A stretch of DNA of 64,000 nucleotides from positions 544,001 to 608,000 of the forward strand of contig OY759316.1 of the NCBI GenBank assembly GCA_963662275.1, read 5' to 3'. A program made the position numbers and the translations under genes. Source of the stretch: Candidatus Cloacimonadales bacterium. GTDB taxonomy: Bacteria > Cloacimonadota > Cloacimonadia > Cloacimonadales > DAONDQ01. Positions 1 through 64,000 of this stretch are shown here, piece by piece (the stretch's first letter is position 1; each line of letters opens with the position of its first letter). The notes below the pieces were generated by a model, which saw nothing but the letters and a program-made list of their open reading frames with translations, was not told the DNA's origin and did not search any database.

Positions 1-873
1 CAATTCCACCCTACCGCTTTTTATCAACTCGGTGTCAAACCTTTCCTGGTGAGTGAAGCGGTGAGGGGAGAAGGTGCTATACTCAGGTTGCAGGATGGAT
101 CGTCATTTATGGAAAGATACCATCCTTTGGGTAATCTTGCCCCGCGTGATGTAGTATCTCGGGCAATAGATGCAGAATTAAAAAAACGAGGAGATAAGTT
201 CCTCTTCCTGGATGCAACTGGTTTAGACGCAAACCATCTCCGAAAAAGATTTCCCTATATCGATAAAAAGTGTAAAAAAAATGGCATAGATTTTACGACT
301 CAACCTATCCCAATTGCACCTGCGGCGCATTATTTCTGTGGTGGAATCCTTTCGACGATAGATGGTCAAACAGATATCAAGAATCTCCTGGCAGCCGGAG
401 AAGTTGCCTGTACCGGTTTACATGGAGCCAATCGATTGGCATCTAATTCATTACTGGAAGCATTGGTAGTCGCATATCGGGCTGGCAATCATCCCAGTAA
501 TGCGGATAAAACTGACTTCCCTGATATTCCTGAATGGCAGGATTTAGGAACCTATAACGAAAATGAATGGGTAATTATTTCTCATAATCGTGAAACTTTG
601 GGTGCAATTATGCAAGGATATGTAGGTATCAGACGCACAAGGAGATTACTGAAATATGCTCTATCACATGTCGAAAATATCTATAATGAGATTAACAACT
701 TCTATAATCACAATTCCGTAAGCAAGGAAGTTATTGAAACAAGAAACCTAGCAATCATCGCACTGATGATCATTCGTTCTGCGATATCACGCAAAGAGAG
801 CCGAGGGGCGCATTATGTTGTTGATTATCCGAATCGTGATGATTTGCATTTTAACAAGGATACAATCATCTGA
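1..873 (+). CDS. nadB: L-aspartate oxidase, 5'-truncated by window edge
   Basis: Frame open from base 1 (QFHPT...SEAVRGEG); motifs LAPRDVVSRAI, PAAHYFCGG, GLHGANRLASNSLLE, ESRGAHY. Confidence 0.93.
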   Translation, partial: QFHPTAFYQLGVKPFLVSEAVRGEGAILRLQDGSSFMERYHPLGNLAPRDVVSRAIDAELKKRGDKFLFLDATGLDANHLRKRFPYIDKKCKKNGIDFTTQPIPIAPAAHYFCGGILSTIDGQTDIKNLLAAGEVACTGLHGANRLASNSLLEALVVAYRAGNHPSNADKTDFPDIPEWQDLGTYNENEWVIISHNRETLGAIMQGYVGIRRTRRLLKYALSHVENIYNEINNFYNHNSVSKEVIETRNLAIIALMIIRSAISRKESRGAHYVVDYPNRDDLHFNKDTII

Positions 874-1496
874 TGAAAGGTTTATTTATTACATTTGAAG
901 GAATGGAAGGCTGTGGGAAAAGTACCCAAGCCAAATTGCTACAAGATTATTTGCTAAACTTGAAGTATGATGTAATGCTCACTCGTGAACCTGGCGGACC
1001 AAGAATCTCTGAAGAAATTCGCAGCTTACTGTTAAAACCTGAATTCACGGAAATGATGCCGGTTACTGAAGTCCTGCTATATATGGCAAGCCGCAGCCAG
1101 CATGTGGGAGAGTGGATCATTCCAACATTAATGCAAGGAAAAATTGTTATTTCAGATCGATATACTGATTCTACATTAGCCTATCAAGGGGCTGCCAGGA
1201 AAGTTGATTTTGGTATGATCAGACGTCTGAATCGTTTTGCCACTTTTGCTACTGAACCTGATATCACGATATTAATTGACGTTCCCGTAAAAACAGGTTT
1301 AAGTAGGATAGAATCAAGGATTTTAGATCGCTTAGAGATGGAAGACTATGCATTTCATCAAAAGGTTCGAAGGAAATTTTTATTTATTGCCAAAAGAAAT
1401 CCGCAACGGTTTCTTGTTATTGACGGTAAATTGGGGATAGAAGCTATACATCAGTTGATATGTAAAGCTGTTGTTAATAAATTGAAAGAGGTATAA
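873..1496 (+). CDS. tmk: Thymidylate kinase
   Basis: FITFEGMEGCGKSTQ P-loop, TREPGG, SDRYTDSTLAYQG; TGATG overlap with nadB. Confidence 0.95.
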   Translation: MKGLFITFEGMEGCGKSTQAKLLQDYLLNLKYDVMLTREPGGPRISEEIRSLLLKPEFTEMMPVTEVLLYMASRSQHVGEWIIPTLMQGKIVISDRYTDSTLAYQGAARKVDFGMIRRLNRFATFATEPDITILIDVPVKTGLSRIESRILDRLEMEDYAFHQKVRRKFLFIAKRNPQRFLVIDGKLGIEAIHQLICKAVVNKLKEV

Positions 1497-1497
1497 T

Positions 1498-3123
1498 ATG
1501 AAGATGAACAAACCGAACAAAGTTCTCCTTCTTGTACTAACCACCATTTGGTTATTAGGTGGAGTTTTTGCATTTAGCGCAGCTAAGGCATTTGCCCAGG
1601 AAAAAGGACAGGAAACAGATCTATATAAGAATCTTCGTCTCTTCAATGAAGTTCTCATGAAATTGAAGACAAATTACGTGGGTGATTTGAATAATCAAAC
1701 ATTGATCGAAGATGCAATCAATGGGATGCTCTCAGATGTGGATCCTCATACAAATTTCTTTTCACCAGACGAATTTGCCGATTTTACGACTACCACAAAA
1801 GGCGAATTTGGAGGACTTGGTATTCAAATCGATAAAAAGGGTGATTATATAACAGTAGTCTCTCCTATTCAGGGAACACCAGCATTTAAAATGGGTATCA
1901 TGGCTGGCGATAAGATAACGAAAGTGGATGGTGTCAATGTTGTTGGCATCACGACAGATGATGTGATTAAGAAAATGCGGGGTCCGAAAGGCTCTAAAGT
2001 GACTATAACGATTGTCCGTCCTGGCGTAAAAGATCCGCTTGATTTTGATATTATCAGAGATATTATTACCATCAAGAGCGTATCCTATTCCTTCAAATTA
2101 GATAACGGTATTGGATATGTTCGAATCAATCAGTTCAACAGCCATACAACAGATGAATTGAAAGTAGCTCTCGATAACCTGGAAAAACAAGGTATCAAAG
2201 GATTAATCATTGATCTTCGTAATAATCCAGGTGGTATTTTAAATGAAGCCATAGATACCGTAAATGAGTTCATTGGAAAGGATAAACTCGTTGTATTTAC
2301 AAAAGGTCGTCTAAAAGATGCAAACATGGAGTATTTTACTCGATACGATCGAATTCGATCTGGCTATCCTGTCATTGTGATGATTAATGAAGCCAGTGCC
2401 AGTGCAGCAGAAATCTTTGCTGGTTCGCTGCAGGATTGGGATAAAGGACTGATCGTTGGTAAAACATCATTTGGTAAAGGTTCAGTTCAACAGATATTCC
2501 CATTATCTGATGGATACGGGATGAAAATAACAACAGCTAAATACTTTATCAAATCCGGTAGAGGTATTCATAAAGAGATCAATGATAGATTGTTACGTGG
2601 TAAGGAAGTCACAGAAGCAGATAAGGAAAAAGCGGTTGAAGATAGTCATAAGGAGATCTTCCATACCATGAATGGACGCATCGTTTATGGAGGAGGAGGA
2701 ATTACTCCTGACTTGGAAATCAACAGTCCTTTGTTAACCAAGTTTGAAGTTGAACTGCGACGTAAGAATGTATTCTTCAATTATTCTGTTGATTATATGG
2801 TTAAACATCAACATAAGGTTTTGGATAATTACAGAGTTGATGATGCCACGTTCAATGATTTCCTGGGTTATGTTAAAGACCAGGGAATTACCTATACGCC
2901 AACAGACTTAGATAGCGCCCGGACATTTATGAAAATTTCCTTAGAAAGTGATATCATAGCGAAAAAAGATGATGTTGCTTCCTATAAGCATGCTTTGACA
3001 ATGGATGAACAATTTCAGAATACAGTTAAAATCTTTGACGATCATCCGACACTCGAAAGTATGTATCAATACGCTGAAGTAATCAATAAAGATAGGAAAG
3101 ATAAAAATGCCAAACAAAGATGA
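1498..3123 (+). CDS. ctpA: S41 carboxy-terminal processing protease with PDZ domain
   Basis: Signal/TM N-terminus, DPHT, GEFGGLGIQI, DLRNNPGG, SASAAEIFAG, GKTSFGKGSVQ. Confidence 0.92.
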   Translation: MKMNKPNKVLLLVLTTIWLLGGVFAFSAAKAFAQEKGQETDLYKNLRLFNEVLMKLKTNYVGDLNNQTLIEDAINGMLSDVDPHTNFFSPDEFADFTTTTKGEFGGLGIQIDKKGDYITVVSPIQGTPAFKMGIMAGDKITKVDGVNVVGITTDDVIKKMRGPKGSKVTITIVRPGVKDPLDFDIIRDIITIKSVSYSFKLDNGIGYVRINQFNSHTTDELKVALDNLEKQGIKGLIIDLRNNPGGILNEAIDTVNEFIGKDKLVVFTKGRLKDANMEYFTRYDRIRSGYPVIVMINEASASAAEIFAGSLQDWDKGLIVGKTSFGKGSVQQIFPLSDGYGMKITTAKYFIKSGRGIHKEINDRLLRGKEVTEADKEKAVEDSHKEIFHTMNGRIVYGGGGITPDLEINSPLLTKFEVELRRKNVFFNYSVDYMVKHQHKVLDNYRVDDATFNDFLGYVKDQGITYTPTDLDSARTFMKISLESDIIAKKDDVASYKHALTMDEQFQNTVKIFDDHPTLESMYQYAEVINKDRKDKNAKQR

Positions 3124-3730
3124 ATTTGGAATGTCCATATACGTAGCTGATGATGATTCTCTGAATCTGAAATACCTTAAAACAATCTTAACTCAAAACG
3201 GGTTTACAAATGTTGAGTTATTTCTTTCCGGAGAAGCCATGCTTGCCAGGATTCAAACTGCTGTACCAGATTTAATTTTACTTGATATTATGATGCCTGG
3301 GATGAGTGGATATGATGTATGCCGTTCGGTAAAAACAAATTCCAAATGGCAGCATATACCTATTATCATGATTACAGCAGCTTCTTTGGAAGAGGAAATG
3401 GAGCCTCTACGCTTAAGTTTTGAATTAGGAGCTATGGATTATATCAGCAAACCATTCAAACCTATCGAATTGGTAATGCGGATAAAATCAGCTCTTCGGA
3501 TGGAAATGCAAAGAAAGGAATTAGAATATGCTTTAGAAACGGTAAAAAGGCTGGAGAAGCTTCTGCCCATCTGTTCCTACTGTAAGAAGGTCAGAAATGA
3601 CCAGAATTACTGGCAAGAAGTGGAAGTATATATTTCCGATAACACTGATACCGTATTTAGTCATAGTATCTGTCCTGATTGTTATTCCAAGTTTGTAAAA
3701 CCACAGTTGGATGAGCTACGAAAAAAATGA
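3107..3730 (+). CDS. Response regulator receiver with C-terminal Cys-rich domain
   Basis: ADDD, DLILLDIMMPGMSG, DYISKPF; C-terminal LPICSYCKKVR...SHSICPDC. Confidence 0.88.
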   Translation: MPNKDEFGMSIYVADDDSLNLKYLKTILTQNGFTNVELFLSGEAMLARIQTAVPDLILLDIMMPGMSGYDVCRSVKTNSKWQHIPIIMITAASLEEEMEPLRLSFELGAMDYISKPFKPIELVMRIKSALRMEMQRKELEYALETVKRLEKLLPICSYCKKVRNDQNYWQEVEVYISDNTDTVFSHSICPDCYSKFVKPQLDELRKK

Positions 3731-3779
3731 AGAATATCTGATATTAAATAAGAGAAATTAAGCGAACGATTATCAATAT

Positions 3780-3813
3780 AACTCTATCTCATATCCATGA
3801 GATAGAGTTTTTT
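3780..3813 (+). terminator. Intrinsic terminator after nadB-tmk-ctpA-RR operon
   Basis: 13-bp stem AACTCTATCTCAT-atcc-ATGAGATAGAGTT followed by T-run. Confidence 0.8.
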
Positions 3814-4005
3814 ATTTATGAAAAGCTCAATACCGTGAAGAAACAGAGACTTTGAGATAAACCATAAAGAAATTCGTACTATGTTGTTTATTATCAACAG
3901 AAATTGATACATTTCAACAATTTGTAGTAATCAGCGTTAATAATCACCCCTTACGTAGAATACTAGTTACTAGCGTTACAAGCAGTTACGATTTATTTTT
4001 CAACG

Positions 4006-4021
4006 TGGCACATACAATGCA
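4006..4021 (+). promoter_or_regulatory. Sigma54 (-24/-12) promoter
   Basis: TGGCAC-ATACA-ATGCA with GG(4007-8)-N10-GC(4019-20); upstream palindrome TATCAA-N6-TTGATA at 3892-3909 in a typical enhancer position. Confidence 0.6.
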
Positions 4022-4031
4022 ATTAATATAT

Positions 4032-4240
4032 GTATAAGTGTTAAGTTTGAAGTGATGAATGACATCAAAGCTAAAAGTTGAGGGCAATAAATAAATGGCT
4101 TAGCTCTTCTGATCTGATTCTCTCCCTTCCATCAATGAGAAGGGCTAAGTCAAAATTCTACTGATTTTTGTGATGGCTCATTTGAGCTTAATTCCTCCAA
4201 ACCTAAATACGTAGACCCTCCGATGGAGGGTCTATTATTA
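4032..4240 (+). ncRNA. Candidate sigma54-dependent small RNA (no family recognised)
   Basis: No convincing ORF; 15-bp stem 4096-4110/4138-4152 with two G-U pairs valid only on + strand; CU-rich loop; ends in GC-rich hairpin; 5' end inferred from promoter. Confidence 0.5.
4212..4240. terminator. Terminator hairpin between the sRNA candidate and the convergent radical SAM gene
   Basis: TAGACCCTCC-gat-GGAGGGTCTA perfect 10-bp stem followed by TTATTA. Confidence 0.7.
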
Positions 4241-4242
4241 TA

Positions 4243-5268
4243 TTATACTTTCTTTTCCTCAATATTCAATTTCACACCTTCACCGCAATTTCGGCAAATG
4301 GAAATCGCTTTTCGATTTTCTAAGACTCGTTTACGAAAGCTCATATAGGAGGCATTTTTCCAAATAGAGGCAAGTGAGTTTTGGGATACATTTCCTACTT
4401 TATGCTCGATATCCTTATCATAACAACATATTCCGATGCTGCCATCCCAATTAACAACAGGACTTGTCCAAAGACGTCTACATCTGTTCCTGATGCCAAA
4501 TTTAAGTTCGAACTCACCAGAATTGATTTTGTATCTTCTATACTTTGGATTGAGAGGTAAAAATTCATCAATATCGCTTTTCTCATAAATCTGAGCCGTT
4601 TTAAGAATTAACTGATCAACGTTCATTTCCTTAGCAAGAAGTTTGATTTTATCAATCTCATGTTCATTATGTCTGAGTACTAGAAATTGTAAGTGAATTA
4701 AAGGGGTAGAAGAACCTATTCTATCCCGGGCTTCCAGAATGTTTTTAACATTCTTCCATACATTTTCAATATTACCATTAACTCGATATTTATTATAAGT
4801 AGCTTGGGTAGCACCGTCGAGAGAAATGATCATAGAATCCAAACCAGATCTGACAATGGCGTCCGCGTCCATATCTATATTTGCATTTGTTGAAACCATC
4901 GTAAAGAGTTTTTTATCTGAAGCATAACGCACCATTTCCAAGAAATCCTTATGTAAAAAAGGTTCTCCCTGGTTCCATAAGATTAACATAGTAGAATAGC
5001 GATAGAGTTCATCAACAACTTTCCTGAAAATCTGTAGATCCATATAACCACGTGGTCTTCTAAGAGTTTGGTTCCCGGATGGACATAACGGGCAGCGCAA
5101 ATTACAGATATTGGTTGGTTCAAACATAATTGAAGGAGGAAGACCCCAAACAATAGGTTTACGAGTTAAAAGAGATAGATAGTAAGAGAAATAAATCATA
5201 GCAGTATTAAGTAACCTATGCCAATGCAGACTTTTTAGGAGGATAGACTTATAATGCTGAAGCATCAA
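4243..5268 (-). CDS. Radical SAM protein with SPASM/twitch domain
   Basis: CNLRCPLC (CxxxCxxC), GEPFLH, C-terminal CRRLW...CCYD...CRNC. Confidence 0.88.
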   Translation of the reverse strand: MMLQHYKSILLKSLHWHRLLNTAMIYFSYYLSLLTRKPIVWGLPPSIMFEPTNICNLRCPLCPSGNQTLRRPRGYMDLQIFRKVVDELYRYSTMLILWNQGEPFLHKDFLEMVRYASDKKLFTMVSTNANIDMDADAIVRSGLDSMIISLDGATQATYNKYRVNGNIENVWKNVKNILEARDRIGSSTPLIHLQFLVLRHNEHEIDKIKLLAKEMNVDQLILKTAQIYEKSDIDEFLPLNPKYRRYKINSGEFELKFGIRNRCRRLWTSPVVNWDGSIGICCYDKDIEHKVGNVSQNSLASIWKNASYMSFRKRVLENRKAISICRNCGEGVKLNIEEKKV

Positions 5269-5272
5269 TTAC

Positions 5273-8200
5273 TCAATGATAAATGATGAATTGATCTATT
5301 TTTTCAGCACTCTTTGAACCGTTTTTTACTTTCACTTTATATAAATAAGTATTATTAGACAGATAATCTCCATCATCATCTTTACCATCCCAGGATATCT
5401 GATTGTACCCACGTTGTCCTTCCTGTTTGATGGTTCTTATCTTTTTACCGGTAATGGTATAGATCGACAAGCTTATTTGTCCATCCTCATTCAAGACAAG
5501 AGAGAAAATTCCATCCTTCTTCATTGGATTTGGATAAGGGAGCATTTTTAAAATTGAAAGAGATCCTGATTTTTTTGCAATGAAATGTGTTTCTGCTACA
5601 GTCGGTCTATTGAAATTGTCAAAAACAATAAGTTGCATTTTGTGTTGACCCTCAATCAGTTCTGGAAATTGGAATGATAAAGAACCCTTAACACAAGAAT
5701 TAGTATTATAGAAGAAATAGGGAGTTACATCATAGGGAAGGCTGCTATCATCTAGAACCAGAAGAATCTTGTGTCCGGCTCCACCTAGGATATTGACTCC
5801 TACACTATCTGAGATTTCTGCATATAAAAGAGGACTTGTAGATACTTCATCACCGTCTCTGAAAGCAGTTGTTTCAAGGAATAAATGAACGTCAGGACTA
5901 TCAGGGTTATTTGCAGTATATTCATGTCCCCTTAAAATTAAAGGTGCATAATAGCTGACATAATCCTTTTTAAGTTGCGTATCATAAAAGTAAGTGATGA
6001 TACGCGCAGTACTTCCTCCATTGATATCATCAGGGATCATAAACTTAGTTTCATAAGTACCCTGATTAATAGATACAGTACTTTTATATAAAGGATTGTT
6101 GTTTTTTGTATAACTAGAATTATCAGGCATTTTATAACGAAAATCACTGTCATAGACGCGTATATCAGCTTCACCATTCAAGCTGTTATTACCTAAATCT
6201 GCCGTTATTTGAGCAGTTTGGCGTGCCTGTAGTTGATTATTTGTAGTATTGATTATGATACCTGGTATTTTAGGAGGTGGGATTACGGATAAAAGTGGAT
6301 CACCTAATATTACATAGGTTGCATCATTATCATCAGCACCAGAACTGAACTTAGCCAGTCTCATGCTTTCACCAATCGATTTACTTTGATTAACAGCTCT
6401 TTCAAAGAAGAAATCCATGAGTATGGCATTTGGAGGTGCATAGCATTGTCTTGTTGAAGCTATTGAGGCAATCGCTCCGCCTGTTTCAAGGATTGCCAGT
6501 TTTTCAGCCAGGCAATCAAAAGTATAACTATCAAATTCACCGACATCACAAGAAGCTGCCAAAAATAGAGGCAGATGCTCCGAATTTTCTAGTCGTGACA
6601 TATCAGTAAAACCATTGAAATAATCTTCCGTACCTAGTTTATCAAAGGATCCATGTCCATTATAATACCAAATCAGTCGACCTTCATTCAATTTTGCAAT
6701 CATATCATCCCTAGTTTTAGGTTTATTGCCGAATTCATCAAAGTCATAATTGATCGCAAATAATTTATCAACCAGAACACTTCTATTTACAACCTGCGAG
6801 CCATGTTCCATATATTGGGAGTGAAACCACTCACCCGTCTCATCTCCATTCACATCATCATCTGCCAGGAATAACAAGGTATTTCTCCACCATCCTGGTT
6901 TAGGTTCAGTTTGATATTTGATGACCCGATTTAAGAGAAAATCCATCTCTGCAGTTGTTCTTGCCGGATAACGTCCAATTGCCAATTCCGGATAGCTGGA
7001 ATTTCCGGAACTGAGCATAACAAAATAATCATCGCTAGTTATTTCAGACCCAAACGCAAAAACTCTTTGAAAAACAATCATTTTATTTTTGCTTTCCGCT
7101 TGTCCTGTCTGATTACGCCAATCATTGGTACCGATACCAAGAAGAGTCACTGAAGTTAAAGCTGGTGCTGGATAATTATAATAACAGTAGCGGATAAATT
7201 GTCTGATAGCTGTAGGGTCAGGCATACCAGCATTGAATTGATTATAAATATCCTGTACATCAACAACTCGTGAGACAACGTTCAATTGTTCCTGGTAATA
7301 TGCCTTCAATTGTAATGCCTGAGGTTTAAATTCAATTGGGGTAATGATTAAATTATCAATAGCCTGAAGTTGCGATGTTAAAAGAACCGGATTTTCTGAA
7401 TGCAGATTACTAACACTCAAGTAATCTCCGTCTTGAACAGCATAAAAACGTGTATTTGCATTACCAGAAGCTTGAAATGCAAAGCCGTTATTAATCGTTT
7501 CATTATTGACCAAGTATACTTGGTTAAAAGTACTTACTTTGAATATCCTTGCCAGTGCTGTATTCACTGATGAGAATTCATAACGTATATTCTGATTATA
7601 ATCATCAGGATTAACATTGACTCGATATGCTTTCTGAGCAGTCTTTACCAAATTCTTTTCGTATTCAATCTGAAAATAATCCAAATAGATATTTTCAGAG
7701 CGTGTTCGATAGATAGTCAATTGAATCTGATTACTTCCTTCCTGGCAGAAACTCCCTGAATGAGTTACATTTGCATAGGTATCACCACTCCATGAGTAAT
7801 TGGAAATTACCGTAGAATCGTTTACTACCAGCCCCATTAAGTGATTTCCTCCTGAAGAACCTGCCATAGGTTGCTGCTGAAGAGTAGCAGTGATCGTCTG
7901 TGGAAAGTTCGTATTCAGATTTTCGATGTTAAAAGGATAATTATTATAAGTTGCAGTTGTACTGCCGGCAAGTAAACTCTGGAACATATGATAACCCATT
8001 GGTATTGGATCTCTTTTTAACTTGTCACTTTCCAGTTTGATTGTTTCAGGTTGTGATGTTCTTACCTGGCTAGGATTTCCAATTATACTAGTAAATTTCA
8101 TTCTTAAAGGAGCTGTTGGAAAAGATCCGGTATAAGTGAGCCAATATCTGACTGATTGAGAATACGGATTAAAAAATATTGGTGCATAGAAAAAATTTGA

Positions 8201-9157
8201 ATTTACATCTTGGAGAATTAGTGCATTCTGATTATAATCATCTCTGTCCTGACCATAAAATATGATTCTGTCACCCTGGTTAAAAATAGCACCATTTACC
8301 GCATCAATTAATAACGGAATCTCAGCAAAAGGAAGACCATTCTCGTATGATCTTGTAGACATTACCTGTCCACCGGTAGTGAAGATACGAATGGAATCCG
8401 GAGGCACATCCACAATATTCATAACAGCTCTCAATTGATCATACGTTATAGCATAGATCCCGTCCTGGGTCGCTTCGAAAGAATACCAATGATCTGAAAT
8501 GCTAAAATCAGCGAATTGAAGATTCGGGTTCTCCAAACCGCTCCAATATTGTGCTGAAGTTCCATTCAACATCTCTTTCTGAAACGAATCCTGTAATTTA
8601 TCTGTTTGTTGTTTACGCTGATTCACATTACCGCTGATATGTACCTGAAAGGAAATTGTACGATTGATAATTAGTTCTTTATGAGCTTCATCATAGGAAA
8701 ATGGATATATCCTTAGCACGACAAAATTCCATGAACGGTAATGCTGGACTGGTGATATTGTATAATTAGTGGTTAATACAGTACGGTAAGCTTCAAGGTT
8801 CATGCTATAGGTGTAAATATCAGCTTTTTTCCCTCTCTCGATTGTTGGGACTGGTTCAATAGGTAACTTGAGAGGTTGTTTTTCAACCTGGTTGGATGTA
8901 ACATTAATATGTGCATTTCCATCAGATGGAACTGCAATCTTATATTCCTGGAATGGTAAGTTAGGATGACCTTTTTCCGGGTGACCTGTCAGATCAGGAC
9001 AAAATATCTTCGTGTATTTTTCATTACTGTTCATCGTAAATTCCGGCAATCTAAATGATACTGTCAAATCTGATTTGCTTTGCTGATGAATATCAACAGC
9101 AGAAAATAAAGTAACAGCACCCCCCCAGACCAGAATAAAAAGCATCCATGCTTTCAT
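5273..9157 (-). CDS. PorU-like (type IX secretion sortase-like) peptidase C25 family protein with FlgD-Ig-type C-terminal domain
   Basis: Signal peptide; DIYNQFNAGMPDPTAIRQFI, SDDYF, AIGRYP, YNGHGS and ASCDVGEFD (His/Cys dyad), ILGDP; C-terminal YPNPM...IYTITGKKI...WDGKD. Confidence 0.8.
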   Translation of the reverse strand: MKAWMLFILVWGGAVTLFSAVDIHQQSKSDLTVSFRLPEFTMNSNEKYTKIFCPDLTGHPEKGHPNLPFQEYKIAVPSDGNAHINVTSNQVEKQPLKLPIEPVPTIERGKKADIYTYSMNLEAYRTVLTTNYTISPVQHYRSWNFVVLRIYPFSYDEAHKELIINRTISFQVHISGNVNQRKQQTDKLQDSFQKEMLNGTSAQYWSGLENPNLQFADFSISDHWYSFEATQDGIYAITYDQLRAVMNIVDVPPDSIRIFTTGGQVMSTRSYENGLPFAEIPLLIDAVNGAIFNQGDRIIFYGQDRDDYNQNALILQDVNSNFFYAPIFFNPYSQSVRYWLTYTGSFPTAPLRMKFTSIIGNPSQVRTSQPETIKLESDKLKRDPIPMGYHMFQSLLAGSTTATYNNYPFNIENLNTNFPQTITATLQQQPMAGSSGGNHLMGLVVNDSTVISNYSWSGDTYANVTHSGSFCQEGSNQIQLTIYRTRSENIYLDYFQIEYEKNLVKTAQKAYRVNVNPDDYNQNIRYEFSSVNTALARIFKVSTFNQVYLVNNETINNGFAFQASGNANTRFYAVQDGDYLSVSNLHSENPVLLTSQLQAIDNLIITPIEFKPQALQLKAYYQEQLNVVSRVVDVQDIYNQFNAGMPDPTAIRQFIRYCYYNYPAPALTSVTLLGIGTNDWRNQTGQAESKNKMIVFQRVFAFGSEITSDDYFVMLSSGNSSYPELAIGRYPARTTAEMDFLLNRVIKYQTEPKPGWWRNTLLFLADDDVNGDETGEWFHSQYMEHGSQVVNRSVLVDKLFAINYDFDEFGNKPKTRDDMIAKLNEGRLIWYYNGHGSFDKLGTEDYFNGFTDMSRLENSEHLPLFLAASCDVGEFDSYTFDCLAEKLAILETGGAIASIASTRQCYAPPNAILMDFFFERAVNQSKSIGESMRLAKFSSGADDNDATYVILGDPLLSVIPPPKIPGIIINTTNNQLQARQTAQITADLGNNSLNGEADIRVYDSDFRYKMPDNSSYTKNNNPLYKSTVSINQGTYETKFMIPDDINGGSTARIITYFYDTQLKKDYVSYYAPLILRGHEYTANNPDSPDVHLFLETTAFRDGDEVSTSPLLYAEISDSVGVNILGGAGHKILLVLDDSSLPYDVTPYFFYNTNSCVKGSLSFQFPELIEGQHKMQLIVFDNFNRPTVAETHFIAKKSGSLSILKMLPYPNPMKKDGIFSLVLNEDGQISLSIYTITGKKIRTIKQEGQRGYNQISWDGKDDDGDYLSNNTYLYKVKVKNGSKSAEKIDQFIIYH

Positions 9158-9457
9158 TAATATCTCCCTTTAACATTTAGGATACATAGCAATTAATCTG
9201 ATTATCTCTCTCTAGACTGCTGTCAAGCAAAATGAAAAAAAATTAATCTGACAAACCATTTATGAAAGTATTCGACTATTGATTTACTGTTACGAATCAT
9301 CAATTTATCATCTTCCAGTTCCCTTCTTCATCTAAACCAGTTCTCATCTACTCATGTATATAATTTGCCGGACAAATCCTAAAAGGCAAGAGAAAAATGA
9401 TATTTACCGTTGGCAAAGGCAGTTTCATTTACAGTCTCAAATAAAATTAAGTAAGTT

Positions 9458-9525
9458 TCATCTAGGCATCATCTAGGGATCATCTAGGAATCATCTAGAC
9501 TTTTTTAGATTTTCTTCAGGTTTTC
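9458..9525. repeat. 11-bp tandem repeat x4 with degenerate inverted arm
   Basis: TCATCTAGGCA/TCATCTAGGGA/TCATCTAGGAA/TCATCTAGACT (9458-9501), then TAGAT at 9506. Confidence 0.8.
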
Positions 9526-9679
9526 TTTATTTCTTGCTTTATTTCTATTTTTCTCATCTTCCCAAAGACCTATATGGTACTAACAAGCTTCTGCTTATAT
9601 CTTCATTTTTTATAGACAGGAAACATCCTTTTGCACAATGGGTATTCTTCTATAATAATTTTTCAATAAAGGAGAGAGA

Positions 9680-10879
9680 ATGGATATTCTAATTTTGAAT
9701 TGCGGAAGTTCATCCATTAAATTTCAATTTATTCACATGGAAACACAAACCGTATTGGTAGATGGCATCGTTGAACGTATTGGTGAAGATACTTCTCTGT
9801 ATACATATAAAAGTGAAGCTTATACCAAGAAAAAGCGGGAAATGGTGATTGATAATCATGAAAAAGGATTGCAGCTTATCCTTGACTCACTCGTAGACCC
9901 TATGCATGGTGTGATTAAAAGCTTTGAAGAAATTGATGCAGTTGGTCATCGTCTCGTACATGCAGGTGAGCATTACTCTGATTCTGTCATTATCACAGAT
10001 GAAGTGATTCGTGTCATGACAGAATGTATCAGTCTTGCACCATTACATAATCCGGCAAATATAATGGGTGTTGAAGCCGTGAAAAAGAACCTTCCAAACG
10101 TCCCCCAATGCGGTACTTTCGATACAGCTTTTCACCAGACCATGCCATCAAAAGCTTATTTATATGCACTTCCCTTAGAGTATTATACGGATAAAAAAAT
10201 CAGACGCTATGGTTTTCATGGAACCTCTCATAAGTATGTATGCCGTAAGGCTGCAGAGCATTTAGGTTTGGATTTAGGTAAAACCAAGATCATTACTTGT
10301 CATTTAGGTAATGGGGCTTCAATCACTGCTATAAATAATGGTGTATCAGTTGATACTTCCATGGGTTTCACTCCCTTGGAAGGTTTGATGATGGGCACAC
10401 GTTGTGGTGATTTAGATCCTGCAATCCCAATCTACATGCAGAAGAATTTAAATATGACAGTGGATGAAGTAAATTCTGTCTTAAATAAGAAAAGCGGTAT
10501 GCTTGGACTTTCCCATATTTCCAATGACATGAGACAGATAGAGGAAGAAATCTTGGAAAAGCATAATCCTTTGGCAATCCAGGCGCACGATGTCTATGCA
10601 TATCGGATCAAGAAGTATATTGGTGCCTATACTGCTGCTATGAATGGTGTTGATGTTATCGTGTTTACAGGAGGTGTTGGGGAAAATATGCCGATACTTC
10701 GTGAACTGGTCTGTGAAGATATGGATTGGCTAGGTATCAAGCTCAACAAGAAGGAAAATGATCAATTCATCTCGGGAATTCTCGATCTTACAGGTGAAGG
10801 ATCGAGAGTTAAAATACTTAAAGTTCCGACTAATGAAGAATTAATGATCGCTTTAGAAACGGAAGCTTTGTTAAAATAG
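9680..10879 (+). CDS. ackA: Acetate kinase
   Basis: LNCGSSSIKF, GHRLVH, LAPLHNP, FDTAFHQT, RRYGFHGTSH, HLGNGAS, DTSMGFTPLEG, PTNEEL. Confidence 0.97.
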   Translation: MDILILNCGSSSIKFQFIHMETQTVLVDGIVERIGEDTSLYTYKSEAYTKKKREMVIDNHEKGLQLILDSLVDPMHGVIKSFEEIDAVGHRLVHAGEHYSDSVIITDEVIRVMTECISLAPLHNPANIMGVEAVKKNLPNVPQCGTFDTAFHQTMPSKAYLYALPLEYYTDKKIRRYGFHGTSHKYVCRKAAEHLGLDLGKTKIITCHLGNGASITAINNGVSVDTSMGFTPLEGLMMGTRCGDLDPAIPIYMQKNLNMTVDEVNSVLNKKSGMLGLSHISNDMRQIEEEILEKHNPLAIQAHDVYAYRIKKYIGAYTAAMNGVDVIVFTGGVGENMPILRELVCEDMDWLGIKLNKKENDQFISGILDLTGEGSRVKILKVPTNEELMIALETEALLK

Positions 10880-10900
10880 GAATTGAAACAAATTTAATTC

Positions 10901-10928
10901 AGGACATCCTAACGGGTGTCCTTTTTTT
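10901..10928 (+). terminator. Intrinsic terminator after ackA
   Basis: AGGACATCC-taac-GGGTGTCCT then T-run. Confidence 0.85.
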
Positions 10929-12807
10929 ATAGGATTCTATTGTATCTTTCATAAAGATAATCTGTAAAGTCATGCTCATCAACCAGTAATTGTTTATTCA
11001 ATAAAGCCAGGTTGAAAAGCCTGAGTAGTTTCAGATTTCCAATATTATCTACTTCAGCATTCAAATGAGGTAGAAACTCTTGAATCAGATCAGATTCTAG
11101 AACAACCAGTTTCTGGAATTTACATATCTGCTTCTGATTGATAAAACTCTTATCTGAATTTGAATTGATATACCATTGCAAAAATGGAATCTTGATACCA
11201 AGATGATTCATCACTTTTATGTAAGGTGATAGAGTTTTATAAAGCCACCATGGTGAATCAGCAGAAAAGATATATCCTGATAAAACAAACTTACTAAGCT
11301 GTGGATGATATTTTTTCAGATAAGCTAACAACAGCTTTCTGCTTTCTCTATGCCTGAGAGGTATTCTTGCTGTAAAATCAGTAATTTCAATGTTCATTGA
11401 AGGTGATAGGAGTTCAACATACGGACGACCATTGATGCGATTCCAGGACAACAAATTAGCCATTTTATGAATATGTCTGAATCTTTCCAGATAGTTTTCC
11501 ATGGTACCGGTAGTATTGATCTGTTGATTTAAAAACATGATCGCAGTTTGCATCATATTTTCGTATTCCTGATTCTGAACAGGAGAAATTAATGATTGAT
11601 AGTCATGTAATGTTGTATTTCTCAAACCCAGGAAAGCAAGCTGTAAATAAGTTTCTGCGGTAGGTTTTTCTAGCTTGTGTAATTTCAAAGGTAAACCCAT
11701 GTTGATAGTATTGCTTAGTTTTCTTCTATCTGTATAATGGTAAACACCGCCAAGATACTCAGTTAGACCGGTCAATTCAAAGACTAAATCATGTTGTTGG
11801 CGGAATTTCAATTGATCCAGGTTGTATACTTTATTGTTTAGGATCAGATTATCAGAAATAGCTAAATAATCCACGTACCCTTTCGTAAAATCGGACTGAG
11901 AATAATCTTCCAGCACATGGTGTTCAGAAAGTCCCATGGCTGAAGTAATTTGCTTTGCCAGAACGTAATCAAGGTCATCTTTATGCGACCCTGTAAAATA
12001 GAGAAGTTCGTCCTTATTTTTAATTCCTGCCATAATTAATCGCGAATCAATCCCACCTGTGAAGCCTAACCCATATTTGAATGATTTGCTATGTAATCCA
12101 TTCGTAGATTTTTCCCAAAGGGAAGCAAATGAATCGACCCATACATCGAAAGTGCGATTCTCTTCCACAGAAGGCATTTTATAGAAGAAATCATGCTTTA
12201 TTTTTTTTCCATCATATTCAATATATGCACCTTTGGCGACAGATTTAATACCCTCTACTGGTGTAAAATCAGAGAGATTGGTTCCTAATTGATAGTATTC
12301 GATCATTCCATTTGTAATCCGGTTTATTTTTTTTCCGGTTATTTTTACTAAGATTTCGAAGCTTGTTGAAAGTATCAAAGTATCTTGTCCCAAAACATAA
12401 TAAAGGGGAATCGAGTTAAGAAAACTAGTAAAAGCATATAAATTTTTATTTGCTTTGTCGATTACGATACCGACATAAGAACCATTCAGAAAAGCATACG
12501 GAATATTTGTTGGATGATCTTTGTATTGTCTAAGAATATCCCCCAAAATTTGTTCAGGATTACTCGCTAAATCGTCGATGCTTGCATTTTTCGGGAAAGC
12601 AATACCATGCATGATTAAACCCAAATTATCATTCCAAACTATACGTTCAGGTAGTCCGGCTGAATATGGATTACTGCTGATGAGACGAATATTATCTTCA
12701 ATTACGATCTTCTCAGAACTGGTAAAGAGACATTGATTGTCTTCCAGCAGATTTGCTGCATTTGGACCATACATGAATAGTAGATACTTACTTTTTTGTT
12801 TTGTCAT
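10927..12807 (-). CDS. Asparagine-synthase-related amide ligase (divergent)
   Basis: LNGSY, GFTGGIDSRL PP-loop, C-terminal synthetase-like region; no N-terminal catalytic Cys. Confidence 0.65.
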   Translation of the reverse strand: MTKQKSKYLLFMYGPNAANLLEDNQCLFTSSEKIVIEDNIRLISSNPYSAGLPERIVWNDNLGLIMHGIAFPKNASIDDLASNPEQILGDILRQYKDHPTNIPYAFLNGSYVGIVIDKANKNLYAFTSFLNSIPLYYVLGQDTLILSTSFEILVKITGKKINRITNGMIEYYQLGTNLSDFTPVEGIKSVAKGAYIEYDGKKIKHDFFYKMPSVEENRTFDVWVDSFASLWEKSTNGLHSKSFKYGLGFTGGIDSRLIMAGIKNKDELLYFTGSHKDDLDYVLAKQITSAMGLSEHHVLEDYSQSDFTKGYVDYLAISDNLILNNKVYNLDQLKFRQQHDLVFELTGLTEYLGGVYHYTDRRKLSNTINMGLPLKLHKLEKPTAETYLQLAFLGLRNTTLHDYQSLISPVQNQEYENMMQTAIMFLNQQINTTGTMENYLERFRHIHKMANLLSWNRINGRPYVELLSPSMNIEITDFTARIPLRHRESRKLLLAYLKKYHPQLSKFVLSGYIFSADSPWWLYKTLSPYIKVMNHLGIKIPFLQWYINSNSDKSFINQKQICKFQKLVVLESDLIQEFLPHLNAEVDNIGNLKLLRLFNLALLNKQLLVDEHDFTDYLYERYNRIL

Positions 12808-12810
12808 GAT

Positions 12811-14403
12811 TTACTGGCTTCTGGCTTTATTAAACAATATCATGAATATGATTCGAATAAAATAATTTATATCTGTGCGTATTGGGTGTTTAATTTTCTT
12901 GAGTATATACATTTTCTCTGCATTGATGTTATCCTCGAAGCTCAATGGATATCCTTTACTAGCAACTCCTGGAGGCAGCAGTCCAGGCTTGAATTTCATT
13001 CTCATTTCCCTAAAATCTATTGGATATAAACTAAGATAATGTTCACTTAAAGGTCGTACTCCTACGATACTAATATCACCCTTTAGAAGGTTAATGATTT
13101 GCGGAATTTCATCTATCCAACATTTACGTAATACTTTTCCCCATGAAGTGACTCTGAAATCGTTGAATATTTTACCGCTATCTGCTAAGCTATTCCTATT
13201 ATAGGCATATTCCTGCAGATATTCGGAATAAGGATGCATGGTCCTCAATTTATAGATATAGAAAAATTTACCATCTTTACCTGTTCTTTTCAGCTTGATC
13301 AAAGGACCATAAGAGGGATTTTCATCTTGGCATGGTTTTTTAATCTTGCGAACAACATCATACATATAACCATCTATTTCTCTTTGATTAATAAATTCAA
13401 AACCACAATAATATAATCTTCCTAGCATCGCTGTTTCCGAAATAGCCCTATTTGTGCCATGTGTAATTCCAAAATACAGACCTTGTAATAGGGGAATCTT
13501 GGGGAAAGCACGATTGAAGATAAAATCAAAGAAATAAATTACTTTTCCTAAAATTGGGCCAAAAGCCACCATTGTTTTCCGAGCACGTTCTGCGATTGTT
13601 TCAGTTTTGAGAATGTAAACACCACCATCGACCAAATTCTCATTAACTTTGATAAAATAGCGATTTATACGTCTTAAGTCGTTGATTTTATGGAGATTAA
13701 TAAATAACTCCTGAGAATCAGTGTCTATGTTCTCAATGTTATAGTAGATTTCGCTATTTATTACGAATGTGTTATTTTTCGAAAATCTTGTCAAATCAAC
13801 ACTCTCATTGATGAAATCAAACAATTGTTGTTCATTCGATAGATATTGCTGCCATAATTTTATTTTAACTGCATCAGTAGAATTATCGTCTCCAAATTGT
13901 GGTGAGTATGGTAATTCAATGATAGAATGTGGAGCTGAATTAATCTTTTGTTGTTCCTCAATTTCGTTGTTTACTGTTGATGTAAGGAGAGAAGTATTCG
14001 AAAAACTTGTATTCTCACGTCGAAACCGTAACGAAAAATATATTAGTGAATAAACAGCAAATTCGATAGAGATTGTGAGGAGTATTGTGCCAAATACCAG
14101 CATTCTTGAGTAATAGTACTTTTGTAAAATCATAATAAGAAACAGAATTACCGTTAGGGCATAAGTATCTGTTTTAAGAATCTGAAGAACAAGCTTCCCA
14201 TACGAATGATCACGGTTAATTTTATATTTACCTCCCATAATCGAAATGATCATCCAAATAACACAAAAAAAGATTAATGGTAGCAGATAATTTTGGATGA
14301 TGAAATGGGAACCACCCTTCAGTTTGACAAAAAAGATAAATGCAAAATAGACAAATACAAAATCTAATAAGAAAAATATGAACGACGTCACTTTATATTT
14401 CAT
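12811..14403 (-). CDS. Initiating polyprenyl-phosphate sugar phosphotransferase (bacterial sugar transferase family)
   Basis: 4 N-terminal TMs; RTGKDGKFFYIYKLRTM, RVTSWGKVLRKCWIDEIPQ, VGVRP, KPGL. Confidence 0.85.
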   Translation of the reverse strand: MKYKVTSFIFFLLDFVFVYFAFIFFVKLKGGSHFIIQNYLLPLIFFCVIWMIISIMGGKYKINRDHSYGKLVLQILKTDTYALTVILFLIMILQKYYYSRMLVFGTILLTISIEFAVYSLIYFSLRFRRENTSFSNTSLLTSTVNNEIEEQQKINSAPHSIIELPYSPQFGDDNSTDAVKIKLWQQYLSNEQQLFDFINESVDLTRFSKNNTFVINSEIYYNIENIDTDSQELFINLHKINDLRRINRYFIKVNENLVDGGVYILKTETIAERARKTMVAFGPILGKVIYFFDFIFNRAFPKIPLLQGLYFGITHGTNRAISETAMLGRLYYCGFEFINQREIDGYMYDVVRKIKKPCQDENPSYGPLIKLKRTGKDGKFFYIYKLRTMHPYSEYLQEYAYNRNSLADSGKIFNDFRVTSWGKVLRKCWIDEIPQIINLLKGDISIVGVRPLSEHYLSLYPIDFREMRMKFKPGLLPPGVASKGYPLSFEDNINAEKMYILKKIKHPIRTDINYFIRIIFMILFNKARSQ

Positions 14404-14449
14404 AAAAAATCAATCTCCTGGATTAAAATCTCATCTGGAATGATAAAAT

Positions 14450-15529
14450 TCAATGTCTTCGAAGAGAATCGAAATACAGATTAATTATTTCAATAATTCG
14501 TTCACATGAATGACCATCTCCAAAGTAGTTACCTTGGATACCTGTTGGATTGAACGTTCTTATTTTTTCAACAATATCATTTGTTTCTGCTTTTGACAGG
14601 ATATTCCAACCATCACGAACAGTCTCAACCCACGATGTAGAATCATAAATTGTTATGCAAGGAATTTTTAATAAATATGATTCTTTTTGTACACCACCAG
14701 AATCGGTGATTACCTTAGCTGCATGATTTAATAGTTTGAGAAAATCAAAGTAACCTTGTGCTTCAATGATCCTTACTTTTGTTGAATCAAGATGAATCGA
14801 ATTTTTTGCCAGTTCTTTAACTGTACGAGGATGAAGAGGTACGACGACAATTTGTCCACAAGACTCAAAAGCACGAAAGATATTAGCTAAATGAATCGGG
14901 TCATCTGTATTCGAAGGTCGATGTATTGTTGCCAGTACATATTCCTTATGCTTTAAAGAGAAGGTTTCGAGGATATTTGATTGTTTCTCAGATTTCTCCA
15001 GATTGTGCAGTAATACATCATACATCACATCCCCTGTCAGATAGGTTTTATCCGCTAATCCTTCTTTTGTCAAATTGTCCACAGCGGTTTGAGTTGGAGC
15101 AAATAAAAATGTGGATATATGATCAGCAACCAGACGATTCACTTCTTCGGGAATATGAAGATCAAAATTTCTTAATCCTGCTTCTACATGTCCCACTGGT
15201 ATGTGAAGTTTCACTGCTGCTAGAGATGCACTAACGGTTGAGTTAGTATCTCCATAAATAATTACAAAATCAGGTTTTTCCTGGATAAGAACTTTTTCTA
15301 CTTCAATGATCATATGACCAGTCTGATATCCATGGGAACCCGAACCGACTCCTAAATTATAATCGGGTTGCGGAATATCTAATTCTTGAAAGAAAATATC
15401 AGATAATTCCCGGTTATAATGCTGACCGGTATGTACCAGTATTTCCTGATGATATTTCCGTATTTCTTTAGAGAGTAATGCTGCTTTAATAAACTGAGGT
15501 CTTGCCCCAATAACAGATAAAATCTTCAT
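14450..15529 (-). CDS. wecB: UDP-N-acetylglucosamine 2-epimerase (non-hydrolysing), WecB/WbpI family
   Basis: GARPQFIK, HTGQHY, GDTNST, HVEAGLR, PEEVNR, TDSGGVQKE. Confidence 0.88.
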   Translation of the reverse strand: MKILSVIGARPQFIKAALLSKEIRKYHQEILVHTGQHYNRELSDIFFQELDIPQPDYNLGVGSGSHGYQTGHMIIEVEKVLIQEKPDFVIIYGDTNSTVSASLAAVKLHIPVGHVEAGLRNFDLHIPEEVNRLVADHISTFLFAPTQTAVDNLTKEGLADKTYLTGDVMYDVLLHNLEKSEKQSNILETFSLKHKEYVLATIHRPSNTDDPIHLANIFRAFESCGQIVVVPLHPRTVKELAKNSIHLDSTKVRIIEAQGYFDFLKLLNHAAKVITDSGGVQKESYLLKIPCITIYDSTSWVETVRDGWNILSKAETNDIVEKIRTFNPTGIQGNYFGDGHSCERIIEIINLYFDSLRRH

Positions 15530-15542
15530 TTTTAACCTTTAT

Positions 15543-16373
15543 TTAAATAGAATAGTGACTTTTAAACTGTCTTTCTGTATAGATGCGAATTCCCCATTTC
15601 CGGACGTAATCCCGAAAATCATCGGTCATTTCATCTTCAGTTCCAGTGTATTCGAATGTTTCTACATTAACCTGAAAATCATTGATTGTGAGGTAGGGAT
15701 AATCAAGGATAATATTAGGATTAATCTCATGATACTTTGCAATAAGGATATAATCATTAATGATTTCCTGGGTTTTCTTAACTTTATCCTCATAGTTTAG
15801 GGGTATGATATCTTTGATGAACAATGCAGGAGCCCCAGCATAAACTCCTTTTTGCTTCAGGCTTTTATACACAACCGACTGTGCTCCGACAACGCAGTAA
15901 TCTGCAATTTCAACACCTTGCATAATGAGAGAACGATAACCTATGATGACTCCATTTCCGATTTTAACTCCAGCAAATTTTGCCGGATAACCTTCTAAAA
16001 CAGAAAGCCAAAAACCATGTGTTAGGATAGAAGTTTCAGGAGAAAGACCAACATCATTACCAATGAATACTTCCTCACAAACATTGATGAAATTGTTATG
16101 TATAACGCAACGATCTCCAATACTTAAATTCGCATTTGGATGCTGCCTTCCACCGCCACCAATGGTCAAGCCTGAACTATTGTAAAAATGCATTCCAATC
16201 GATACATTATTTCCTGAAATGGTAGTATTATTGCCTAGATTACTGAATTTTCCTAAACGGAATTCACCGTGAACCCGAATATTGATATCCCTTCCAAATT
16301 CAGTTTTTTCATCAATGTTAATTTTATTTGCTTTTATTATAACATTCTTCTCAGGTATTTCAAATATCTCCAT
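15543..16373 (-). CDS. Hexapeptide-repeat (left-handed beta-helix) acyltransferase with C-terminal extension
   Basis: IGDRCVI, IGNDVGL, IGNGVIIG, VVGAQSVV, YAGAPA; start moved to the ATG after AAGGAG. Confidence 0.8.
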   Translation of the reverse strand: MEIFEIPEKNVIIKANKINIDEKTEFGRDINIRVHGEFRLGKFSNLGNNTTISGNNVSIGMHFYNSSGLTIGGGGRQHPNANLSIGDRCVIHNNFINVCEEVFIGNDVGLSPETSILTHGFWLSVLEGYPAKFAGVKIGNGVIIGYRSLIMQGVEIADYCVVGAQSVVYKSLKQKGVYAGAPALFIKDIIPLNYEDKVKKTQEIINDYILIAKYHEINPNIILDYPYLTINDFQVNVETFEYTGTEDEMTDDFRDYVRKWGIRIYTERQFKSHYSI

Positions 16374-16383
16374 ATCAATCTCC

Positions 16384-17067
16384 TTAAAATAATCCAGCAT
16401 TCAAATCTATCGTTGTTCCATTAATGTAATCGGATACAATCAGACAATGAATAACATTGTAAATATTATCTGGATGACCGAAAGTACCACTTGGAATCTG
16501 TTCCTTTATTTTGCTCTGTATCTCAGCAGGAACAGCTTGAATCATTCCTAAATCAAAATATCCAAGATTAAGTGAATTCACTGTAATCCCTTTTTTTGCA
16601 TTCTCTTTGGCAAGACTTTTAGATAAACCCCATAGACCTGCTTTGGATGCAGCATAGGCTGTCGTACCTGGGACTCCTGACTGAGCTACTACAGAAGCAA
16701 AATTAATAATACGTCCCCAGTTTTGTTCTCGCATAACCGGTAAAACGGTATGAATCATATAAAATGTACCAATGAGATTCACTTGAATTACATTACTCCA
16801 CAGAGCTAAATCAGATTTATGGGCAAATGCATTATAATTAATCCCAGCACAATTGATTAAAACAATTTTATTTAGCAGTGGTCTGACTTTTTCGAACCAC
16901 AGGTTTAATTCACTAGGTTGAGTAATATCGAGGCAAAAAACGTTAGAATTATCACGTAAATCCTCTGCTACAAATTTATCCAATCCAATCACATCAGAAT
17001 TTTCTTCACGAAACCTATTCCAAAGGAATCTACCTATCCCTGAAGATACACCGCTTATGATAATCAA
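16384..17067 (-). CDS. FabG/PhaB-like short-chain ketoreductase
   Basis: SGVSSGIG, NCAGI, GRIINFASV, YAASK. Confidence 0.85.
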   Translation of the reverse strand: MIIISGVSSGIGRFLWNRFREENSDVIGLDKFVAEDLRDNSNVFCLDITQPSELNLWFEKVRPLLNKIVLINCAGINYNAFAHKSDLALWSNVIQVNLIGTFYMIHTVLPVMREQNWGRIINFASVVAQSGVPGTTAYAASKAGLWGLSKSLAKENAKKGITVNSLNLGYFDLGMIQAVPAEIQSKIKEQIPSGTFGHPDNIYNVIHCLIVSDYINGTTIDLNAGLF

Positions 17068-17076
17068 TTTACTTTC

Positions 17077-18069
17077 CTATGCCCATTTGATGATTGAAGC
17101 GCCCCATGTCCATCCGGAACCAACAGCAGCGAAAAGGATAATATTACCTGGTTTAAGCTTTCCAGCTCTATTCACTTCATCGAGAAGGATAGGAATGGTA
17201 CCGCCGGAGGTATTTGCATAACGATCCATATTGGTCATGACTTTCTCAAAGGGCAGACCCAGTATTTCAGCAGTCTTTTTTAAGATAGCAATACTGGGTT
17301 GGTGGGGAATCAAGTAATCTACGTCGTCGATTGTCATGCCGGAGTCTTTCAATACCTGATTTATTGCTTCCGGTAGCACTTTGGTTCCTGTATCATAAAC
17401 TTCTTTGCCAACCATTTGAAAATAATGTAATCTATCGTTTATAGTTTGATGTGTAGCTGGCTTTTCCGAGCCACCGGCAGGTATTGTAAAATTGAATTTA
17501 CCTCTTCCATCAGAGTAAAGTTTGAATGCCAGAAAACCCTCATCATCAGCAGTATGTGTTAAAATAGCAGCACCTGCACCATCGCCAAAAAATACACAAT
17601 CCCTTCGATTCCAATCAATAATCTTGGAAAAAGTATCAGCTCCAATTACCAGGACATGGTCATAAACACTTGCTGCAATGAATTGAGAAGCTGTTGACAT
17701 AGCGTATAGAAATCCGGAACATACGGCTGCAATATCAAAACATACAGCATGATATGCTTTGATACGATCCTGGACAAAACATGCGGTTGAGGGGGCTAGT
17801 CTATCCGGAGTTGCTGTAGCAACGATAATCAGATCAATGTCATCAACGGTAAGGTTCGCATTTTCGATTGCTTTTAATGCTGCTCTGGCAGCAAGATCAC
17901 TGGTCGGTTGATCTGCTTCAGCTATATGACGTTCTTTTATGCCTAAATTATCTAAAACCCATTTCGCATTTGTTGGCGTAATTGTTTCCAAAAATTCGTT
18001 AGTCAGGCATTTCTCTGGAACATAAGAACCTGTACCAATTATCTTTACGTTTCTTACGATTTGTTTCAT
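17077..18069 (-). CDS. fabH: Beta-ketoacyl-ACP synthase III family protein
   Basis: GTGSYVP, AVCSGF (Cys), FGDGAGA, PHQPS (His), ANTS (Asn). Confidence 0.85.
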   Translation of the reverse strand: MKQIVRNVKIIGTGSYVPEKCLTNEFLETITPTNAKWVLDNLGIKERHIAEADQPTSDLAARAALKAIENANLTVDDIDLIIVATATPDRLAPSTACFVQDRIKAYHAVCFDIAAVCSGFLYAMSTASQFIAASVYDHVLVIGADTFSKIIDWNRRDCVFFGDGAGAAILTHTADDEGFLAFKLYSDGRGKFNFTIPAGGSEKPATHQTINDRLHYFQMVGKEVYDTGTKVLPEAINQVLKDSGMTIDDVDYLIPHQPSIAILKKTAEILGLPFEKVMTNMDRYANTSGGTIPILLDEVNRAGKLKPGNIILFAAVGSGWTWGASIIKWA

Positions 18070-18081
18070 CTGCCCTCTATT

Positions 18082-18738
18082 TTAGTTTTTATCTATTCCG
18101 TCTTTAATCACCCAACGGATTACTTCAAATACTTCTGCATAAGTTGTTCCTATCTGTGTTCCCCTGGTAATTGCAAGGCTTCTAATAAATTGCTCCGATG
18201 CGTAATTTCTGCCTTTTTGAGAATTATAACAATCCAATGCTGCGATCTTTTTCTGAAGATTGAATTCATTCACGACAATGAAGCACTGTGTATGAATACT
18301 CATATTGTTCCATGGAATTTCATAAGCTAAGATAGAATTTTTTTTAAAGGCACGAATTCCTTCGTTAGCGATAGTTGAATGATCCTGGTGCAAATCACCT
18401 TGACAAGGCATGAATACAAGATCAGGTTTTAAATCTCGATTCAAAATGAAAAGATCTTCCAGGATTTCTTGTCGATGATGAGCAAAATTTCTCACCGGAT
18501 AATTGAAAATAATTAGATTTTCCGGTTTAATTCCTAATTCCTGGGTGGCGTTTTTGACTTCTGTTTTGAGAATGTCCTTTGGAAAAGGAGCTGGAACAGA
18601 TTCTTCAGCAGTGGAAAATGCAGCGTAATAGACATCTGCACCGCTATTGATTAGTTTATTAATACTTGCGCCACAACCAAATTCGCCATCATCGGTATGA
18701 GGAGCTAAAATCAGGATTTTCTGAAAACCTTTTATCAT
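18082..18738 (-). CDS. PIG-L/LmbE family N-deacetylase
   Basis: APHTDDGEFGCG, HQDH, SQ motif. Confidence 0.88.
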   Translation of the reverse strand: MIKGFQKILILAPHTDDGEFGCGASINKLINSGADVYYAAFSTAEESVPAPFPKDILKTEVKNATQELGIKPENLIIFNYPVRNFAHHRQEILEDLFILNRDLKPDLVFMPCQGDLHQDHSTIANEGIRAFKKNSILAYEIPWNNMSIHTQCFIVVNEFNLQKKIAALDCYNSQKGRNYASEQFIRSLAITRGTQIGTTYAEVFEVIRWVIKDGIDKN

Positions 18739-18750
18739 TTATTATTCCCA

Positions 18751-19845
18751 TTACTTAAAGCGTAGTTGATATTCAGGATCTTTATTTAAGATGTTCACAC
18801 TTTTTGGATAATTCTCGATATACCACTCTAGAAATGCTGTGACATCAATCTTATCAGCCAGCATTTTTGTTCTGCGTTTTATCCATTCTGCTTTGATATC
18901 AGGATAAGATAAGATTTCGTCAATTCGCTTAAAAACCAGTTCTGGTTCAGTAAGCTCTATGCCAAATGTTAAGTGATAAAGATGATCTAATTCTAAGACT
19001 AATGCAGAAAACCCAATTAAAGTACAATGCCTGATGGAAGGTGTTGCTAAAAGAGCAGCTTCTGTTACCATGCTTCCTGAATCACCGATTAAAAGGGAGC
19101 AATAGTACAATGCATGATGAATTTCATCTACTGGAACTGGTAATCGATAACTTTCCAGATGGATAGGTAATTTTCTTTCCGAATTGATATATACTTTCCC
19201 ATGAGGTTCCAGATAACGAATGATCTTTTCAGCCATTTGATTAGAAATACCTGCTTCACCAGCATCATGGTATGCTGTGAAACTAACTAGACGGATAATA
19301 AAGTACTTTTCCTCACCTTGATAAAGGTGTTTGACTTTTTCCGGATCTGGGATAAATCTGTTTGGATGTAAGTATGCAAGTTTTTGATAACCGTTATAGA
19401 AATTAGTCTTATAGACAAATTTGCCAACTTGGCAACCCTTGGGAACCAAGAGACGGGAGGCAAAAGGATAACCAATTTTACTGAGAATTTTAATATGATT
19501 GATATCATCTTCAACCGTAACAACGGATGGAATACCTAGAACCTTTCCAACATGCGTAATTTCTACTGATGAACCGATCATAAGATTCGGTCGATGTTTT
19601 AGACAAAAGAAAAATAATTTGACATCTCTTTTCAAGAGACTCCAAGCTATCGCAAAACGGGTATCTTTTCTTTCGACAAGTTGGAGATTAATATACTTCA
19701 TATGAGAACGGTTTAGCAATTCTTCAAGAATATCCTTTGTCTTGATGATCACATAAACTGTATGTTTTCTTTCTTCAAGTTCTCGAATGACATACTTATA
19801 AAAATGAAAATGTGCAGGATGACCCAAGTATATCAAAACCTTCAT
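18751..19845 (-). CDS. DUF354 family GT-B-fold protein
   Basis: HPAHFHFYK, AYLHPNRF, AYHD, GDSGSMVTEAALLATPSI. Confidence 0.75.
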   Translation of the reverse strand: MKVLIYLGHPAHFHFYKYVIRELEERKHTVYVIIKTKDILEELLNRSHMKYINLQLVERKDTRFAIAWSLLKRDVKLFFFCLKHRPNLMIGSSVEITHVGKVLGIPSVVTVEDDINHIKILSKIGYPFASRLLVPKGCQVGKFVYKTNFYNGYQKLAYLHPNRFIPDPEKVKHLYQGEEKYFIIRLVSFTAYHDAGEAGISNQMAEKIIRYLEPHGKVYINSERKLPIHLESYRLPVPVDEIHHALYYCSLLIGDSGSMVTEAALLATPSIRHCTLIGFSALVLELDHLYHLTFGIELTEPELVFKRIDEILSYPDIKAEWIKRRTKMLADKIDVTAFLEWYIENYPKSVNILNKDPEYQLRFK

Positions 19846-19950
19846 TCAACCTCCAGAAGAATTCGTTCAAATTTATTCACTTTATATAAACTATCAGCTA
19901 TAGATAAGTAATTAAAACAATATCTACTGTCAATAGGTAAATGGTTATCT

Positions 19951-21051
19951 TTACTTTTTTGTCTTTTGAGATATTACTTGCTTATAGATACTTATGAATT
20001 CCTGATTCATTTGCTCAAGACTAAATTCACTTTCCACCTTCTTCTTACCCTTCATACCCATTTCCTTAATTTGATTTGGATTATCTAACAGGAATTCAAT
20101 TTTATCGGCAATGAATTGAGGTGATTTTTGAGGAGCTAGAAAACCTGTCTCTTGATCAGAGATGATTTCATTAGTTCCTCCTCCATTCGTAGCAATAACA
20201 GGTTTCCCTAAAGCCATAAATTCAAGTATAGCATTAGAAATTCCTTCTGTATAGGTCGATAAAACACCAATATCGCATATATTCATGATTTCTTCAACTT
20301 GGGTTTGTTTACCCAGGAATTTGATAAATGGATGATTCACATCTTGAATTGAAGCATGTAAATGCGGTAATTCAGGTCCATCTCCCACAGCCAGAAAGGT
20401 AACATCCTGCCTTTTCTTTAATATCATCTCAGCAGCAAGAAAATAGCTTTTATAGTCTTTACTTGCTCCCATTGATGCAACCATTCCTACAACAAAAGGT
20501 GTTTGTATTTCAAACTTTTTTCTAATGCTATCTATACCTTTAAGATTAGATGTCCTGGTGAAATCAAAGCCATTATGAATACAAAGGCTTTTATGAACCG
20601 GTGGATGATAATCCCTTAATCCTGCTTTGGAATTAGCAACAATCAGATCAACAAAAGGAAAAGTGATATTATTCCCAAACCAGTTTTTACTAAATGGTTT
20701 GATATATCCGGGAGAATTAACAATCTGGTTGGTTATCAATTTGATGCCAAGCAGCTTTACGGTTGGAAGAGCATAATAAGTACACATCGGACTCCAACTG
20801 TGAACAATATCAGGTTTTACGGATCTGCACAGCTTATAAAAACGCCAAAGAGGACTAGGGTCTTTCTTAATTTTATATGTCATAAAGTGAATCGGAATTC
20901 CTAACTGATAAATTAAGGGGTATTCAATATCTCGGCTCATCACTACAATTTCACAAGCTATACCTTGTTGAGCAAGAGTTTTTAACAATTCCACAATCCT
21001 ACGTTCTTTACCACCAGCACGCAGAATATCAGTAAAGAAAAGTATTCGCAT
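19951..21051 (-). CDS. Glycosyltransferase family 4
   Basis: GGKER, VGDGP, EGISNAILEFMALGKPVIAT. Confidence 0.9.
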   Translation of the reverse strand: MRILFFTDILRAGGKERRIVELLKTLAQQGIACEIVVMSRDIEYPLIYQLGIPIHFMTYKIKKDPSPLWRFYKLCRSVKPDIVHSWSPMCTYYALPTVKLLGIKLITNQIVNSPGYIKPFSKNWFGNNITFPFVDLIVANSKAGLRDYHPPVHKSLCIHNGFDFTRTSNLKGIDSIRKKFEIQTPFVVGMVASMGASKDYKSYFLAAEMILKKRQDVTFLAVGDGPELPHLHASIQDVNHPFIKFLGKQTQVEEIMNICDIGVLSTYTEGISNAILEFMALGKPVIATNGGGTNEIISDQETGFLAPQKSPQFIADKIEFLLDNPNQIKEMGMKGKKKVESEFSLEQMNQEFISIYKQVISQKTKK

Positions 21052-21081
21052 AATACTTAATCTACCTTTGAATTGTCTTTG

Positions 21082-22161
21082 TTAAGGTTTAGCTTGAATA
21101 TGTGCATAATGTCCTGTAGGTTTTAGTTCAGGGTTTTTTAAATTCGGCATACCTAGAGCATGAGCAAGTTCCATATACTGAGTACAATAATTTCCATCAT
21201 GCCATTTTAAGTCCCTGTCCCAATAACCTTGAGACCATTCAGGATAGTCACCATAACAATAACTTATCTCCACTAGACAAGGTTCTTTTTGCTCATCATA
21301 GATAAAATCAAAAGCCATTACCTGGTAATTATTTCGAATCGATATTTCTAAGGCTATCTTTAAAAAACGCTGATCTATTTGTTCCCTGTCGCTACTCCAG
21401 TTATCACTTCCTGAGGCACGGAAATCATTTTTTCTGACAAATCGGCGAAAAGCATAAACCTTATCACCTACAGTCGTGACACGTGTATCCCATTGATTAT
21501 TGGGATAGAATTTCTGAAAATAAACGTAATTCTTGTGGATACGCCAAAATTGCTTGGTAGCTTGACCTGTTAAACTGCGCAGTAAAGTACTGCCAAAACG
21601 ACGGATTTCCTTTTTTAGCTTAAAATGGCTAAAACGTGTTGTACCTGGAAGTGGTATTCTTCCAGTTAAAACACCTTTTCCAAATAGTCTATGCGTAATA
21701 AATTCTGCCTGCTCTTTATTTTTGAGAAGTACAACTGAGCTTGACCCAGCTCCACCCTTTAATTTGAATACGAGTGGAAATTGAGCTTTCTGCAGCCAAT
21801 TGATGGCTTCTTTCTCATCCCAAAACACCCAGGATTCAGCGACAGGATAACCTTGGGATTTGAGTAACAGAAACTGCCTGATCTTATCGTCATAATGCCA
21901 GCAAGTGGATTGATTCGGGAGACATGTGATGCCATAATTATTCTCAATAATTGGTAATATCGTTTCTGCGCATTCCTTAAAGTCATCTGTATGTCCATAA
22001 TGATAAATAAACAAATCCAATTTAGGGACAATATCCCAAAAATCTGCTTGACTAGCATCTAATCGAATATGTTTAATATCATTAAAATCTAGTACCTTTT
22101 CGAATTTTTCCAAATACTCAGAGAATTTACCATATGGATCTTTATGAATTCCAACTAACAT
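21082..22161 (-). CDS. RimK-like ATP-grasp ligase
   Basis: YDDKIRQ, FPLVFKLKGGAGSSSV, YFQKF, DTRV, DFRASGS, AFDF, VEIS. Confidence 0.8.
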   Translation of the reverse strand: MLVGIHKDPYGKFSEYLEKFEKVLDFNDIKHIRLDASQADFWDIVPKLDLFIYHYGHTDDFKECAETILPIIENNYGITCLPNQSTCWHYDDKIRQFLLLKSQGYPVAESWVFWDEKEAINWLQKAQFPLVFKLKGGAGSSSVVLLKNKEQAEFITHRLFGKGVLTGRIPLPGTTRFSHFKLKKEIRRFGSTLLRSLTGQATKQFWRIHKNYVYFQKFYPNNQWDTRVTTVGDKVYAFRRFVRKNDFRASGSDNWSSDREQIDQRFLKIALEISIRNNYQVMAFDFIYDEQKEPCLVEISYCYGDYPEWSQGYWDRDLKWHDGNYCTQYMELAHALGMPNLKNPELKPTGHYAHIQAKP

Positions 22162-22324
22162 TCTGCCTCAATAATTCAGTATTTTTGCCTGATTTCATGA
22201 AAAAGTCATTTATATCATAAAATTTGGAATTAATTGAATCAGTCAAGTAATTTTGGAATTTTGGATTTCTATAATGACCCGCATCTAATATTTGTATTAA
22301 CTTTTATAACTCTCTCACATATGA

Positions 22325-22395
22325 GCACTACGGTACCAATACGGTAGCATTACGGTAGCATTACGGTAAAAAACCGTAATGCTACCGTAATGGTA
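22325..22395. repeat. 11-bp tandem repeats forming a perfect 20-bp palindrome
   Basis: (GCATTACGGTA-like)x4; arms 22348-22367 and 22373-22392 are exact reverse complements around A5. Confidence 0.9.
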
Positions 22396-22558
22396 TAGCA
22401 ATCCAACCATATTTCTTTCATGGTGACAGAGTGAAGAAGCAATGGAAATGAGCTGAGACTTTTGGTGTGACTTTTGGAGTTCAGTTTCCCAAGCTAATTA
22501 TCATGGTATACCTGGCTAAAAGGGCAAATGGACTTTACAAGAAAGCTAGGAGCAGGTT

Positions 22559-22671
22559 CATTGAGTGATTTCGACGAAGAAGAAATTGTATCGAAATGAC
22601 CCAATGTGACACTATAAGGTTGTGCAATGTCGTCTCCTCGATACAAATAGATAAATCTGTTCACTCGGAGA
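22559..22671. repeat. REP-like inverted pair of imperfect hairpins
   Basis: GAGTGA...TTGTATCGA (22563-22594) mirrored by TCGATACAA...TCACTC (22638-22666). Confidence 0.5.
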
Positions 22672-22677
22672 ACTCAG

Positions 22678-22758
22678 CTTTCATCCTCGGTAGCGAAAAT
22701 CCTTTTCAGGGAAGTTCAGATGCGTCCTTTCATTACCGGTAGCGAAAACCTGTTTTCA
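22678..22758. repeat. Two ~31-bp direct repeats
   Basis: CTTTCAT-N3-CGGTAGCGAAAA-N3/4-TTTTCA at 22678 and 22727. Confidence 0.75.
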
Positions 22759-22788
22759 ATTAAGTCCAAATCGTAGAGAAGCTAGTTA

Positions 22789-24021
22789 CTATTTTCTTTT
22801 TGCAGATTTCAACTCTATTAAGAATTGTGATAGTTTACCGAAAGTCTGTTCCAGGGAAAAATTTGCTATGGCATGTTCTCTACAGGCTTGAGACATCTTA
22901 TCTCGTAAAGATGGGTCAGATACAATTAGCAAAGCTTTGTCTGCAATCTCTTGATCTGACTCACCAAGATAACCTTGTTTACCATCTACAAAATCAACAC
23001 TCTGCAAGGCGTTTTCAGTTCCGACAATAGGAACACCCAATGACATAACTTCAACGATTCTTCCCCGAAACCCGGAACCAGTTTCCAAAGGAAGTAACAG
23101 AACCTGCCCTAGCGTAATATAAGGCATGATATCATCAACGTGTCCTGTTACAATAATATTATTCAGATTATATTTACTGAGGATATCTTGAGGAGGATTA
23201 TTACCGACAACATAGAGTTTTAAATCGGGAATGCTCTTTCTCATTCTTGGTAAAATACCTGATAAAATCCTTTCGAGAGCTAATCGATTAAATTCATTGG
23301 CTAAGGCACCATAAAATAAAATACAATTTGGAGAAGCCTGTACATCTTGATAATGAAGAAAGCGGGATAAATCCTGACCGTTGATCGTTACATTGACTTG
23401 GACGTTTCGATCCCACTCATGAATCATCACTTCCTGTTTAGCTGAATTAACAACGATCAGATCGGATTGCAGAAAATATTGTCTTTGTAGTTTCAGACTA
23501 TGATTGAGTTCAGCTTTGAAACCAATTCTTTTTAGTAATGGAATGATACATTTATCCTGATGTTCAATGACTTCTTCCACAACATAGTGAGTATCAATGA
23601 TTTTAAGGGTCTTTTGTGGCAGTTGTTTAAAGATTATCCCAACAAACCAGTAATGAATCAAAACAGCATCGACTTTGTTCTCTGATGCTAAATTCAATAT
23701 TTGAGTTTGAATGGACTTTGAGCTGATGGCAATCTCTTCCATACTCAGTACTGAAAAAGTGTAAATGAATTTTCTATAGAGTAAATACAAGGCACGGAAT
23801 AATTTCGACTTACCATAGTTCAAGCTTTTGATGGGTTGATAAGTAATCCCAGTTCCTGCCAAATTCTCCTGGCTAAGTTTCATTTGCTCCGGTTTTGAAA
23901 CAAAATCAGTAAAGATAATCTCATGCTCTCTTGCAAAAGCATTGATCTGGTTGACTACCCGCACTTGGCTCATACCCTGTATGGGATAGAGCTGACCGGG
24001 AAAAACGACCAATATCTTCAT
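22789..24021 (-). CDS. Glycosyltransferase family 4
   Basis: VVGNNPP, TGHVDD, GSGFRGRIVEVMSLGVPIVGT. Confidence 0.85.
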   Translation of the reverse strand: MKILVVFPGQLYPIQGMSQVRVVNQINAFAREHEIIFTDFVSKPEQMKLSQENLAGTGITYQPIKSLNYGKSKLFRALYLLYRKFIYTFSVLSMEEIAISSKSIQTQILNLASENKVDAVLIHYWFVGIIFKQLPQKTLKIIDTHYVVEEVIEHQDKCIIPLLKRIGFKAELNHSLKLQRQYFLQSDLIVVNSAKQEVMIHEWDRNVQVNVTINGQDLSRFLHYQDVQASPNCILFYGALANEFNRLALERILSGILPRMRKSIPDLKLYVVGNNPPQDILSKYNLNNIIVTGHVDDIMPYITLGQVLLLPLETGSGFRGRIVEVMSLGVPIVGTENALQSVDFVDGKQGYLGESDQEIADKALLIVSDPSLRDKMSQACREHAIANFSLEQTFGKLSQFLIELKSAKRK

Positions 24022-25332
24022 TTACCAGCAAATACCAATATAATTATCTGCTGAAGTTTTTTTAATAGTTCGAGTTAAGTCGATAAATGTTTTATCCGGG
24101 AATAGGGTCAGATACTTCCCAAAATCTGTGGATTTACGATTGAAAACAACAGTATCAGCCCAACTTACCACTTCTTTTATGGTTTGACATAGCATTTCTT
24201 GTAAGTCTGGAAGATTTTGCTCTATGAATTCTTTATTGGCTCCCGTTGACAATGCTTCATGAACATAATCATCATAAAATCTGATTTCATATCCTTTTTT
24301 AATCAATGTATGCAGAACACTGATCATGGGACTATAACGCAAATCATCAGTTCCTTGCTTAAAGGCGACGCCTAATATTCCAATCTTTTTATGACCGGTT
24401 TGTTCTATCATTTCTGTTACCAGGGTAATTTGATATTGATTGCTATTTTCTATAGAATCCAGAACTGGTGATTGAAGATTTTTGTCATGCGCCATTGTTT
24501 TTAAAGCTTTCAGGTCTTTGGGAAGACAAGAGCCACCATATGCAAATCCGGGTTTAAAATAGTATGATGATATATTCAGTTGCTTATCTTGACAGAATAA
24601 ATCCATCACTACATGAGAATCAATATTCTGTTGTTTACAGATATTCCCTACTTCATTAGCGAAAGTTACTTTCAGGGCATGATAGCTATTATTCACATAT
24701 TTGATAATTTCAGCAGGCAGTATCTCAGTTCTGATAAATTTACCATTTACTTTCTTATACAGTTCTTTCATAATTTCAGCAGCTTTGTCACTATCTGTCC
24801 CTATGAGTGTAAAAGGCGGATGGAAATAATCATATACAGCTTTACCTTCCCGAAGAAATTCAGGATTTGAAACAACATCAAAATCAGTTCCTCTTTGTTT
24901 TCCGGATATTTCTGTTATGATCTTCCCCACAGTTTCATTTGTTTTCGGTAATACCGTACTACGAATAGCTATGACGTGATATTGATTTTTATCCTTCAAG
25001 ACCTCACCAATCTGTTTTGCTGTTTGATATATATAATCTAGATTCAAGCTGCCATGTTCTGTGGATGGTGTTCCGACACAAATAATTGAAACATCGCTGT
25101 TCAAAACAGCATCATAATACTCCGTGGAAGCAGAAATCATCTGTTTATCAAATTGCTCTTTTACGATCCGGTCAATATCTTTTTCCACAATCGTTGCTTT
25201 TCCACTATTGATCAAATCGACTCTTGACTTTTGAACATCAATTCCTATTATTCTAAAACCATTCTGGGCTAAACAGCCGAGACTAACACAACCAACATAT
25301 CCTAAACCAAAAATAGAAATAGTCTTAGTCAT
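24022..25332 (-). CDS. Nucleotide-sugar 6-dehydrogenase, GDP-mannose dehydrogenase (AlgD)-like
   Basis: ISIFGLGYVG, ICVGTPS, NPEFLRE, KVTFANE, KPGFAYGGSCLPKD, FKQGTDDLR. Confidence 0.85.
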   Translation of the reverse strand: MTKTISIFGLGYVGCVSLGCLAQNGFRIIGIDVQKSRVDLINSGKATIVEKDIDRIVKEQFDKQMISASTEYYDAVLNSDVSIICVGTPSTEHGSLNLDYIYQTAKQIGEVLKDKNQYHVIAIRSTVLPKTNETVGKIITEISGKQRGTDFDVVSNPEFLREGKAVYDYFHPPFTLIGTDSDKAAEIMKELYKKVNGKFIRTEILPAEIIKYVNNSYHALKVTFANEVGNICKQQNIDSHVVMDLFCQDKQLNISSYYFKPGFAYGGSCLPKDLKALKTMAHDKNLQSPVLDSIENSNQYQITLVTEMIEQTGHKKIGILGVAFKQGTDDLRYSPMISVLHTLIKKGYEIRFYDDYVHEALSTGANKEFIEQNLPDLQEMLCQTIKEVVSWADTVVFNRKSTDFGKYLTLFPDKTFIDLTRTIKKTSADNYIGICW

Positions 25333-25660
25333 ACATACTCCATTTATTCATTATTTACTTTTGTATATTTTTCCAAATTTTCTATTTATTCTCAAAAAAG
25401 GTGACTCTTCTTTCTAGAATGACTCTACTCAATGTAAAGGGAATATCTGGAAAGCTAGCATTCAATACCTATGTTAAGAAAGAATTAACCCCATCCGAAT
25501 CATCTATTTATCTTTGAGAAATTTAAAATGCAGTTGATTTTATTTAATACTCAACTGTAAAGGAAAAAAAAAGTGAAGAAAAAAACCGTCAAGATAATTC
25601 ATCTGACTACCTCGATAGATTCCTTACGCTGTTGTTTGTTCCGCTTACATCATGGCAATT

Positions 25661-27265
25661 TTACTCAGGAGGAATTTGTTCATCTGTTTTTTCCGCCGAG
25701 TAACCCTTTGGAACAATTTCAGAAACTACATAATTCTTCATTTTACGGGGACTCAATAAACTGAGAATTAACAGAATGTCGTCTTTTTTAAAAATGTGAG
25801 TTACCCATAGAATTCCATATACTGCCCCAAAATACAAGAAAGGAAAAATAAAACGGATGTAATGTCCGGATTGTCCAAAAGCCATTTGGGGGGTAACTTC
25901 GGGGTTGAGAATCATATATCTGAAATAATACATGGGATTCCCTAATATGAAACGGTAGATAAAGAACATGATCACTGATATTGAAATAATTAGAGTAGAG
26001 ACAGGTAAATTTGTAAACAAATTCAGACTGGGTATTTTCTTTTTTGCATAATACCGATTCCAAACAGCAGTCATAATATACGTGGCTAAAAGTGCTATTG
26101 CTGCTCCATGAACAGCCATATTCAACATGGAAGGATGAATAAAGAAAACTAATATCGCTACAAAAAAAACAACCGTGATGATATTCCAGACAGCATCCAG
26201 GACAAAGAAGCCCATACCTGTCAGGATATTTCCATAGGGCATTGATTGCATATCTATATATAAACCCAATGTGATTAAGCTCAGTGGAATTACAGAAGGT
26301 AAGTACTTCGTACCTAATAACCAATATACAATCGTATCGGAATAAATAATGATGAACATCACTGCTGGTAAAACAATAAAATCAGAGAATCTTTCAAAAA
26401 TAGTAATCTTGGCTTTGATAAACTCCCAATCTTGGAGAGCAGCAGCTTTAGAGAATAAAGGGAAAAAAAGCATACCAATACTAGCACCAATAATCGATAT
26501 AAATCCCCCTAATCGAAAACTAGCACCATAGTAACCTACCTGCTCGGAATTAGTATAAAACTGGAGTAATACTTTATCCAGGTTAAAAATCATGGAGGAA
26601 GCAAAACCAAGTATCACAACAGGAATTGCGATCTTAAAATATGCTTTAGCAAGTTCCTTATCATAACGACCTCTTGGATACCCTTTGAATAAGTATGTAA
26701 TCCAAACGGCGAGTAACATGATAGATGCTAAATTCACTATTGCTAGCGATTTTGCTCTAAGTCCAATTAAAACAAGGATGATACGGGCAATCTGCGATAA
26801 AATGTTACGAACAAGCTCAGGGATATCCTGTTTCGCTTGTTCTACACGCGCCGCAAAAGTAGTTTTAGCTACTCCTATTAAAGCTTGAATACTGTTTGTT
26901 AATGTAAAAACAATGATCACAAAGATATGGTCAGAAGATTCAAAATTCGTATGTAGTATGAATTTCTGAAACGCAAAAAATCCCATTGTAACAAGGATAA
27001 ATAAGATTGTAGTTAAATAATTCAAGTTTCGATAAGTTGTGACGCAATCTCCGAGATTCCTTCCTTCCGAGATCATCTTCATATGAGCACTACCCAAACC
27101 GAAAGTCGAAATAAAAGAAAACATGTTTACATAAGATAAACCGAATGCAATAGTTCCTAATACTGATGGTCCGGCAACTCTTGCCACAATAATACTTGCT
27201 ACCATTTGCACAAATTGACCAACGATCTGAGTCGAGTAGCTCAGAACAAATTTCTGTTTTAACAC
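25661..27265 (-). CDS. wzx: Wzx-type oligosaccharide flippase
   Basis: Many TM segments; ARVAGPSVLG, DKVLLQ...VGYYGAS. Confidence 0.82.
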   Translation of the reverse strand: MLKQKFVLSYSTQIVGQFVQMVASIIVARVAGPSVLGTIAFGLSYVNMFSFISTFGLGSAHMKMISEGRNLGDCVTTYRNLNYLTTILFILVTMGFFAFQKFILHTNFESSDHIFVIIVFTLTNSIQALIGVAKTTFAARVEQAKQDIPELVRNILSQIARIILVLIGLRAKSLAIVNLASIMLLAVWITYLFKGYPRGRYDKELAKAYFKIAIPVVILGFASSMIFNLDKVLLQFYTNSEQVGYYGASFRLGGFISIIGASIGMLFFPLFSKAAALQDWEFIKAKITIFERFSDFIVLPAVMFIIIYSDTIVYWLLGTKYLPSVIPLSLITLGLYIDMQSMPYGNILTGMGFFVLDAVWNIITVVFFVAILVFFIHPSMLNMAVHGAAIALLATYIMTAVWNRYYAKKKIPSLNLFTNLPVSTLIISISVIMFFIYRFILGNPMYYFRYMILNPEVTPQMAFGQSGHYIRFIFPFLYFGAVYGILWVTHIFKKDDILLILSLLSPRKMKNYVVSEIVPKGYSAEKTDEQIPPE

Positions 27266-27359
27266 TTTTTTATTTTATCCTTTCCGTTGTAGGGAGCATC
27301 TGCCTATTTTGCATATAGTTATAAGATAGGTTAAGTTATGAAATTTCTATCATTATACT

Positions 27360-28358
27360 CTATTTACCAGGAGTTAGATACTTCTGTAACTTGGCTATAA
27401 TCTTGAAACTTAGTTTTGAAGTCACCATATGATAGAATGGAACAACATGATTCGTTATCTCTAACTTATAGAAAGCGAGCTGAGGAAGATTTTCTTCATC
27501 AATTACACATAAATCAATGTAGGAGAATCCATTTTGCTTAGCCCAAGCTATGCTCTCCCAATCGATGGCTTCAGAGAGACCAATGGATGGTGCATTATAT
27601 CGAACTGCTCCAGCCCAAAGATGCATATAAAACTTGTTTCCAATAACGATATTACCAGCAAGAACTTCACCATCCCTTTCGGCAACAATAATGCATGCTT
27701 GATTTTTGGGAGCATAATAATCTATTACTTTACGATAATAATCATCCGGTTTATCCGGTCTATTGATTTTTTGATAGAGATCTTTGATGCAAGGTAAGAG
27801 TATTTCTAATCCTTCAGCCCCATACCTCTTCATGACAACGCCTTCTTTTTGAGATTTCCTGACTCGTTTTCGTCGTGATGGTTTCAGTGAGTTATTCCAA
27901 ATGTCTTCTTCTGTTTGAGAAAGGTCTATAATCGGTGTTGACAAGCGTTTTACGGGAAGTTTTGTTTGTTGAAATGAATCAGTTGGAAATTGAATGGAAG
28001 AAAAATAAATCCCCGATTCATTTATACCGTACTTCATGCCTTGTATCAATTCGTCATGAGTAACCATAGAAGAATTAAAAATCCATCCTCCAAAGGGAAC
28101 ACTTAAATGTGTTGGACTTGAATAAGAATACTTTAAAAAACCTCGCTTTTCCGTATGCATGGGGCAAAATCCAATCATCGTACCAGTTGAGGATAGAGCA
28201 ATCCAGTAAGACAGTTCTGTATTAAAAGTTTCCTGAACGATCTGGTTAAATTTGGTTTCATGAAAGATTAATCCACCGAACTCGACATTTATTTTTTCGA
28301 TTTTCTGGATTTCATCTTGAGATAGATCAGTATATTGTTTTCGAATCATTTTTATCAT
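27360..28358 (-). CDS. FemAB/FemX-like double-GNAT protein
   Basis: IIDLSQTEEDIW...RKRVRKSQKEGV, WESIAWAKQNGFSYIDL; ATGA overlap with upstream GT2 and GGAGG RBS. Confidence 0.75.
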   Translation of the reverse strand: MIKMIRKQYTDLSQDEIQKIEKINVEFGGLIFHETKFNQIVQETFNTELSYWIALSSTGTMIGFCPMHTEKRGFLKYSYSSPTHLSVPFGGWIFNSSMVTHDELIQGMKYGINESGIYFSSIQFPTDSFQQTKLPVKRLSTPIIDLSQTEEDIWNNSLKPSRRKRVRKSQKEGVVMKRYGAEGLEILLPCIKDLYQKINRPDKPDDYYRKVIDYYAPKNQACIIVAERDGEVLAGNIVIGNKFYMHLWAGAVRYNAPSIGLSEAIDWESIAWAKQNGFSYIDLCVIDEENLPQLAFYKLEITNHVVPFYHMVTSKLSFKIIAKLQKYLTPGK

Positions 28359-29278
28359 ATAAAATGCCTCCATGTTAATTGATGGTTCCTAACTCCCCAG
28401 TATAAACCAGAGATTAGACCTCGACATTGATTTATTGCAATATCCAGTTTGAATGAAAATATGTTTTTTAATATATTTTTTACAAGTCTGGGAAAATACT
28501 CATGGAAATATCGTTTAAAAAACTCTGGAGTCTGATGCATCATGATCACAAGCATCCGGTTTCTAGCATCATAATATGCCTTTATACCTGAATTTTTTCC
28601 AATTGTCATACTGGCTTTGTGCCATAATTTCGCATAAGGAGTATAGTATATTTTGAAACCATTTTTTTTTGCTCTGGCTTGCCATTCAAAATCTTCTGCC
28701 TGAAGGAAAAAATTAAGATCATATCCACCAGTAATTTCGTACATCTCCCTTTTAACTAACCAGAAGATATCATCACAAAAAGCCCTTTCAGCGATTTGAT
28801 CATATTGACCCAGATCAATTTCGTTACTACCCATGGAACTTCCGCTCCAATATACAGGATGTATTTCCCTTCCCACAGTTTGAAGAACTGTTGGTTTATC
28901 AAAATGATAAACTTTTCCAATCACGAAACCAATACATGTTTCCGTGATAGCAACTCTCACGAGTTCAGAAATGATATGTTCATCTACCTTTACATCATTA
29001 TTGGTAATCAGGGAAAAGTCCGCTTTTTGCTCTTCAAAAGCATATTTCATACCGATATTGAAACCACCGGAATACCCCAGATTAATTTCAGAACGAATAA
29101 TTTTGACACTAGGAAAATTAGCCTTTAGATAATCCACTGATCCATCTGACGATCCATTATCAATGACAACTACTTCAAAGTTGTCGTAATCATTTGCTAA
29201 ATATGAGGAGACAGCATCTTCTAAAAGATTTTTACCATTATAATTTAACATCAGAACAATGATGCGAGGATTTGACAA
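28355..29278 (-). CDS. Glycosyltransferase family 2
   Basis: LNYNG, VIDNGSSDGS, NLGYSGGFN, NNDV, FFLQAED. Confidence 0.9.
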   Translation of the reverse strand: MSNPRIIVLMLNYNGKNLLEDAVSSYLANDYDNFEVVVIDNGSSDGSVDYLKANFPSVKIIRSEINLGYSGGFNIGMKYAFEEQKADFSLITNNDVKVDEHIISELVRVAITETCIGFVIGKVYHFDKPTVLQTVGREIHPVYWSGSSMGSNEIDLGQYDQIAERAFCDDIFWLVKREMYEITGGYDLNFFLQAEDFEWQARAKKNGFKIYYTPYAKLWHKASMTIGKNSGIKAYYDARNRMLVIMMHQTPEFFKRYFHEYFPRLVKNILKNIFSFKLDIAINQCRGLISGLYWGVRNHQLTWRHFI

Positions 29279-29393
29279 GATATTCTCCGCTACAACTTGA
29301 TAGAGATTCTTAAAACATCGGGTTTGTAATCAATTTCTCTATCATGTGATTCTTTCCAAAAACGGGTGAAAATAGTTTTCCATATTTTAAGCA

Positions 29394-30884
29394 TTATATA
29401 TTTTCTTGAGCATGAGTTGCATCATATTTCATCGCTTCTTTGAAAATTATTTCTGCTAATCCGAGAAAAGCAGCAATGAAAGCTAAATTCTGGGTGCCAG
29501 AACTAAAGAAATCTAGAGTTGTTGCATAACCAATAGAAAGACCAATCATAGCAAACATGAAAACATTAACAGCCACTCTGAATGGATTATTTCTTGTTAT
29601 CATTCGAATCAAGTTTCGGCACGTACTGATGAATTTAATGATCAGATAAAGATAAACAAATAAACCTAGTAAACCCATGATAACGAGAGTATTCAAAAAG
29701 CCAAGGTCATCATCTAATGCTCGTGTTGTTCTTGAGAATCCATAACCTACAATTGGACTTTTCGAAATTATTTCAATAATACTTTTTGCAGCATTTAATC
29801 TAGCAACTGCAGTTTCTACCTCCCCTCTTGTACTTGAACTAACAACTTTAGTTAGCCCTGAAAAACGTAGTAATACATCTTGGAAATAAGCAAAACCAAA
29901 ACCACCAATTAAAATAAATACTGAGAGCAATAGAACTATCGTAATTATTACGATTTTACTTATATTCAACACGTTTTGCATATTTTTAGTATAGGGAATA
30001 AATGGTAAAAAGTTAATAATTACGTAAGCTCGAGTTGCAGCAATGAAAGTAATCATGGTAATTGCAGCAATTGAAAGTATTAAAAAATTGCGCATTTTTT
30101 TATCTAATGTTAAACCTATTAAAGCAAGAGAAGAATACAATAAGAGTAGAGGATTTACTCCATCCCAGACAACTCCCCTGGCAAAATCAGTCCGATATTC
30201 ACCGGTGTATTTTGAGAATGTTCCTATTCTTGAACTAACTCCCGGTCCCTTATTGAAAAGTACTTCATTTAAAGTTTTGCTCATAATGACTGTAGTCAAT
30301 TGATTTCCGAGCACTAAGATTGTAGAAAAAAACAGGACTTTAAAAATAAAGTTAAAATCTGAAATATCCTTAAATGCAATAAGCACATAGAAATAGCATA
30401 TATAATACGAAAAAGAACGGAACAAATTGATCGCTAGTTTTTTGTCGATACCGGAATTAACAGCGTTTATCATTACCGTAATAAAGAGTACTAAATAGAT
30501 CATCATGAAAACACTGCCGAACATTGATTTTCTGATTATTTGATGTAATTTTAGGACTTTTATCCACATTCCTAAAGCAAGCATATCTAACAAACTTAGC
30601 GAATTACCAGCCATTGATAGAAGTGGCATTTTATCAAAATCTAACATACCATTCATGCGTGTAACAACGATCAGAAAAAGAAATAGAAGAATAAGCGGGT
30701 ATTTGGAGTTGTAACAGTATAATGCAACCGCAACATTAATGAATAATCCGATGATAGGTGGAGTATAGTAAAAACTAATATATACTAACGTAACAAGAAG
30801 AAAAAAAATAGCATCACATTCAGTGAATTTTAAGACTAATTTTGAATATAGAGAAGCCCCAGTTTTTTCTATTAATTGACTCAA
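29394..30884 (-). CDS. Wzy polymerase / O-antigen ligase-like membrane protein
   Basis: Many TMs, ATRA motif, periplasmic loop ...RL...SPIVGYGF...GLLG. Confidence 0.65.
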   Translation of the reverse strand: MSQLIEKTGASLYSKLVLKFTECDAIFFLLVTLVYISFYYTPPIIGLFINVAVALYCYNSKYPLILLFLFLIVVTRMNGMLDFDKMPLLSMAGNSLSLLDMLALGMWIKVLKLHQIIRKSMFGSVFMMIYLVLFITVMINAVNSGIDKKLAINLFRSFSYYICYFYVLIAFKDISDFNFIFKVLFFSTILVLGNQLTTVIMSKTLNEVLFNKGPGVSSRIGTFSKYTGEYRTDFARGVVWDGVNPLLLLYSSLALIGLTLDKKMRNFLILSIAAITMITFIAATRAYVIINFLPFIPYTKNMQNVLNISKIVIITIVLLLSVFILIGGFGFAYFQDVLLRFSGLTKVVSSSTRGEVETAVARLNAAKSIIEIISKSPIVGYGFSRTTRALDDDLGFLNTLVIMGLLGLFVYLYLIIKFISTCRNLIRMITRNNPFRVAVNVFMFAMIGLSIGYATTLDFFSSGTQNLAFIAAFLGLAEIIFKEAMKYDATHAQENI

Positions 30885-32377
30885 CGTTCAACTCCGGCTG
30901 AACTTATTGAAGAAACCCTGGGTTGATTAACAATTACATAATCTGTAAGATCATAAAATGGGTAATTGGTTGCAATATCATTTTTATCAAAAATCTTTCC
31001 AGGTATCAATTCTGTGTTGTTTACACCCCAGTAATTATTTGTGGTAGTTAACTTTCCTGATCCTAAAGTCCAATATTCAACTCCATAAAGGGGACAAATT
31101 AAGTTATTATTGGACATTGGAGTGTACACATAAGCTCCACCCATATGTACTCCAATATTTGATTCAATGTGATTGAAAGAAATATCAAACCGATTTTCTT
31201 GGTATATATAAATTCCAAAAGCAGAACCAATTATTGTATTATGGCTTACATCAGGATGAGAGTTGAATTCAATTCGAATCGCTTTATCGCTGTTATAGAT
31301 AAAATAATTGTTTTTAATTATTCCGGTATCAATCATTTTGACATAGAGTCCGACTTTATTGTTGAGAAAAATGTTTTTCAGAAAAGATACTTTGCTGACA
31401 GAAGACATTTCTAAAGCACTTTGTGCACTTGAAGTATTTTGAAAAATACAATTCTCTATGGATTCATTATCTAGTTGATTTGCACTAAAAGAAGAAATAG
31501 TAGAACGAAAAATCGTGTTTTTCAGGCTGCAAGGAACCTTACTAGTTAATCCGTAATCTCCGTATGTAAAGATACATCCTTCAAGCAAGTTATTAACTAC
31601 AGATGCACCTATTTCAAATGTCATCTGATAATAATTTTGAACTACTCGATTTGGCTCTTTTGCACTACTGTTTACGATCAAACTATCATTGGATGTAATA
31701 TGGATCATATTATTCAGAGTACCTTGGAAAGAAATAAGCCCATAAAAGCGTAAAGATCCTGCAGGGGTGATTCTAAGATAAGCTCCTGGTTGAACAGTTA
31801 CTGATGAACTTGGATCAAAATTCACATCTCCACTGAAAATGTAATGATGATCAGATAATAAAGTATGACTTCCAGTAACCAATCCAGTATAAGTGATTTC
31901 TTGATAAAGAGTTATGATAGCAGTTTCAGAAGCGGTGTTCAAATCATTTTCGCCTGATGAAAGTTCAATATTAGTTAAGACTTTGAATCCATAACCACTT
32001 TTGCTAATGACAACATTATATGTTCCTTCCTTCAATCCTGAAAAGGAAAAAGTTCCATCCGCATTTGTTGATGCTGATTTAATAGGAGTTTTTTCCCTAA
32101 AATCAAATTCCGTTTGCTGATTTACTTGAACTCCAAGTGCTGGATACTCTTGGTTTATTCGAACAAGGGTTGTGTCAAGTGTAGCTAGATGATAAATAGC
32201 AACGGTAGCTCCAGAGTAATCAGTTAAACCTTCAATACTGATTCTACCCGTTAAATTGCTTTTGGGAGATGTAGGAGAAGAACAACCACTTATCATTATT
32301 AATACACTGCAAAGAATGAGGCTAATCAAGGTGCACTTATGATAAAATGCTTTTATTGTAACATCATTCAGTTTCAT
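30881..32377 (-). CDS. Lipoprotein with carboxypeptidase-regulatory-like domain and right-handed beta-helix repeats
   Basis: Lipobox ISGC; TNADGTFSFSGLKEGTYNVVISKSGY; Asn-rich repeats ending NNYWG. Confidence 0.7.
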   Translation of the reverse strand: MKLNDVTIKAFYHKCTLISLILCSVLIMISGCSSPTSPKSNLTGRISIEGLTDYSGATVAIYHLATLDTTLVRINQEYPALGVQVNQQTEFDFREKTPIKSASTNADGTFSFSGLKEGTYNVVISKSGYGFKVLTNIELSSGENDLNTASETAIITLYQEITYTGLVTGSHTLLSDHHYIFSGDVNFDPSSSVTVQPGAYLRITPAGSLRFYGLISFQGTLNNMIHITSNDSLIVNSSAKEPNRVVQNYYQMTFEIGASVVNNLLEGCIFTYGDYGLTSKVPCSLKNTIFRSTISSFSANQLDNESIENCIFQNTSSAQSALEMSSVSKVSFLKNIFLNNKVGLYVKMIDTGIIKNNYFIYNSDKAIRIEFNSHPDVSHNTIIGSAFGIYIYQENRFDISFNHIESNIGVHMGGAYVYTPMSNNNLICPLYGVEYWTLGSGKLTTTNNYWGVNNTELIPGKIFDKNDIATNYPFYDLTDYVIVNQPRVSSISSAGVER

Positions 32378-32652
32378 ATACTGCTCCTTAATTTATTCAT
32401 TTGAATTTTCATATACCTAATACAAATAATCAAGCGAAATTAGCAAGAAAAAAAACATGATGCCAACTATTCTAGAAAAAAAATGTACAGAATTATTGGT
32501 TGAAATGAGATGAAGAATTTCTGAATTCAGCTTGTCCATGTGAAATCACTTGCGTATGATGAATAATATGGATTTCGTTTGGGTTTATCAACATTAGACT
32601 GTCTTATTGAACAACAAATCATGAGTCAATAATTTGGGATGTCAATTACTTG

Positions 32653-34470
32653 TTATTTATTTTGATTCATCCAATAATACATATTTACCCATTTCCATAT
32701 TTCCTTGGCTGCATGAGTCTTTCGTAATAGATGTTTCTTATAAAGAGACTGCGCTTTTGTTAAATCAATATATTCACTCAACACAGGTAATGAAAGGATT
32801 TCTGTAATTCTTGTTTTCCAAATCGGTGTTCTAAACCATTCATCCTGCGGAGTTCCAAAGCCTATCTTGTCTTGTCTAAGCCTGATTTCTTCCGGTAAAA
32901 TACCTTTCATAGCTTGACGTAAGATATGCTTTGTCATACCGTTTTTGATAATCATCTCAGATTTTGTAGCTAACGTACGTTCTACTAATCGATAGTCTAA
33001 GAATGGTACTCTGGCTTCCAAAGAAAAGTGCATCGAATTTCTATCTTCCCACTTGAGTAAGTGCTCAAGTTTAAATTCGAAATGATTGAGAAGGGCTTCT
33101 TGCAGTGACTTTGACGAATACAAGTTATCTGATACCTGATTTGTTGCAAGGTATTGAGATACAAAATCAGGATTTAGATATCCAAATTCAGAAACTCTTA
33201 GTTTGGTTCTTGATGAAGATGGAAGTAGAAAATAAATCATAGATTTAATCCCAAATACTGACTTATGTTGATTCAGATACAGTATCATCTCTTTACCTAA
33301 TTTTGCTAGATCAGCTCTTTGCAGTAATTCTTTGAAATAGAAACCAAAAAAGTAATGATATCCTGCTAGCTGTTCATCTGCACCTTGTCCATCTAAAGTT
33401 ACAACGACATGCTCCTTTGCTAACTGCATGACCTTGTACTGGGCATATGGACTTGTAGAAGCTACCGGTTCTCCTATTGCATTGATAAAATCTTCAGTTT
33501 CATCAAATAGACTTTGAGCCGTAGGCGTAGTATAGTGCATATTTGTTAATTGATGTTTGTAAAGGTTGATAAATTTTGATTCATCACCCTTTTCTCCTTG
33601 GGAATAGACTGCAGAAAAAGTATGAATATCATTTTTTCCAAATTTACTTATCAGAGTTGACACGATACTTGAAGAATCCAATCCACCGCTTAGGCATATT
33701 CCTACTGGGACATCACTTCTTAGTCGTAGATTGATTGAAGATGTAAAAACATCAAGATATTCTTCAGGGTTCATAAAAGGTTTTGTAATACTCATCTTCA
33801 AATTGTACCATTGCTTCAGGACTAATCCGTCACAATCGAGGTAAAACTTATACCCATGAGGGATTTTACGGATCTGTTGGTAAAATGTATTCTCTGTCTG
33901 ATCAGTACGGTTGAAAACCAGATAATCAAGCATGGTTTGTTTATTTATAGATAATTCACTTTTATCCAGCCCAACAATCGCATTGATATCAGAAGCATAA
34001 ACGAAACTTTGTTTATTATATAAATAATAAAATGGCTTTACTCCAAATCTATCTCTTGCACCAAAAAGCTTGTTCTCAATCTTGTCGTAAATTACAAAAG
34101 CCCACATTCCATTAAAGCGATCAAGGCATGCATCTCCCCATTGTAAATAACTCTTCAGTAGAACTTCTGTGTCAGTATTTGTCTTGAAAACATGTCCCAA
34201 GGATTTGAGGTCTTCACGCAATTCGATATAGTTGTATAACTCTCCGTTAAAAGTAAGAATATACCTGCTATCTTCCGAAATCATTGGTTGATGTCCTGCC
34301 TGGCTTAGATCAATAATACTAAGTCTGACAAATCCCAAGCCAACGTTCTTGTTAATATATAGCCCTTCATCATCTGGACCTCGATGCTTCATAGCATGCA
34401 TCATGAATCTAATTTTCTCCTCCGCAACCGGTTTATTCTCCAGATTGTATATTCCGCATATGCCACACAT
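32653..34470 (-). CDS. asnB: Glutamine-hydrolysing asparagine synthase-family amidotransferase (WbpS/WbqG-like)
   Basis: MCGICG, HRGPD, RLSIIDL, FNGELYN, RDRFGVKP, LSGGLDSS, GQGADE, EARVPFLD. Confidence 0.9.
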   Translation of the reverse strand: MCGICGIYNLENKPVAEEKIRFMMHAMKHRGPDDEGLYINKNVGLGFVRLSIIDLSQAGHQPMISEDSRYILTFNGELYNYIELREDLKSLGHVFKTNTDTEVLLKSYLQWGDACLDRFNGMWAFVIYDKIENKLFGARDRFGVKPFYYLYNKQSFVYASDINAIVGLDKSELSINKQTMLDYLVFNRTDQTENTFYQQIRKIPHGYKFYLDCDGLVLKQWYNLKMSITKPFMNPEEYLDVFTSSINLRLRSDVPVGICLSGGLDSSSIVSTLISKFGKNDIHTFSAVYSQGEKGDESKFINLYKHQLTNMHYTTPTAQSLFDETEDFINAIGEPVASTSPYAQYKVMQLAKEHVVVTLDGQGADEQLAGYHYFFGFYFKELLQRADLAKLGKEMILYLNQHKSVFGIKSMIYFLLPSSSRTKLRVSEFGYLNPDFVSQYLATNQVSDNLYSSKSLQEALLNHFEFKLEHLLKWEDRNSMHFSLEARVPFLDYRLVERTLATKSEMIIKNGMTKHILRQAMKGILPEEIRLRQDKIGFGTPQDEWFRTPIWKTRITEILSLPVLSEYIDLTKAQSLYKKHLLRKTHAAKEIWKWVNMYYWMNQNK

Positions 34471-34471
34471 A

Positions 34472-35413
34472 TTATACCGTTCCTCTTTTTAGTACAGATT
34501 TGTAGAGTGTTATGATTTTTTTTGCTACTGATTCTGAATCAAGTCCAAGCTGGATTAGTCTTTCACGTCCATGAGTTCTTGTACCATATTGTAATGCAAG
34601 ATCAATCTTACGTGCAAATTCTACAGGATCATGGGATGAAATGAAATAACCCTCTTCATTACCAACCAACCAACTGACATCACCAACATTTGTAGAAACT
34701 ACAGGGCAATTACAAGCCATAGCTTCTTTGATAATTTGGGGAGAGCCTTCTGAAAAGGATGTCATGATAACTAAATCAACAAGGTTCAGCAACAAATTAA
34801 CTTCAGAACGATTCAGTCCTTTTAACTCTATCAGGTTTATATCATAGTTTTCCTTAAGCAAATTGACTGCCTGGAAAGCAAGGGGAGCATTTTTTACAGG
34901 TATCTGAAAATCCGAACAAAAAAGAATATTCACTTTTCCAGATACAATCAAAGGATTATCTGGTAACACATAATTCGTCATGGGACAGAAAGTATCAATA
35001 TCAATACCGCATGGTATCACTGTCGTTTTTTGCTTAGGTACTAATGCTGCCATTTTGTCACTGACAACAATACTTATCGCTAATTTAGGTATGACAACTT
35101 TATCCGCAACAAATCGAAAAGAAGGGCGATTTAAATCACACCCGTGAAAAGTACCGATTTTGATAATCTTGGATTGAAACAGGCAAACGAGGATGGACCA
35201 GATAAAATGACCATGTAAAATATCATAATCATGACGTTTCAAGTATTTTCTCAAACGAAAGATATTTTTTAAGTATCCACGGATTCCTTTACCATTGATC
35301 AGAAAGTTATCCACATGAATCCCTTGTTTTCTTAAAGCATCTCCCTGTTCTTTGACAAAGGGGGATATGCCATATGAAGAATTTCCACTACTTACTAATA
35401 GCACCTTTAACAT
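34472..35413 (-). CDS. Glycosyltransferase family 4
   Basis: FHGCD, IPCGID, SEGSPQIIKEAMACNCPVVSTNVGD; start trimmed to MLKVLLV to remove overlap. Confidence 0.88.
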   Translation of the reverse strand: MLKVLLVSSGNSSYGISPFVKEQGDALRKQGIHVDNFLINGKGIRGYLKNIFRLRKYLKRHDYDILHGHFIWSILVCLFQSKIIKIGTFHGCDLNRPSFRFVADKVVIPKLAISIVVSDKMAALVPKQKTTVIPCGIDIDTFCPMTNYVLPDNPLIVSGKVNILFCSDFQIPVKNAPLAFQAVNLLKENYDINLIELKGLNRSEVNLLLNLVDLVIMTSFSEGSPQIIKEAMACNCPVVSTNVGDVSWLVGNEEGYFISSHDPVEFARKIDLALQYGTRTHGRERLIQLGLDSESVAKKIITLYKSVLKRGTV

Positions 35414-35438
35414 TTTTTTCTTATCTGAGTTCTCAACC

Positions 35439-36197
35439 TTATTGCGCAGAATATCCACCATCGATAACCAAATTAGAGCCTGTAATCCAACGTGACCGAT
35501 TGGAAAGAAAAAAAACTGCTGCATCGGCAATATCTTCAGGAAGACCTAGACCAAGAGGATGTCGACTAATGATATCATCTACAGACTCTTTGGATAGATT
35601 CGAAAAAAGATTCTGTACCAATTCTGTTTGTACAATTGCTGGTGAAATGCAGTTTACCCGAATTCTTTTTGTAGCGTATTCCAAAGCAAGTGCTTTTACA
35701 CCGGATATTAAAGCTCCCTTGCTGCTGCAATAGGCAACTTTTCCCGGTTCTCCTAATAAGCCCATGACAGAAGATATAAAAACGAGACTTACCCCATCTG
35801 GCTGCATGTTTTTCTTTTTAATTATCTGTTTTGAAAGTTCAAAACCTGCTACAACATTAAGCGAATAAATTTTTTCATAATCAATTGGATCCGTCATTGG
35901 AAAAGGCTTAGTCATTTCTGTTCCGGCTGAATGGATAAAACCAGAAATTCTCCCTACTTCTTTTACAGCATTTTCAATTATTTCTGGAATCAATTCGTAA
36001 TTCGTAATATCAACTGAGTAGTTTCGATTGTTTATACCTTTTAACAACTGCATAGTATCGTTTAATCTCTTCTGATCTCTTCCGAGAAGGATTAAATTAG
36101 CTCCGAGATTACTGCAACTGATAGCACATGCTCTTCCAATTCCAGATGAAGCACCAGAAATTACGATGGTTTGGGATGATAAGTCGATAAATTTCAT
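35439..36197 (-). CDS. FabG-like short-chain dehydrogenase/ketoreductase
   Basis: SGASSGIG, HSAG, YCSSK, IRVNCISP, WITGSNLVIDGG. Confidence 0.87.
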   Translation of the reverse strand: MKFIDLSSQTIVISGASSGIGRACAISCSNLGANLILLGRDQKRLNDTMQLLKGINNRNYSVDITNYELIPEIIENAVKEVGRISGFIHSAGTEMTKPFPMTDPIDYEKIYSLNVVAGFELSKQIIKKKNMQPDGVSLVFISSVMGLLGEPGKVAYCSSKGALISGVKALALEYATKRIRVNCISPAIVQTELVQNLFSNLSKESVDDIISRHPLGLGLPEDIADAAVFFLSNRSRWITGSNLVIDGGYSAQ

Positions 36198-36462
36198 AGC
36201 TGCTTAACCCTTGAATGCATATTCTTATAGAAATCCATAAAATTCCTTTATTTTCGATAATTATTATAAAATTGCATCTATATAATTTATTCGGAATATG
36301 TCCAGATATTTCATTTTTTGAACTATTTCAAGACTACTGTATTCGTTTCTGCTTATCCTCTTAGATCAAGTAGGATGAATTCCAACTCTTAAGCAAAATA
36401 GTTCTTGTTATTTCTCTCTATTTGTGATTTCTAATCTCGTAAATAGCAGGTGTCTTCATTTA

Positions 36463-36517
36463 TAATGTAGGGATAATCTAGGGATAATCTAGACTTTGTT
36501 ATGTTATCTTTAGTTTA
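36463..36517. repeat. 11-bp tandem repeat x3 with degenerate inverted arm, related to 9458 element
   Basis: TAATGTAGGGA/TAATCTAGGGA/TAATCTAGACT then TATGTTATCTTTAGTTTA (13/18 to the inverted unit). Confidence 0.75.
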
Positions 36518-36692
36518 TTGTCCTTTTGTAATTTTGTAATCCGAACTTTTTGATTTATGAGGTATCAAAGGATAAATCGATCATATCTGTGAGAGAAAAT
36601 ATCCAAAAAAGATGAAAATCATTGACATCAATTTAAGATAGCAACAATTCGTCTTTAAAAACACATAGAAGTGTTGAATTGGAGATAGAGCT

Positions 36693-37694
36693 ATGCCAGG
36701 ATGTAAAATATCAATGATTGAGACATATTTTCCCAAAAAAACTGTCACGAATGAAGATTTGTCACAAGAGTTTCCCGATTGGTCACCTCAGAAAATTGAA
36801 AAAAAAATTGGTATCGCAGAAAGACATGTCACTATTGAAAACGAAACTGCTGTGGATCTTGCTCGAGAAGCCTGTCAAAAGTTATTTCTGATAGAAGATA
36901 AATCAAAAATAGATTTCTTGCTTCTTTGCACTCAAAGTCCTGATTATCTGCTTCCTACTTCAGCATGCATTCTTCAGGATCAATTGGGACTTCCAACGAC
37001 AATAGGTGCATTGGATTTTAATCTTGGCTGTTCAGGGTTTGTTTATGGTTTAGCTCTTGCCAAGGGCTTGATCAGCGCTAATATTGCAAAAAATGTTCTT
37101 CTCATAACATCAGAAACTTATTCAAAACACATACATCCTCAAGATAGAGGAAATCGAAGCATCTTCGGAGATGGGGCAGCAGCATGCATTGTATTTGATT
37201 CTGATGATAACGGGATTTTTGATTTTGAACTAGGTACTGATGGGAGAGGATGGGAAAATTTAATTATCCGCAATAAAGGAATGAGAAATTCTTCCATAAA
37301 TAACTCAGAAGATTGGATTGATGAATCGGGATCAATTCGAAATGACAATAATCTGTATATGAATGGTCCAGAAATCTTCAATTTTACTATTGAAGCTGTT
37401 CCTAAATTAATTGAAGAAGTATTGAAAAAGAATAAAGTTGCACTTGCTGATGTGGATTATTTTATTTTCCATCAGGCAAATCAATACATGCTGAATTATC
37501 TCAGAGATATCATTGGAATACCTGAGAGTAAGTTTTATTTAAATATGATGAATACAGGTAACACTGTTTCAGCAACGATTCCTATTGCCTTGAAGGACGC
37601 ATTGGAAAAGATGTTAATAAAAAAAGGTGATAGGGTACTTTTAGCTGGTTTCGGTGTTGGTTATTCGTATGGTTCAACCATAATTACAATATAG
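36693..37694 (+). CDS. Ketoacyl-ACP synthase III family protein (glycan-cluster type)
   Basis: TQSPDYLLP, LGCSGF (Cys), FGDGAAA, FHQAN (His), GNTVS (Asn), GFGVG. Confidence 0.88.
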   Translation: MPGCKISMIETYFPKKTVTNEDLSQEFPDWSPQKIEKKIGIAERHVTIENETAVDLAREACQKLFLIEDKSKIDFLLLCTQSPDYLLPTSACILQDQLGLPTTIGALDFNLGCSGFVYGLALAKGLISANIAKNVLLITSETYSKHIHPQDRGNRSIFGDGAAACIVFDSDDNGIFDFELGTDGRGWENLIIRNKGMRNSSINNSEDWIDESGSIRNDNNLYMNGPEIFNFTIEAVPKLIEEVLKKNKVALADVDYFIFHQANQYMLNYLRDIIGIPESKFYLNMMNTGNTVSATIPIALKDALEKMLIKKGDRVLLAGFGVGYSYGSTIITI

Positions 37695-37708
37695 ATTGAG
37701 GAGATAAA

Positions 37709-37939
37709 ATGGTTATCAATCAGTTTCTTAATGATCTTAAAGATCTACTTGAATTGTCTGAAGATATCGATCTGAATACAGATCTCAAATCACTTGATGA
37801 ATTTGACTCTATGGCTATTATGTCTTTAGTTGCATTCTTACATAAAAAATTTGGAAAGCAATTCAATGCAAGGCAACTGAATAATATTACTACTGTACAG
37901 TCTTTAGTTGACCTAATAGGAAATGATAGTTTTAATTAG
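37709..37939 (+). CDS. Acyl carrier protein
   Basis: 76 aa acidic, FDSMAIM phosphopantetheine site, TTVQSL; GAGGAG RBS. Confidence 0.88.
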   Translation: MVINQFLNDLKDLLELSEDIDLNTDLKSLDEFDSMAIMSLVAFLHKKFGKQFNARQLNNITTVQSLVDLIGNDSFN

Positions 37940-38022
37940 ATAAAAGAGAATATGCTAAAATGATTCGAGTTACCATAGGAAAAAATGGAAAATTGTTTGT
38001 GTGCGGATAAAAGGCTGAATTT

Positions 38023-39426
38023 ATGTTTCTAAGTTGGCCATATTTCCCAATATTAATTTTTTCGGCAATTATTTACTGGGCACTTCCGAAACAAAGAAAT
38101 CGAAATCTATTTCTGACAGCAGTGAGTTTAGCATTCATCTATTGGTTTGATAAAAATGCTGTTATTGTCGTCATCGGTTTAACTCTATTTACCTTTTTAA
38201 TTGCTTGGTGGATCGAAAAAAGCCAAGGTGGAAAACTTGCACATACGATAGGTATTGTAGGTTTACTACTTGTTCTTGCCATATTTAAGTATTTGGGATT
38301 TTTATCGGGGACTTTAAACAGTCTATTTAGCTTTGTACATCAACTTCCAGTTTTTCAATTTGAGAAATTATTTCTTCCGTTGGGTATTTCATACATTACA
38401 TTTAAATACATAAGTTATTTAACAGATATACAATGGGGGCTTTTCAAAAAAGGTAACTTTCTTGATTTACTTTGCTATGGAAGTTTGTTTACAATTTTCG
38501 CGGCAGGTCCTATTGAACGTTTTGATCGCATGAAACCTCAATTCGAATCTGATAAAATTGTCTTTAAATTGAATTACGTTGAAGTTGCTTTTGAAAGGAT
38601 TATCTTTGGTCTTTTTCAGAAACAAATATTAGCTGATCGTTTGGCTGAGTATACATTGCAATTCTGGTATTATCCAACAACGTATACTCTAGTATCTCAG
38701 ATAATAGTGCTATTTGGATATGCACTCCAAATGTATTTAGATTTTTCCGGTTATAGTAGTATAGCAATCGGTTCATCTAGATTGTTTGGATTGACAATTA
38801 TGGAGAACTTCAATAATCCTTATTTGGCATCTAATATTAGTCAATTCTGGAGGCGATGGCACATTTCCTTGTCAGAGTGGATTCGTGATTATATATTCTT
38901 CCCTCTGTATCAATACAAATCATATAGTTTTTGGCTTTTCGTATGTGTTCCGATTATTGCAATGGCTTTATGTGGGCTTTGGCATGGAGCATCCTGGAAT
39001 TATGTACTTTGGGGTATTTGGCATGGAGTAGGAATAGCTATTTATCATTATTGGAATAAGTACAAGAAGAAACATAAAAAGTTTGAATTAGCTCTAAATA
39101 CTCCAATAATTTCCCGAACGGCTATTCTTGTTACATTTTTCTATGTTTCGTTGGGGGGGATTATTTTTCGTACAACAAATCTCGGTCATTTAACAAATTT
39201 ATTTTTTCACCATGGCGAGCAAGAATTAAGTATTCGAGGCAAAGCACTTATATTAGTTTTGCTGCTATGCATATTCCTTGTACCCAATTATCATAAGATA
39301 TTACAGAAAATCTCGATGAAAAGATATTACCCATATGTGAAATGGTTTGTGTTATTTGTTATCATTGAATCTATCTTCTTTTTATCACCAGCCACTTCTG
39401 CGCTTTTTATTTATGCAGGATTCTGA
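38023..39426 (+). CDS. MBOAT acyltransferase (AlgI/DltB family) with fused C-terminal FIYAGF motif
   Basis: PLGISYITF, AGPIER, DFSGYS, ENFNNPY, FWRRWHISLS, GLWHGA; ends ALFIYAGF. Confidence 0.92.
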   Translation: MFLSWPYFPILIFSAIIYWALPKQRNRNLFLTAVSLAFIYWFDKNAVIVVIGLTLFTFLIAWWIEKSQGGKLAHTIGIVGLLLVLAIFKYLGFLSGTLNSLFSFVHQLPVFQFEKLFLPLGISYITFKYISYLTDIQWGLFKKGNFLDLLCYGSLFTIFAAGPIERFDRMKPQFESDKIVFKLNYVEVAFERIIFGLFQKQILADRLAEYTLQFWYYPTTYTLVSQIIVLFGYALQMYLDFSGYSSIAIGSSRLFGLTIMENFNNPYLASNISQFWRRWHISLSEWIRDYIFFPLYQYKSYSFWLFVCVPIIAMALCGLWHGASWNYVLWGIWHGVGIAIYHYWNKYKKKHKKFELALNTPIISRTAILVTFFYVSLGGIIFRTTNLGHLTNLFFHHGEQELSIRGKALILVLLLCIFLVPNYHKILQKISMKRYYPYVKWFVLFVIIESIFFLSPATSALFIYAGF

Positions 39427-40346
39427 TGAAAAAGCTCATTATTTACATTCTTTTCATCCCTTGCATTATCACCATGAATAATCTAGTTAATCTGACTATC
39501 AGTAATAACTTCGCTGAGGATGTATTTACGAATGAATATCCATATCAATGGGTGGAAAAATTACATGTAAAACCTAAGATAGTTCTTGTGGGTAGCTGTA
39601 CAACTCAAACTGGCTATTCTGCAAAAGAGCTACAGAAATTATTAGGATTACGAGATGGAGAAGTGATTAATCTTGCCACCGCTCCTAGTAGTCCAGAAAT
39701 TACGTACTTTATTGTGAAGAAGTATATTGATAAATTTGATGATAACGCATTAATATTGTATGGTTTTGACCCAGAAATTCTTAGTGAAGTTTATTATCAT
39801 TATTTGAATATTTTATTATCGCACTGGTCATTAAGGGAAAGAATTAGTTATATCTCATCACATAACACTGATTTTCCAACAACTATGAATATTGTTAATG
39901 GGGGGAATGTTTTCATGAATATCGAGGACATTTTTGTTACTAACAGTAAGGATACCAAAGGGGATGATTATGGAAGTACTAAGTATTTAAGAGGATTAGA
40001 TCCAACTATACCTGTCGAGCAATCTTTTTGTCTTTCTACATTTCATATTTCTCAGCGTTTTTTACAGAATTTCGCAAAACTAGATAATCTTGTATATCAA
40101 AAACACAGAAAAATGATCGTCTATTATCCAGCGTATTCAAATCGCTTTATGAAGCAATATATTGAATTAAATTATCATAACAATATTCAGACTCAATTAC
40201 ATAAAGTCATAAAGTATAGCCGGTTTGAAGACCAGTTAACAACACACCCAGATTCATGCTATCTTGATTTGATTCACATTTCACTAAAAGGAAAGAAAAC
40301 AAATCTACCAAGAATCCTCAGGTTAATACAGAAATCAGGAAACTGA
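39426..40346 (+). CDS. Membrane-anchored SGNH-like (DltD/AlgJ-position) protein
   Basis: N-terminal TM, VLVGSCTT block I, VINLA, C-terminal DLIH; TGATG coupling to MBOAT. Confidence 0.6.
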   Translation: MKKLIIYILFIPCIITMNNLVNLTISNNFAEDVFTNEYPYQWVEKLHVKPKIVLVGSCTTQTGYSAKELQKLLGLRDGEVINLATAPSSPEITYFIVKKYIDKFDDNALILYGFDPEILSEVYYHYLNILLSHWSLRERISYISSHNTDFPTTMNIVNGGNVFMNIEDIFVTNSKDTKGDDYGSTKYLRGLDPTIPVEQSFCLSTFHISQRFLQNFAKLDNLVYQKHRKMIVYYPAYSNRFMKQYIELNYHNNIQTQLHKVIKYSRFEDQLTTHPDSCYLDLIHISLKGKKTNLPRILRLIQKSGN

Positions 40347-40439
40347 TATTAATATGAAAAAGAGCATTCCAATTGAATTCATGATCCTAATAACAATCAA
40401 GATGAATCAGTGGTTAGCAGTGGCTCGGAAATTTAAGTT

Positions 40440-41840
40440 ATGTTTTTAAGTTGGTTCTATTTTCCTTTTTTAGGGATAGTAGCTTTCATTTATTGGATGC
40501 TTCCTAAACAAAAAATACGGAATATTTTTCTATCATTCGTTAGTTTTGTATTCATTTATTGGTTTGATAAAAAATCCATTGTGGTCATTCTTGGTCTCAC
40601 GATATTCACTTTTGCGATAGCTAGTTGGATTGAAAAAAGGAATGGAGGAAAACTTGCTCATACTATCGGAGTAATTGGATTAATTATCATACTTGCCATA
40701 TTTAAATACTTGGGATTTTTATCGGGAATTCTAAATAGCTTAGTGAGCTTTGTGCATCAACTTCCGAGTTTTCAAATAGAAAAATTATTTCTTCCTCTAG
40801 GTATTTCATATATTATATTTAAGTATATTAGTTATATCACTGATATTTATTGGGGGACTTTAAAGAAAGGAAGTTTTGTTGATCTGTTATGCTACGGGAG
40901 TTTATTTACAATTTTAGAAGCTGGACCTATTGAACGTTTTGAAAGGATGCAGCCTCAACTAGAATCAAGTAAGATCATATTTGATGTTAAACATGTTGAA
41001 GTAGCAATAGAAAGGATTATCTTCGGACTTTTATTAAAACAAGTAATCGCAAACCGATTAGCTGAATACACGATCACATTCTGGCAAGATCCATCTAAAT
41101 ACTCCTTAGTAGCCCAGGTCACAGCACTATTTGGATATTCCCTTCAGATTTATTTCGATTTTGCCGGTTACAGTAGTATTGCTATCGGATCATCTAGATT
41201 ACTCGGTTTGAAGATAATGGAGAATTTTGATAATCCGTATCTTTCATCTAATATCAGCCAATTTTGGCGTCGTTGGCACATTTCATTGTCCGATTGGATA
41301 CGAGATTATATCTATTTCCCACTGTCCCAAAATCAATCCAATAGATTCTGGATTCTGATTTGTGTACCGATAATCTCAATGTCTTTGTGTGGATTGTGGC
41401 ATGGTGCATCATGGAATTTTGTGATATGGGGAGCATGGCACGGTGTTGGGATTGTTATTTATCAAAATTGGAATAAGTATAAGAGACAGCACAAAAAATC
41501 AGTATTAGCTCTGAATACTCCTTTAATTTCTTTTGTTGCTATGATAATTACATTTATCTATGTTTCATTGGGATGGATGTTATTTCTCTCTACAGATATC
41601 TCCCATGTGACAGATATTCTGATCAAACATGGCGGGAAAGCATTAAGTATACGCTCTACAGTACTCATTTTAGTACTGTTGCTATGCATTTTTCTCGTAC
41701 CCAATTATAATAACATATTGAAGAAATTATCAGAGAAAAGATACTACCAATTTTTGAAATGGCTTACTTTGTTTATTATCTTGGAATGCATTTTAAATTT
41801 ATCATCAGCCAAGACGCTTTTTATTTATGCAGGTTTCTGA
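40440..41840 (+). CDS. MBOAT acyltransferase, tandem paralog, fused FIYAGF motif
   Basis: Same motifs as 38023 gene; ends TLFIYAGF. Confidence 0.92.
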   Translation: MFLSWFYFPFLGIVAFIYWMLPKQKIRNIFLSFVSFVFIYWFDKKSIVVILGLTIFTFAIASWIEKRNGGKLAHTIGVIGLIIILAIFKYLGFLSGILNSLVSFVHQLPSFQIEKLFLPLGISYIIFKYISYITDIYWGTLKKGSFVDLLCYGSLFTILEAGPIERFERMQPQLESSKIIFDVKHVEVAIERIIFGLLLKQVIANRLAEYTITFWQDPSKYSLVAQVTALFGYSLQIYFDFAGYSSIAIGSSRLLGLKIMENFDNPYLSSNISQFWRRWHISLSDWIRDYIYFPLSQNQSNRFWILICVPIISMSLCGLWHGASWNFVIWGAWHGVGIVIYQNWNKYKRQHKKSVLALNTPLISFVAMIITFIYVSLGWMLFLSTDISHVTDILIKHGGKALSIRSTVLILVLLLCIFLVPNYNNILKKLSEKRYYQFLKWLTLFIILECILNLSSAKTLFIYAGF

Positions 41841-42778
41841 TGAAAAAGTTAATTTTTTTAGTTATCTTCATACCCTGTACTATTATCCTGAATAATGTAA
41901 TTAATCTGATGATTAGTAGTAACTTTGCTGACTATGTGTATACAAAAGAATTCCCCTATCAATGGGTTACTAAACTATCTGTAAGTCCCAAAATAATCTT
42001 GGTAGGTAGTTGTACGACGAGAAGAGCTTACTCGTCAAAAGCGCTACAGGAGGCATTAGGATTGCAGGATGGGGAAGTAATAAATCTTGCGACAACTCCA
42101 AATAATCCAGAGATCACATATTTTCTGGTGAACAAGTACATTAATAGCTTTGCTAGTAATGCTCTCATTTTGTATGGTATCGACCCCTTTATCCTTAGTG
42201 AGATTTATTATAAGAATTTTAACATTCTATTGTCTCAGTGGAGTTTGAAAGAACGATTCGATTATGTTGCTGCAAATAATAGTGATTTCCCCACTACAAT
42301 GAATATCGTAGATGGAGGTAACGTTTTCATGAATATAAAGGAAATTGTCATGAATAACAACACTGATACAAAGCTAAATGATTTCGGCAGCACTATTCCA
42401 AGTAAGGTTGCAGAATCTGATCAACCTCCACTCAATCAATGGTTTTATCTTTCTACTTATAATATATCTCAGCGTTTTATGGAGAATGTCTCAAAACTCG
42501 ATAAATTAGTATATCAAAAACACCGAAAAATGATTGTCTATTATCCCGTTTATCCGGATTGTTATATGAAGCAATATGAAAAGATCAATTGTCATAACAG
42601 CATTCAGGCTCAATTACATAAAGCTATTCAACTAAATCGTTTCGATGACCAATTATCAACTTATCCTGATTCCTGCTACGTTGATCTTGTACATATTTCT
42701 CAAAAAGCGAGAAATGATTTTTTAGCAAGTATAATTGATGTCATTAAGAGATCCGGATTCCAAGTTACAACAAAATAG
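41840..42778 (+). CDS. Membrane-anchored SGNH-like protein, tandem paralog
   Basis: Start set at TGATG overlap (MKKLIF); ILVGSCTT, GEVINLAT, DFPTTMNIV, DLVH shared with 39426 gene. Confidence 0.6.
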   Translation: MKKLIFLVIFIPCTIILNNVINLMISSNFADYVYTKEFPYQWVTKLSVSPKIILVGSCTTRRAYSSKALQEALGLQDGEVINLATTPNNPEITYFLVNKYINSFASNALILYGIDPFILSEIYYKNFNILLSQWSLKERFDYVAANNSDFPTTMNIVDGGNVFMNIKEIVMNNNTDTKLNDFGSTIPSKVAESDQPPLNQWFYLSTYNISQRFMENVSKLDKLVYQKHRKMIVYYPVYPDCYMKQYEKINCHNSIQAQLHKAIQLNRFDDQLSTYPDSCYVDLVHISQKARNDFLASIIDVIKRSGFQVTTK

Positions 42779-42894
42779 CAATACTGCAACCGATAACTAG
42801 CCTTTTATACACAAAATGAATTGTGGTTCATTGAAGATGAATGTGAAGTTCAGTACTTTTCTTAGTCGGATTCAATAAATGAGAACAATATAAC

Positions 42895-43881
42895 TCACTG
42901 TTTGAAGGTTTTGAATAGATCTAAACCTAGTACTTGATTGCCTAGAGTATTAAAATGTCCACCAGTGATAAAATAACGTCCATCATAACTAATAGAACCA
43001 TCATATCCAAAATTAATTCCTGCTTTTCGGCAATCAACGTCAATTATTTTATTCCATTTATCGCTCATTATTGATAAGCACAAAAACCTATCACCATATT
43101 GTCTATGCATTTCATGAAGATTTGATAACAATATGAGATATGCCTCTTGATTAAATTCAAGAGATGAATAAGGACGATAATAGATTTTTTCTGCTTTTGT
43201 TGAACCTTTAACGATACCCGGTTTTCGGAAACTGACTCTTACCAGATTTACTAAAGATGATTTATTACAGATCAACTTCACAATATCGAATTTCCAGTCA
43301 TGAGTTTCCTGATCAAAATTATCTGGTAATACGTATGATTCAGACTTAGCATTTAGCATATTTGTTACGGTTCCATCATTAATAATTAAGATAACATAAT
43401 CAGGTTTAATTTTTTTTGACCAATGAATCAATCGGCACCATCCCTCAAATGGTATTTGTCCACCAAGACCGATATTGATAACTTGAAAATCTTTAGATAT
43501 ATGCTTACTTAATAATTCTTGGAATACCGATGTGGACATCTCCTTTGGAGCTGTGGCTCTTGCTTCAACATATGAGTTGCCCATAACATAAATGTACTTG
43601 GAATTATCGTTTATAACTACATCTGTTCCCTGAAGCCCAAGATTGTTTTTCCTATAGACATGATATCCACCTTCCAATGAATAATAACTCGCATGAGGTA
43701 AAAACTCGTTTTCGTAAAGAGGAGCATTGGGAGTTTTATCATTCGGATAGATATGATATGATTTTCCAAACCCTAAAGTCGGGAAGTGTGTTACTACTCT
43801 TACTAAAAATTCAACACATACAAATGAAATGGCGGTAATGATAATATATAGAAGTGCTATTTTGAGTTTCGAAGTCAACAT
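42895..43881 (-). CDS. SGNH/GDSL family membrane-anchored protein (AlgJ/PatB-like position)
   Basis: N-terminal TM ...VEFLVR, NNLG, VMGNSYVEA, VINIGLGG, KPDYVIL, GHFNTLGNQ; alternative start 43914. Confidence 0.75.
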   Translation of the reverse strand: MLTSKLKIALLYIIITAISFVCVEFLVRVVTHFPTLGFGKSYHIYPNDKTPNAPLYENEFLPHASYYSLEGGYHVYRKNNLGLQGTDVVINDNSKYIYVMGNSYVEARATAPKEMSTSVFQELLSKHISKDFQVINIGLGGQIPFEGWCRLIHWSKKIKPDYVILIINDGTVTNMLNAKSESYVLPDNFDQETHDWKFDIVKLICNKSSLVNLVRVSFRKPGIVKGSTKAEKIYYRPYSSLEFNQEAYLILLSNLHEMHRQYGDRFLCLSIMSDKWNKIIDVDCRKAGINFGYDGSISYDGRYFITGGHFNTLGNQVLGLDLFKTFKQ

Positions 43882-43918
43882 ACAAAACTTCCTAGTATAT
43901 AAATATACATACATCTAA

Positions 43919-45067
43919 TTACCTCAACCACCAAGTTCCAACGGTGACGAAAACAAAAGTAATAACAACACTCACATACTGAAACCATACTGCTTCAGCA
44001 GCTTTTGAGAGAGAACGATGTTGACGTTTGAATTGGCTCCATAATCTCCAGATAGCAATTCCTACTCCATGCCAGATACCCCATATTACAAAATGCCAAG
44101 CTGCACCATGCCACAGACCGCATATTCCCATTGCTATGATGGGTGTACATACAAACATCCAGAATTTGCTTGTGCTTTTTTGTGATAGAGGAACAAAAAT
44201 ATAATCTCTTATCCAATCAGACAAGGATATGTGCCAACGTCTCCAGAACTGACTGATATTCGGAGCAAAAAAAGGGTTATCGAAATTTTCCATGATTGTC
44301 AAACCATACAATTTGGATGAACCAATGGCAATATCGCTATAACCTGAAAAATCAAAATAGACTTGCAGGGAAAAACCAAACAAAGCTGCTATTTGAATTA
44401 AAGATGAATAATGTTCCGGTCCTCTGAAAACCGGATTGATAAGATATCCTAACCAATCTGCCAATACATATTTCTTGATTAAACCATAAACGATTCTTTC
44501 AAAACCTACACTGATAAAAGCGGTTTGAAATTGAATACGTCGACTTTCTAACTGTGGTTTTAGGCGAACGAATTGCTCAATTGGACCAGCAATAAAAATT
44601 GTATAAAGAGAACCATAGCAAAGAAAATCCAGAAATTTACCCTTTTGAATGATCTCCCATTTTATATCAGTTAAATAGCTAATATATTTGAAAACAATAT
44701 AGGATATACCCAAAGGTAGAAACAGCTTATCTATTTGAAATATGGGTAGGATATGAATAAAACTCATCAAACTATTTATGATACCGCTTAGGAATCCAAG
44801 ATACTTAAAAATAAGAAGAACAAGTATCAGACCGATAATACCCATTGTGTGGACGTAATGTTTACGGATTTTTTCCATCAAGATAGCTATCCCATAGGTA
44901 TATAAGGTTAATCCGATGACTACCAATACCGCATTAGGATCAAGGTATCCGATAAAAATGAAGCTAATCAATGTTAAGAATGTATTACGCCACTTTTGAT
45001 TGGGAATTAACCAATAAAGTAAAACTGTAATGATTACAAATGGGAAAAAGAGAACCTTACCCAACAT
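43919..45067 (-). CDS. Short MBOAT acyltransferase (DltB-like, no C-terminal Tyr motif)
   Basis: PLGISY, AGPIE, DFSGYSDIAIG, FWRRWHISLS, GLWHGA; ends VGTWWLR; ATG after GGAG RBS. Confidence 0.9.
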   Translation of the reverse strand: MLGKVLFFPFVIITVLLYWLIPNQKWRNTFLTLISFIFIGYLDPNAVLVVIGLTLYTYGIAILMEKIRKHYVHTMGIIGLILVLLIFKYLGFLSGIINSLMSFIHILPIFQIDKLFLPLGISYIVFKYISYLTDIKWEIIQKGKFLDFLCYGSLYTIFIAGPIEQFVRLKPQLESRRIQFQTAFISVGFERIVYGLIKKYVLADWLGYLINPVFRGPEHYSSLIQIAALFGFSLQVYFDFSGYSDIAIGSSKLYGLTIMENFDNPFFAPNISQFWRRWHISLSDWIRDYIFVPLSQKSTSKFWMFVCTPIIAMGICGLWHGAAWHFVIWGIWHGVGIAIWRLWSQFKRQHRSLSKAAEAVWFQYVSVVITFVFVTVGTWWLR

Positions 45068-45114
45068 AATAAGTTTCTCCAAGATCTATAATCTGGTTGA
45101 TGCTATGATAATGA

Positions 45115-45273
45115 TTAGAAATTTGCATAGAAAAACGGATTGCTTGTTGTTACAATTATATGGTTAAAAGCAATAGAAGCAATAGCCAAAATAAAGAGAA
45201 AGCTTAAAATGAAATACTTGAGTAATGAAGCCAATAGTGGCTTTGTCTCGCTTAACTTTGAAAATAATTTCAT
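45115..45273 (-). CDS. DltX-like small membrane acyl-shuttle protein (not in ORF track)
   Basis: 52 aa MKLFSKLSETKPLLASLLKYFILSFLFILAIASIAFNHIIVTTSNPFFYANF; one TM, terminal FFYANF, purine-rich RBS, lies between ACP and MBOAT. Confidence 0.85.
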   Translation of the reverse strand: MKLFSKLSETKPLLASLLKYFILSFLFILAIASIAFNHIIVTTSNPFFYANF

Positions 45274-45334
45274 CTTCAACCTTCCCTTTTGTTAGCATAT
45301 GGGATACAATTGCATATATCATAAAATGAATAGA

Positions 45335-45583
45335 TTAATCCTCAAATTTATCCATCCCGATTAGATTCATTAAATCACCAATCGTACCAACTTCATTCAG
45401 TTTTTTTGCTATAATATTGATTCCAAATCTTTTACTGATAAAAGATACGAGTGACACAACCGATAAGGAATCATAACCTTCGATGCTTGCTAGTTTGGTA
45501 TTAACAGTTATTTTGGGCGCGTCAGGATCTGAAGAATCAGCAAATTCATTTAACAACTCTTCGATAAATCGGTCTTTTTTCAT
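45335..45583 (-). CDS. Acyl carrier protein
   Basis: YDSLSVV Ppant site, TIGDL; ATG after AAGGAG. Confidence 0.85.
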   Translation of the reverse strand: MKKDRFIEELLNEFADSSDPDAPKITVNTKLASIEGYDSLSVVSLVSFISKRFGINIIAKKLNEVGTIGDLMNLIGMDKFED

Positions 45584-45597
45584 GTCTTCTCCTTTAG

Positions 45598-46902
45598 TCA
45601 ATTCTGAAAATTAATCTGTCTGAATTTTCTTTGCATTTTACTCATAAATGGTTGAATGCTTGAGGCAGCCAATACGATGAGGAAGCAATCAAGCACAATT
45701 CTATAACGCTCAAGGGTATAAGGGATAAATAGCACATGTATTATGGTATGCCAAATGAAGATACACAGCAGAAAAACAAATATCTGATTATCTTTTGTTT
45801 TCAGTTTTAACATTCCATAGAAAAAAAAAGGTATGAGCATACCATACATCAATCCAGAAACAAGATTGTGTTTTAGAGACCATTTACCATCCCAGAGATA
45901 ACCATCTAATTTATACCCTTCGTGGAAATCTACTGGAGCCCATAACTCTAGAAACCGCGACCATAACTTCTCACCAGTTGAGAATTTATGGGGCAATAAA
46001 CCTCTTCGAATGGCTGCCGCGAATTCAGGTCGAATTTCTCCATCAATCAGATGTGCAGTATAACCATTTCTAACGGAGTCAATTTGTGTTGGTGTTAATT
46101 CCCATGCCCAATCATTATTCGCATAATACTCCTGGTATGGGTATCCGAAAAGTTTGTCAGTAATGGGTGCTGTTCTGACTGAAAGAATCACAATTTTATG
46201 GTAAACATGATAATTACGTATTAACCAGGGAACCATACACATGAATACAATTAAGGAAAAGATCAAAGCAGATTGTAATTTTTTGATAATGCTATCTGTA
46301 TTAAGCATAAATAATGCTACAAATAGGAGAGGAATATAGGCAAAAAATCTCTCATCAATATGGATCAAGAGAGAATAAGAGAGTGAACACAGAAGTAGGG
46401 GAATCCATTTCCTAGAGACTTTTCTAAAACGTAAAACACAAAATATGGTCGATAAAAATAAAAAATGAATCCAAATCTCTTTTCCTGAAGTTACGATGAA
46501 TCGAAGATAGAAATAATAAACAGAACTCCATATTAAAGCCATAAGTCCAATGGTTTCATTAAACAACTCTTTCCCTAAGTAATAGATCAGGATACATAAT
46601 CCCGTACTTAATAGTGTATTAAATAAGAAAATAACCAACCAGGATTTTCCCAATAGCGTAAAAAGAATTGCTAAAATCCAACCCATCCCAGGTCCAACTA
46701 CTTTTGCCACTGAATTCATCGATGTAATATCCGGTAAGAAAAATCCCTGTGTCATAACACTTTCAGCAAGACTGTAGTACGCTAAATCATCAGCGAAACC
46801 TTCATAGACTTTTGTATAGTAACCATATAATGCCAAGATCAAACGTATTATGAAAGCAACTGATATGATATAAAATAAAAGGCTAGTATTAGTAATTTTC
46901 AT
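45598..46902 (-). CDS. GT-C fold glycosyltransferase (ArnT/PMT-like)
   Basis: IRL...DDLAYYSLA first loop, multiple TMs, PWLIRNY, RYRI. Confidence 0.78.
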   Translation of the reverse strand: MKITNTSLLFYIISVAFIIRLILALYGYYTKVYEGFADDLAYYSLAESVMTQGFFLPDITSMNSVAKVVGPGMGWILAILFTLLGKSWLVIFLFNTLLSTGLCILIYYLGKELFNETIGLMALIWSSVYYFYLRFIVTSGKEIWIHFLFLSTIFCVLRFRKVSRKWIPLLLCSLSYSLLIHIDERFFAYIPLLFVALFMLNTDSIIKKLQSALIFSLIVFMCMVPWLIRNYHVYHKIVILSVRTAPITDKLFGYPYQEYYANNDWAWELTPTQIDSVRNGYTAHLIDGEIRPEFAAAIRRGLLPHKFSTGEKLWSRFLELWAPVDFHEGYKLDGYLWDGKWSLKHNLVSGLMYGMLIPFFFYGMLKLKTKDNQIFVFLLCIFIWHTIIHVLFIPYTLERYRIVLDCFLIVLAASSIQPFMSKMQRKFRQINFQN

Positions 46903-46911
46903 TCAATTTTC

Positions 46912-47295
46912 TCAGCTTCGTGTTACAAGGAAAACGCCAATTACTATGACAAAAACACCAAAAATTCGATAAGTATTCACATTTTCATGAAAAAGTAAAG
47001 CACCAAATAGAAGAACCAGAACATATGAAAGACTCATTATTGGAGCAGCTTTACTGATATCAACAGATGTCAGGATATATAAATATATCGACATCGATAA
47101 AACATAGCAGAATACTCCTGTAATCAATTGCCAGTTCGTTAAAATATTTTTAAATACAAAATCTAAAGATATTAGTTTCAAACTTAAGTCGAGTCTCTGG
47201 GAGGCATATTTCATTAATACTTGTCCAAGTACTCCAACAGCTAAACAAATAATGAAAATCAATACCATCTGCAACCTAAGCTTATCTTCGTTCAT
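46912..47295 (-). CDS. EamA/ArnE-F-like small flippase
   Basis: 4 TMs, GQVLMK, DISKAAPIMSLSYV, LFHE. Confidence 0.8.
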   Translation of the reverse strand: MNEDKLRLQMVLIFIICLAVGVLGQVLMKYASQRLDLSLKLISLDFVFKNILTNWQLITGVFCYVLSMSIYLYILTSVDISKAAPIMSLSYVLVLLFGALLFHENVNTYRIFGVFVIVIGVFLVTRS

Positions 47296-47644
47296 TCTTT
47301 TTTTTCTGTTGTCTTATCATCCCGTCATTAACAGCTAAGAAGGATATTACTTCTTGCAACCTATCGGAAACTTCACAGAGCTTGATCGACAGATGTAAGA
47401 TATAAATAAGGAGGAAGAATATGACACCAACAACGACGATTCCTGAAGCATCTGCAGATCCAATTAAAACAGAAACAGCCTTTATCTGACTTTCAAAGAT
47501 GACCAGGCAGAACATAGCTAAACTGATAATGAGCCAAAGCACGGAATAAAATGGTTTGATAGAGCGTTTTCTAACTAGTAAGATAAAAACAAATAGGAAA
47601 AATAACGCTGATATCAGGGCTAAAATTCTAAGCGTTAATGTCAT
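47282..47644 (-). CDS. DUF2304 family membrane protein
   Basis: VRKRSIKPFYSVLWL, 3 TMs, C-terminal coiled segment; adjacent to DPM-like GT2. Confidence 0.75.
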   Translation of the reverse strand: MTLTLRILALISALFFLFVFILLVRKRSIKPFYSVLWLIISLAMFCLVIFESQIKAVSVLIGSADASGIVVVGVIFFLLIYILHLSIKLCEVSDRLQEVISFLAVNDGMIRQQKKKNERR

Positions 47645-47645
47645 A

Positions 47646-48362
47646 TTATGAACCTCTGATTTGATCTTTTTGTAATCTTGTACCGATTATCGATATAATT
47701 CCGTAAATGATGAATTTAACGCTATTCATGAAATTGAAAACAGATTTCCCCGAAGTACGTGGATTCATCACGACCGGTACTTCCTTCATCCTCAATTTGG
47801 CATATGCTGCAATCATCAGCATCTGTGCACAATGCTCATATTCATGTTTATGCTGATTTGCAAAAAAGTGAATTGCTTTTTTATTATATGCTCTGAATCC
47901 TGAAGTAATATCTGTGATGCGTTGTCCTGTAAACCAAGTAACAATATCAGAGAATATGGTAATTCCAAGTCTTCGAAATTTGTATGATTGAAATCCTTCA
48001 TTTGTAATGAATCTTGATCCAATCGCAATATCAGCGTTTCCATCCAAGACAGGTTGTAGTAGGTCATGCAGACAAGAAGCATTATGCTGATTATCTCCAT
48101 CAAGATTGCAGTAAATGTCATAATCATTGAGATAAGCGTAAAGAAAACTGGTTTTAATTACACCGGAAACCCCACCCGTATTAACTGCGTGACGCAAATA
48201 CTCTTCTCCACTTTTTTTTATTAGCTCATAACTTCTATCAACGGACGAGTTATCTATTATCAACAGATCTGCGTCTATTTTGGCATGATTACGAAAGTCA
48301 GCAATTGTATCTAGGATTGCTCCTTCCTCATTGTAGCATGAAATAACGGTTAAAATTTTCAC
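47646..48362 (-). CDS. GT2 polyprenol-phosphate sugar synthase (DPM1/ArnC-like)
   Basis: YNEE, IDNSSVD, LDGDNQH, IGSRF, DITSGFRAY, EVPVVMNPRTSGKS. Confidence 0.85.
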   Translation of the reverse strand: MKILTVISCYNEEGAILDTIADFRNHAKIDADLLIIDNSSVDRSYELIKKSGEEYLRHAVNTGGVSGVIKTSFLYAYLNDYDIYCNLDGDNQHNASCLHDLLQPVLDGNADIAIGSRFITNEGFQSYKFRRLGITIFSDIVTWFTGQRITDITSGFRAYNKKAIHFFANQHKHEYEHCAQMLMIAAYAKLRMKEVPVVMNPRTSGKSVFNFMNSVKFIIYGIISIIGTRLQKDQIRGS

Positions 48363-48400
48363 TATTTGCTCCAGTGCAAGTTAAACGAAGTAATTCTCTA

Positions 48401-48961
48401 TTAGTCTTGAATTAAGGGATGATTCTGGTTGAAATTAAACAATGACATGAGAAGTACATCATGATAGCAGGAATTATGATAATGCTGTGCTTTTAATGTT
48501 CCTTCCAGGATAAATCCATTCTTTTCAAAAACTCTTCTCGAAGCAGTGTTATCAGAAGTAATAAAGCATGTAAGCTTATTCAGATTTAAATTCCCAAATG
48601 AAAAATCAATCAGCAATTGCAATATCTCTGTTCCGATTCCTTTGCCATGAGTTTCATGTTCTCCAATGACTATCAAAGGATTTGCATTCCGGTTCACATA
48701 ATTGATATTCGTTAGTCCCGTGAAACCCAAAAGACGAGATGTTTCATTATCGATCACAGAAAAATAGATATTTTTATTACTTGTAGAACTAACTACTGAA
48801 TTCATCCAGTCTTCTTCCTGCTGTATTGTAACAGGATATGGATGCATCATGGCTGAGTACTTATAATTTGCATTATTATGCCATTCATTAATTAAATCCA
48901 GATCTTCGCTCTTCATCTGCCTAAAAGAAATATGCTCTCCATTCAGTAGATATTTGCTCAC
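48401..48961 (-). CDS. GNAT N-acyltransferase (PseH/RimJ-like)
   Basis: IGEHETHGKGIGTE, LNLNKL, DNTASRRVFEKNGFILEG. Confidence 0.85.
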   Translation of the reverse strand: MSKYLLNGEHISFRQMKSEDLDLINEWHNNANYKYSAMMHPYPVTIQQEEDWMNSVVSSTSNKNIYFSVIDNETSRLLGFTGLTNINYVNRNANPLIVIGEHETHGKGIGTEILQLLIDFSFGNLNLNKLTCFITSDNTASRRVFEKNGFILEGTLKAQHYHNSCYHDVLLMSLFNFNQNHPLIQD

Positions 48962-48984
48962 TAATAGGCTCCTTTTAAAAAAAA

Positions 48985-50172
48985 CTAATCACTCAAAATA
49001 TACTGTGATATATAATGGGTGATGCTATTTGATTGTATTTCCAATTTCTCACGCTTATCGCTACTGATTATAAAATATCCATATCTGTCAAGACTATTCT
49101 TCACTATCCAAGTCATGCTGTTGACCATTAAATCGCACGTAAATTCTTCAATACAAGGAAACTTCTGCTTCAACTCTTGTTCATTTGGAAGATGTTTTAT
49201 CATCTGGTTTGTGGGTAAATTAAGATAAGTTATCATCGAGGCTTTATTCTCAATAGAATATTGGGGTTGATCACCAATAGCTATTAAGATGACTTGCTTT
49301 TCCATATTCACGGTTGTTGATAACGGAACGAGACGAGAAGTAATATAATCTCCTCCCAGCCTTGGACCAATCTCAATAATCGTAATTTTACCATCATGTA
49401 TTTTCAATTCAGCATGAATTGCAGTATTATTTAAACCAGCCTGTGTTAAAACTTTCTGCAACAGAACGTGGAGTGAGAGTTTGAAGTCCATTGTGTACTT
49501 TGATGGTTGAATATGTCCTAATTCGACATTATACGGAGGGGGAGTAACGATTTTATCGGTTATCTGTATCAGTGTTAGCACATTCTTGTATATAAATGCT
49601 TCTACACTGATTTCATCTCCTTCCAGATATCCTTCCATAATAAACTCATCAATAGTAGAATATCGCAAGGTTTCTTCAACAGATTTCAAAAGAAAATCAT
49701 ATGAATCACATTTTATAACCCCTCGACTTCCGGAATTTCGAAGTGGTTTAATAATGACTGGGAATGCTATCTCATCTTCCCTGGGAATAGTATTTATATG
49801 ATAAACTCCTCCCTGGGCATGCCGAAATGAATTAGCTTTTAAAAATTCTTTGAATTTACCTTTATTAAGAACTAATTCAACGCTTTCATAAGAAGGAAAT
49901 ACTAAATTCATTGCTTTTGCAATACGCGCCATCATTGAGATCGGATGATCTGTCGCAGCCGTTACAACACCCGAAATATTATGTTTTTGTGCAAGTTGAA
50001 GCGTATATTCATAGTCATTTCCAGCTACCACGTAGAAATAGTCAGCAATGGTATTGGCTTCTGCATTAGGATTCGGATCAATGACAACCGATTCAAAACC
50101 CATCTCTTTTGCCGTTTGTATGATCGAAATTTGGAGACCACCTCCTCCAAAAATCATGATGGCTTTATTCAC
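48985..50172 (-). CDS. ATP-grasp ligase (L-amino-acid ligase-like)
   Basis: GGGGLQ, PVIIKP..SGSRGV, GDEISVE, ITDK, HAELK, IEIGPRLGGD. Confidence 0.82.
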   Translation of the reverse strand: MNKAIMIFGGGGLQISIIQTAKEMGFESVVIDPNPNAEANTIADYFYVVAGNDYEYTLQLAQKHNISGVVTAATDHPISMMARIAKAMNLVFPSYESVELVLNKGKFKEFLKANSFRHAQGGVYHINTIPREDEIAFPVIIKPLRNSGSRGVIKCDSYDFLLKSVEETLRYSTIDEFIMEGYLEGDEISVEAFIYKNVLTLIQITDKIVTPPPYNVELGHIQPSKYTMDFKLSLHVLLQKVLTQAGLNNTAIHAELKIHDGKITIIEIGPRLGGDYITSRLVPLSTTVNMEKQVILIAIGDQPQYSIENKASMITYLNLPTNQMIKHLPNEQELKQKFPCIEEFTCDLMVNSMTWIVKNSLDRYGYFIISSDKREKLEIQSNSITHYISQYILSD

Positions 50173-51305
50173 ATCTGTTCCAAAATTAATGCAAGTTCTG
50201 AGACTATTAGATCAATCTGTTGTATCGTTAATCCTGAATAGATTGGAAGCGTAATTTCGTGGTCAGTGGCAAAATCGGTTTCAGGTAAATCGGCATGATA
50301 GTTTTTATATATTGAGAATCTATGTGCCGCTGGATAATGTATGCTTGTTTGAATTCCTATTGTATGTAACTTGTCACGCACTCTATCACGATACTCATAA
50401 TCACCATTATTTAAGATAATGGGGAATATGTAATTAGAACAGAATTCCTGATGATCTTTAAAGGGAATAGTAATATTAGGAATTGTACTCAGCTTTTCCA
50501 GATAATACTTACGGAGTATCATTCTTTTTTGTAGATCAACGTATAATTTGCGAAGTTGAACGATGGCAATGGATGCTCGGATATCATCCATCCGATAATT
50601 ATAGCCTAAAGCTACAACATCATAGGAAGTCGAATGTCCGGAAGCTCGTTCATATGACATGGAAGTCATTCCATGAGAGCGGAGCAATTTGATTTTGGCA
50701 GCATACTCATCGTTATTTGTAATGATCATACCGCCTTCACCTGTAGAAATATTCTTATTGGAAAAAAAACTGAAACAACCTAAATCTCCAATTGTTCCTA
50801 ATTTTTGATGATGATATTCGGAAAGAGGTCCATGACAGGCATCTTCAATTACCTTTAAATTATGTTTTTCAGCAATTGCCATAATTTCATCCATCTTGCA
50901 GGGGAAACCAGCAAAATGCATGACAGCAATGGCTTTTGTACGAGGAGTAATCTTCTTTTCGATATCAACGGGATCTATCGTTAAGTCATCTTTCGAAATA
51001 ATATCACAAAAAACGGGAGTTGCCCTGACATAAAGTATAGAATTCACGGTAGCTACAAATGTCATGGCAGGAACAAGAACCTCATCCCCGTCTCCAATGC
51101 CTGCAACTTCAAATGCCAAATGCAATGCCACCGTACAGTTTGTTAAGGCAATTGCATGCTTGACTCCAAGCATGGATGCAAACATGTTTTCCAGTTCAAT
51201 ATTCTTTGGACCTGTCGAAATCCACTTGGAATGTATTGTCTCTAAGGCAGCTTTTTCTTCTTCATGGTCAAAATTCAAATCAAAAAGTGGTATATTATAA
51301 CTCAT
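50169..51305 (-). CDS. DegT/DnrJ/EryC1/StrS sugar aminotransferase
   Basis: NCTVALHLA, TFVAT, IEDACH, FSFFSNKNISTGEGG, GYNYRM. Confidence 0.92.
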   Translation of the reverse strand: MSYNIPLFDLNFDHEEEKAALETIHSKWISTGPKNIELENMFASMLGVKHAIALTNCTVALHLAFEVAGIGDGDEVLVPAMTFVATVNSILYVRATPVFCDIISKDDLTIDPVDIEKKITPRTKAIAVMHFAGFPCKMDEIMAIAEKHNLKVIEDACHGPLSEYHHQKLGTIGDLGCFSFFSNKNISTGEGGMIITNNDEYAAKIKLLRSHGMTSMSYERASGHSTSYDVVALGYNYRMDDIRASIAIVQLRKLYVDLQKRMILRKYYLEKLSTIPNITIPFKDHQEFCSNYIFPIILNNGDYEYRDRVRDKLHTIGIQTSIHYPAAHRFSIYKNYHADLPETDFATDHEITLPIYSGLTIQQIDLIVSELALILEQM

Positions 51306-51320
51306 ACTTAATCCTGGGTT

Positions 51321-52292
51321 CTAAACATTATAAATGTCAGTTTTATAAAGAGAGAGGTTCTCGTTTAAGAATTCAATCGTTTCACGAATACCGGAATCAA
51401 GATTATATGAAGGTTTCCAATCCGTATTCTCCATAATTTTCTGATTTGCACAATATAAACGTTCAACCTCGCTTTTACCAGGTCTTATCCGTTCATCATC
51501 CGTCTTTATCTCTATAGGAATTTGTAATAAATTACTTATCTTTTTTACCAAATCACCAATGGAGATTTCTTCACACATTCCAATATTTGTCACTTCTCCA
51601 AATAAACGATCTGATTGAAGAATAGAGATAAAGCCTCGAACTGTATCTTTTACAAATGTCAAGTCTCTTGTGGGATGCAAATTACCTAGATTGAGTTCTG
51701 TCTTACCGCTGAGTATTTGAGTAATGACAGTAGGAATTATCGCACGTGCTGATTGCCTCGGTCCATAAGTATTAAATGGTCTGACTATTTTTACCGGCAA
51801 GCCAAATGAACGGTAATAACTGATTGCCATTTGATCTGCTGCAATTTTAGATGCAGAATAGGGTGATTGACCAACAAGCGGGTGATTCTCATCAATGGGA
51901 ACATATTGAGCGGTTCCATATGTTTCACTTGTCGAAGTGACAAGAATGTTTTCCAAACTTCGTACTCTTGCGGTTTGAAGAACATTGTATGTACCTTCAA
52001 TATTGGTACGAATATAAGCTAAGGGCGAAACATAAGAATACGGAATACCGATGAGAGCAGCTAAATGAAGAACAGTGGAACATCCATCCATCGCATCATA
52101 TACAGAATCATAGTCGCGTATATCTCCGGTTACGATTTCCATATCGTTCTTGTACTTTGAATTTTCCAACCAACCCCAAAAATTCTTGGAGTTGTAATGG
52201 ACAAATGCTTTTACTTCATAACCCAACTCAACACAATATTCTGCCAAATGTGAACCAATAAAACCGCCTGCTCCAGTGATCAGTAATTTCAT
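51321..52292 (-). CDS. NDP-sugar 4,6-dehydratase, LegB-like
   Basis: ITGAGGFIGSHL, HLAALIGIPYSY, TSTSETYGTA, QSPYSASK, RPFNTYGPRQSARA. Confidence 0.85.
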   Translation of the reverse strand: MKLLITGAGGFIGSHLAEYCVELGYEVKAFVHYNSKNFWGWLENSKYKNDMEIVTGDIRDYDSVYDAMDGCSTVLHLAALIGIPYSYVSPLAYIRTNIEGTYNVLQTARVRSLENILVTSTSETYGTAQYVPIDENHPLVGQSPYSASKIAADQMAISYYRSFGLPVKIVRPFNTYGPRQSARAIIPTVITQILSGKTELNLGNLHPTRDLTFVKDTVRGFISILQSDRLFGEVTNIGMCEEISIGDLVKKISNLLQIPIEIKTDDERIRPGKSEVERLYCANQKIMENTDWKPSYNLDSGIRETIEFLNENLSLYKTDIYNV

Positions 52293-52418
52293 CTTATTTC
52301 CTTATCTACTTTTTTTATTTGTGTTGCATGATTAACCTTCAAATCACGAAACTCTATCCTGATAAGATTTGTAAAAAATCCTGATATTTGGGTTTATTTC
52401 TCAGTAATTTATTGGTTA

Positions 52419-53117
52419 TCAATTCCCTGAAAAATGCTCCTGATAGACTTCTTGTGCTTTTTCGTAATCGTTAATACGACCAATATCGAGCCAATATTCT
52501 TTCAAATCAAATTTCGAAACAGGAATTTTATCATGCAGAAGGTTCTTAATCAGGCTATCCATACCAAAATAGGTATCGTCTGGTATATAGTCAAATATCT
52601 GGGGAGTCATCACATAGATGCCAGCAAGAAGATAGAGGACGATATCTGGCTTTTCCTGGATATCTGTAACATAGTCTCCATCAAAAAAGATATTTCCAAA
52701 GGCAAATGGTGTTATATCTTTCTTGACTGTGATCGTTAAAACTGTTTGTTTTTGTTTAGCAAAATCGTACAAATTTGAGAAATTGAGCAAAGTTAAAATA
52801 TCACCGTTCATAACGAGGAATGGCTCCGTAAGTTCCTTCTTCAAAAGCGTCAGGGGACCAGCAGTACCGAGAGGTTTTTCTTCTCGGCTGATACTAAGTT
52901 TCACACCATAGCGTGTACCATCACCGAAGAAATTTTCTATATAATTTGATTTATAATTCGTTGCTAAGAATATTTCATCAAAGCCGTGCTTTTTGAGATG
53001 CTCGATTTGAATCTCCATGACAGCTTTTTCCCCAATTGGCAATAAGGGTTTGGGAATCACTTCCGTAAATGGTTTAAGTCTCGTGCCTAAACCTCCAGCT
53101 AGAATCACTGCTTTCAT
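52419..53117 (-). CDS. Sugar-1-phosphate nucleotidyltransferase
   Basis: ILAGGLGTRLKP...PKPL, PLGTAG, MNGDIL, EKP, WLDIG. Confidence 0.9.
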   Translation of the reverse strand: MKAVILAGGLGTRLKPFTEVIPKPLLPIGEKAVMEIQIEHLKKHGFDEIFLATNYKSNYIENFFGDGTRYGVKLSISREEKPLGTAGPLTLLKKELTEPFLVMNGDILTLLNFSNLYDFAKQKQTVLTITVKKDITPFAFGNIFFDGDYVTDIQEKPDIVLYLLAGIYVMTPQIFDYIPDDTYFGMDSLIKNLLHDKIPVSKFDLKEYWLDIGRINDYEKAQEVYQEHFSGN

Positions 53118-53138
53118 GAATTCACCTTTCTCGATATT

Positions 53139-54080
53139 TTAATACGATGCTTTTATGGATTCGACTGTCTTAATTAATCCTGATTTAAAATTAACCAATG
53201 GTTTGAATTGCAGTCCTTCACCAGCTTTTTTTATACTGGCTAAGGAATGCTTTACATCTCCTGCTCGTTCCGGAGATAGAATCGGTTCTATCTTTGTACC
53301 TAATATCTCATTAAGAGATTCCACTAACTCCAGTAGAGTAAATCTTTCGCCACAAGCTATATTGAAAACATTACCGGCAACTCCGGGAGCTGTACATGCA
53401 ATAATATTCGCTGCCACATTATTATCCACGTAAGTAAAATCCCTGGATTGCGTCCCATCTCCATAGATGACAGGTCTGATATTCTTCATCATACATGTGA
53501 TGAATTTGGGTATGACTGCACTATATTGCGATGTGGGATCCTGGTTTGGACCAAATACGTTGAAATAACGAAGGCATACTGTTTCCAAATTATACAGGCT
53601 TGTATATATCTGGCAATAACGTTCTGCAGCATACTTCGTCAAAGCATATGGTGAAAGTGGTGCAACAGGCATATCCTCTTGTTTTGGCATAATTTCACTA
53701 TTTCCATAAACAGAGGACGATGAAGCATAAATTACCCTTTTCACACCAAACTCACGAGAAGCTTCCAGCACATTCAAGGTTCCTAGAATATTCACATCGT
53801 TCGTTGTTATGGGATCATTAATACTACGGGGAACAGAAGGTAGTGCACCTTGGTGAAGAACATAATCCACCCCTTTCACAGCACTGCGAACAATATGGAA
53901 ACTGCGTAAATCACCTTCGAACATTTCAAAATTGGGATTTGTCATAAATGGCAGAATATTACTTCGTTTTCCAGTGGCAAAGTTATCCAGAACCCGAATC
54001 TTGTATCCTTTATCTAAAAGCGTTTTTACAATATTCGAACCAATAAAACCGGCACCACCTGTAACCAAAAAAGTATTCAT
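53139..54080 (-). CDS. UDP-GlcNAc(A) 4-epimerase, WbpP/TviC-like
   Basis: TGGAGFIGSN, HQGALPSVPRS, ASSSSVYG, SPYALTK, LRYFNVFGPNQDP, QSRDFTY. Confidence 0.88.
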   Translation of the reverse strand: MNTFLVTGGAGFIGSNIVKTLLDKGYKIRVLDNFATGKRSNILPFMTNPNFEMFEGDLRSFHIVRSAVKGVDYVLHQGALPSVPRSINDPITTNDVNILGTLNVLEASREFGVKRVIYASSSSVYGNSEIMPKQEDMPVAPLSPYALTKYAAERYCQIYTSLYNLETVCLRYFNVFGPNQDPTSQYSAVIPKFITCMMKNIRPVIYGDGTQSRDFTYVDNNVAANIIACTAPGVAGNVFNIACGERFTLLELVESLNEILGTKIEPILSPERAGDVKHSLASIKKAGEGLQFKPLVNFKSGLIKTVESIKASY

Positions 54081-54240
54081 CTCAACTCTCCGTAAAAAAT
54101 GAGTAATTTGTATGTTATTCTCAGTTCCAAATTATCTACAAAATGAAGAATTATTCTTAATTTGTAATAACAACCAGCTTACATCTATCAAATTAGAGTT
54201 GTTTTTGTCAATTATTATGTCAGAATCCTATGTGGATATG

Positions 54241-56325
54241 CTATTCAATAAATACCAGTTTACGTGTCTGTACCTGCGAACCAGACTGCATATTAATCAA
54301 GTAGATACCTGATTTGATTTTCTTCCCATCTGAATCCTGGCAATTCCATGAAGATATAAAAACTCCTTGCTTTCCACCTTGTCCAGATAGTGAACGTACC
54401 AACTGCCCCTTGATGTTATAGATTTTGAAGATAACACTGTGCGTTGTTACAGACCGATATTTTAATGATACAGTATTACTATCGGACATGTGTCGCAAAA
54501 GAGCAGGATTGGGATATACTCCGAGGAATATATCATGAGTAAATATCGCAGATTGATCATCATTATTCGTGGCTGGTACAACTGTAAAATGACGGCATCG
54601 GGAAGATGAGGAATTAGCTGGAATTGAGATATCAGAGGCATTTACCTGGTAATAAACGGTATCTCCAGCGTTGATATTATCAATTGGAATTTCAAAAGAA
54701 TAATCCCTATTATTAACCGAGACTGGATTGAGTGAGTATGAAAGAACGGTGGTATCTATACCATATACTAAATTTACCTGGTCGATACCTGAATTATCGG
54801 TCACATGAGCAATTGTCTGGTAAGGGAAAGCAGCAAGGGTAATATTTGGAATTGGACTTATATCAATAACTGGTGCCAAACTATCAGATGAAATGCTAAA
54901 CCGGAATGGATCAAAAACTCCCATTCTTGGAACATTGGCACTATGACCTGATTCATCAGCTCCATGTATGTAATATTGAACCTGGGACCCCGGTGGTATT
55001 ATAGGCAGTGTGACTTCGCATAAAGAAGGATTTGATTCATTTTGTACTAGATTCAAAGATTGGAAAGAACCGTTATTTATTTTATAATAGATTTTTAGAG
55101 AATCAGAATAAAGACGCATTCCGCTATGAGCGATGAAATTAACACTCAATGAAATGGGATGCCCATACAAATATGCCCCGTGAAGCGGAAGATGGTCGAT
55201 AAATAGCATATCTTTATCAATGATTTCATGAACTCTACAATGTAATGCATCCGTTGATTCCCAAGGCGTAGATGAAGCAGCCATGAACCCAATGACTTCA
55301 TAACCCGGTAGTGCATTTTTATATGCTTGGAGTGCAGGATCATCTGCGATATCAGAAATCTGTGGTACAAAAACTTTATTATTCAATATCAGTGAGTTAG
55401 TATATGGCTGATCTTCGGGAGTGGATACACGGTAGACTTGAAATGGATAACCGTAACCACAATTATGGGTTGTGTAATAGTTTGCCGTTGCTTCAATAGC
55501 ACTATACTGAGGATGAGAAGTGGGAACAGATCTAATCAGTACTTTATCGGGTGCCAGGAATTTACCCCAGCAATCAATATGGTCGATATAAGTATTATTC
55601 GGATCATCAAGAACATAGAAGTTTTCAATTCCCATATAATCACGCATTTTCTGGTTTACATTAGTTTGATTATCACCATTTTCTGTATAAGTTATTTTGG
55701 TTTGAGAGGCTGTGTGATAACCGTCAGTCATAAAATTTCCACCGGTTTCCTGGAGATTCATTCCATATAAAGGAATATCATTCATTGAGGCAAAAGTCCG
55801 CGGTAATTCATCATCATTGGGACGGGGGCGATTATATACAAAATCCACTAGACCAAGCTGATTATTGCCATCAAAAACAAACCAAGGTCCGAAATCTCTT
55901 GTCCAATATGAATCTGTAGGTGCTATCATGAAACTACAATTCTCCATATACACACCATTACTTTGATATGCTGTAATCGCCTGGTTCTGTTGTGATGTAC
56001 TTGCAACAATAGTAATGACCTTTACATCTTGAGACAATTCAGCAATCAGCGTATAGGGAATACCTAGAGGCCAACGAATCAGGGCTCCTGTCGATTGCTC
56101 AAATTCAGCTACTGCACGAACCGGTGCTACGGGAGGATTTGTTTCCTGGAATATGCGTGTATTCTGATTTATGCCGGCTGCTTCGTCGGGAGTCATCCAA
56201 TGTGGCAGCATACCCGGATGAAGCTGGTTCCAGTCTTGTGTCATTTTTTGCATATCAAATTGATTTTTTGCCGACAAACTCATCATCAAAGTCAAGAACA
56301 AAAATAAGATCAGTCCACGTTTCAC
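54241..56325 (-). CDS. Secreted agmatine/peptidylarginine deiminase family protein with FlgD/T9SS-like C-terminal domain
   Basis: GTG start after GGAGG gives signal peptide MKRGLILFLFL; AEFE, WTRDFGP, GGNFMTDG, HID, YTN, LHC; C-terminal YPNP...IYNIKGQLV...SGIY. Confidence 0.85.
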   Translation of the reverse strand: MKRGLILFLFLTLMMSLSAKNQFDMQKMTQDWNQLHPGMLPHWMTPDEAAGINQNTRIFQETNPPVAPVRAVAEFEQSTGALIRWPLGIPYTLIAELSQDVKVITIVASTSQQNQAITAYQSNGVYMENCSFMIAPTDSYWTRDFGPWFVFDGNNQLGLVDFVYNRPRPNDDELPRTFASMNDIPLYGMNLQETGGNFMTDGYHTASQTKITYTENGDNQTNVNQKMRDYMGIENFYVLDDPNNTYIDHIDCWGKFLAPDKVLIRSVPTSHPQYSAIEATANYYTTHNCGYGYPFQVYRVSTPEDQPYTNSLILNNKVFVPQISDIADDPALQAYKNALPGYEVIGFMAASSTPWESTDALHCRVHEIIDKDMLFIDHLPLHGAYLYGHPISLSVNFIAHSGMRLYSDSLKIYYKINNGSFQSLNLVQNESNPSLCEVTLPIIPPGSQVQYYIHGADESGHSANVPRMGVFDPFRFSISSDSLAPVIDISPIPNITLAAFPYQTIAHVTDNSGIDQVNLVYGIDTTVLSYSLNPVSVNNRDYSFEIPIDNINAGDTVYYQVNASDISIPANSSSSRCRHFTVVPATNNDDQSAIFTHDIFLGVYPNPALLRHMSDSNTVSLKYRSVTTHSVIFKIYNIKGQLVRSLSGQGGKQGVFISSWNCQDSDGKKIKSGIYLINMQSGSQVQTRKLVFIE

Positions 56326-56986
56326 AAGTTCCTCCAAATACTGTTTCAGTTCTAATTTTATATACATTTTTTATGCCAATTTCGTGCTAAAGATTTCAAA
56401 TATCTTCACAATCCAGTTTTTATTGCTTTCTAAACTGAAATCGTCACCGAATTTTTGCTAAAGGGGTTATCATGCTATCATCTTGAGATTGAAATGCCTT
56501 GCCGGCACTTCCGTATGCAGGCATAAAGTTTTTCCTTTCCCTGTAAAAAGACCTGAGGTGTTAATTTTTTTATGCTAGCATACCGCAGGTATTTCTTCAA
56601 TTGCAGCAGTTGTTCTAGCAGTTCAGATATGTAGAATACACCATTACTATCGGGGATACAATATAACAATCCCGTACTTGATGTAATATGGCAGATACTG
56701 CCGGATAATTCTCATTTGTATGAAAGCATCGTTACCTTCCATTTATTATAAGTGCGATATGCTATTGCACAGCTTTCTCTACTATTCGTTAACGCACGCT
56801 GGGTAAAGATAAATAACACCTTTTTGTCTATATTGAAGAGTGTGTGTCGTGAGGTTTCTCATCGCATGGTGTACCTTTTGCCATCTCACCGTGTACATTT
56901 TACACCTTACTGAATAAGGCATTCTACCTAAATTATCTAAACTTTCTGCAACACTTTCTTAATTTAGCTCCTATTTCAGGAAGTAT

Positions 56987-57307
56987 CTATTCTTCAAGGC
57001 TTGCTGTTTCCAGCAGATGATTGATCTTGATTCTTGCTTTGGCAAAAAAAGTCCAGACAAGCATGCCGGAGTTCAAAATTCCTACGAAAACAACCATACT
57101 ACTACCAATTTATAGGAATTGCGGACTCCAGTATTCCTTAGCTACTTTTTTCCACAGAGTCAGATTTCAGATTAGCAGAGAAGAAACCACGAAAAAGACC
57201 AAAAACTCGAAAGGGGAACGGAGTATTCCAAAATTTGAGGAAACGGAAAAATATAAAATGGTCGAATAACCGGCTAAACCCGGAGCTTCCATCTGTTTTT
57301 TTTCCAT
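56987..57307 (-). pseudogene. Probable pseudogene of a small membrane protein
   Basis: AGGAG RBS and ATG right after the GNAT stop; 107-codon hydrophobic frame interrupted by TGA (57167-9) and TAA (57110-2). Confidence 0.45.
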
Positions 57308-57317
57308 TATTCATCTC

Positions 57318-58163
57318 CTACAACCCACTCCCTTCTGCAAACCATCTGAATATCAGCATATTGGGTTCTTCAGGCTTAGCCCAGAAGAAGAATCTGTGCT
57401 TTTTTAGTATGGGTATCATATTCGCTTGAGTAGCAGGTACGAGGATTTCAATTTCCTTTGAATTTCGAAAGAGGTAATTCAGAGCAGGTATCACTTCCAT
57501 CAGACTTTCTTCTGTGAGTGAAGGTATGACTGCACAGAGTTCGTAACCTCCAAGGTAAAAAATCGTTCTGCCAACTTGATATGCGTGCGCATGTTCTTTC
57601 ATCCATTTTCTTCCTGGTTTGGAATTTTGCACAGATTTCCAACCGTAGGGAAGATACGCTCCGTGATTTTCCAGGAGTGATTGAGGAAGTTCCACACTTT
57701 CCGGTTCGATTTGTCTTTTCGAGACAGAACGGCTAAGTACAAATGATTCATTGACGACCCGGAATCCGACCTTCTTTGCCATGCTAATGCTCTCAATATT
57801 CTTGTAGTATGTGCAAAATTCAATCGTTTTGCTTGTTCCCTGCTCTAATCTTAACAGAGCTTTTTTCATAAGAAAATTATTCAGTTGCTTTCCAAACCCA
57901 TGCTTGAGATAATCCGGATGAACTCGCAGTCCTTCCAGCCATACTACTTTCTCTGGAAATAGTGTCATTTTGGCAGTACCCACTATCTTTCCTTTGTATT
58001 CTGCTAAGTAAAAATTTCCATCATTGATCCATTCCTCAGCAATTCTTCCCAAGTAATCATCGCCCCCCCAAGTTAAATCCGAAATCTCACGGATACCAGC
58101 AAGATCTGATAACATGCATGGACGAATTGTTGCTTCCAACATCAATTTCTTTTTCTTACTCAT
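57318..58163 (-). CDS. GNAT family acetyltransferase
   Basis: DYL, WLEGLRVHPDYLKHGFG, NIESISMAKKVGF; start chosen after GGAG RBS. Confidence 0.8.
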   Translation of the reverse strand: MSKKKKLMLEATIRPCMLSDLAGIREISDLTWGGDDYLGRIAEEWINDGNFYLAEYKGKIVGTAKMTLFPEKVVWLEGLRVHPDYLKHGFGKQLNNFLMKKALLRLEQGTSKTIEFCTYYKNIESISMAKKVGFRVVNESFVLSRSVSKRQIEPESVELPQSLLENHGAYLPYGWKSVQNSKPGRKWMKEHAHAYQVGRTIFYLGGYELCAVIPSLTEESLMEVIPALNYLFRNSKEIEILVPATQANMIPILKKHRFFFWAKPEEPNMLIFRWFAEGSGL

Positions 58164-58692
58164 TTTGACTCCATATATTGACCAAATATATTCTCTCAAC
58201 AATATAAGCAACCTATTTTCATTGATGAATTCGGTTGAATTTCCGCTATCTATGTTGTAAATATTCAACATTTTTTCCATTATGCCACTATCTACATGCT
58301 TGATTTCATTGACTAACCTATCCTATTGTAATATGTTATGAATAATGTTCCTTATGGCTTCTCATCTGCATTGTTGATTAATCAAGCATCTCGTTGTGAA
58401 GGCACATTTAAGAAGAATTAATATGATATTCAGATTATTTGGCAGAAAACAAAATAATTTGAAATGAAATGAATGAAATGAAGTCTTTCAATATGAGTAC
58501 AAAATTTATTAAGCTGTTATTGACAACTGATCAACGAAGGATAATATTCAGCGTGATCTGGAAGAATTGATGATATGAACAGAGCGATCTGTATAGAATA
58601 ACGTCGTGGAGACAATGAAATGCATAACTGTCTTGTTTGTAGGACTTTTCAACTAGGAAAAGACAGGGAATGTCTTTCAAATGAATTTTTTT

Positions 58693-58721
58693 TTGACTGG
58701 ACATATTAACCGTGTTTTAAT
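58693..58721 (+). promoter_or_regulatory. Putative sigma70 promoter of the hybrid kinase
   Basis: TTGACT-17 bp-TTTAAT with extended -10 TG. Confidence 0.4.
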
Positions 58722-58803
58722 TACTTGGCAATTATTGGATAGACTTTGTTTGAATCGGAAGAAAACCTGAATTTAACTTGATTTAAGAGAAGGTAATAAA
58801 AAG

Positions 58804-61452
58804 ATGAACATCAGAAAAACAGCAATGATTTATACAATATATGCCTTTGTATTGTATATTATCATTGTTCTGATTGTTTCTCGCTTTCTCATTCTCAATG
58901 CTTTTACCAAATTGGAAGTCATCCGCGGTGTTCAACAAGCAGAAAAAGTTGATCAGTCCATCAAACAAGAACTTATGAACTTGAATAGTTTCACGATGGA
59001 TTGGTCTTCCTGGGATGATACTTGGAATTATGCTTCAAAACCAAATACCGCTTACATTAAAAGCAATATGATAGATGATACTTTCACTAATTCCAATCTT
59101 AATTTTTTAGCCATTTTCGATAAGAATAATCAACCACTAACCTATAAAATGTTTGATCATCATATGAAAAGAGTTCCTGTTATGTCGAATGAACTTGTCA
59201 ACATAATTGATAGGAAATATCTCTATACTGCTGATTCAGATTCGTCACGTAAGGAAGGATTGATCCAACTGGAAGATTATCCTATGATGGTTGTTTCAAA
59301 GCCAATACTACATTCTGATGGTTCGGGACCTATCATGGGTTATCTGGTAGTTGGTCGAATTCTGGATATAAACGATCCGCATCAGTTGCCGACGCTGCAC
59401 TCTTTCGATATCAAAGGATACCGTTTGGATCGGGCAATTAGTGACCCGATTGATCAGAAATTTATACCTCTGGTAACTCAGCAAAAACCTGTCGTTCATT
59501 TTTCTGATAAAAAGATGCGCATTACATATGGTGTGCTGAACGATATTAATGGGAAGCCGATTTTTGCCTACAAACTTACAGCAAATCCAGAGATCCTCAA
59601 TCTTGGAAAAACAACGATCATTACGTTCATGCTGGTATTTTTCTTCTTCACTTTCCTGATTATCTATGTCACGATAAATATCCTGGATCGGAGAATTCTA
59701 ACTCGCCTTGTCGACCTTCAGAATGATGTCATTGAAATAAGGAAAGACAACAATTTTAGTAAACGAGTGAAAGAAGAAGGTCAAGATGAGATTTCCCGTT
59801 TGGAATTCCAAATCAATTCCATGCTTGGTAGTTTGCAGGAAGACCGTATATTACTTGAATCAGCTCTCGTAGAAGCTCAATCGGCAACGAAGGCCAAAAG
59901 CGAATTCCTGGCAAATATGAGCCATGAAATACGCACACCTTTGAATGGGATCATTGGTGCTATCAATCTAATTGATCAGAAAGAGCTGAACCTGGAACAG
60001 CAGAACCTGCTTGAAATCATCCATTTTTCCTCCAATTCATTACTTAATCTCATCAATGATATTCTTGATTATTCCAAATTAGAAATCGGTAAAATGGAAT
60101 TTGACTGTATTGCTTTTAATCTCCGGGATTTGGTGGAATCTATCATTGATTCTTTTGCCATTAAAGCCGATCAAAAAAATATAGAAATTATGTATCACAT
60201 GAATCCTAACGCCATTGAAGAATGCATGGGTGATCCATATCGTCTGCACCAAATCCTGAATAATTTGATCAGTAATGCCGTCAAGTTTACTGACCAGGGA
60301 GAAGTTCATGTATTTGTGGACATGATCGATAAACAAGAACAAGTTGGAATGTTCAAATTCCAAGTCACCGATACCGGTATTGGTATAGCAGAAGATAAAA
60401 TCACGGAAATCTTTGAAAGCTTTAAGCAAGCTGACGGTTCAATCACACGAAGATATGGAGGAACAGGTTTAGGACTGCCAATTGCAAAACAGATTATTGA
60501 ACTGATGGGTGGAAGTGTCTCCGTAACCAGTAAAATAGGCAGTGGAACTACTTTTACTTTTGAAATATCTCTCTTATTGAAATCAACAGAACCACAGACT
60601 CGAAAAGTTGATTCTGCTCTATTATCCAAAAGTAGGATTCTCATTGTTGACGATAATTCGACAAACCTATTTATTTTATCTGAGATATTGAAGAGTTATG
60701 GTTTTTCTTATGAAACAGCAAGCAATGGTTTAATTGCCATTACCAAGGTAAAAGAAGCAGATGTGCAACACCAATCTTTCGATGTCATTCTCATGGATGT
60801 CCAGATGCCGGATATGGATGGTTTTGAAGCTATCTCAAGAATCAAGACTCTTGAATTGCTTAAGGAACCTAAAATCGCAATTCTATCTTCTGTAACGCGA
60901 AGTGAAGATCTCGTCCTCGCTCGTAAAATAGGAGTTCAACGCTACCTACAGAAACCTGTCAAATTAAGAAAGATGATCCATCTACTCAGGGAACTCATCC
61001 TGGATGAAAACTCATCTTCTCTTTCTTTCGATCCGGAGAATGAAGAGCAAACAGATTCTGCTGATAAAGAACCTTTAACAATCTTGATTGCTGAAGATAA
61101 TGTCATCAATTTGAAAATAGCTGTAAGTATGCTTGAAAAAATGGGACATCATGTGTTAGCCGTCAACAATGGCGAACAGGCTGTAGATATGTATCATAAA
61201 CACGAGATGGACCTGATTTTAATGGATGTTCAAATGCCTGTAATGGATGGTTTTGAAGCCACACGTATCATTCGGACAATTGAAAAAAAGACTGGTAAAT
61301 TCACTCCAATTCTTGCTTTGACTGCCCATGCACTTGCCGGACAACGCGATGCTTGTCTCGAAAAAGGATTGAATGACTTTATCTCCAAGCCTATAACCTA
61401 CCAGGCTTTATCTGAAATCATCAATAAATATAGAAATACAAAAAAAGAATAA
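58804..61452 (+). CDS. Hybrid sensor histidine kinase (CHASE4-HAMP-HisKA-HATPase-REC-REC)
   Basis: DWSSWDDTW (CHASE4), DEI HAMP, FLANMSHEIRTPLNG, NAVKFT, DTGIG, GGTGLGL, two DVQMP receivers. Confidence 0.93.
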   Translation: MNIRKTAMIYTIYAFVLYIIIVLIVSRFLILNAFTKLEVIRGVQQAEKVDQSIKQELMNLNSFTMDWSSWDDTWNYASKPNTAYIKSNMIDDTFTNSNLNFLAIFDKNNQPLTYKMFDHHMKRVPVMSNELVNIIDRKYLYTADSDSSRKEGLIQLEDYPMMVVSKPILHSDGSGPIMGYLVVGRILDINDPHQLPTLHSFDIKGYRLDRAISDPIDQKFIPLVTQQKPVVHFSDKKMRITYGVLNDINGKPIFAYKLTANPEILNLGKTTIITFMLVFFFFTFLIIYVTINILDRRILTRLVDLQNDVIEIRKDNNFSKRVKEEGQDEISRLEFQINSMLGSLQEDRILLESALVEAQSATKAKSEFLANMSHEIRTPLNGIIGAINLIDQKELNLEQQNLLEIIHFSSNSLLNLINDILDYSKLEIGKMEFDCIAFNLRDLVESIIDSFAIKADQKNIEIMYHMNPNAIEECMGDPYRLHQILNNLISNAVKFTDQGEVHVFVDMIDKQEQVGMFKFQVTDTGIGIAEDKITEIFESFKQADGSITRRYGGTGLGLPIAKQIIELMGGSVSVTSKIGSGTTFTFEISLLLKSTEPQTRKVDSALLSKSRILIVDDNSTNLFILSEILKSYGFSYETASNGLIAITKVKEADVQHQSFDVILMDVQMPDMDGFEAISRIKTLELLKEPKIAILSSVTRSEDLVLARKIGVQRYLQKPVKLRKMIHLLRELILDENSSSLSFDPENEEQTDSADKEPLTILIAEDNVINLKIAVSMLEKMGHHVLAVNNGEQAVDMYHKHEMDLILMDVQMPVMDGFEATRIIRTIEKKTGKFTPILALTAHALAGQRDACLEKGLNDFISKPITYQALSEIINKYRNTKKE

Positions 61453-61492
61453 GTATCTAATAGAGCAGAATCAGCATCTGGTTCTTCAAATG

Positions 61493-62011
61493 CTAATATA
61501 TCAAATAACCAATAAATCCTGAAATGAGTATCAGGTAAACTGGATTTGCTCGAAATTTCAAAGAGATAGAAAGAATCAGCAGAAATATACCTCCACTCTT
61601 CAAATCAATCACTGAATCTTTCCCTAATAATACTGCAGCGGCTGCAATCAATCCTAATAAAGCTGGTCTGATCCCGGATAAAGCAGCAGTAAAAAAGGTA
61701 TTCTTTTTAAACGAGACATATAGTTTTGTAACCAATATCATCAACAGGAACGGCATTGTAACTAATCCTGCAGTCGCTGCAAAAGAACCCCAGAAACCAG
61801 CTATTCTGTAACCGACAAATGTTGCTGCATTAATGGCAATTGGACCGGGAGTTGTCTGAGAAATAGCCACGATATCAATAAAGTCAGTATTCACAAGCCA
61901 ATGATGTGTACTCACAACTTCCTGTTGAATAAATGGCAGCATGGCATATCCGCCCCCAAAACTAAACAAGCCAATTTTCGCAAATACCAGGAATAAGATT
62001 AGATAGATCAT
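61493..62011 (-). CDS. chrA: Short-chain chromate transporter subunit
   Basis: KIGLFSFGGGYAM, SQTTPGPIAINAATFVGY. Confidence 0.88.
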   Translation of the reverse strand: MIYLILFLVFAKIGLFSFGGGYAMLPFIQQEVVSTHHWLVNTDFIDIVAISQTTPGPIAINAATFVGYRIAGFWGSFAATAGLVTMPFLLMILVTKLYVSFKKNTFFTAALSGIRPALLGLIAAAAVLLGKDSVIDLKSGGIFLLILSISLKFRANPVYLILISGFIGYLIY

Positions 62012-62637
62012 TTCTTTTTCTTCAGGAAAAGGATACCGGAAATCAATGCCAGCAAAATCATGTATATTGGGGATATACCAAAAAAGGAAATACCTGCAAA
62101 AACAAGAATTGGAAGCCAGCTAATCTTCCACGAGAGTTTACTCATCTGTGCAAGTTTCACTAGTGAGGCTGCTATTAATGCAACAACAGCCGGTCTGATA
62201 CCTGCAAATATTCTATTCCAGAGAGGCTGCTGATGAAATTGATAGAGAAAGATGGAAATCAACAAAATGGCTATAAAGGATGGTAGAACAGCACCCATTA
62301 CAGCAGCTATAGCTCCCGGTAAACCTGCTAAGACATATCCTGTATGAGCAGCAATATTGACAGCAATTGGACCGGGAAGTGATTGTGATAATGCCAGACC
62401 GTCCATGAAATCATCGGTATTCATCCATTTGCGTTTTTCGATGACTTTCTTTTGAATGAGTGGAAGCATGGCATATCCGCCACCGATAGTAAATGTTCCA
62501 ATTTCCAGGAAACTCCAGAATAAAGCTATCGATAACTTCAATCTGCTTGGAGTAGTGCTATCTTTATGAAATTTCTCTGTAGTTTCGTCTTCATACGGTC
62601 GTTTGAAATTTGTTACACCCACAGACGGTTTTACCAT
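62008..62637 (-). CDS. chrA: Short-chain chromate transporter subunit
   Basis: IGTFTIGGGYAM, SQSLPGPIAVN, GAVLPSF, GIRPAVVALI. Confidence 0.88.
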   Translation of the reverse strand: MVKPSVGVTNFKRPYEDETTEKFHKDSTTPSRLKLSIALFWSFLEIGTFTIGGGYAMLPLIQKKVIEKRKWMNTDDFMDGLALSQSLPGPIAVNIAAHTGYVLAGLPGAIAAVMGAVLPSFIAILLISIFLYQFHQQPLWNRIFAGIRPAVVALIAASLVKLAQMSKLSWKISWLPILVFAGISFFGISPIYMILLALISGILFLKKKK

Positions 62638-62645
62638 GAATTCAA

Positions 62646-63998
62646 TTATTCTCGATCAGCTTTCAGCACTGCCAGGAAGGCTTCCTGGGGAACGGTAACG
62701 GAACCGATTTCCTTCATCCGTTTCTTTCCTTCCTTCTGCTTTTCCAGGAGTTTTTTCTTACGGGTAATATCACCACCATAGCACTTCGCAAGGACGTTTT
62801 TTCTCATAGCATTAATTGTACTCCTGGCGATGATCTTGGCACCAATGGAAGCTTGCAAGGCAATCTTGAAAAGATGGCGGGGAATGACTTCGCTAAGCGT
62901 ATCCGTTACACTTTTACCCCAGCTATAGGATTTATCCGTATGACAAATAAACGACATGGCATCCACTTTCTCGCCATTGATCATGATATCGACTTTTACG
63001 ACATCAGAAACACGATATTCCTTGAAGGTATAATCCAAGGAAGCATAACCGCGACTGACAGTTTTAAGTTTATCATAGAAATCAAAGATGATCTCAATTA
63101 GAGGCATTTCATAATGCAGAGAAACACGCTTTTCATCGATGTATTGAATATCCTTTTGAATACCGCGTCGTTCTTGTGCCAGTTTCATGAGATTACCTAT
63201 GAAATCTGTGGGAGCGATTAGCTCTACATCCATAATCGGTTCTAAAATGTAATCGATTTTGCTGGGATCAGGAAAATCAATCGGATTATATACTGTGATA
63301 TCGCTTCCATCTCTTAATCGAATATTGAATCTGACACTTGGGGTAGTTGCTATGATAGGTAGATTATATTCTCGGTAGAGGCGTTCCTTCACTATCTCTA
63401 AATGCAGCATACCTAAAAAACCGCATCGAAAGCCATAACCCAAGGCAAGAGAACTTTCCTTTTCATAGACAAGGGAAGCATCATTTAATTTAAGCTTGGC
63501 AATAGCAACAACCAAATCTTCATAATCTTCACCATTAATGGGGAAGATTCCGCTATAAACCATAGGTTTTGGTTCCTGGAAACCGGGAAGAGCTTCTGAA
63601 CAACCACCTTTTGCCAGTGTAATGGTATCCCCAACACGAGCATCAGATACTTCCTTGATATTACAGATAATATAGCCCACTTCTCCGGCTGTCAGACCAC
63701 CTGTTGGAATTCCCTTAATCCCGAGATATCCTATTTCCTCTATATCATATTCATGATTATTAGACATTAGCCTAATCTTATCCCCTTTGGAAAGCTGCCC
63801 ATCAAAGATTCTGACTAAAACAACGACACCCCGATATGTATCAAAATAGGAGTCGAAGATCAGGGCTTTAGGTGGATGAGAATTATCACCTACAGGATGA
63901 GGGATATGTTTGATAACACCCTCGAGTACTTCTATAATACCTAAGCCTGCTTTGGCACTAGTCTTTAAAATCTGGTCAGCAGTTACACCCAGTATTTC
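62646..63998 (-). CDS. lepA: Elongation factor 4, 5'-truncated by window edge
   Basis: Frame open to window end (SAKAG, ALIFDSYFDTYRGV); GFRCGFLGMLHLEI, SRGYASLDY, KCYGGDITRKKKLLEKQKEGKKRMK. Confidence 0.97.
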   Translation of the reverse strand, partial: EILGVTADQILKTSAKAGLGIIEVLEGVIKHIPHPVGDNSHPPKALIFDSYFDTYRGVVVLVRIFDGQLSKGDKIRLMSNNHEYDIEEIGYLGIKGIPTGGLTAGEVGYIICNIKEVSDARVGDTITLAKGGCSEALPGFQEPKPMVYSGIFPINGEDYEDLVVAIAKLKLNDASLVYEKESSLALGYGFRCGFLGMLHLEIVKERLYREYNLPIIATTPSVRFNIRLRDGSDITVYNPIDFPDPSKIDYILEPIMDVELIAPTDFIGNLMKLAQERRGIQKDIQYIDEKRVSLHYEMPLIEIIFDFYDKLKTVSRGYASLDYTFKEYRVSDVVKVDIMINGEKVDAMSFICHTDKSYSWGKSVTDTLSEVIPRHLFKIALQASIGAKIIARSTINAMRKNVLAKCYGGDITRKKKLLEKQKEGKKRMKEIGSVTVPQEAFLAVLKADRE

Positions 63999-64000
63999 TT

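Follow-up and report, generated by a model that had tools for sequence, protein, structure and literature searches.

A putative Dlt-like acyl-export locus of a Cloacimonadota-like bacterium in which a KAS III-loaded carrier protein may feed MBOAT-SGNH channels

Analysis of a 64,000-nucleotide stretch of DNA from Candidatus Cloacimonadales bacterium (GCA_963662275.1 OY759316.1:544001-608000; hereafter the window) indicated that this Cloacimonadota-like bacterium encodes, inside a Wzx-type surface-glycan locus, a 9 kb acyl-export island comprising a KAS III, two ACPs, an SDR, three MBOATs, three SGNH-fold proteins and a 52-aa peptide with an FxYxxF motif. By analogy with Dlt, inference from these parts supports a relay in which an acyl group would pass from ACP to the MBOAT His, on to the Tyr of the FxYxxF motif, and then by way of the SGNH protein to a glycan. 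The reading preferred here, held with a probability of roughly 0.55, is that an ACP loaded by KAS III supplies the MBOAT1 and MBOAT2 channels at a minimum, probably with acetoacetyl or 3-hydroxybutyryl groups.

The plus-strand genes follow the order KAS III>ACP37>MBOAT1>SG1>MBOAT2>SG2, separated by gaps of 14, 83, -1, 93 and -1 bp, and the KAS III/ACP37/MBOAT1 strand runs opposite to the remaining genes of the locus (Table 1). A single contig of one sequencing run, possibly the window's own source, covers positions 30000-49900 with zero differences, and by the same comparison no joint within that interval switches strand. Judged from sequence, the locus is a mosaic of parts from different cassettes, and the surrounding Wzx-type genes probably make the acceptor. 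The window also encodes two ATP-grasp enzymes and a PseH-like GNAT; the GNAT/ATP-grasp/DegT group is a possible set of cytosolic acyl-ACP users. The GNAT and DegT genes lie 2.8 and 4.6 kb from ACP45, the hexapeptide gene lies 19 kb from the SDR, and none of the three adjoins KAS III/ACP37; no ACP gene was found beside the second KAS III/SDR/hexapeptide set (15543-18069). Neither an adenylation nor an FkbH domain was detected among the 53 window ORFs scanned, in agreement with the preliminary description, which had also correctly placed within 10 kb a KAS III with intact Cys-His-Asn, two ACPs and three GLWHGA-bearing MBOATs.

Table 1. Features of the acyl-export island and of its context, in window coordinates
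Feature	Position	Strand	Attributes and basis
Initiating sugar transferase, Wzx-type flippase, glycosyltransferases, UDP-sugar dehydrogenase	12811..29278	-	Context; domain search
PIG-L deacetylase, second KAS III, second SDR, hexapeptide acyltransferase	15543..18738	-	Context
SDR/ketoreductase, 252 aa	35439..36197	-	GASSGIG, Y156xxxK; Pfam adh_short_C2
KAS III, 333 aa	36693..37694	+	C113/H260/N290 triad; NF006829; tree
ACP37, 76 aa	37709..37939	+	DS phosphopantetheine motif, Ser34; about 84 bp upstream of MBOAT1
MBOAT1, 467 aa	38023..39426	+	H280/H321, fused FIYAGF (Y464); PF03062; DltB alignment
SG1, membrane-anchored SGNH/DltD-like	39426..40346	+	Cys58, D281/H284 intact; structure model; fold search
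MBOAT2, 466 aa	40440..41840	+	H280/H321, fused FIYAGF; PF03062; tandem duplicate of MBOAT1
SG2, 312 aa	41840..42778	+	Duplicate of SG1 (63% identity), Cys as nucleophile residue
SG3, membrane-anchored SGNH	42895..43914	-	Structure model; fold search
MBOAT3, 387 aa	43919..45082	-	H284/H325; PF03062; alternative start ATG 45067 possible
DltX-like microprotein, 52 aa	45115..45273	-	One hydrophobic helix, C-terminal NPFFYANF; ORF and homologues
ACP45, 82 aa	45335..45583	-	DS phosphopantetheine motif; tree
PseH-like GNAT, ATP-grasp enzyme, DegT aminotransferase	48401..51305	-	Context; domain and family profile searches

All three MBOATs exceeded the PF03062 cut-off and carried WHISLS and GLWHGA, with His pairs that aligned to those of DltB; against the DltB equivalog TIGR04091 they scored 195-211 bits, under its cut-off of 375. 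MBOAT1-SG1 and MBOAT2-SG2 constitute a tandem duplication (MBOATs 69%, SGs 63% identical), and MBOAT3 is a short DltB-like form that ends before the last two helices and the FxYxxF motif. That C-terminal motif, as defined in PMC12148441, occurred as FIYAGF on MBOAT1 and MBOAT2 and as FFYANF on the 52-aa peptide. Homologues of the peptide were encoded at 16 of the 18 related loci that have a short MBOAT, against none of the 14 whose only MBOAT is full-length (35 related loci in all, three contig-cut loci being left out), and since they track the short MBOATs in this way the peptide is not a chance reading frame; its earlier designation as DltX-like was thus upheld. None of the SGNH partners gave a Pfam match at 1e-4 or an NCBIfam match. 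The models of SG1 (pLDDT 95.6; best Z 14.1, PatB Z 11.8, DltD Z 11.2) and SG3 (pLDDT 87.5; TesA/GDSL matches) nevertheless adopted the SGNH fold, and with SG2 assigned through its identity to SG1 all three membrane-anchored SGNH-like proteins proposed earlier were recovered. In SG3, S114 and H320 were invariant in 25/25 aligned sequences, with GxH replacing DxxH.

A P[LIM]GG[NS] loop that aligns onto the DltC-docking residues of DltB was absent from all three window MBOATs. In the alignment its two glycines correspond to V305/I306 of Streptococcus thermophilus DltB and to V301/F302 of the Lactiplantibacillus plantarum enzyme, the latter pair being named as DltC contacts (PMC9338922). An ACP gene was located within 1.1 kb of none of the 45 loop-bearing MBOATs but of 39 of the 59 loop-less ones, the other 20 having none inside that distance, counts which overstate the association because related MBOATs are not independent. 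Equivalent values for a Bacteroidia sample were 0/55 with the loop versus 4/9 without it at 1.1 kb, and 1/55 versus 5/9 at 5 kb. Loop-less MBOATs with an adjacent ACP spanned several MBOAT clades and two phyla, their loaders including KAS III, Kbl-like, adenylation and FkbH enzymes. PatA and AlgI are expected to carry the GG[NS] loop, and it was observed here in one protein annotated as AlgI. One member of the window's MBOAT subfamily (L137) retains the loop and has no ACP, and no Kbl-like paralog was found in its genome. At the position of DltB V305, MBOAT1 has Tyr296, whereas the subfamily has Ser in 36/38 and Gly in 2/38, Tyr occurring in MBOAT1 alone. From these alignments and counts, the window MBOATs are likely carrier-dependent.

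Evidence for the identity of the loader came from the KAS III and its relatives. The enzyme scored 280 bits against NF006829 (cut-off 249), its C113/H260/N290 triad was invariant in 104/104 aligned KAS III rows, and it was sister (tree support 0.99) to the KAS III of operons ordered KAS>ACP>SDR>MBOAT>SGNH. Such operons were present at 8 of 20 phylum loci bearing this KAS III, drawn from 19 genomes; the eight represent five genera, three families and two KAS clades, with the MBOAT fragmented in two, and the window KAS III and ACP37 fall with the larger clade. ACP37 was 61-64% identical to the ACPs of these operons and grouped with them (tree support 0.926). Because neither a Kbl-like paralog nor an acetate-CoA ligase was found in the eight operon genomes (67-100% complete), KAS III is the sole loader seen in them. 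Counting against KAS III feeding, among the best 80 KAS III loci of the species collection an MBOAT lay within 2.5 kb in only three, while at least 39 had a hexapeptide, GNAT or DegT gene, and no KAS-ACP-SDR-MBOAT operon was present among 60 Bacteroidia loci.

The remaining carrier and the SDR have other affinities. ACP45 is by tree of the KAS-cassette type, not the ACP76 type usual for the window's MBOAT subfamily, and shares with the SDR its grouping among foreign cassettes that contain no MBOAT; neither ACP37 nor ACP45 matched the DltC model. The SDR grouped with those of KAS-ACP-SDR cassettes without an MBOAT (tree support 0.906), was 41-44% identical to MBOAT-operon SDRs and 29% to its own genome's FabG, and is transcribed away from the KAS operon, whereas in the relatives' operons the SDR gene sits between those for ACP and MBOAT. 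It retained the catalytic YxxxK but scored below every FabG cut-off (141 bits versus 222 for NF009466; 139.5 versus 297.75 for TIGR01830), and the gene earlier called FabG-like is consequently better described as an SDR/ketoreductase. Of the relay fed by KAS III, ketoreductase and ACP that the preliminary description proposed, the relay and the KAS III-fed MBOAT operons would thus stand, the ketoreductase carrying a weaker case here than in the relatives.

The proposed scheme would operate in the manner of Dlt, with KAS III replacing DltA, at any rate in the plus-strand operon. ACP37, presumably phosphopantetheinylated by the single AcpS of the genome and malonylated by housekeeping FabD, would be charged by KAS III, which would join a short acyl-CoA, most likely acetyl-CoA, to malonyl-ACP37 to give acetoacetyl-ACP. 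The nearby SDR may then reduce this to 3-hydroxybutyryl-ACP, although 3-hydroxybutyryl as the group actually exported is a tentative assignment. Acyl-ACP would dock on the cytosolic helix of MBOAT1 or MBOAT2, which lack the GG[NS] loop as does DltB; the Tyr in the fused FIYAGF tail would receive the acyl group from His321, chemistry expected by homology to Dlt and PatA, and Cys58 of SG1 or SG2 would accept it and hand it to nascent glycan outside the membrane. The peptide, MBOAT3 and SG3 would form a third, split DltX/DltB-like unit, for which the donor would be ACP45, likewise charged by the local KAS III, or else ACP76 acting in trans. The genes for three parallel channels, as envisaged initially, are all present, but a common KAS/KR feed could not be established, a KAS III cassette occurring directly upstream of a subfamily MBOAT at 0/35 other loci and 0/20 metagenome loci.

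That same absence favours the principal alternative, namely that the MBOATs keep their subfamily donor, acetyl-ACP76 or acetyl-ACP82 supplied in trans by a Kbl-like PLP enzyme (2-amino-3-oxobutyrate to glycine plus acetyl-ACP) or by acetate-CoA ligase. They would then perform carrier-based O-acetylation, with the local KAS III, ACP and SDR supplying a GNAT or hexapeptide enzyme for cytosolic N-acylation of a nucleotide amino sugar. At other subfamily loci ACP76 is present in 27/35 and the Kbl-like enzyme in 14/35, and the ligase was not found in the genomes of those 14; a further 8/35 have an MBOAT without a local ACP, and trans feeding is therefore plausible. Since ACP76, ACP82, the Kbl-like enzyme and the ligase are all encoded elsewhere in the present genome, in part as a second module (peptide>ACP76>MBOAT>SG3) and a ligase>ACP82>Kbl-like operon (C1:3205758-3209133), trans loading is compatible with the want of such a loader in the window; ACP76 and ACP82, moreover, form one clade (tree support 0.974). 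The GNAT, DegT and hexapeptide genes of the window likewise fit, such neighbours standing beside most KAS cassettes, as they do in the vio and wfp genes. This route leaves unexplained why a KAS III and an ACP from the clade of the MBOAT operons are placed just upstream of MBOAT1, on its strand and counter to the locus, and why MBOAT1 uniquely has Tyr296 at the docking position; the route is considered unlikely.

Less probable still, indeed improbable, is a reading of the MBOATs as conventional enzymes that draw on acetyl-CoA, as PatA and AlgI do, with the ACP and KAS genes as unrelated neighbours. The mosaic nature of the locus would permit this, some split MBOATs with a microprotein retain the GG loop and lack an ACP (L137, L255 and L257), and non-Dlt MBOAT/SGNH pathways as outlined in PMC12148441 are carrier-free with acyl-CoA donors; but the loop is missing from all three window MBOATs, and ACP adjacency follows its loss in two phyla, several MBOAT clades and with different loaders. 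The plus-strand duplicates might alternatively be decaying or non-catalytic, leaving peptide-MBOAT3-SG3 as the only active unit. Cys58, which could mark decay of both SG duplicates, replaces a catalytic Ser kept in at least 90% of 41 aligned rows, and SG2 is also changed at consensus G289. Both copies are nonetheless full-length at 63-69% identity and retain the Cys, D281/H284, both MBOAT His residues and the Tyr motif, which suggests selection since duplication; decay is considered very improbable.

Compared with Dlt (DltA, DltC, DltB, DltX and DltD, for D-alanylation of teichoic acids: PMC12148441, PMC9338922; PDB 6BUG, 8JEM), the window shares MBOATs that have both His residues and whose carrier-docking helix lacks the GG loop, dedicated carriers, an FxYxxF microprotein beside a short MBOAT, and membrane-anchored SGNH partners, SG1 resembling DltD. 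It differs in its lack of DltA (0/6 matches in the genome exceeded the TIGR01733 amino-acid adenylation cut-off), in MBOATs and ACPs outside the DltB and DltC models, in a diderm-type host with a Wzx-type glycan cluster, and in the motif being fused on two of three MBOATs. The fused motif and adjacent SGNH gene recall PatA/PatB, AlgI/J/X and WssH/I, for which PMC12148441 gives acetyl-CoA as donor and neither carrier protein nor microprotein; here ACPs and a microprotein are present, and the loop of ACP-less AlgI-like MBOATs is not. Private KAS III/ACP/KR sets within glycan loci, directed to short 3-hydroxyacyl groups, are described for the Pseudomonas syringae viosamine island (vioS KAS III, vioR KR, acp and vioB; N-3-hydroxybutyryl; PMC3927599) and for Flavobacterium psychrophilum wfpC-wfpG (3,5-dihydroxyhexanoyl on a sugar; PMC6519341). 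Likened by gene content, those systems differ in deploying a soluble cytosolic acyltransferase on a nucleotide-sugar amine, where trans-membrane MBOAT-SGNH genes here follow the ACP. Four Bacteroidia clusters (L330, L337, L340 and L354), for which the literature searched yielded no characterisation, also place a carrier beside a GG-loop-less MBOAT, but with FkbH as loader; a phmmer search with one FkbH query sequence found no homologue in the present genome.

The one carrier-fed route worked out so far transfers D-alanine to the teichoic acids of Gram-positive bacteria. According to PMC12148441 (2025), carrier proteins and DltX-like microproteins are absent from every MBOAT/SGNH pathway but Dlt; the window locus and its relatives encode both, with loaders other than DltA. 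The KAS III/ACP/MBOAT/SGNH combination was not described in the literature searched, which did not cover the motif survey of Schultz et al. 2023. If the preferred reading is correct, bacteria can assemble an acyl group other than acetyl on a dedicated ACP and join it to glycan after export, and the GG-loop signature would offer a simple sequence test of CoA versus carrier-protein use for unstudied MBOATs. It is conceivable, if doubtful, that diderm MBOAT-SGNH relays are a modular, carrier-fed family whose loaders (KAS III/KR, Kbl-like, adenylation or FkbH) can be exchanged and whose mark is GG-loop loss. The present locus would then have just been rewired, a Kbl/ACP76-type MBOAT standing behind KAS III-ACP with its docking residue changed to Tyr, and a locally built 3-hydroxyacyl group being exported through a Tyr ester onto an SGNH protein with a Cys nucleophile. 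Outside the membrane, a thioester on such a protein may allow surface glycan to be acylated through ester or even amide bonds. The small five-gene operons of the relatives and the Cys-nucleophile SGNH proteins are amenable to expression in laboratory hosts.

Every gene that the preliminary description had listed for the island was found in the window, and the predicted proteins confirmed both the Cys-His-Asn triad of the KAS III (C113/H260/N290) and, in all three MBOATs (MBOAT1-3), the retention of both histidines including the catalytic residue. The surrounding surface-glycan locus extends over 43 kb of the minus strand and encodes an initiating sugar transferase, a Wzx-type flippase, glycosyltransferases and amino-sugar enzymes, a surface glycan being the putative acceptor. 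MBOAT1 and MBOAT2 both terminate in FIYAGF, MBOAT3 ends two helices earlier, and the pairs formed by MBOAT1 and MBOAT2 with their SGNH partners (SG1 and SG2) are a tandem duplication: the three parallel channels proposed previously are thus three MBOATs with SGNH partners, two of them duplicates and hence not independent, and the notion of three independent channels was dropped. Positions 30000-49900 of the window were matched without difference by one contig of a public run, which may be the window's own source. Contigs of four sequencing runs contained no strand-changing joint, giving no sign of inversion of the plus-strand block, and no long terminal inverted repeats bounding that block were found; numbers of promoters (54 versus 57.7) and terminators (4 versus 4.6) were those expected by chance.

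Table. Location and content of the island, other window genes and related loci (G000, the genome of the window; C1, a contig of it; L-numbers, comparison loci)
Feature	Location	Strand	Content
Plus-strand block	window	plus	KAS III, ACP37, MBOAT1, SG1, MBOAT2, SG2, in that order
Minus-strand genes	window	minus	ACP45, 52-aa peptide, MBOAT3, SG3, then SDR beyond the plus block
C25 peptidase	window 5273-9157		gingipain family
Amidotransferase	window 10927-12807		asparagine-synthetase-like
PIG-L/KAS III unit	window 15543-18738		PIG-L deacetylase, second KAS III, acetoacetyl-CoA-reductase-like SDR, hexapeptide acyltransferase; no ACP gene adjoining
Amidotransferase, second copy	window 32653-34470		highly diverged (Pfam E 0.015)
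Peptidylarginine deiminase	window 54241-56367		Porphyromonas-type
Second Dlt-like module (L144)	G000 C1:2581113-2586304		peptide, ACP76, short MBOAT, SG3 homologue, then a further loop-less MBOAT, 358-aa gene
Ligase operon (L150; also L151-L168)	G000 C1:3200632-3209133		conserved: acetate-CoA ligase, ACP82, 415-aa Kbl paralog, often with AcpS
Transposase-like ORF	G000 C1:3203877-3205319		480 aa, between two kbl genes (judged from sequence)
Adenylation-linked module (also L249)	L111:8943-16770		subfamily MBOAT module joined to 498-aa amino-acid adenylation enzyme; L111 additionally has GNAT, second ACP, second MBOAT, SG1 homologue with Ser
KAS III/VimE-like locus (also L187)	L176:6088-10453		KAS III, ACP, SDR, VimE-like deacetylase (NCBIfam E 9e-27, below cut-off), then 348-357-aa protein (no family match, FxYxxF-like C-terminal motif)

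Across 104 distinct MBOATs of the collected loci, compared in the segment that follows the WHISL helix, an ACP gene lies within 1.1 kb of none of the 45 that possess the motif P[LIM]GG[NS] (the GG loop) versus 39 of the 59 that lack it, the other 20 loop-less MBOATs having no ACP nearby; the ACP-linked MBOATs were spread over at least three tree clades. Repetition with 60 Bacteroidia regions, drawn from roughly the top 70 among 390 matches in 401 genomes with most short contigs skipped, yielded 64 MBOATs, 55 with the loop (two of these calls, reading ITLGGN, were reassigned by eye) and nine without: an ACP lay within 1.1 kb of 0/55 and 4/9 respectively, and within 5 kb of 1/55 and 5/9. The two glycines of the loop align to V305 and I306 of Streptococcus thermophilus DltB (numbering counted from the alignment), which correspond to V301 and F302 of Lactobacillus plantarum DltB, residues described as DltC contacts in PMC9338922. 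The loop is absent from all three window MBOATs, and this correlation among related MBOATs suggests that the relay is carrier-fed, with a probability of about 0.8; use of plain acetyl-CoA by these MBOATs is rated improbable. A Fisher P for the 104 MBOATs was set aside, since related sequences do not count as independent. PatA and AlgI carry the GG loop.

MBOAT1, which starts 84 bp behind ACP37, is the sole subfamily member with Tyr at the V305 position, the other 38 having Ser (36) or Gly (2); docking of the carrier there is putative. Prediction of the MBOAT1-ACP37 complex, with both partners entered as alignments, gave a score of 0.02 (mark 0.32) and was counted neither for nor against docking. 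When plasmids were searched with a KAS-operon MBOAT, the four of 185 matches examined all had the GG loop and no ACP, and one sits five genes from an FkbH gene, an arrangement neutral or slightly adverse to the loop rule. FkbH adjoins loop-less MBOATs at five Bacteroidia loci (L330, L337, L340, L346, L354), with an ACP found at four, and no FkbH homologue was detected in the present genome by phmmer with one FkbH sequence.

The system operates in the manner of Dlt without being a Dlt pathway: DltA was not found, and the window proteins fall short of the models for DltB and DltC. Operons of dlt genes of the DltA type occur in some Gram-negative bacteria. The DltX-like peptide reported previously, found here to be 52 aa long with an FxYxxF motif, is real, as judged from its co-occurrence with short MBOATs: in the 35 subfamily loci, leaving out three cut by contig ends, it was present in 16 of 18 with a short MBOAT versus none of 14 with a full-length MBOAT only, and it therefore provides the short MBOAT with its missing tail, just as DltX completes DltB (PMC12148441). 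That paper describes MBOAT/SGNH pathways other than Dlt as having neither carrier nor microprotein. Three loci (L137, L255, L257) combine a short MBOAT that keeps the GG loop with a DltX-like microprotein of 37-51 aa and no ACP nearby; the split MBOAT architecture can thus exist without a carrier protein.

Predicted models of SG1 (pLDDT 95.6; best Z 14.1, PatB 11.8, DltD 11.2) and SG3 (pLDDT 87.5; TesA/GDSL matches) both adopted SGNH folds, in agreement with the earlier assignment, which had nevertheless overlooked that SG1 and SG2 have Cys58 in the column occupied by Ser in at least 90% of 41 rows; Asp281 and His284 are invariant, and SG3 keeps the usual Ser. That the duplicated MBOAT1-SG1 and MBOAT2-SG2 pairs have simply decayed is considered very improbable. 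The locus contributes a microprotein, SGNH partners with a Cys nucleophile, a loop signature and a putative loader, the Kbl-like PLP enzyme considered below. A literature search, conducted mostly on titles and the openings of abstracts, retrieved no paper that treats KAS III and ACP jointly with MBOAT; the text or supplements of Schultz 2023 and of Ma 2018, outside the scope of that search, could affect its novelty.

A close orthologue of the window KAS III, the closest named relatives of which are from Cloacimonadota, is encoded by 20 of 232 phylum genomes, this one counted, and the order KAS>ACP>SDR>MBOAT>SGNH was found at eight of 20 loci from the other 19 genomes, representing five genera and three families (two of the eight with the MBOAT in pieces). 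The MBOATs of these operons also lack the GG loop, five of their KAS III are sister to the window enzyme (tree support 0.99), and their ACPs are sister to ACP37 (0.926); neither the Kbl-like enzyme nor acetate-CoA ligase was found in the eight genomes (completeness 67-100%). Feeding of MBOAT1 and MBOAT2 by the local KAS III is modestly favoured. With a single AcpS, a single carboxyltransferase and, as read from its translation, FabD in the fatty-acid operon, both ACP activation and malonyl supply would be plausible.

The locus is mosaic. The SDR, for which the name FabG was rejected, groups with cassettes that lack an MBOAT (tree support 0.906), as does ACP45, and in those cassettes the two genes are adjacent; in the window they share a strand 9.1 kb apart, separated by KAS III and all the export genes, which would therefore have been inserted into an older ACP>SDR cassette. 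The SDR and the KAS III of the island are thus no cognate pair by descent; the proposal of a locally made 3-hydroxyacyl group loses strength accordingly, and the transferred group may instead be acetoacetyl or acetyl.

The competing source of acyl groups emerges from the window MBOATs themselves, which are 27-30% identical to the KAS-operon MBOATs and belong to a separate subfamily, whose members share 45-65% identity with MBOAT3. Its 35 loci contain ACP76, the usual carrier, in 27 cases and the 415-aa Kbl-like PLP enzyme in 14, and a KAS cassette directly upstream in none; 20 metagenome loci agree, one having an adenylation enzyme preceding ACP76. The Kbl-like protein is a paralog separate from housekeeping Kbl, an identity ruled out by the existence of a separate 396-aa copy, and occurs elsewhere in an operon with acetate-CoA ligase and the dedicated carrier ACP82, often accompanied by a gene that we take to be threonine-dehydrogenase-like; that operon, which in G000 includes the genome's only AcpS, hints at a pathway linking threonine and acetate through an ACP-dependent glycine C-acetyltransferase. 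Of the 232 phylum genomes, 48 were found to encode the ligase, none of them having the Kbl-like gene inside an MBOAT module.

The simplest reading is that acetyl-ACP is the native donor of the subfamily. Since both the ligase operon and a further module, of the order peptide>ACP76>MBOAT>SG3, are encoded in G000, the window MBOATs could be fed with acetyl-ACP in trans, a tentative alternative set beside feeding by the local KAS III, with its sister relationships to KAS operons. Modules of peptide, Kbl-like enzyme, ACP76, MBOAT and SGNH protein occur at L113, L114, L116, L117, L119, L120, L122-L124, L132, L136, L138, L139 and L087, and are possibly a finding in their own right, a Dlt-like relay with a PLP enzyme as its sole visible loader.

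Among the best 80 KAS III loci of the species collection, an ACP lies within 2.5 kb in 68 cases, an SDR in 65 and an MBOAT in only three; no fewer than 39 include a gene of the hexapeptide, GNAT or DegT type, a common form matching the cytosolic N-acylation cassettes described in PMC3927599 and PMC6519341. The window too encodes enzymes of this kind, and its PIG-L/KAS III unit is likely to deacetylate and reacylate, for which it might use ACP45. Both amidotransferases lie in the glycan locus, and the C25 peptidase and the peptidylarginine deiminase each bear a C-terminal FlgD/Por-secretion-type tail.

Follow-up and report, generated by a model that had tools for sequence, protein, structure and literature searches.

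What does a gene for a 52-aa peptide do between the genes of a carrier protein and a short, DltB-like MBOAT in a bacterium of the LPS-type diderm kind? The question is raised by a 64,000-nt stretch of the genome of a Candidatus Cloacimonadales bacterium (contig OY759316.1, positions 544,001 to 608,000), here called the window. According to PMC12148441, D-alanine passes from DltC to DltB, from there to the tyrosine of the FXYXXF motif of the microprotein DltX, and finally to the DltD serine, while PatA auto-acetylates the tyrosine of its own fused motif, which then serves PatB. Acyl-tyrosine shuttles have been elucidated in DltX of Firmicutes and in the fused tail of PatA; in PMC12148441 the non-Dlt MBOAT/SGNH pathways are described as working without a carrier protein and without a DltX-like microprotein. 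We consider it highly probable that the peptide encoded in the window is a real single-pass, N-in/C-out microprotein that supplies in trans the F-x-Y-x-x-F acyl shuttle that is fused in the long MBOATs.

The microprotein gene lies on the minus strand at 45115..45273, with its ATG at 45273 and its TAA at 45115-45117, and encodes a basic N-terminus, one TM helix and a tail that ends NPFFYANF-stop; Tyr49 is the presumed acyl acceptor. A Shine-Dalgarno-like GGGAAGG (45286-45280, minus strand) is found 6 nt 5' of the ATG, and GGAG-type sites also precede many of the orthologues. The mechanical start of the frame is an in-frame TTG at 45279, two codons 5' of the ATG; since the orthologues all align from the ATG, at about 52 aa, we take the ATG as the start. 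There is a single hydrophobic stretch, for which the top 19-residue window has a mean Kyte-Doolittle value of 2.38, and the tail that follows is short and uncharged or acidic. The ribosome site, the lone helix and the NPFFYANF ending are thus present as the initial annotation had read them, and so is the gene order, which on the minus strand is carrier protein, microprotein, short MBOAT and SGNH-fold protein. How is the peptide oriented? Over 30 family members the N side has a mean net charge of +3.0 and the C side one of -0.8, the N side being the more positive in 30/30, so that the positive-inside rule predicts an N-in, C-out topology, which puts the tail and its tyrosine in the periplasm.

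A frame this short, with no family match and with its window copy absent from the protein collection, might have arisen by chance, or might be what remains of the C-terminus of a broken long MBOAT, and would in either case be without function. How often, then, does the motif arise by chance? Of the 68,742 stop-to-stop frames (30 aa minimum) in the whole 4.38-Mb genome, 19 have F.Y..F as their ending, and these comprise five long MBOATs, two microproteins beside the two short MBOATs and 12 unrelated frames, the last number giving the chance rate. From this count it follows that all seven MBOATs of the organism's own genome have either a fused motif or an adjacent small gene. Selection has left its mark on the reading frame as well. 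Differences at codon positions 1, 2 and 3, taken over 55 pairs of 11 ungapped orthologues, number 1176, 818 and 1874, and in a close orthologue pair 36 of 47 differences fall at position 3. The invariant Ser44 is specified by AGC, AGT, TCG and TCC, which is to say by both serine codon families, and the other invariant tail residues likewise use varied synonymous codons. These codon-position statistics indicate selection on the protein. Moreover, the frame is conserved across at least three phyla with this excess at position 3, it comes with a start and a ribosome site of its own, its place is upstream of the MBOAT in the window but varies at other loci, and a second intact copy stands beside the genome's second short MBOAT. 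We therefore give the idea of a chance or relict frame only the slightest chance of being correct.

Is the small gene a regular companion of short MBOATs? The initial annotation had proposed conservation beside orthologous short MBOATs as the point on which the idea should stand or fall, and on that point the idea stands. When the organism's genome was searched together with 40 relatives from its order, short-MBOAT matches occurred in 24 of the 41. A small ORF with the ending F.Y..F lies no more than about 2.5 kb from each of the ten short MBOATs examined (375-400 aa, a count that leaves out one 273-aa frame in genome G013); eight of these MBOATs are accompanied by the 52-aa ESNPFFYA[NA]F type and two by a 39-aa FRYEGF type, and in one genome two tandem short MBOATs share a single 52-aa copy. 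Conversely, the long MBOATs examined end in F.Y..F at their own C-termini in 20/20 cases. A separate scan for [ET]SNPFFYA, in which each species was represented by a single genome, hit 16 loci, of which four were places already reached in the MBOAT search. A short MBOAT orthologue (50-65% identity) lies near the small gene at 13 of the 16, and at the remaining three the contig ends beside the small gene. By label, nine of these loci belong to Cloacimonadota, three to Ignavibacteria, three to Bacteroidota and one to a MAG labelled Gammaproteobacteria, a distribution that is a lower bound since a single peptide pattern was scanned.

Within the cassette the microprotein is always present and its place varies: its gene may precede that of the carrier protein, stand between carrier protein and MBOAT as in the window, or follow either the MBOAT or the SGNH gene. 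This variability speaks for a gene in its own right and against the frameshifted end of an MBOAT. The second cassette in the same genome illustrates the point about order. Its microprotein gene, at G000:C1:2581113-2581271 (L021:5114-5272, plus strand), is followed by genes for a carrier protein, a short MBOAT, an SGNH-like protein, a long MBOAT ending FIYAKF and a 358-aa protein, so that, in a departure from the window order, the microprotein precedes the carrier protein. One apparent fusion of an SGNH gene to the microprotein, at an Ignavibacteria locus (L043), proved to be an artefact: two N bases (4930-4950) just 5' of the microprotein start make the two genes read as one frame of 373/383 aa. 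Two of the relatives (G021 and G039; L023:2665-6781 and L024) also carry a separate Dlt-like cassette with an AMP-forming ligase, in the order carrier protein (weak DltC matches), 361-aa protein (weak GDSL/NonGDSL matches), 395-aa MBOAT, 39-aa FRYEGF microprotein and AMP-ligase.

The family itself is compact. Over its 30 aligned members F47, F48, Y49, A50 and F52 are invariant and the length stays near 52 aa. A profile search of 1.84 billion representatives returned 59 clusters at E<=1e-3; 58 of these are proteins of 35-79 aa in which the match runs to the C-terminus, the other being a 1399-aa repetitive protein, and no fused form of the family appeared among the 1.84 billion representatives at that threshold. 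A word-indexed protein search gave 18 homologues, all without Pfam domains and unnamed or called hypothetical protein; the paralogue from the second cassette is among them and the window copy is not. The description of the gene as unannotated is thus correct for the window copy and too broad for the family, whose members have been called, without a name, in other records. In sum, the 52-aa gene is real and conserved, is under protein-level selection, is obligately linked to short MBOATs and has a predicted N-in/C-out topology, and its family occurs in Cloacimonadota, Ignavibacteria and Bacteroidota.

What of the partners? The neighbouring genes were confirmed as the initial annotation had named them, the carrier protein by Pfam (PP-binding), the MBOAT by Pfam (MBOAT) and the NCBIfam DltB model TIGR04091, and the SGNH protein by Foldseek. 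The acyl/peptidyl carrier protein (45335-45583, minus strand, 82 aa from its ATG) matches Pfam PP-binding at E 8e-6 and is the presumed acyl donor to the MBOAT; against NCBIfam it matched generic ACP models only, with no DltC model at E<=1. The short MBOAT (43919-45067 from its ATG, with a mechanical start at TTG 45082; minus strand, 382/387 aa; Pfam MBOAT E 7e-22) has neither the C-terminal two-helix extension nor the motif. It scores 195.2 bits (E 2e-57) with TIGR04091, short of the equivalog cut-off of 375, and we class it as DltB-like rather than as a DltB equivalog. Among solved structures its profile matched only DltB (6bug and 8jem, E about 2e-44). Two of its histidines, H279 in WHISLS and H320 in LWHGA, do not vary among 15 orthologues and correspond in the alignment to DltB RWHMSLS and GFWHG; His336 and His289 of DltB are named as key residues in PMC11035591.

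The third partner (42895-43881/43914, minus strand, 328/339 aa) has no Pfam match, and its assignment to a DltD/PatB role comes from its predicted fold and its invariant GxS and GH. It and 16 orthologues have an N-terminal helix, by which the protein would be anchored in the membrane, and share invariant G101, S103 and H309, with N136 and G138 nearly invariant; the G-x-S and G-H residues are presumably catalytic. Its AF2 model has a pLDDT of 85.3 and the best Foldseek hits, among 80 matches at E<=1e-3, are TesA and GDSL esterases, with TesA 4jgg at E 5.7e-6 and a target TM-score of 0.73.

Does the microprotein act as a shuttle, or simply as a part of the complex? It might be a conserved membrane subunit of an MBOAT-SGNH complex, serving assembly, stability or gating, with a tyrosine that is never covalently acylated. 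Architecture and co-occurrence, which are all that is shown, would suit such a subunit, and a regulatory role of the DltD and DltX helices on DltB is raised in PMC11035591. Conservation, however, is strongest in the extracytoplasmic tail, not in the helix, with SNPFFYA-F invariant or nearly so while its synonymous codons vary. The tail is, moreover, of the hexapeptide type for which acyl-tyrosine is reported in DltX and shown in PatA (PMC12148441), and among the MBOATs examined the peptide accompanies every one that has no fused motif and none that has one. We consider a purely structural subunit unlikely. A complex prediction of the MBOAT with the microprotein scored 0.47, versus 0.02 for the best of three controls, with contact agreement of at least 64% and partner pLDDT of at least 69 in the runs. 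The mark applied was passed by 116 of 157 solved complexes and by 2 of 215 mismatched pairs, and it was passed with a score of <=0.60 by only 18 of the 157 solved complexes, plus both of the passing mismatches; these calibration counts are only rough because own alignments were used for the prediction. Its output lists no contacts, so that the support, which is weak, goes to the pairing of MBOAT and microprotein and not to a proximity of Tyr49 and the histidines; likeness to DltB-DltX may contribute to it.

If the microprotein is a shuttle, as we prefer to think, is it simply DltX? The likeness is considerable. DltX too has about 50 aa, a single TM helix, an N-in/C-out topology and a C-terminal F-x-Y-x-x-F with an invariant tyrosine, and its gene stands among those of a carrier protein, a tail-less DltB-type MBOAT and a membrane-anchored SGNH protein. 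Unlike DltX, the window family has a distinct tail consensus, ESNPFFYANF, and does not match Pfam DltX (PF12459). None of nine microproteins matched that model at E<=10, and a six-frame search of the organism's own genome touched neither microprotein locus and gave only two unrelated sub-threshold places; as a control, the six-frame search was over cut-off in 2 of 14 control genomes. One of 29 remote family representatives did match, over its full length and below threshold (E 0.059, 13.3 bits, cut-off 25). NCBIfam gave no match to the microproteins. The PF12459 model is evidently narrow, since the 39-aa type, which resides in the complete carrier protein/361-aa/MBOAT/peptide/AMP-ligase cassette, is also unmatched by it. 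The term DltX-like, which the initial annotation had used, accordingly holds for architecture, motif and context and fails for the PF12459 family; by those same three features the microprotein is a DltX analogue, with family membership not demonstrated, given the unmatched PF12459 and the lack of a DltA over cut-off.

Dlt-like (dra) loci exist in some Gram-negative bacteria. One might ask whether the cassette is a canonical dlt operon after all, with an ordinary DltX, that D-alanylates a teichoic-acid-like polymer. The best family and the solved relatives of the MBOAT are DltB, yet the 195 bits fall below 375, the carrier protein matches no DltC model, and the genome has no DltA over cut-off (the best TIGR01734 score is 115 bits versus 559.85) and the 64,000-nt window no AMP-binding gene. 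A canonical operon is also hinted at by the Dlt-like setting of the 39-aa class in relatives and by the orthologous locus of G040, the closest case, where a DltA-like adenylation enzyme (226 bits versus a cut-off of 476) stands beside the MBOAT. One TagF-type (Glyphos_transf) gene, about 590 kb away, might likewise suggest a teichoic-acid-like polymer; the same Glyphos_transf model, however, matches a Bacteroides control genome too. Where the hosts of Dlt are concerned, the window's host differs in being an LPS diderm of the FCB group, as LpxC and the T9SS-type proteins indicate, and where dltXABCD is concerned the window differs in having no DltA or DltC equivalog and in having an Arn-like amino-sugar pathway, not teichoic-acid genes, as its neighbours. 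We find an ordinary DltX in a canonical operon quite improbable. The interpretation given in the initial annotation, a free acyl shuttle in a diderm with no teichoic-acid genes in view, is supported.

The separate shuttle has fused counterparts close by. On the plus strand, a paralogous unit (36693..42778) contains in order a FabH-like KAS III (36693-37694), a second carrier protein of 76 aa that falls below usual ORF cut-offs (37709-37939), a long DltB-like MBOAT (38023-39426), a 306-aa partner (39426-40346), a second long DltB-like MBOAT (40440-41840) and a 312-aa partner (41840-42778). Both long MBOATs end LFIYAGF-stop, which bears out the earlier remark that the microprotein motif mirrors a FIYAGF-stop on its two long neighbours. 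Long MBOATs such as PatA, with PatB, and AlgI likewise have the same type of hexapeptide at the extreme C-terminus after a TM helix, with hand-over to an SGNH protein; the cassette of the microprotein differs from the PatA/AlgI type in having the motif on a separate polypeptide and in having a carrier protein in the system. The two long MBOATs of the window share 57-59% identity with the short one. In a maximum-likelihood tree of 34 MBOATs, for which all assembled rows were used and the root is a midpoint root only, these two and 15 short MBOATs form one 17-row clade (support 99/94), outside which fall 15 further long MBOATs and the second short class. The place of the window's long MBOATs inside the clade has support of 86/74, which is not strong. 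A single origin of the short MBOAT form may be envisaged, as it is compatible with the tree's starred branches.

Are carrier proteins common beside long MBOATs? By tblastn none was found in the flanking 1.5 kb of 14 further long MBOATs from the relatives. With a carrier protein beside the fused-tail MBOATs of the window and none near the 14 others, a system of carrier and fused tail adjoins one of carrier and separate shuttle. Whether microprotein and fused tails are of one descent is a related issue: when the microprotein family was compared by hhalign with the C-terminal 60 aa of 17 long MBOATs, the match was weak (probability 28%, E 6e-4), and by this weak profile-profile comparison common descent is not established. 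BLASTP showed no similarity between the 306-aa partner of the long MBOATs and the 339-aa SGNH protein; the fold prediction of the 306-aa partner, from a 3-row alignment, had a pLDDT of 46.7 and is unusable.

What would the cassette acylate? The host, which the initial annotation had taken to be a diderm, is indeed of the LPS type: its genome has an LpxC above cut-off, and the window encodes Por_Secre_tail, C25 and PAD proteins. Directly upstream of the carrier protein gene, on the same minus strand, is a GT-C PMT_2 protein, an ArnT-like periplasmic glycosyltransferase (45598..46902; Pfam PMT_2 E 2e-9), and beyond it stretch Arn-like amino-sugar pathway genes (46912..54080, minus strand). In order these code for an ArnF/ArnE-like flippase subunit, a DUF2304 protein, a GT2 polyprenyl-phosphate glycosyltransferase, a PseH-like GNAT, an ATP-grasp ligase, a PseC/LegC-like aminotransferase, a LegB-type 4,6-dehydratase (477 bits versus a cut-off of 475), a nucleotidyltransferase and an epimerase. 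No terminator-like site was found on the minus strand between 42500 and 54500, and a sigma-70 promoter scan was uninformative, with 45 sites, fewer than the 57.2 in shuffles. The upstream genes read as an Arn-like route, in which an amino sugar would be built on polyprenyl phosphate and attached in the periplasm; the cassette would then acylate either this sugar or the molecule to which it is attached.

Elsewhere in the window there are a 1294-aa gingipain-type C25 peptidase with FlgD_ig (5273-9157, minus strand) and a Porphyromonas-type peptidylarginine deiminase with FlgD_ig and Por_Secre_tail (54241-56367, minus strand), both predicted to be T9SS cargo in this Cloacimonadota-like genome. 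Two large ORFs in the polysaccharide region, of 626 aa (10927-12807, minus strand) and 496 aa (29394-30884, minus strand), have no Pfam match at E<=1e-3.

How might the carrier protein be loaded? The ATP-grasp ligase of the sugar cluster (48985-50172, minus strand) has matches to D-Ala-D-Ala ligase, PylC and carbamoyl-phosphate-synthase-like proteins, and it is a candidate that may amidate the sugar or else load an amino acid on the carrier. There is a parallel in butirosin biosynthesis, where BtrJ is the enzyme for loading of an amino acid on a carrier protein. At three loci a glycine C-acetyltransferase (Kbl) is encoded between microprotein and carrier protein (L030:5209-6456, L031:2173-3411 and L032:2345-3589; 571 bits versus a cut-off of 460 at L030). 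Kbl may be a source of a thioester for the carrier or simply a bystander. When the ATP-grasp, DltA-like and Kbl candidates were compared over the loci, none was conserved.

These elements suggest a relay. The adjacent carrier protein would first be loaded with an acyl or aminoacyl group; the short MBOAT, with its WHISLS and LWHGA histidines, would pass that group across the membrane to Tyr49 of the microprotein at the periplasmic face; the membrane-anchored SGNH-fold partner would take it onto its GxS serine and would then esterify a periplasmic glycan. The acyl-tyrosine chemistry at Tyr49 is inferred from the analogous cases of DltX and PatA, and the group would travel, on the same precedent, from carrier protein to MBOAT, Tyr49, SGNH serine and glycan. 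The acceptor is most plausibly an amino-sugar-bearing glycan, presumably made by the same-strand Arn-like pathway upstream. Have microproteins of this kind been described outside the Dlt pathway? A full-text literature search, the scope of which ended short of the Schultz et al. 2023 survey and supplements, brought up no such description, and in the full texts searched the term DltX-like is used only in the statement, in PMC12148441, that other pathways lack one.

What, then, does the locus mean for the evolution of envelope acylation? We offer tentatively, and with less than even confidence, a broader reading in two parts. The first is that FCB diderms (Cloacimonadota, Ignavibacteria and Bacteroidota) have a carrier-fed, split-shuttle MBOAT-SGNH relay by which Arn-like amino sugars that decorate the envelope are esterified in the periplasm, possibly with an aminoacyl group. 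The second is that the shuttle is modular, moving between a separate gene and a fused tail within one MBOAT subfamily. On this tentative reading, because the carrier-associated fused paralogues group with the split clade (99/94), the published division into systems with carrier and microprotein and systems with acyl-CoA and fused tail would break down; the scheme in PMC12148441 does not foresee a carrier-associated MBOAT with a fused tail.

Several consequences may be drawn. The locus and its relatives reveal a microprotein family that has no name and escapes the DltX HMM, and that by all sequence-level criteria would do the same job in LPS-bearing bacteria. A practical rule for annotation is that an MBOAT without a tail should have a small F-x-Y-x-x-F gene nearby. 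The window itself offers a natural split and fused pair for mechanistic comparison. If the broader reading is true, the relay would be a Gram-negative counterpart of teichoic-acid D-alanylation. The locus also points to an undescribed envelope acylation in uncultured phyla of anaerobic digesters.
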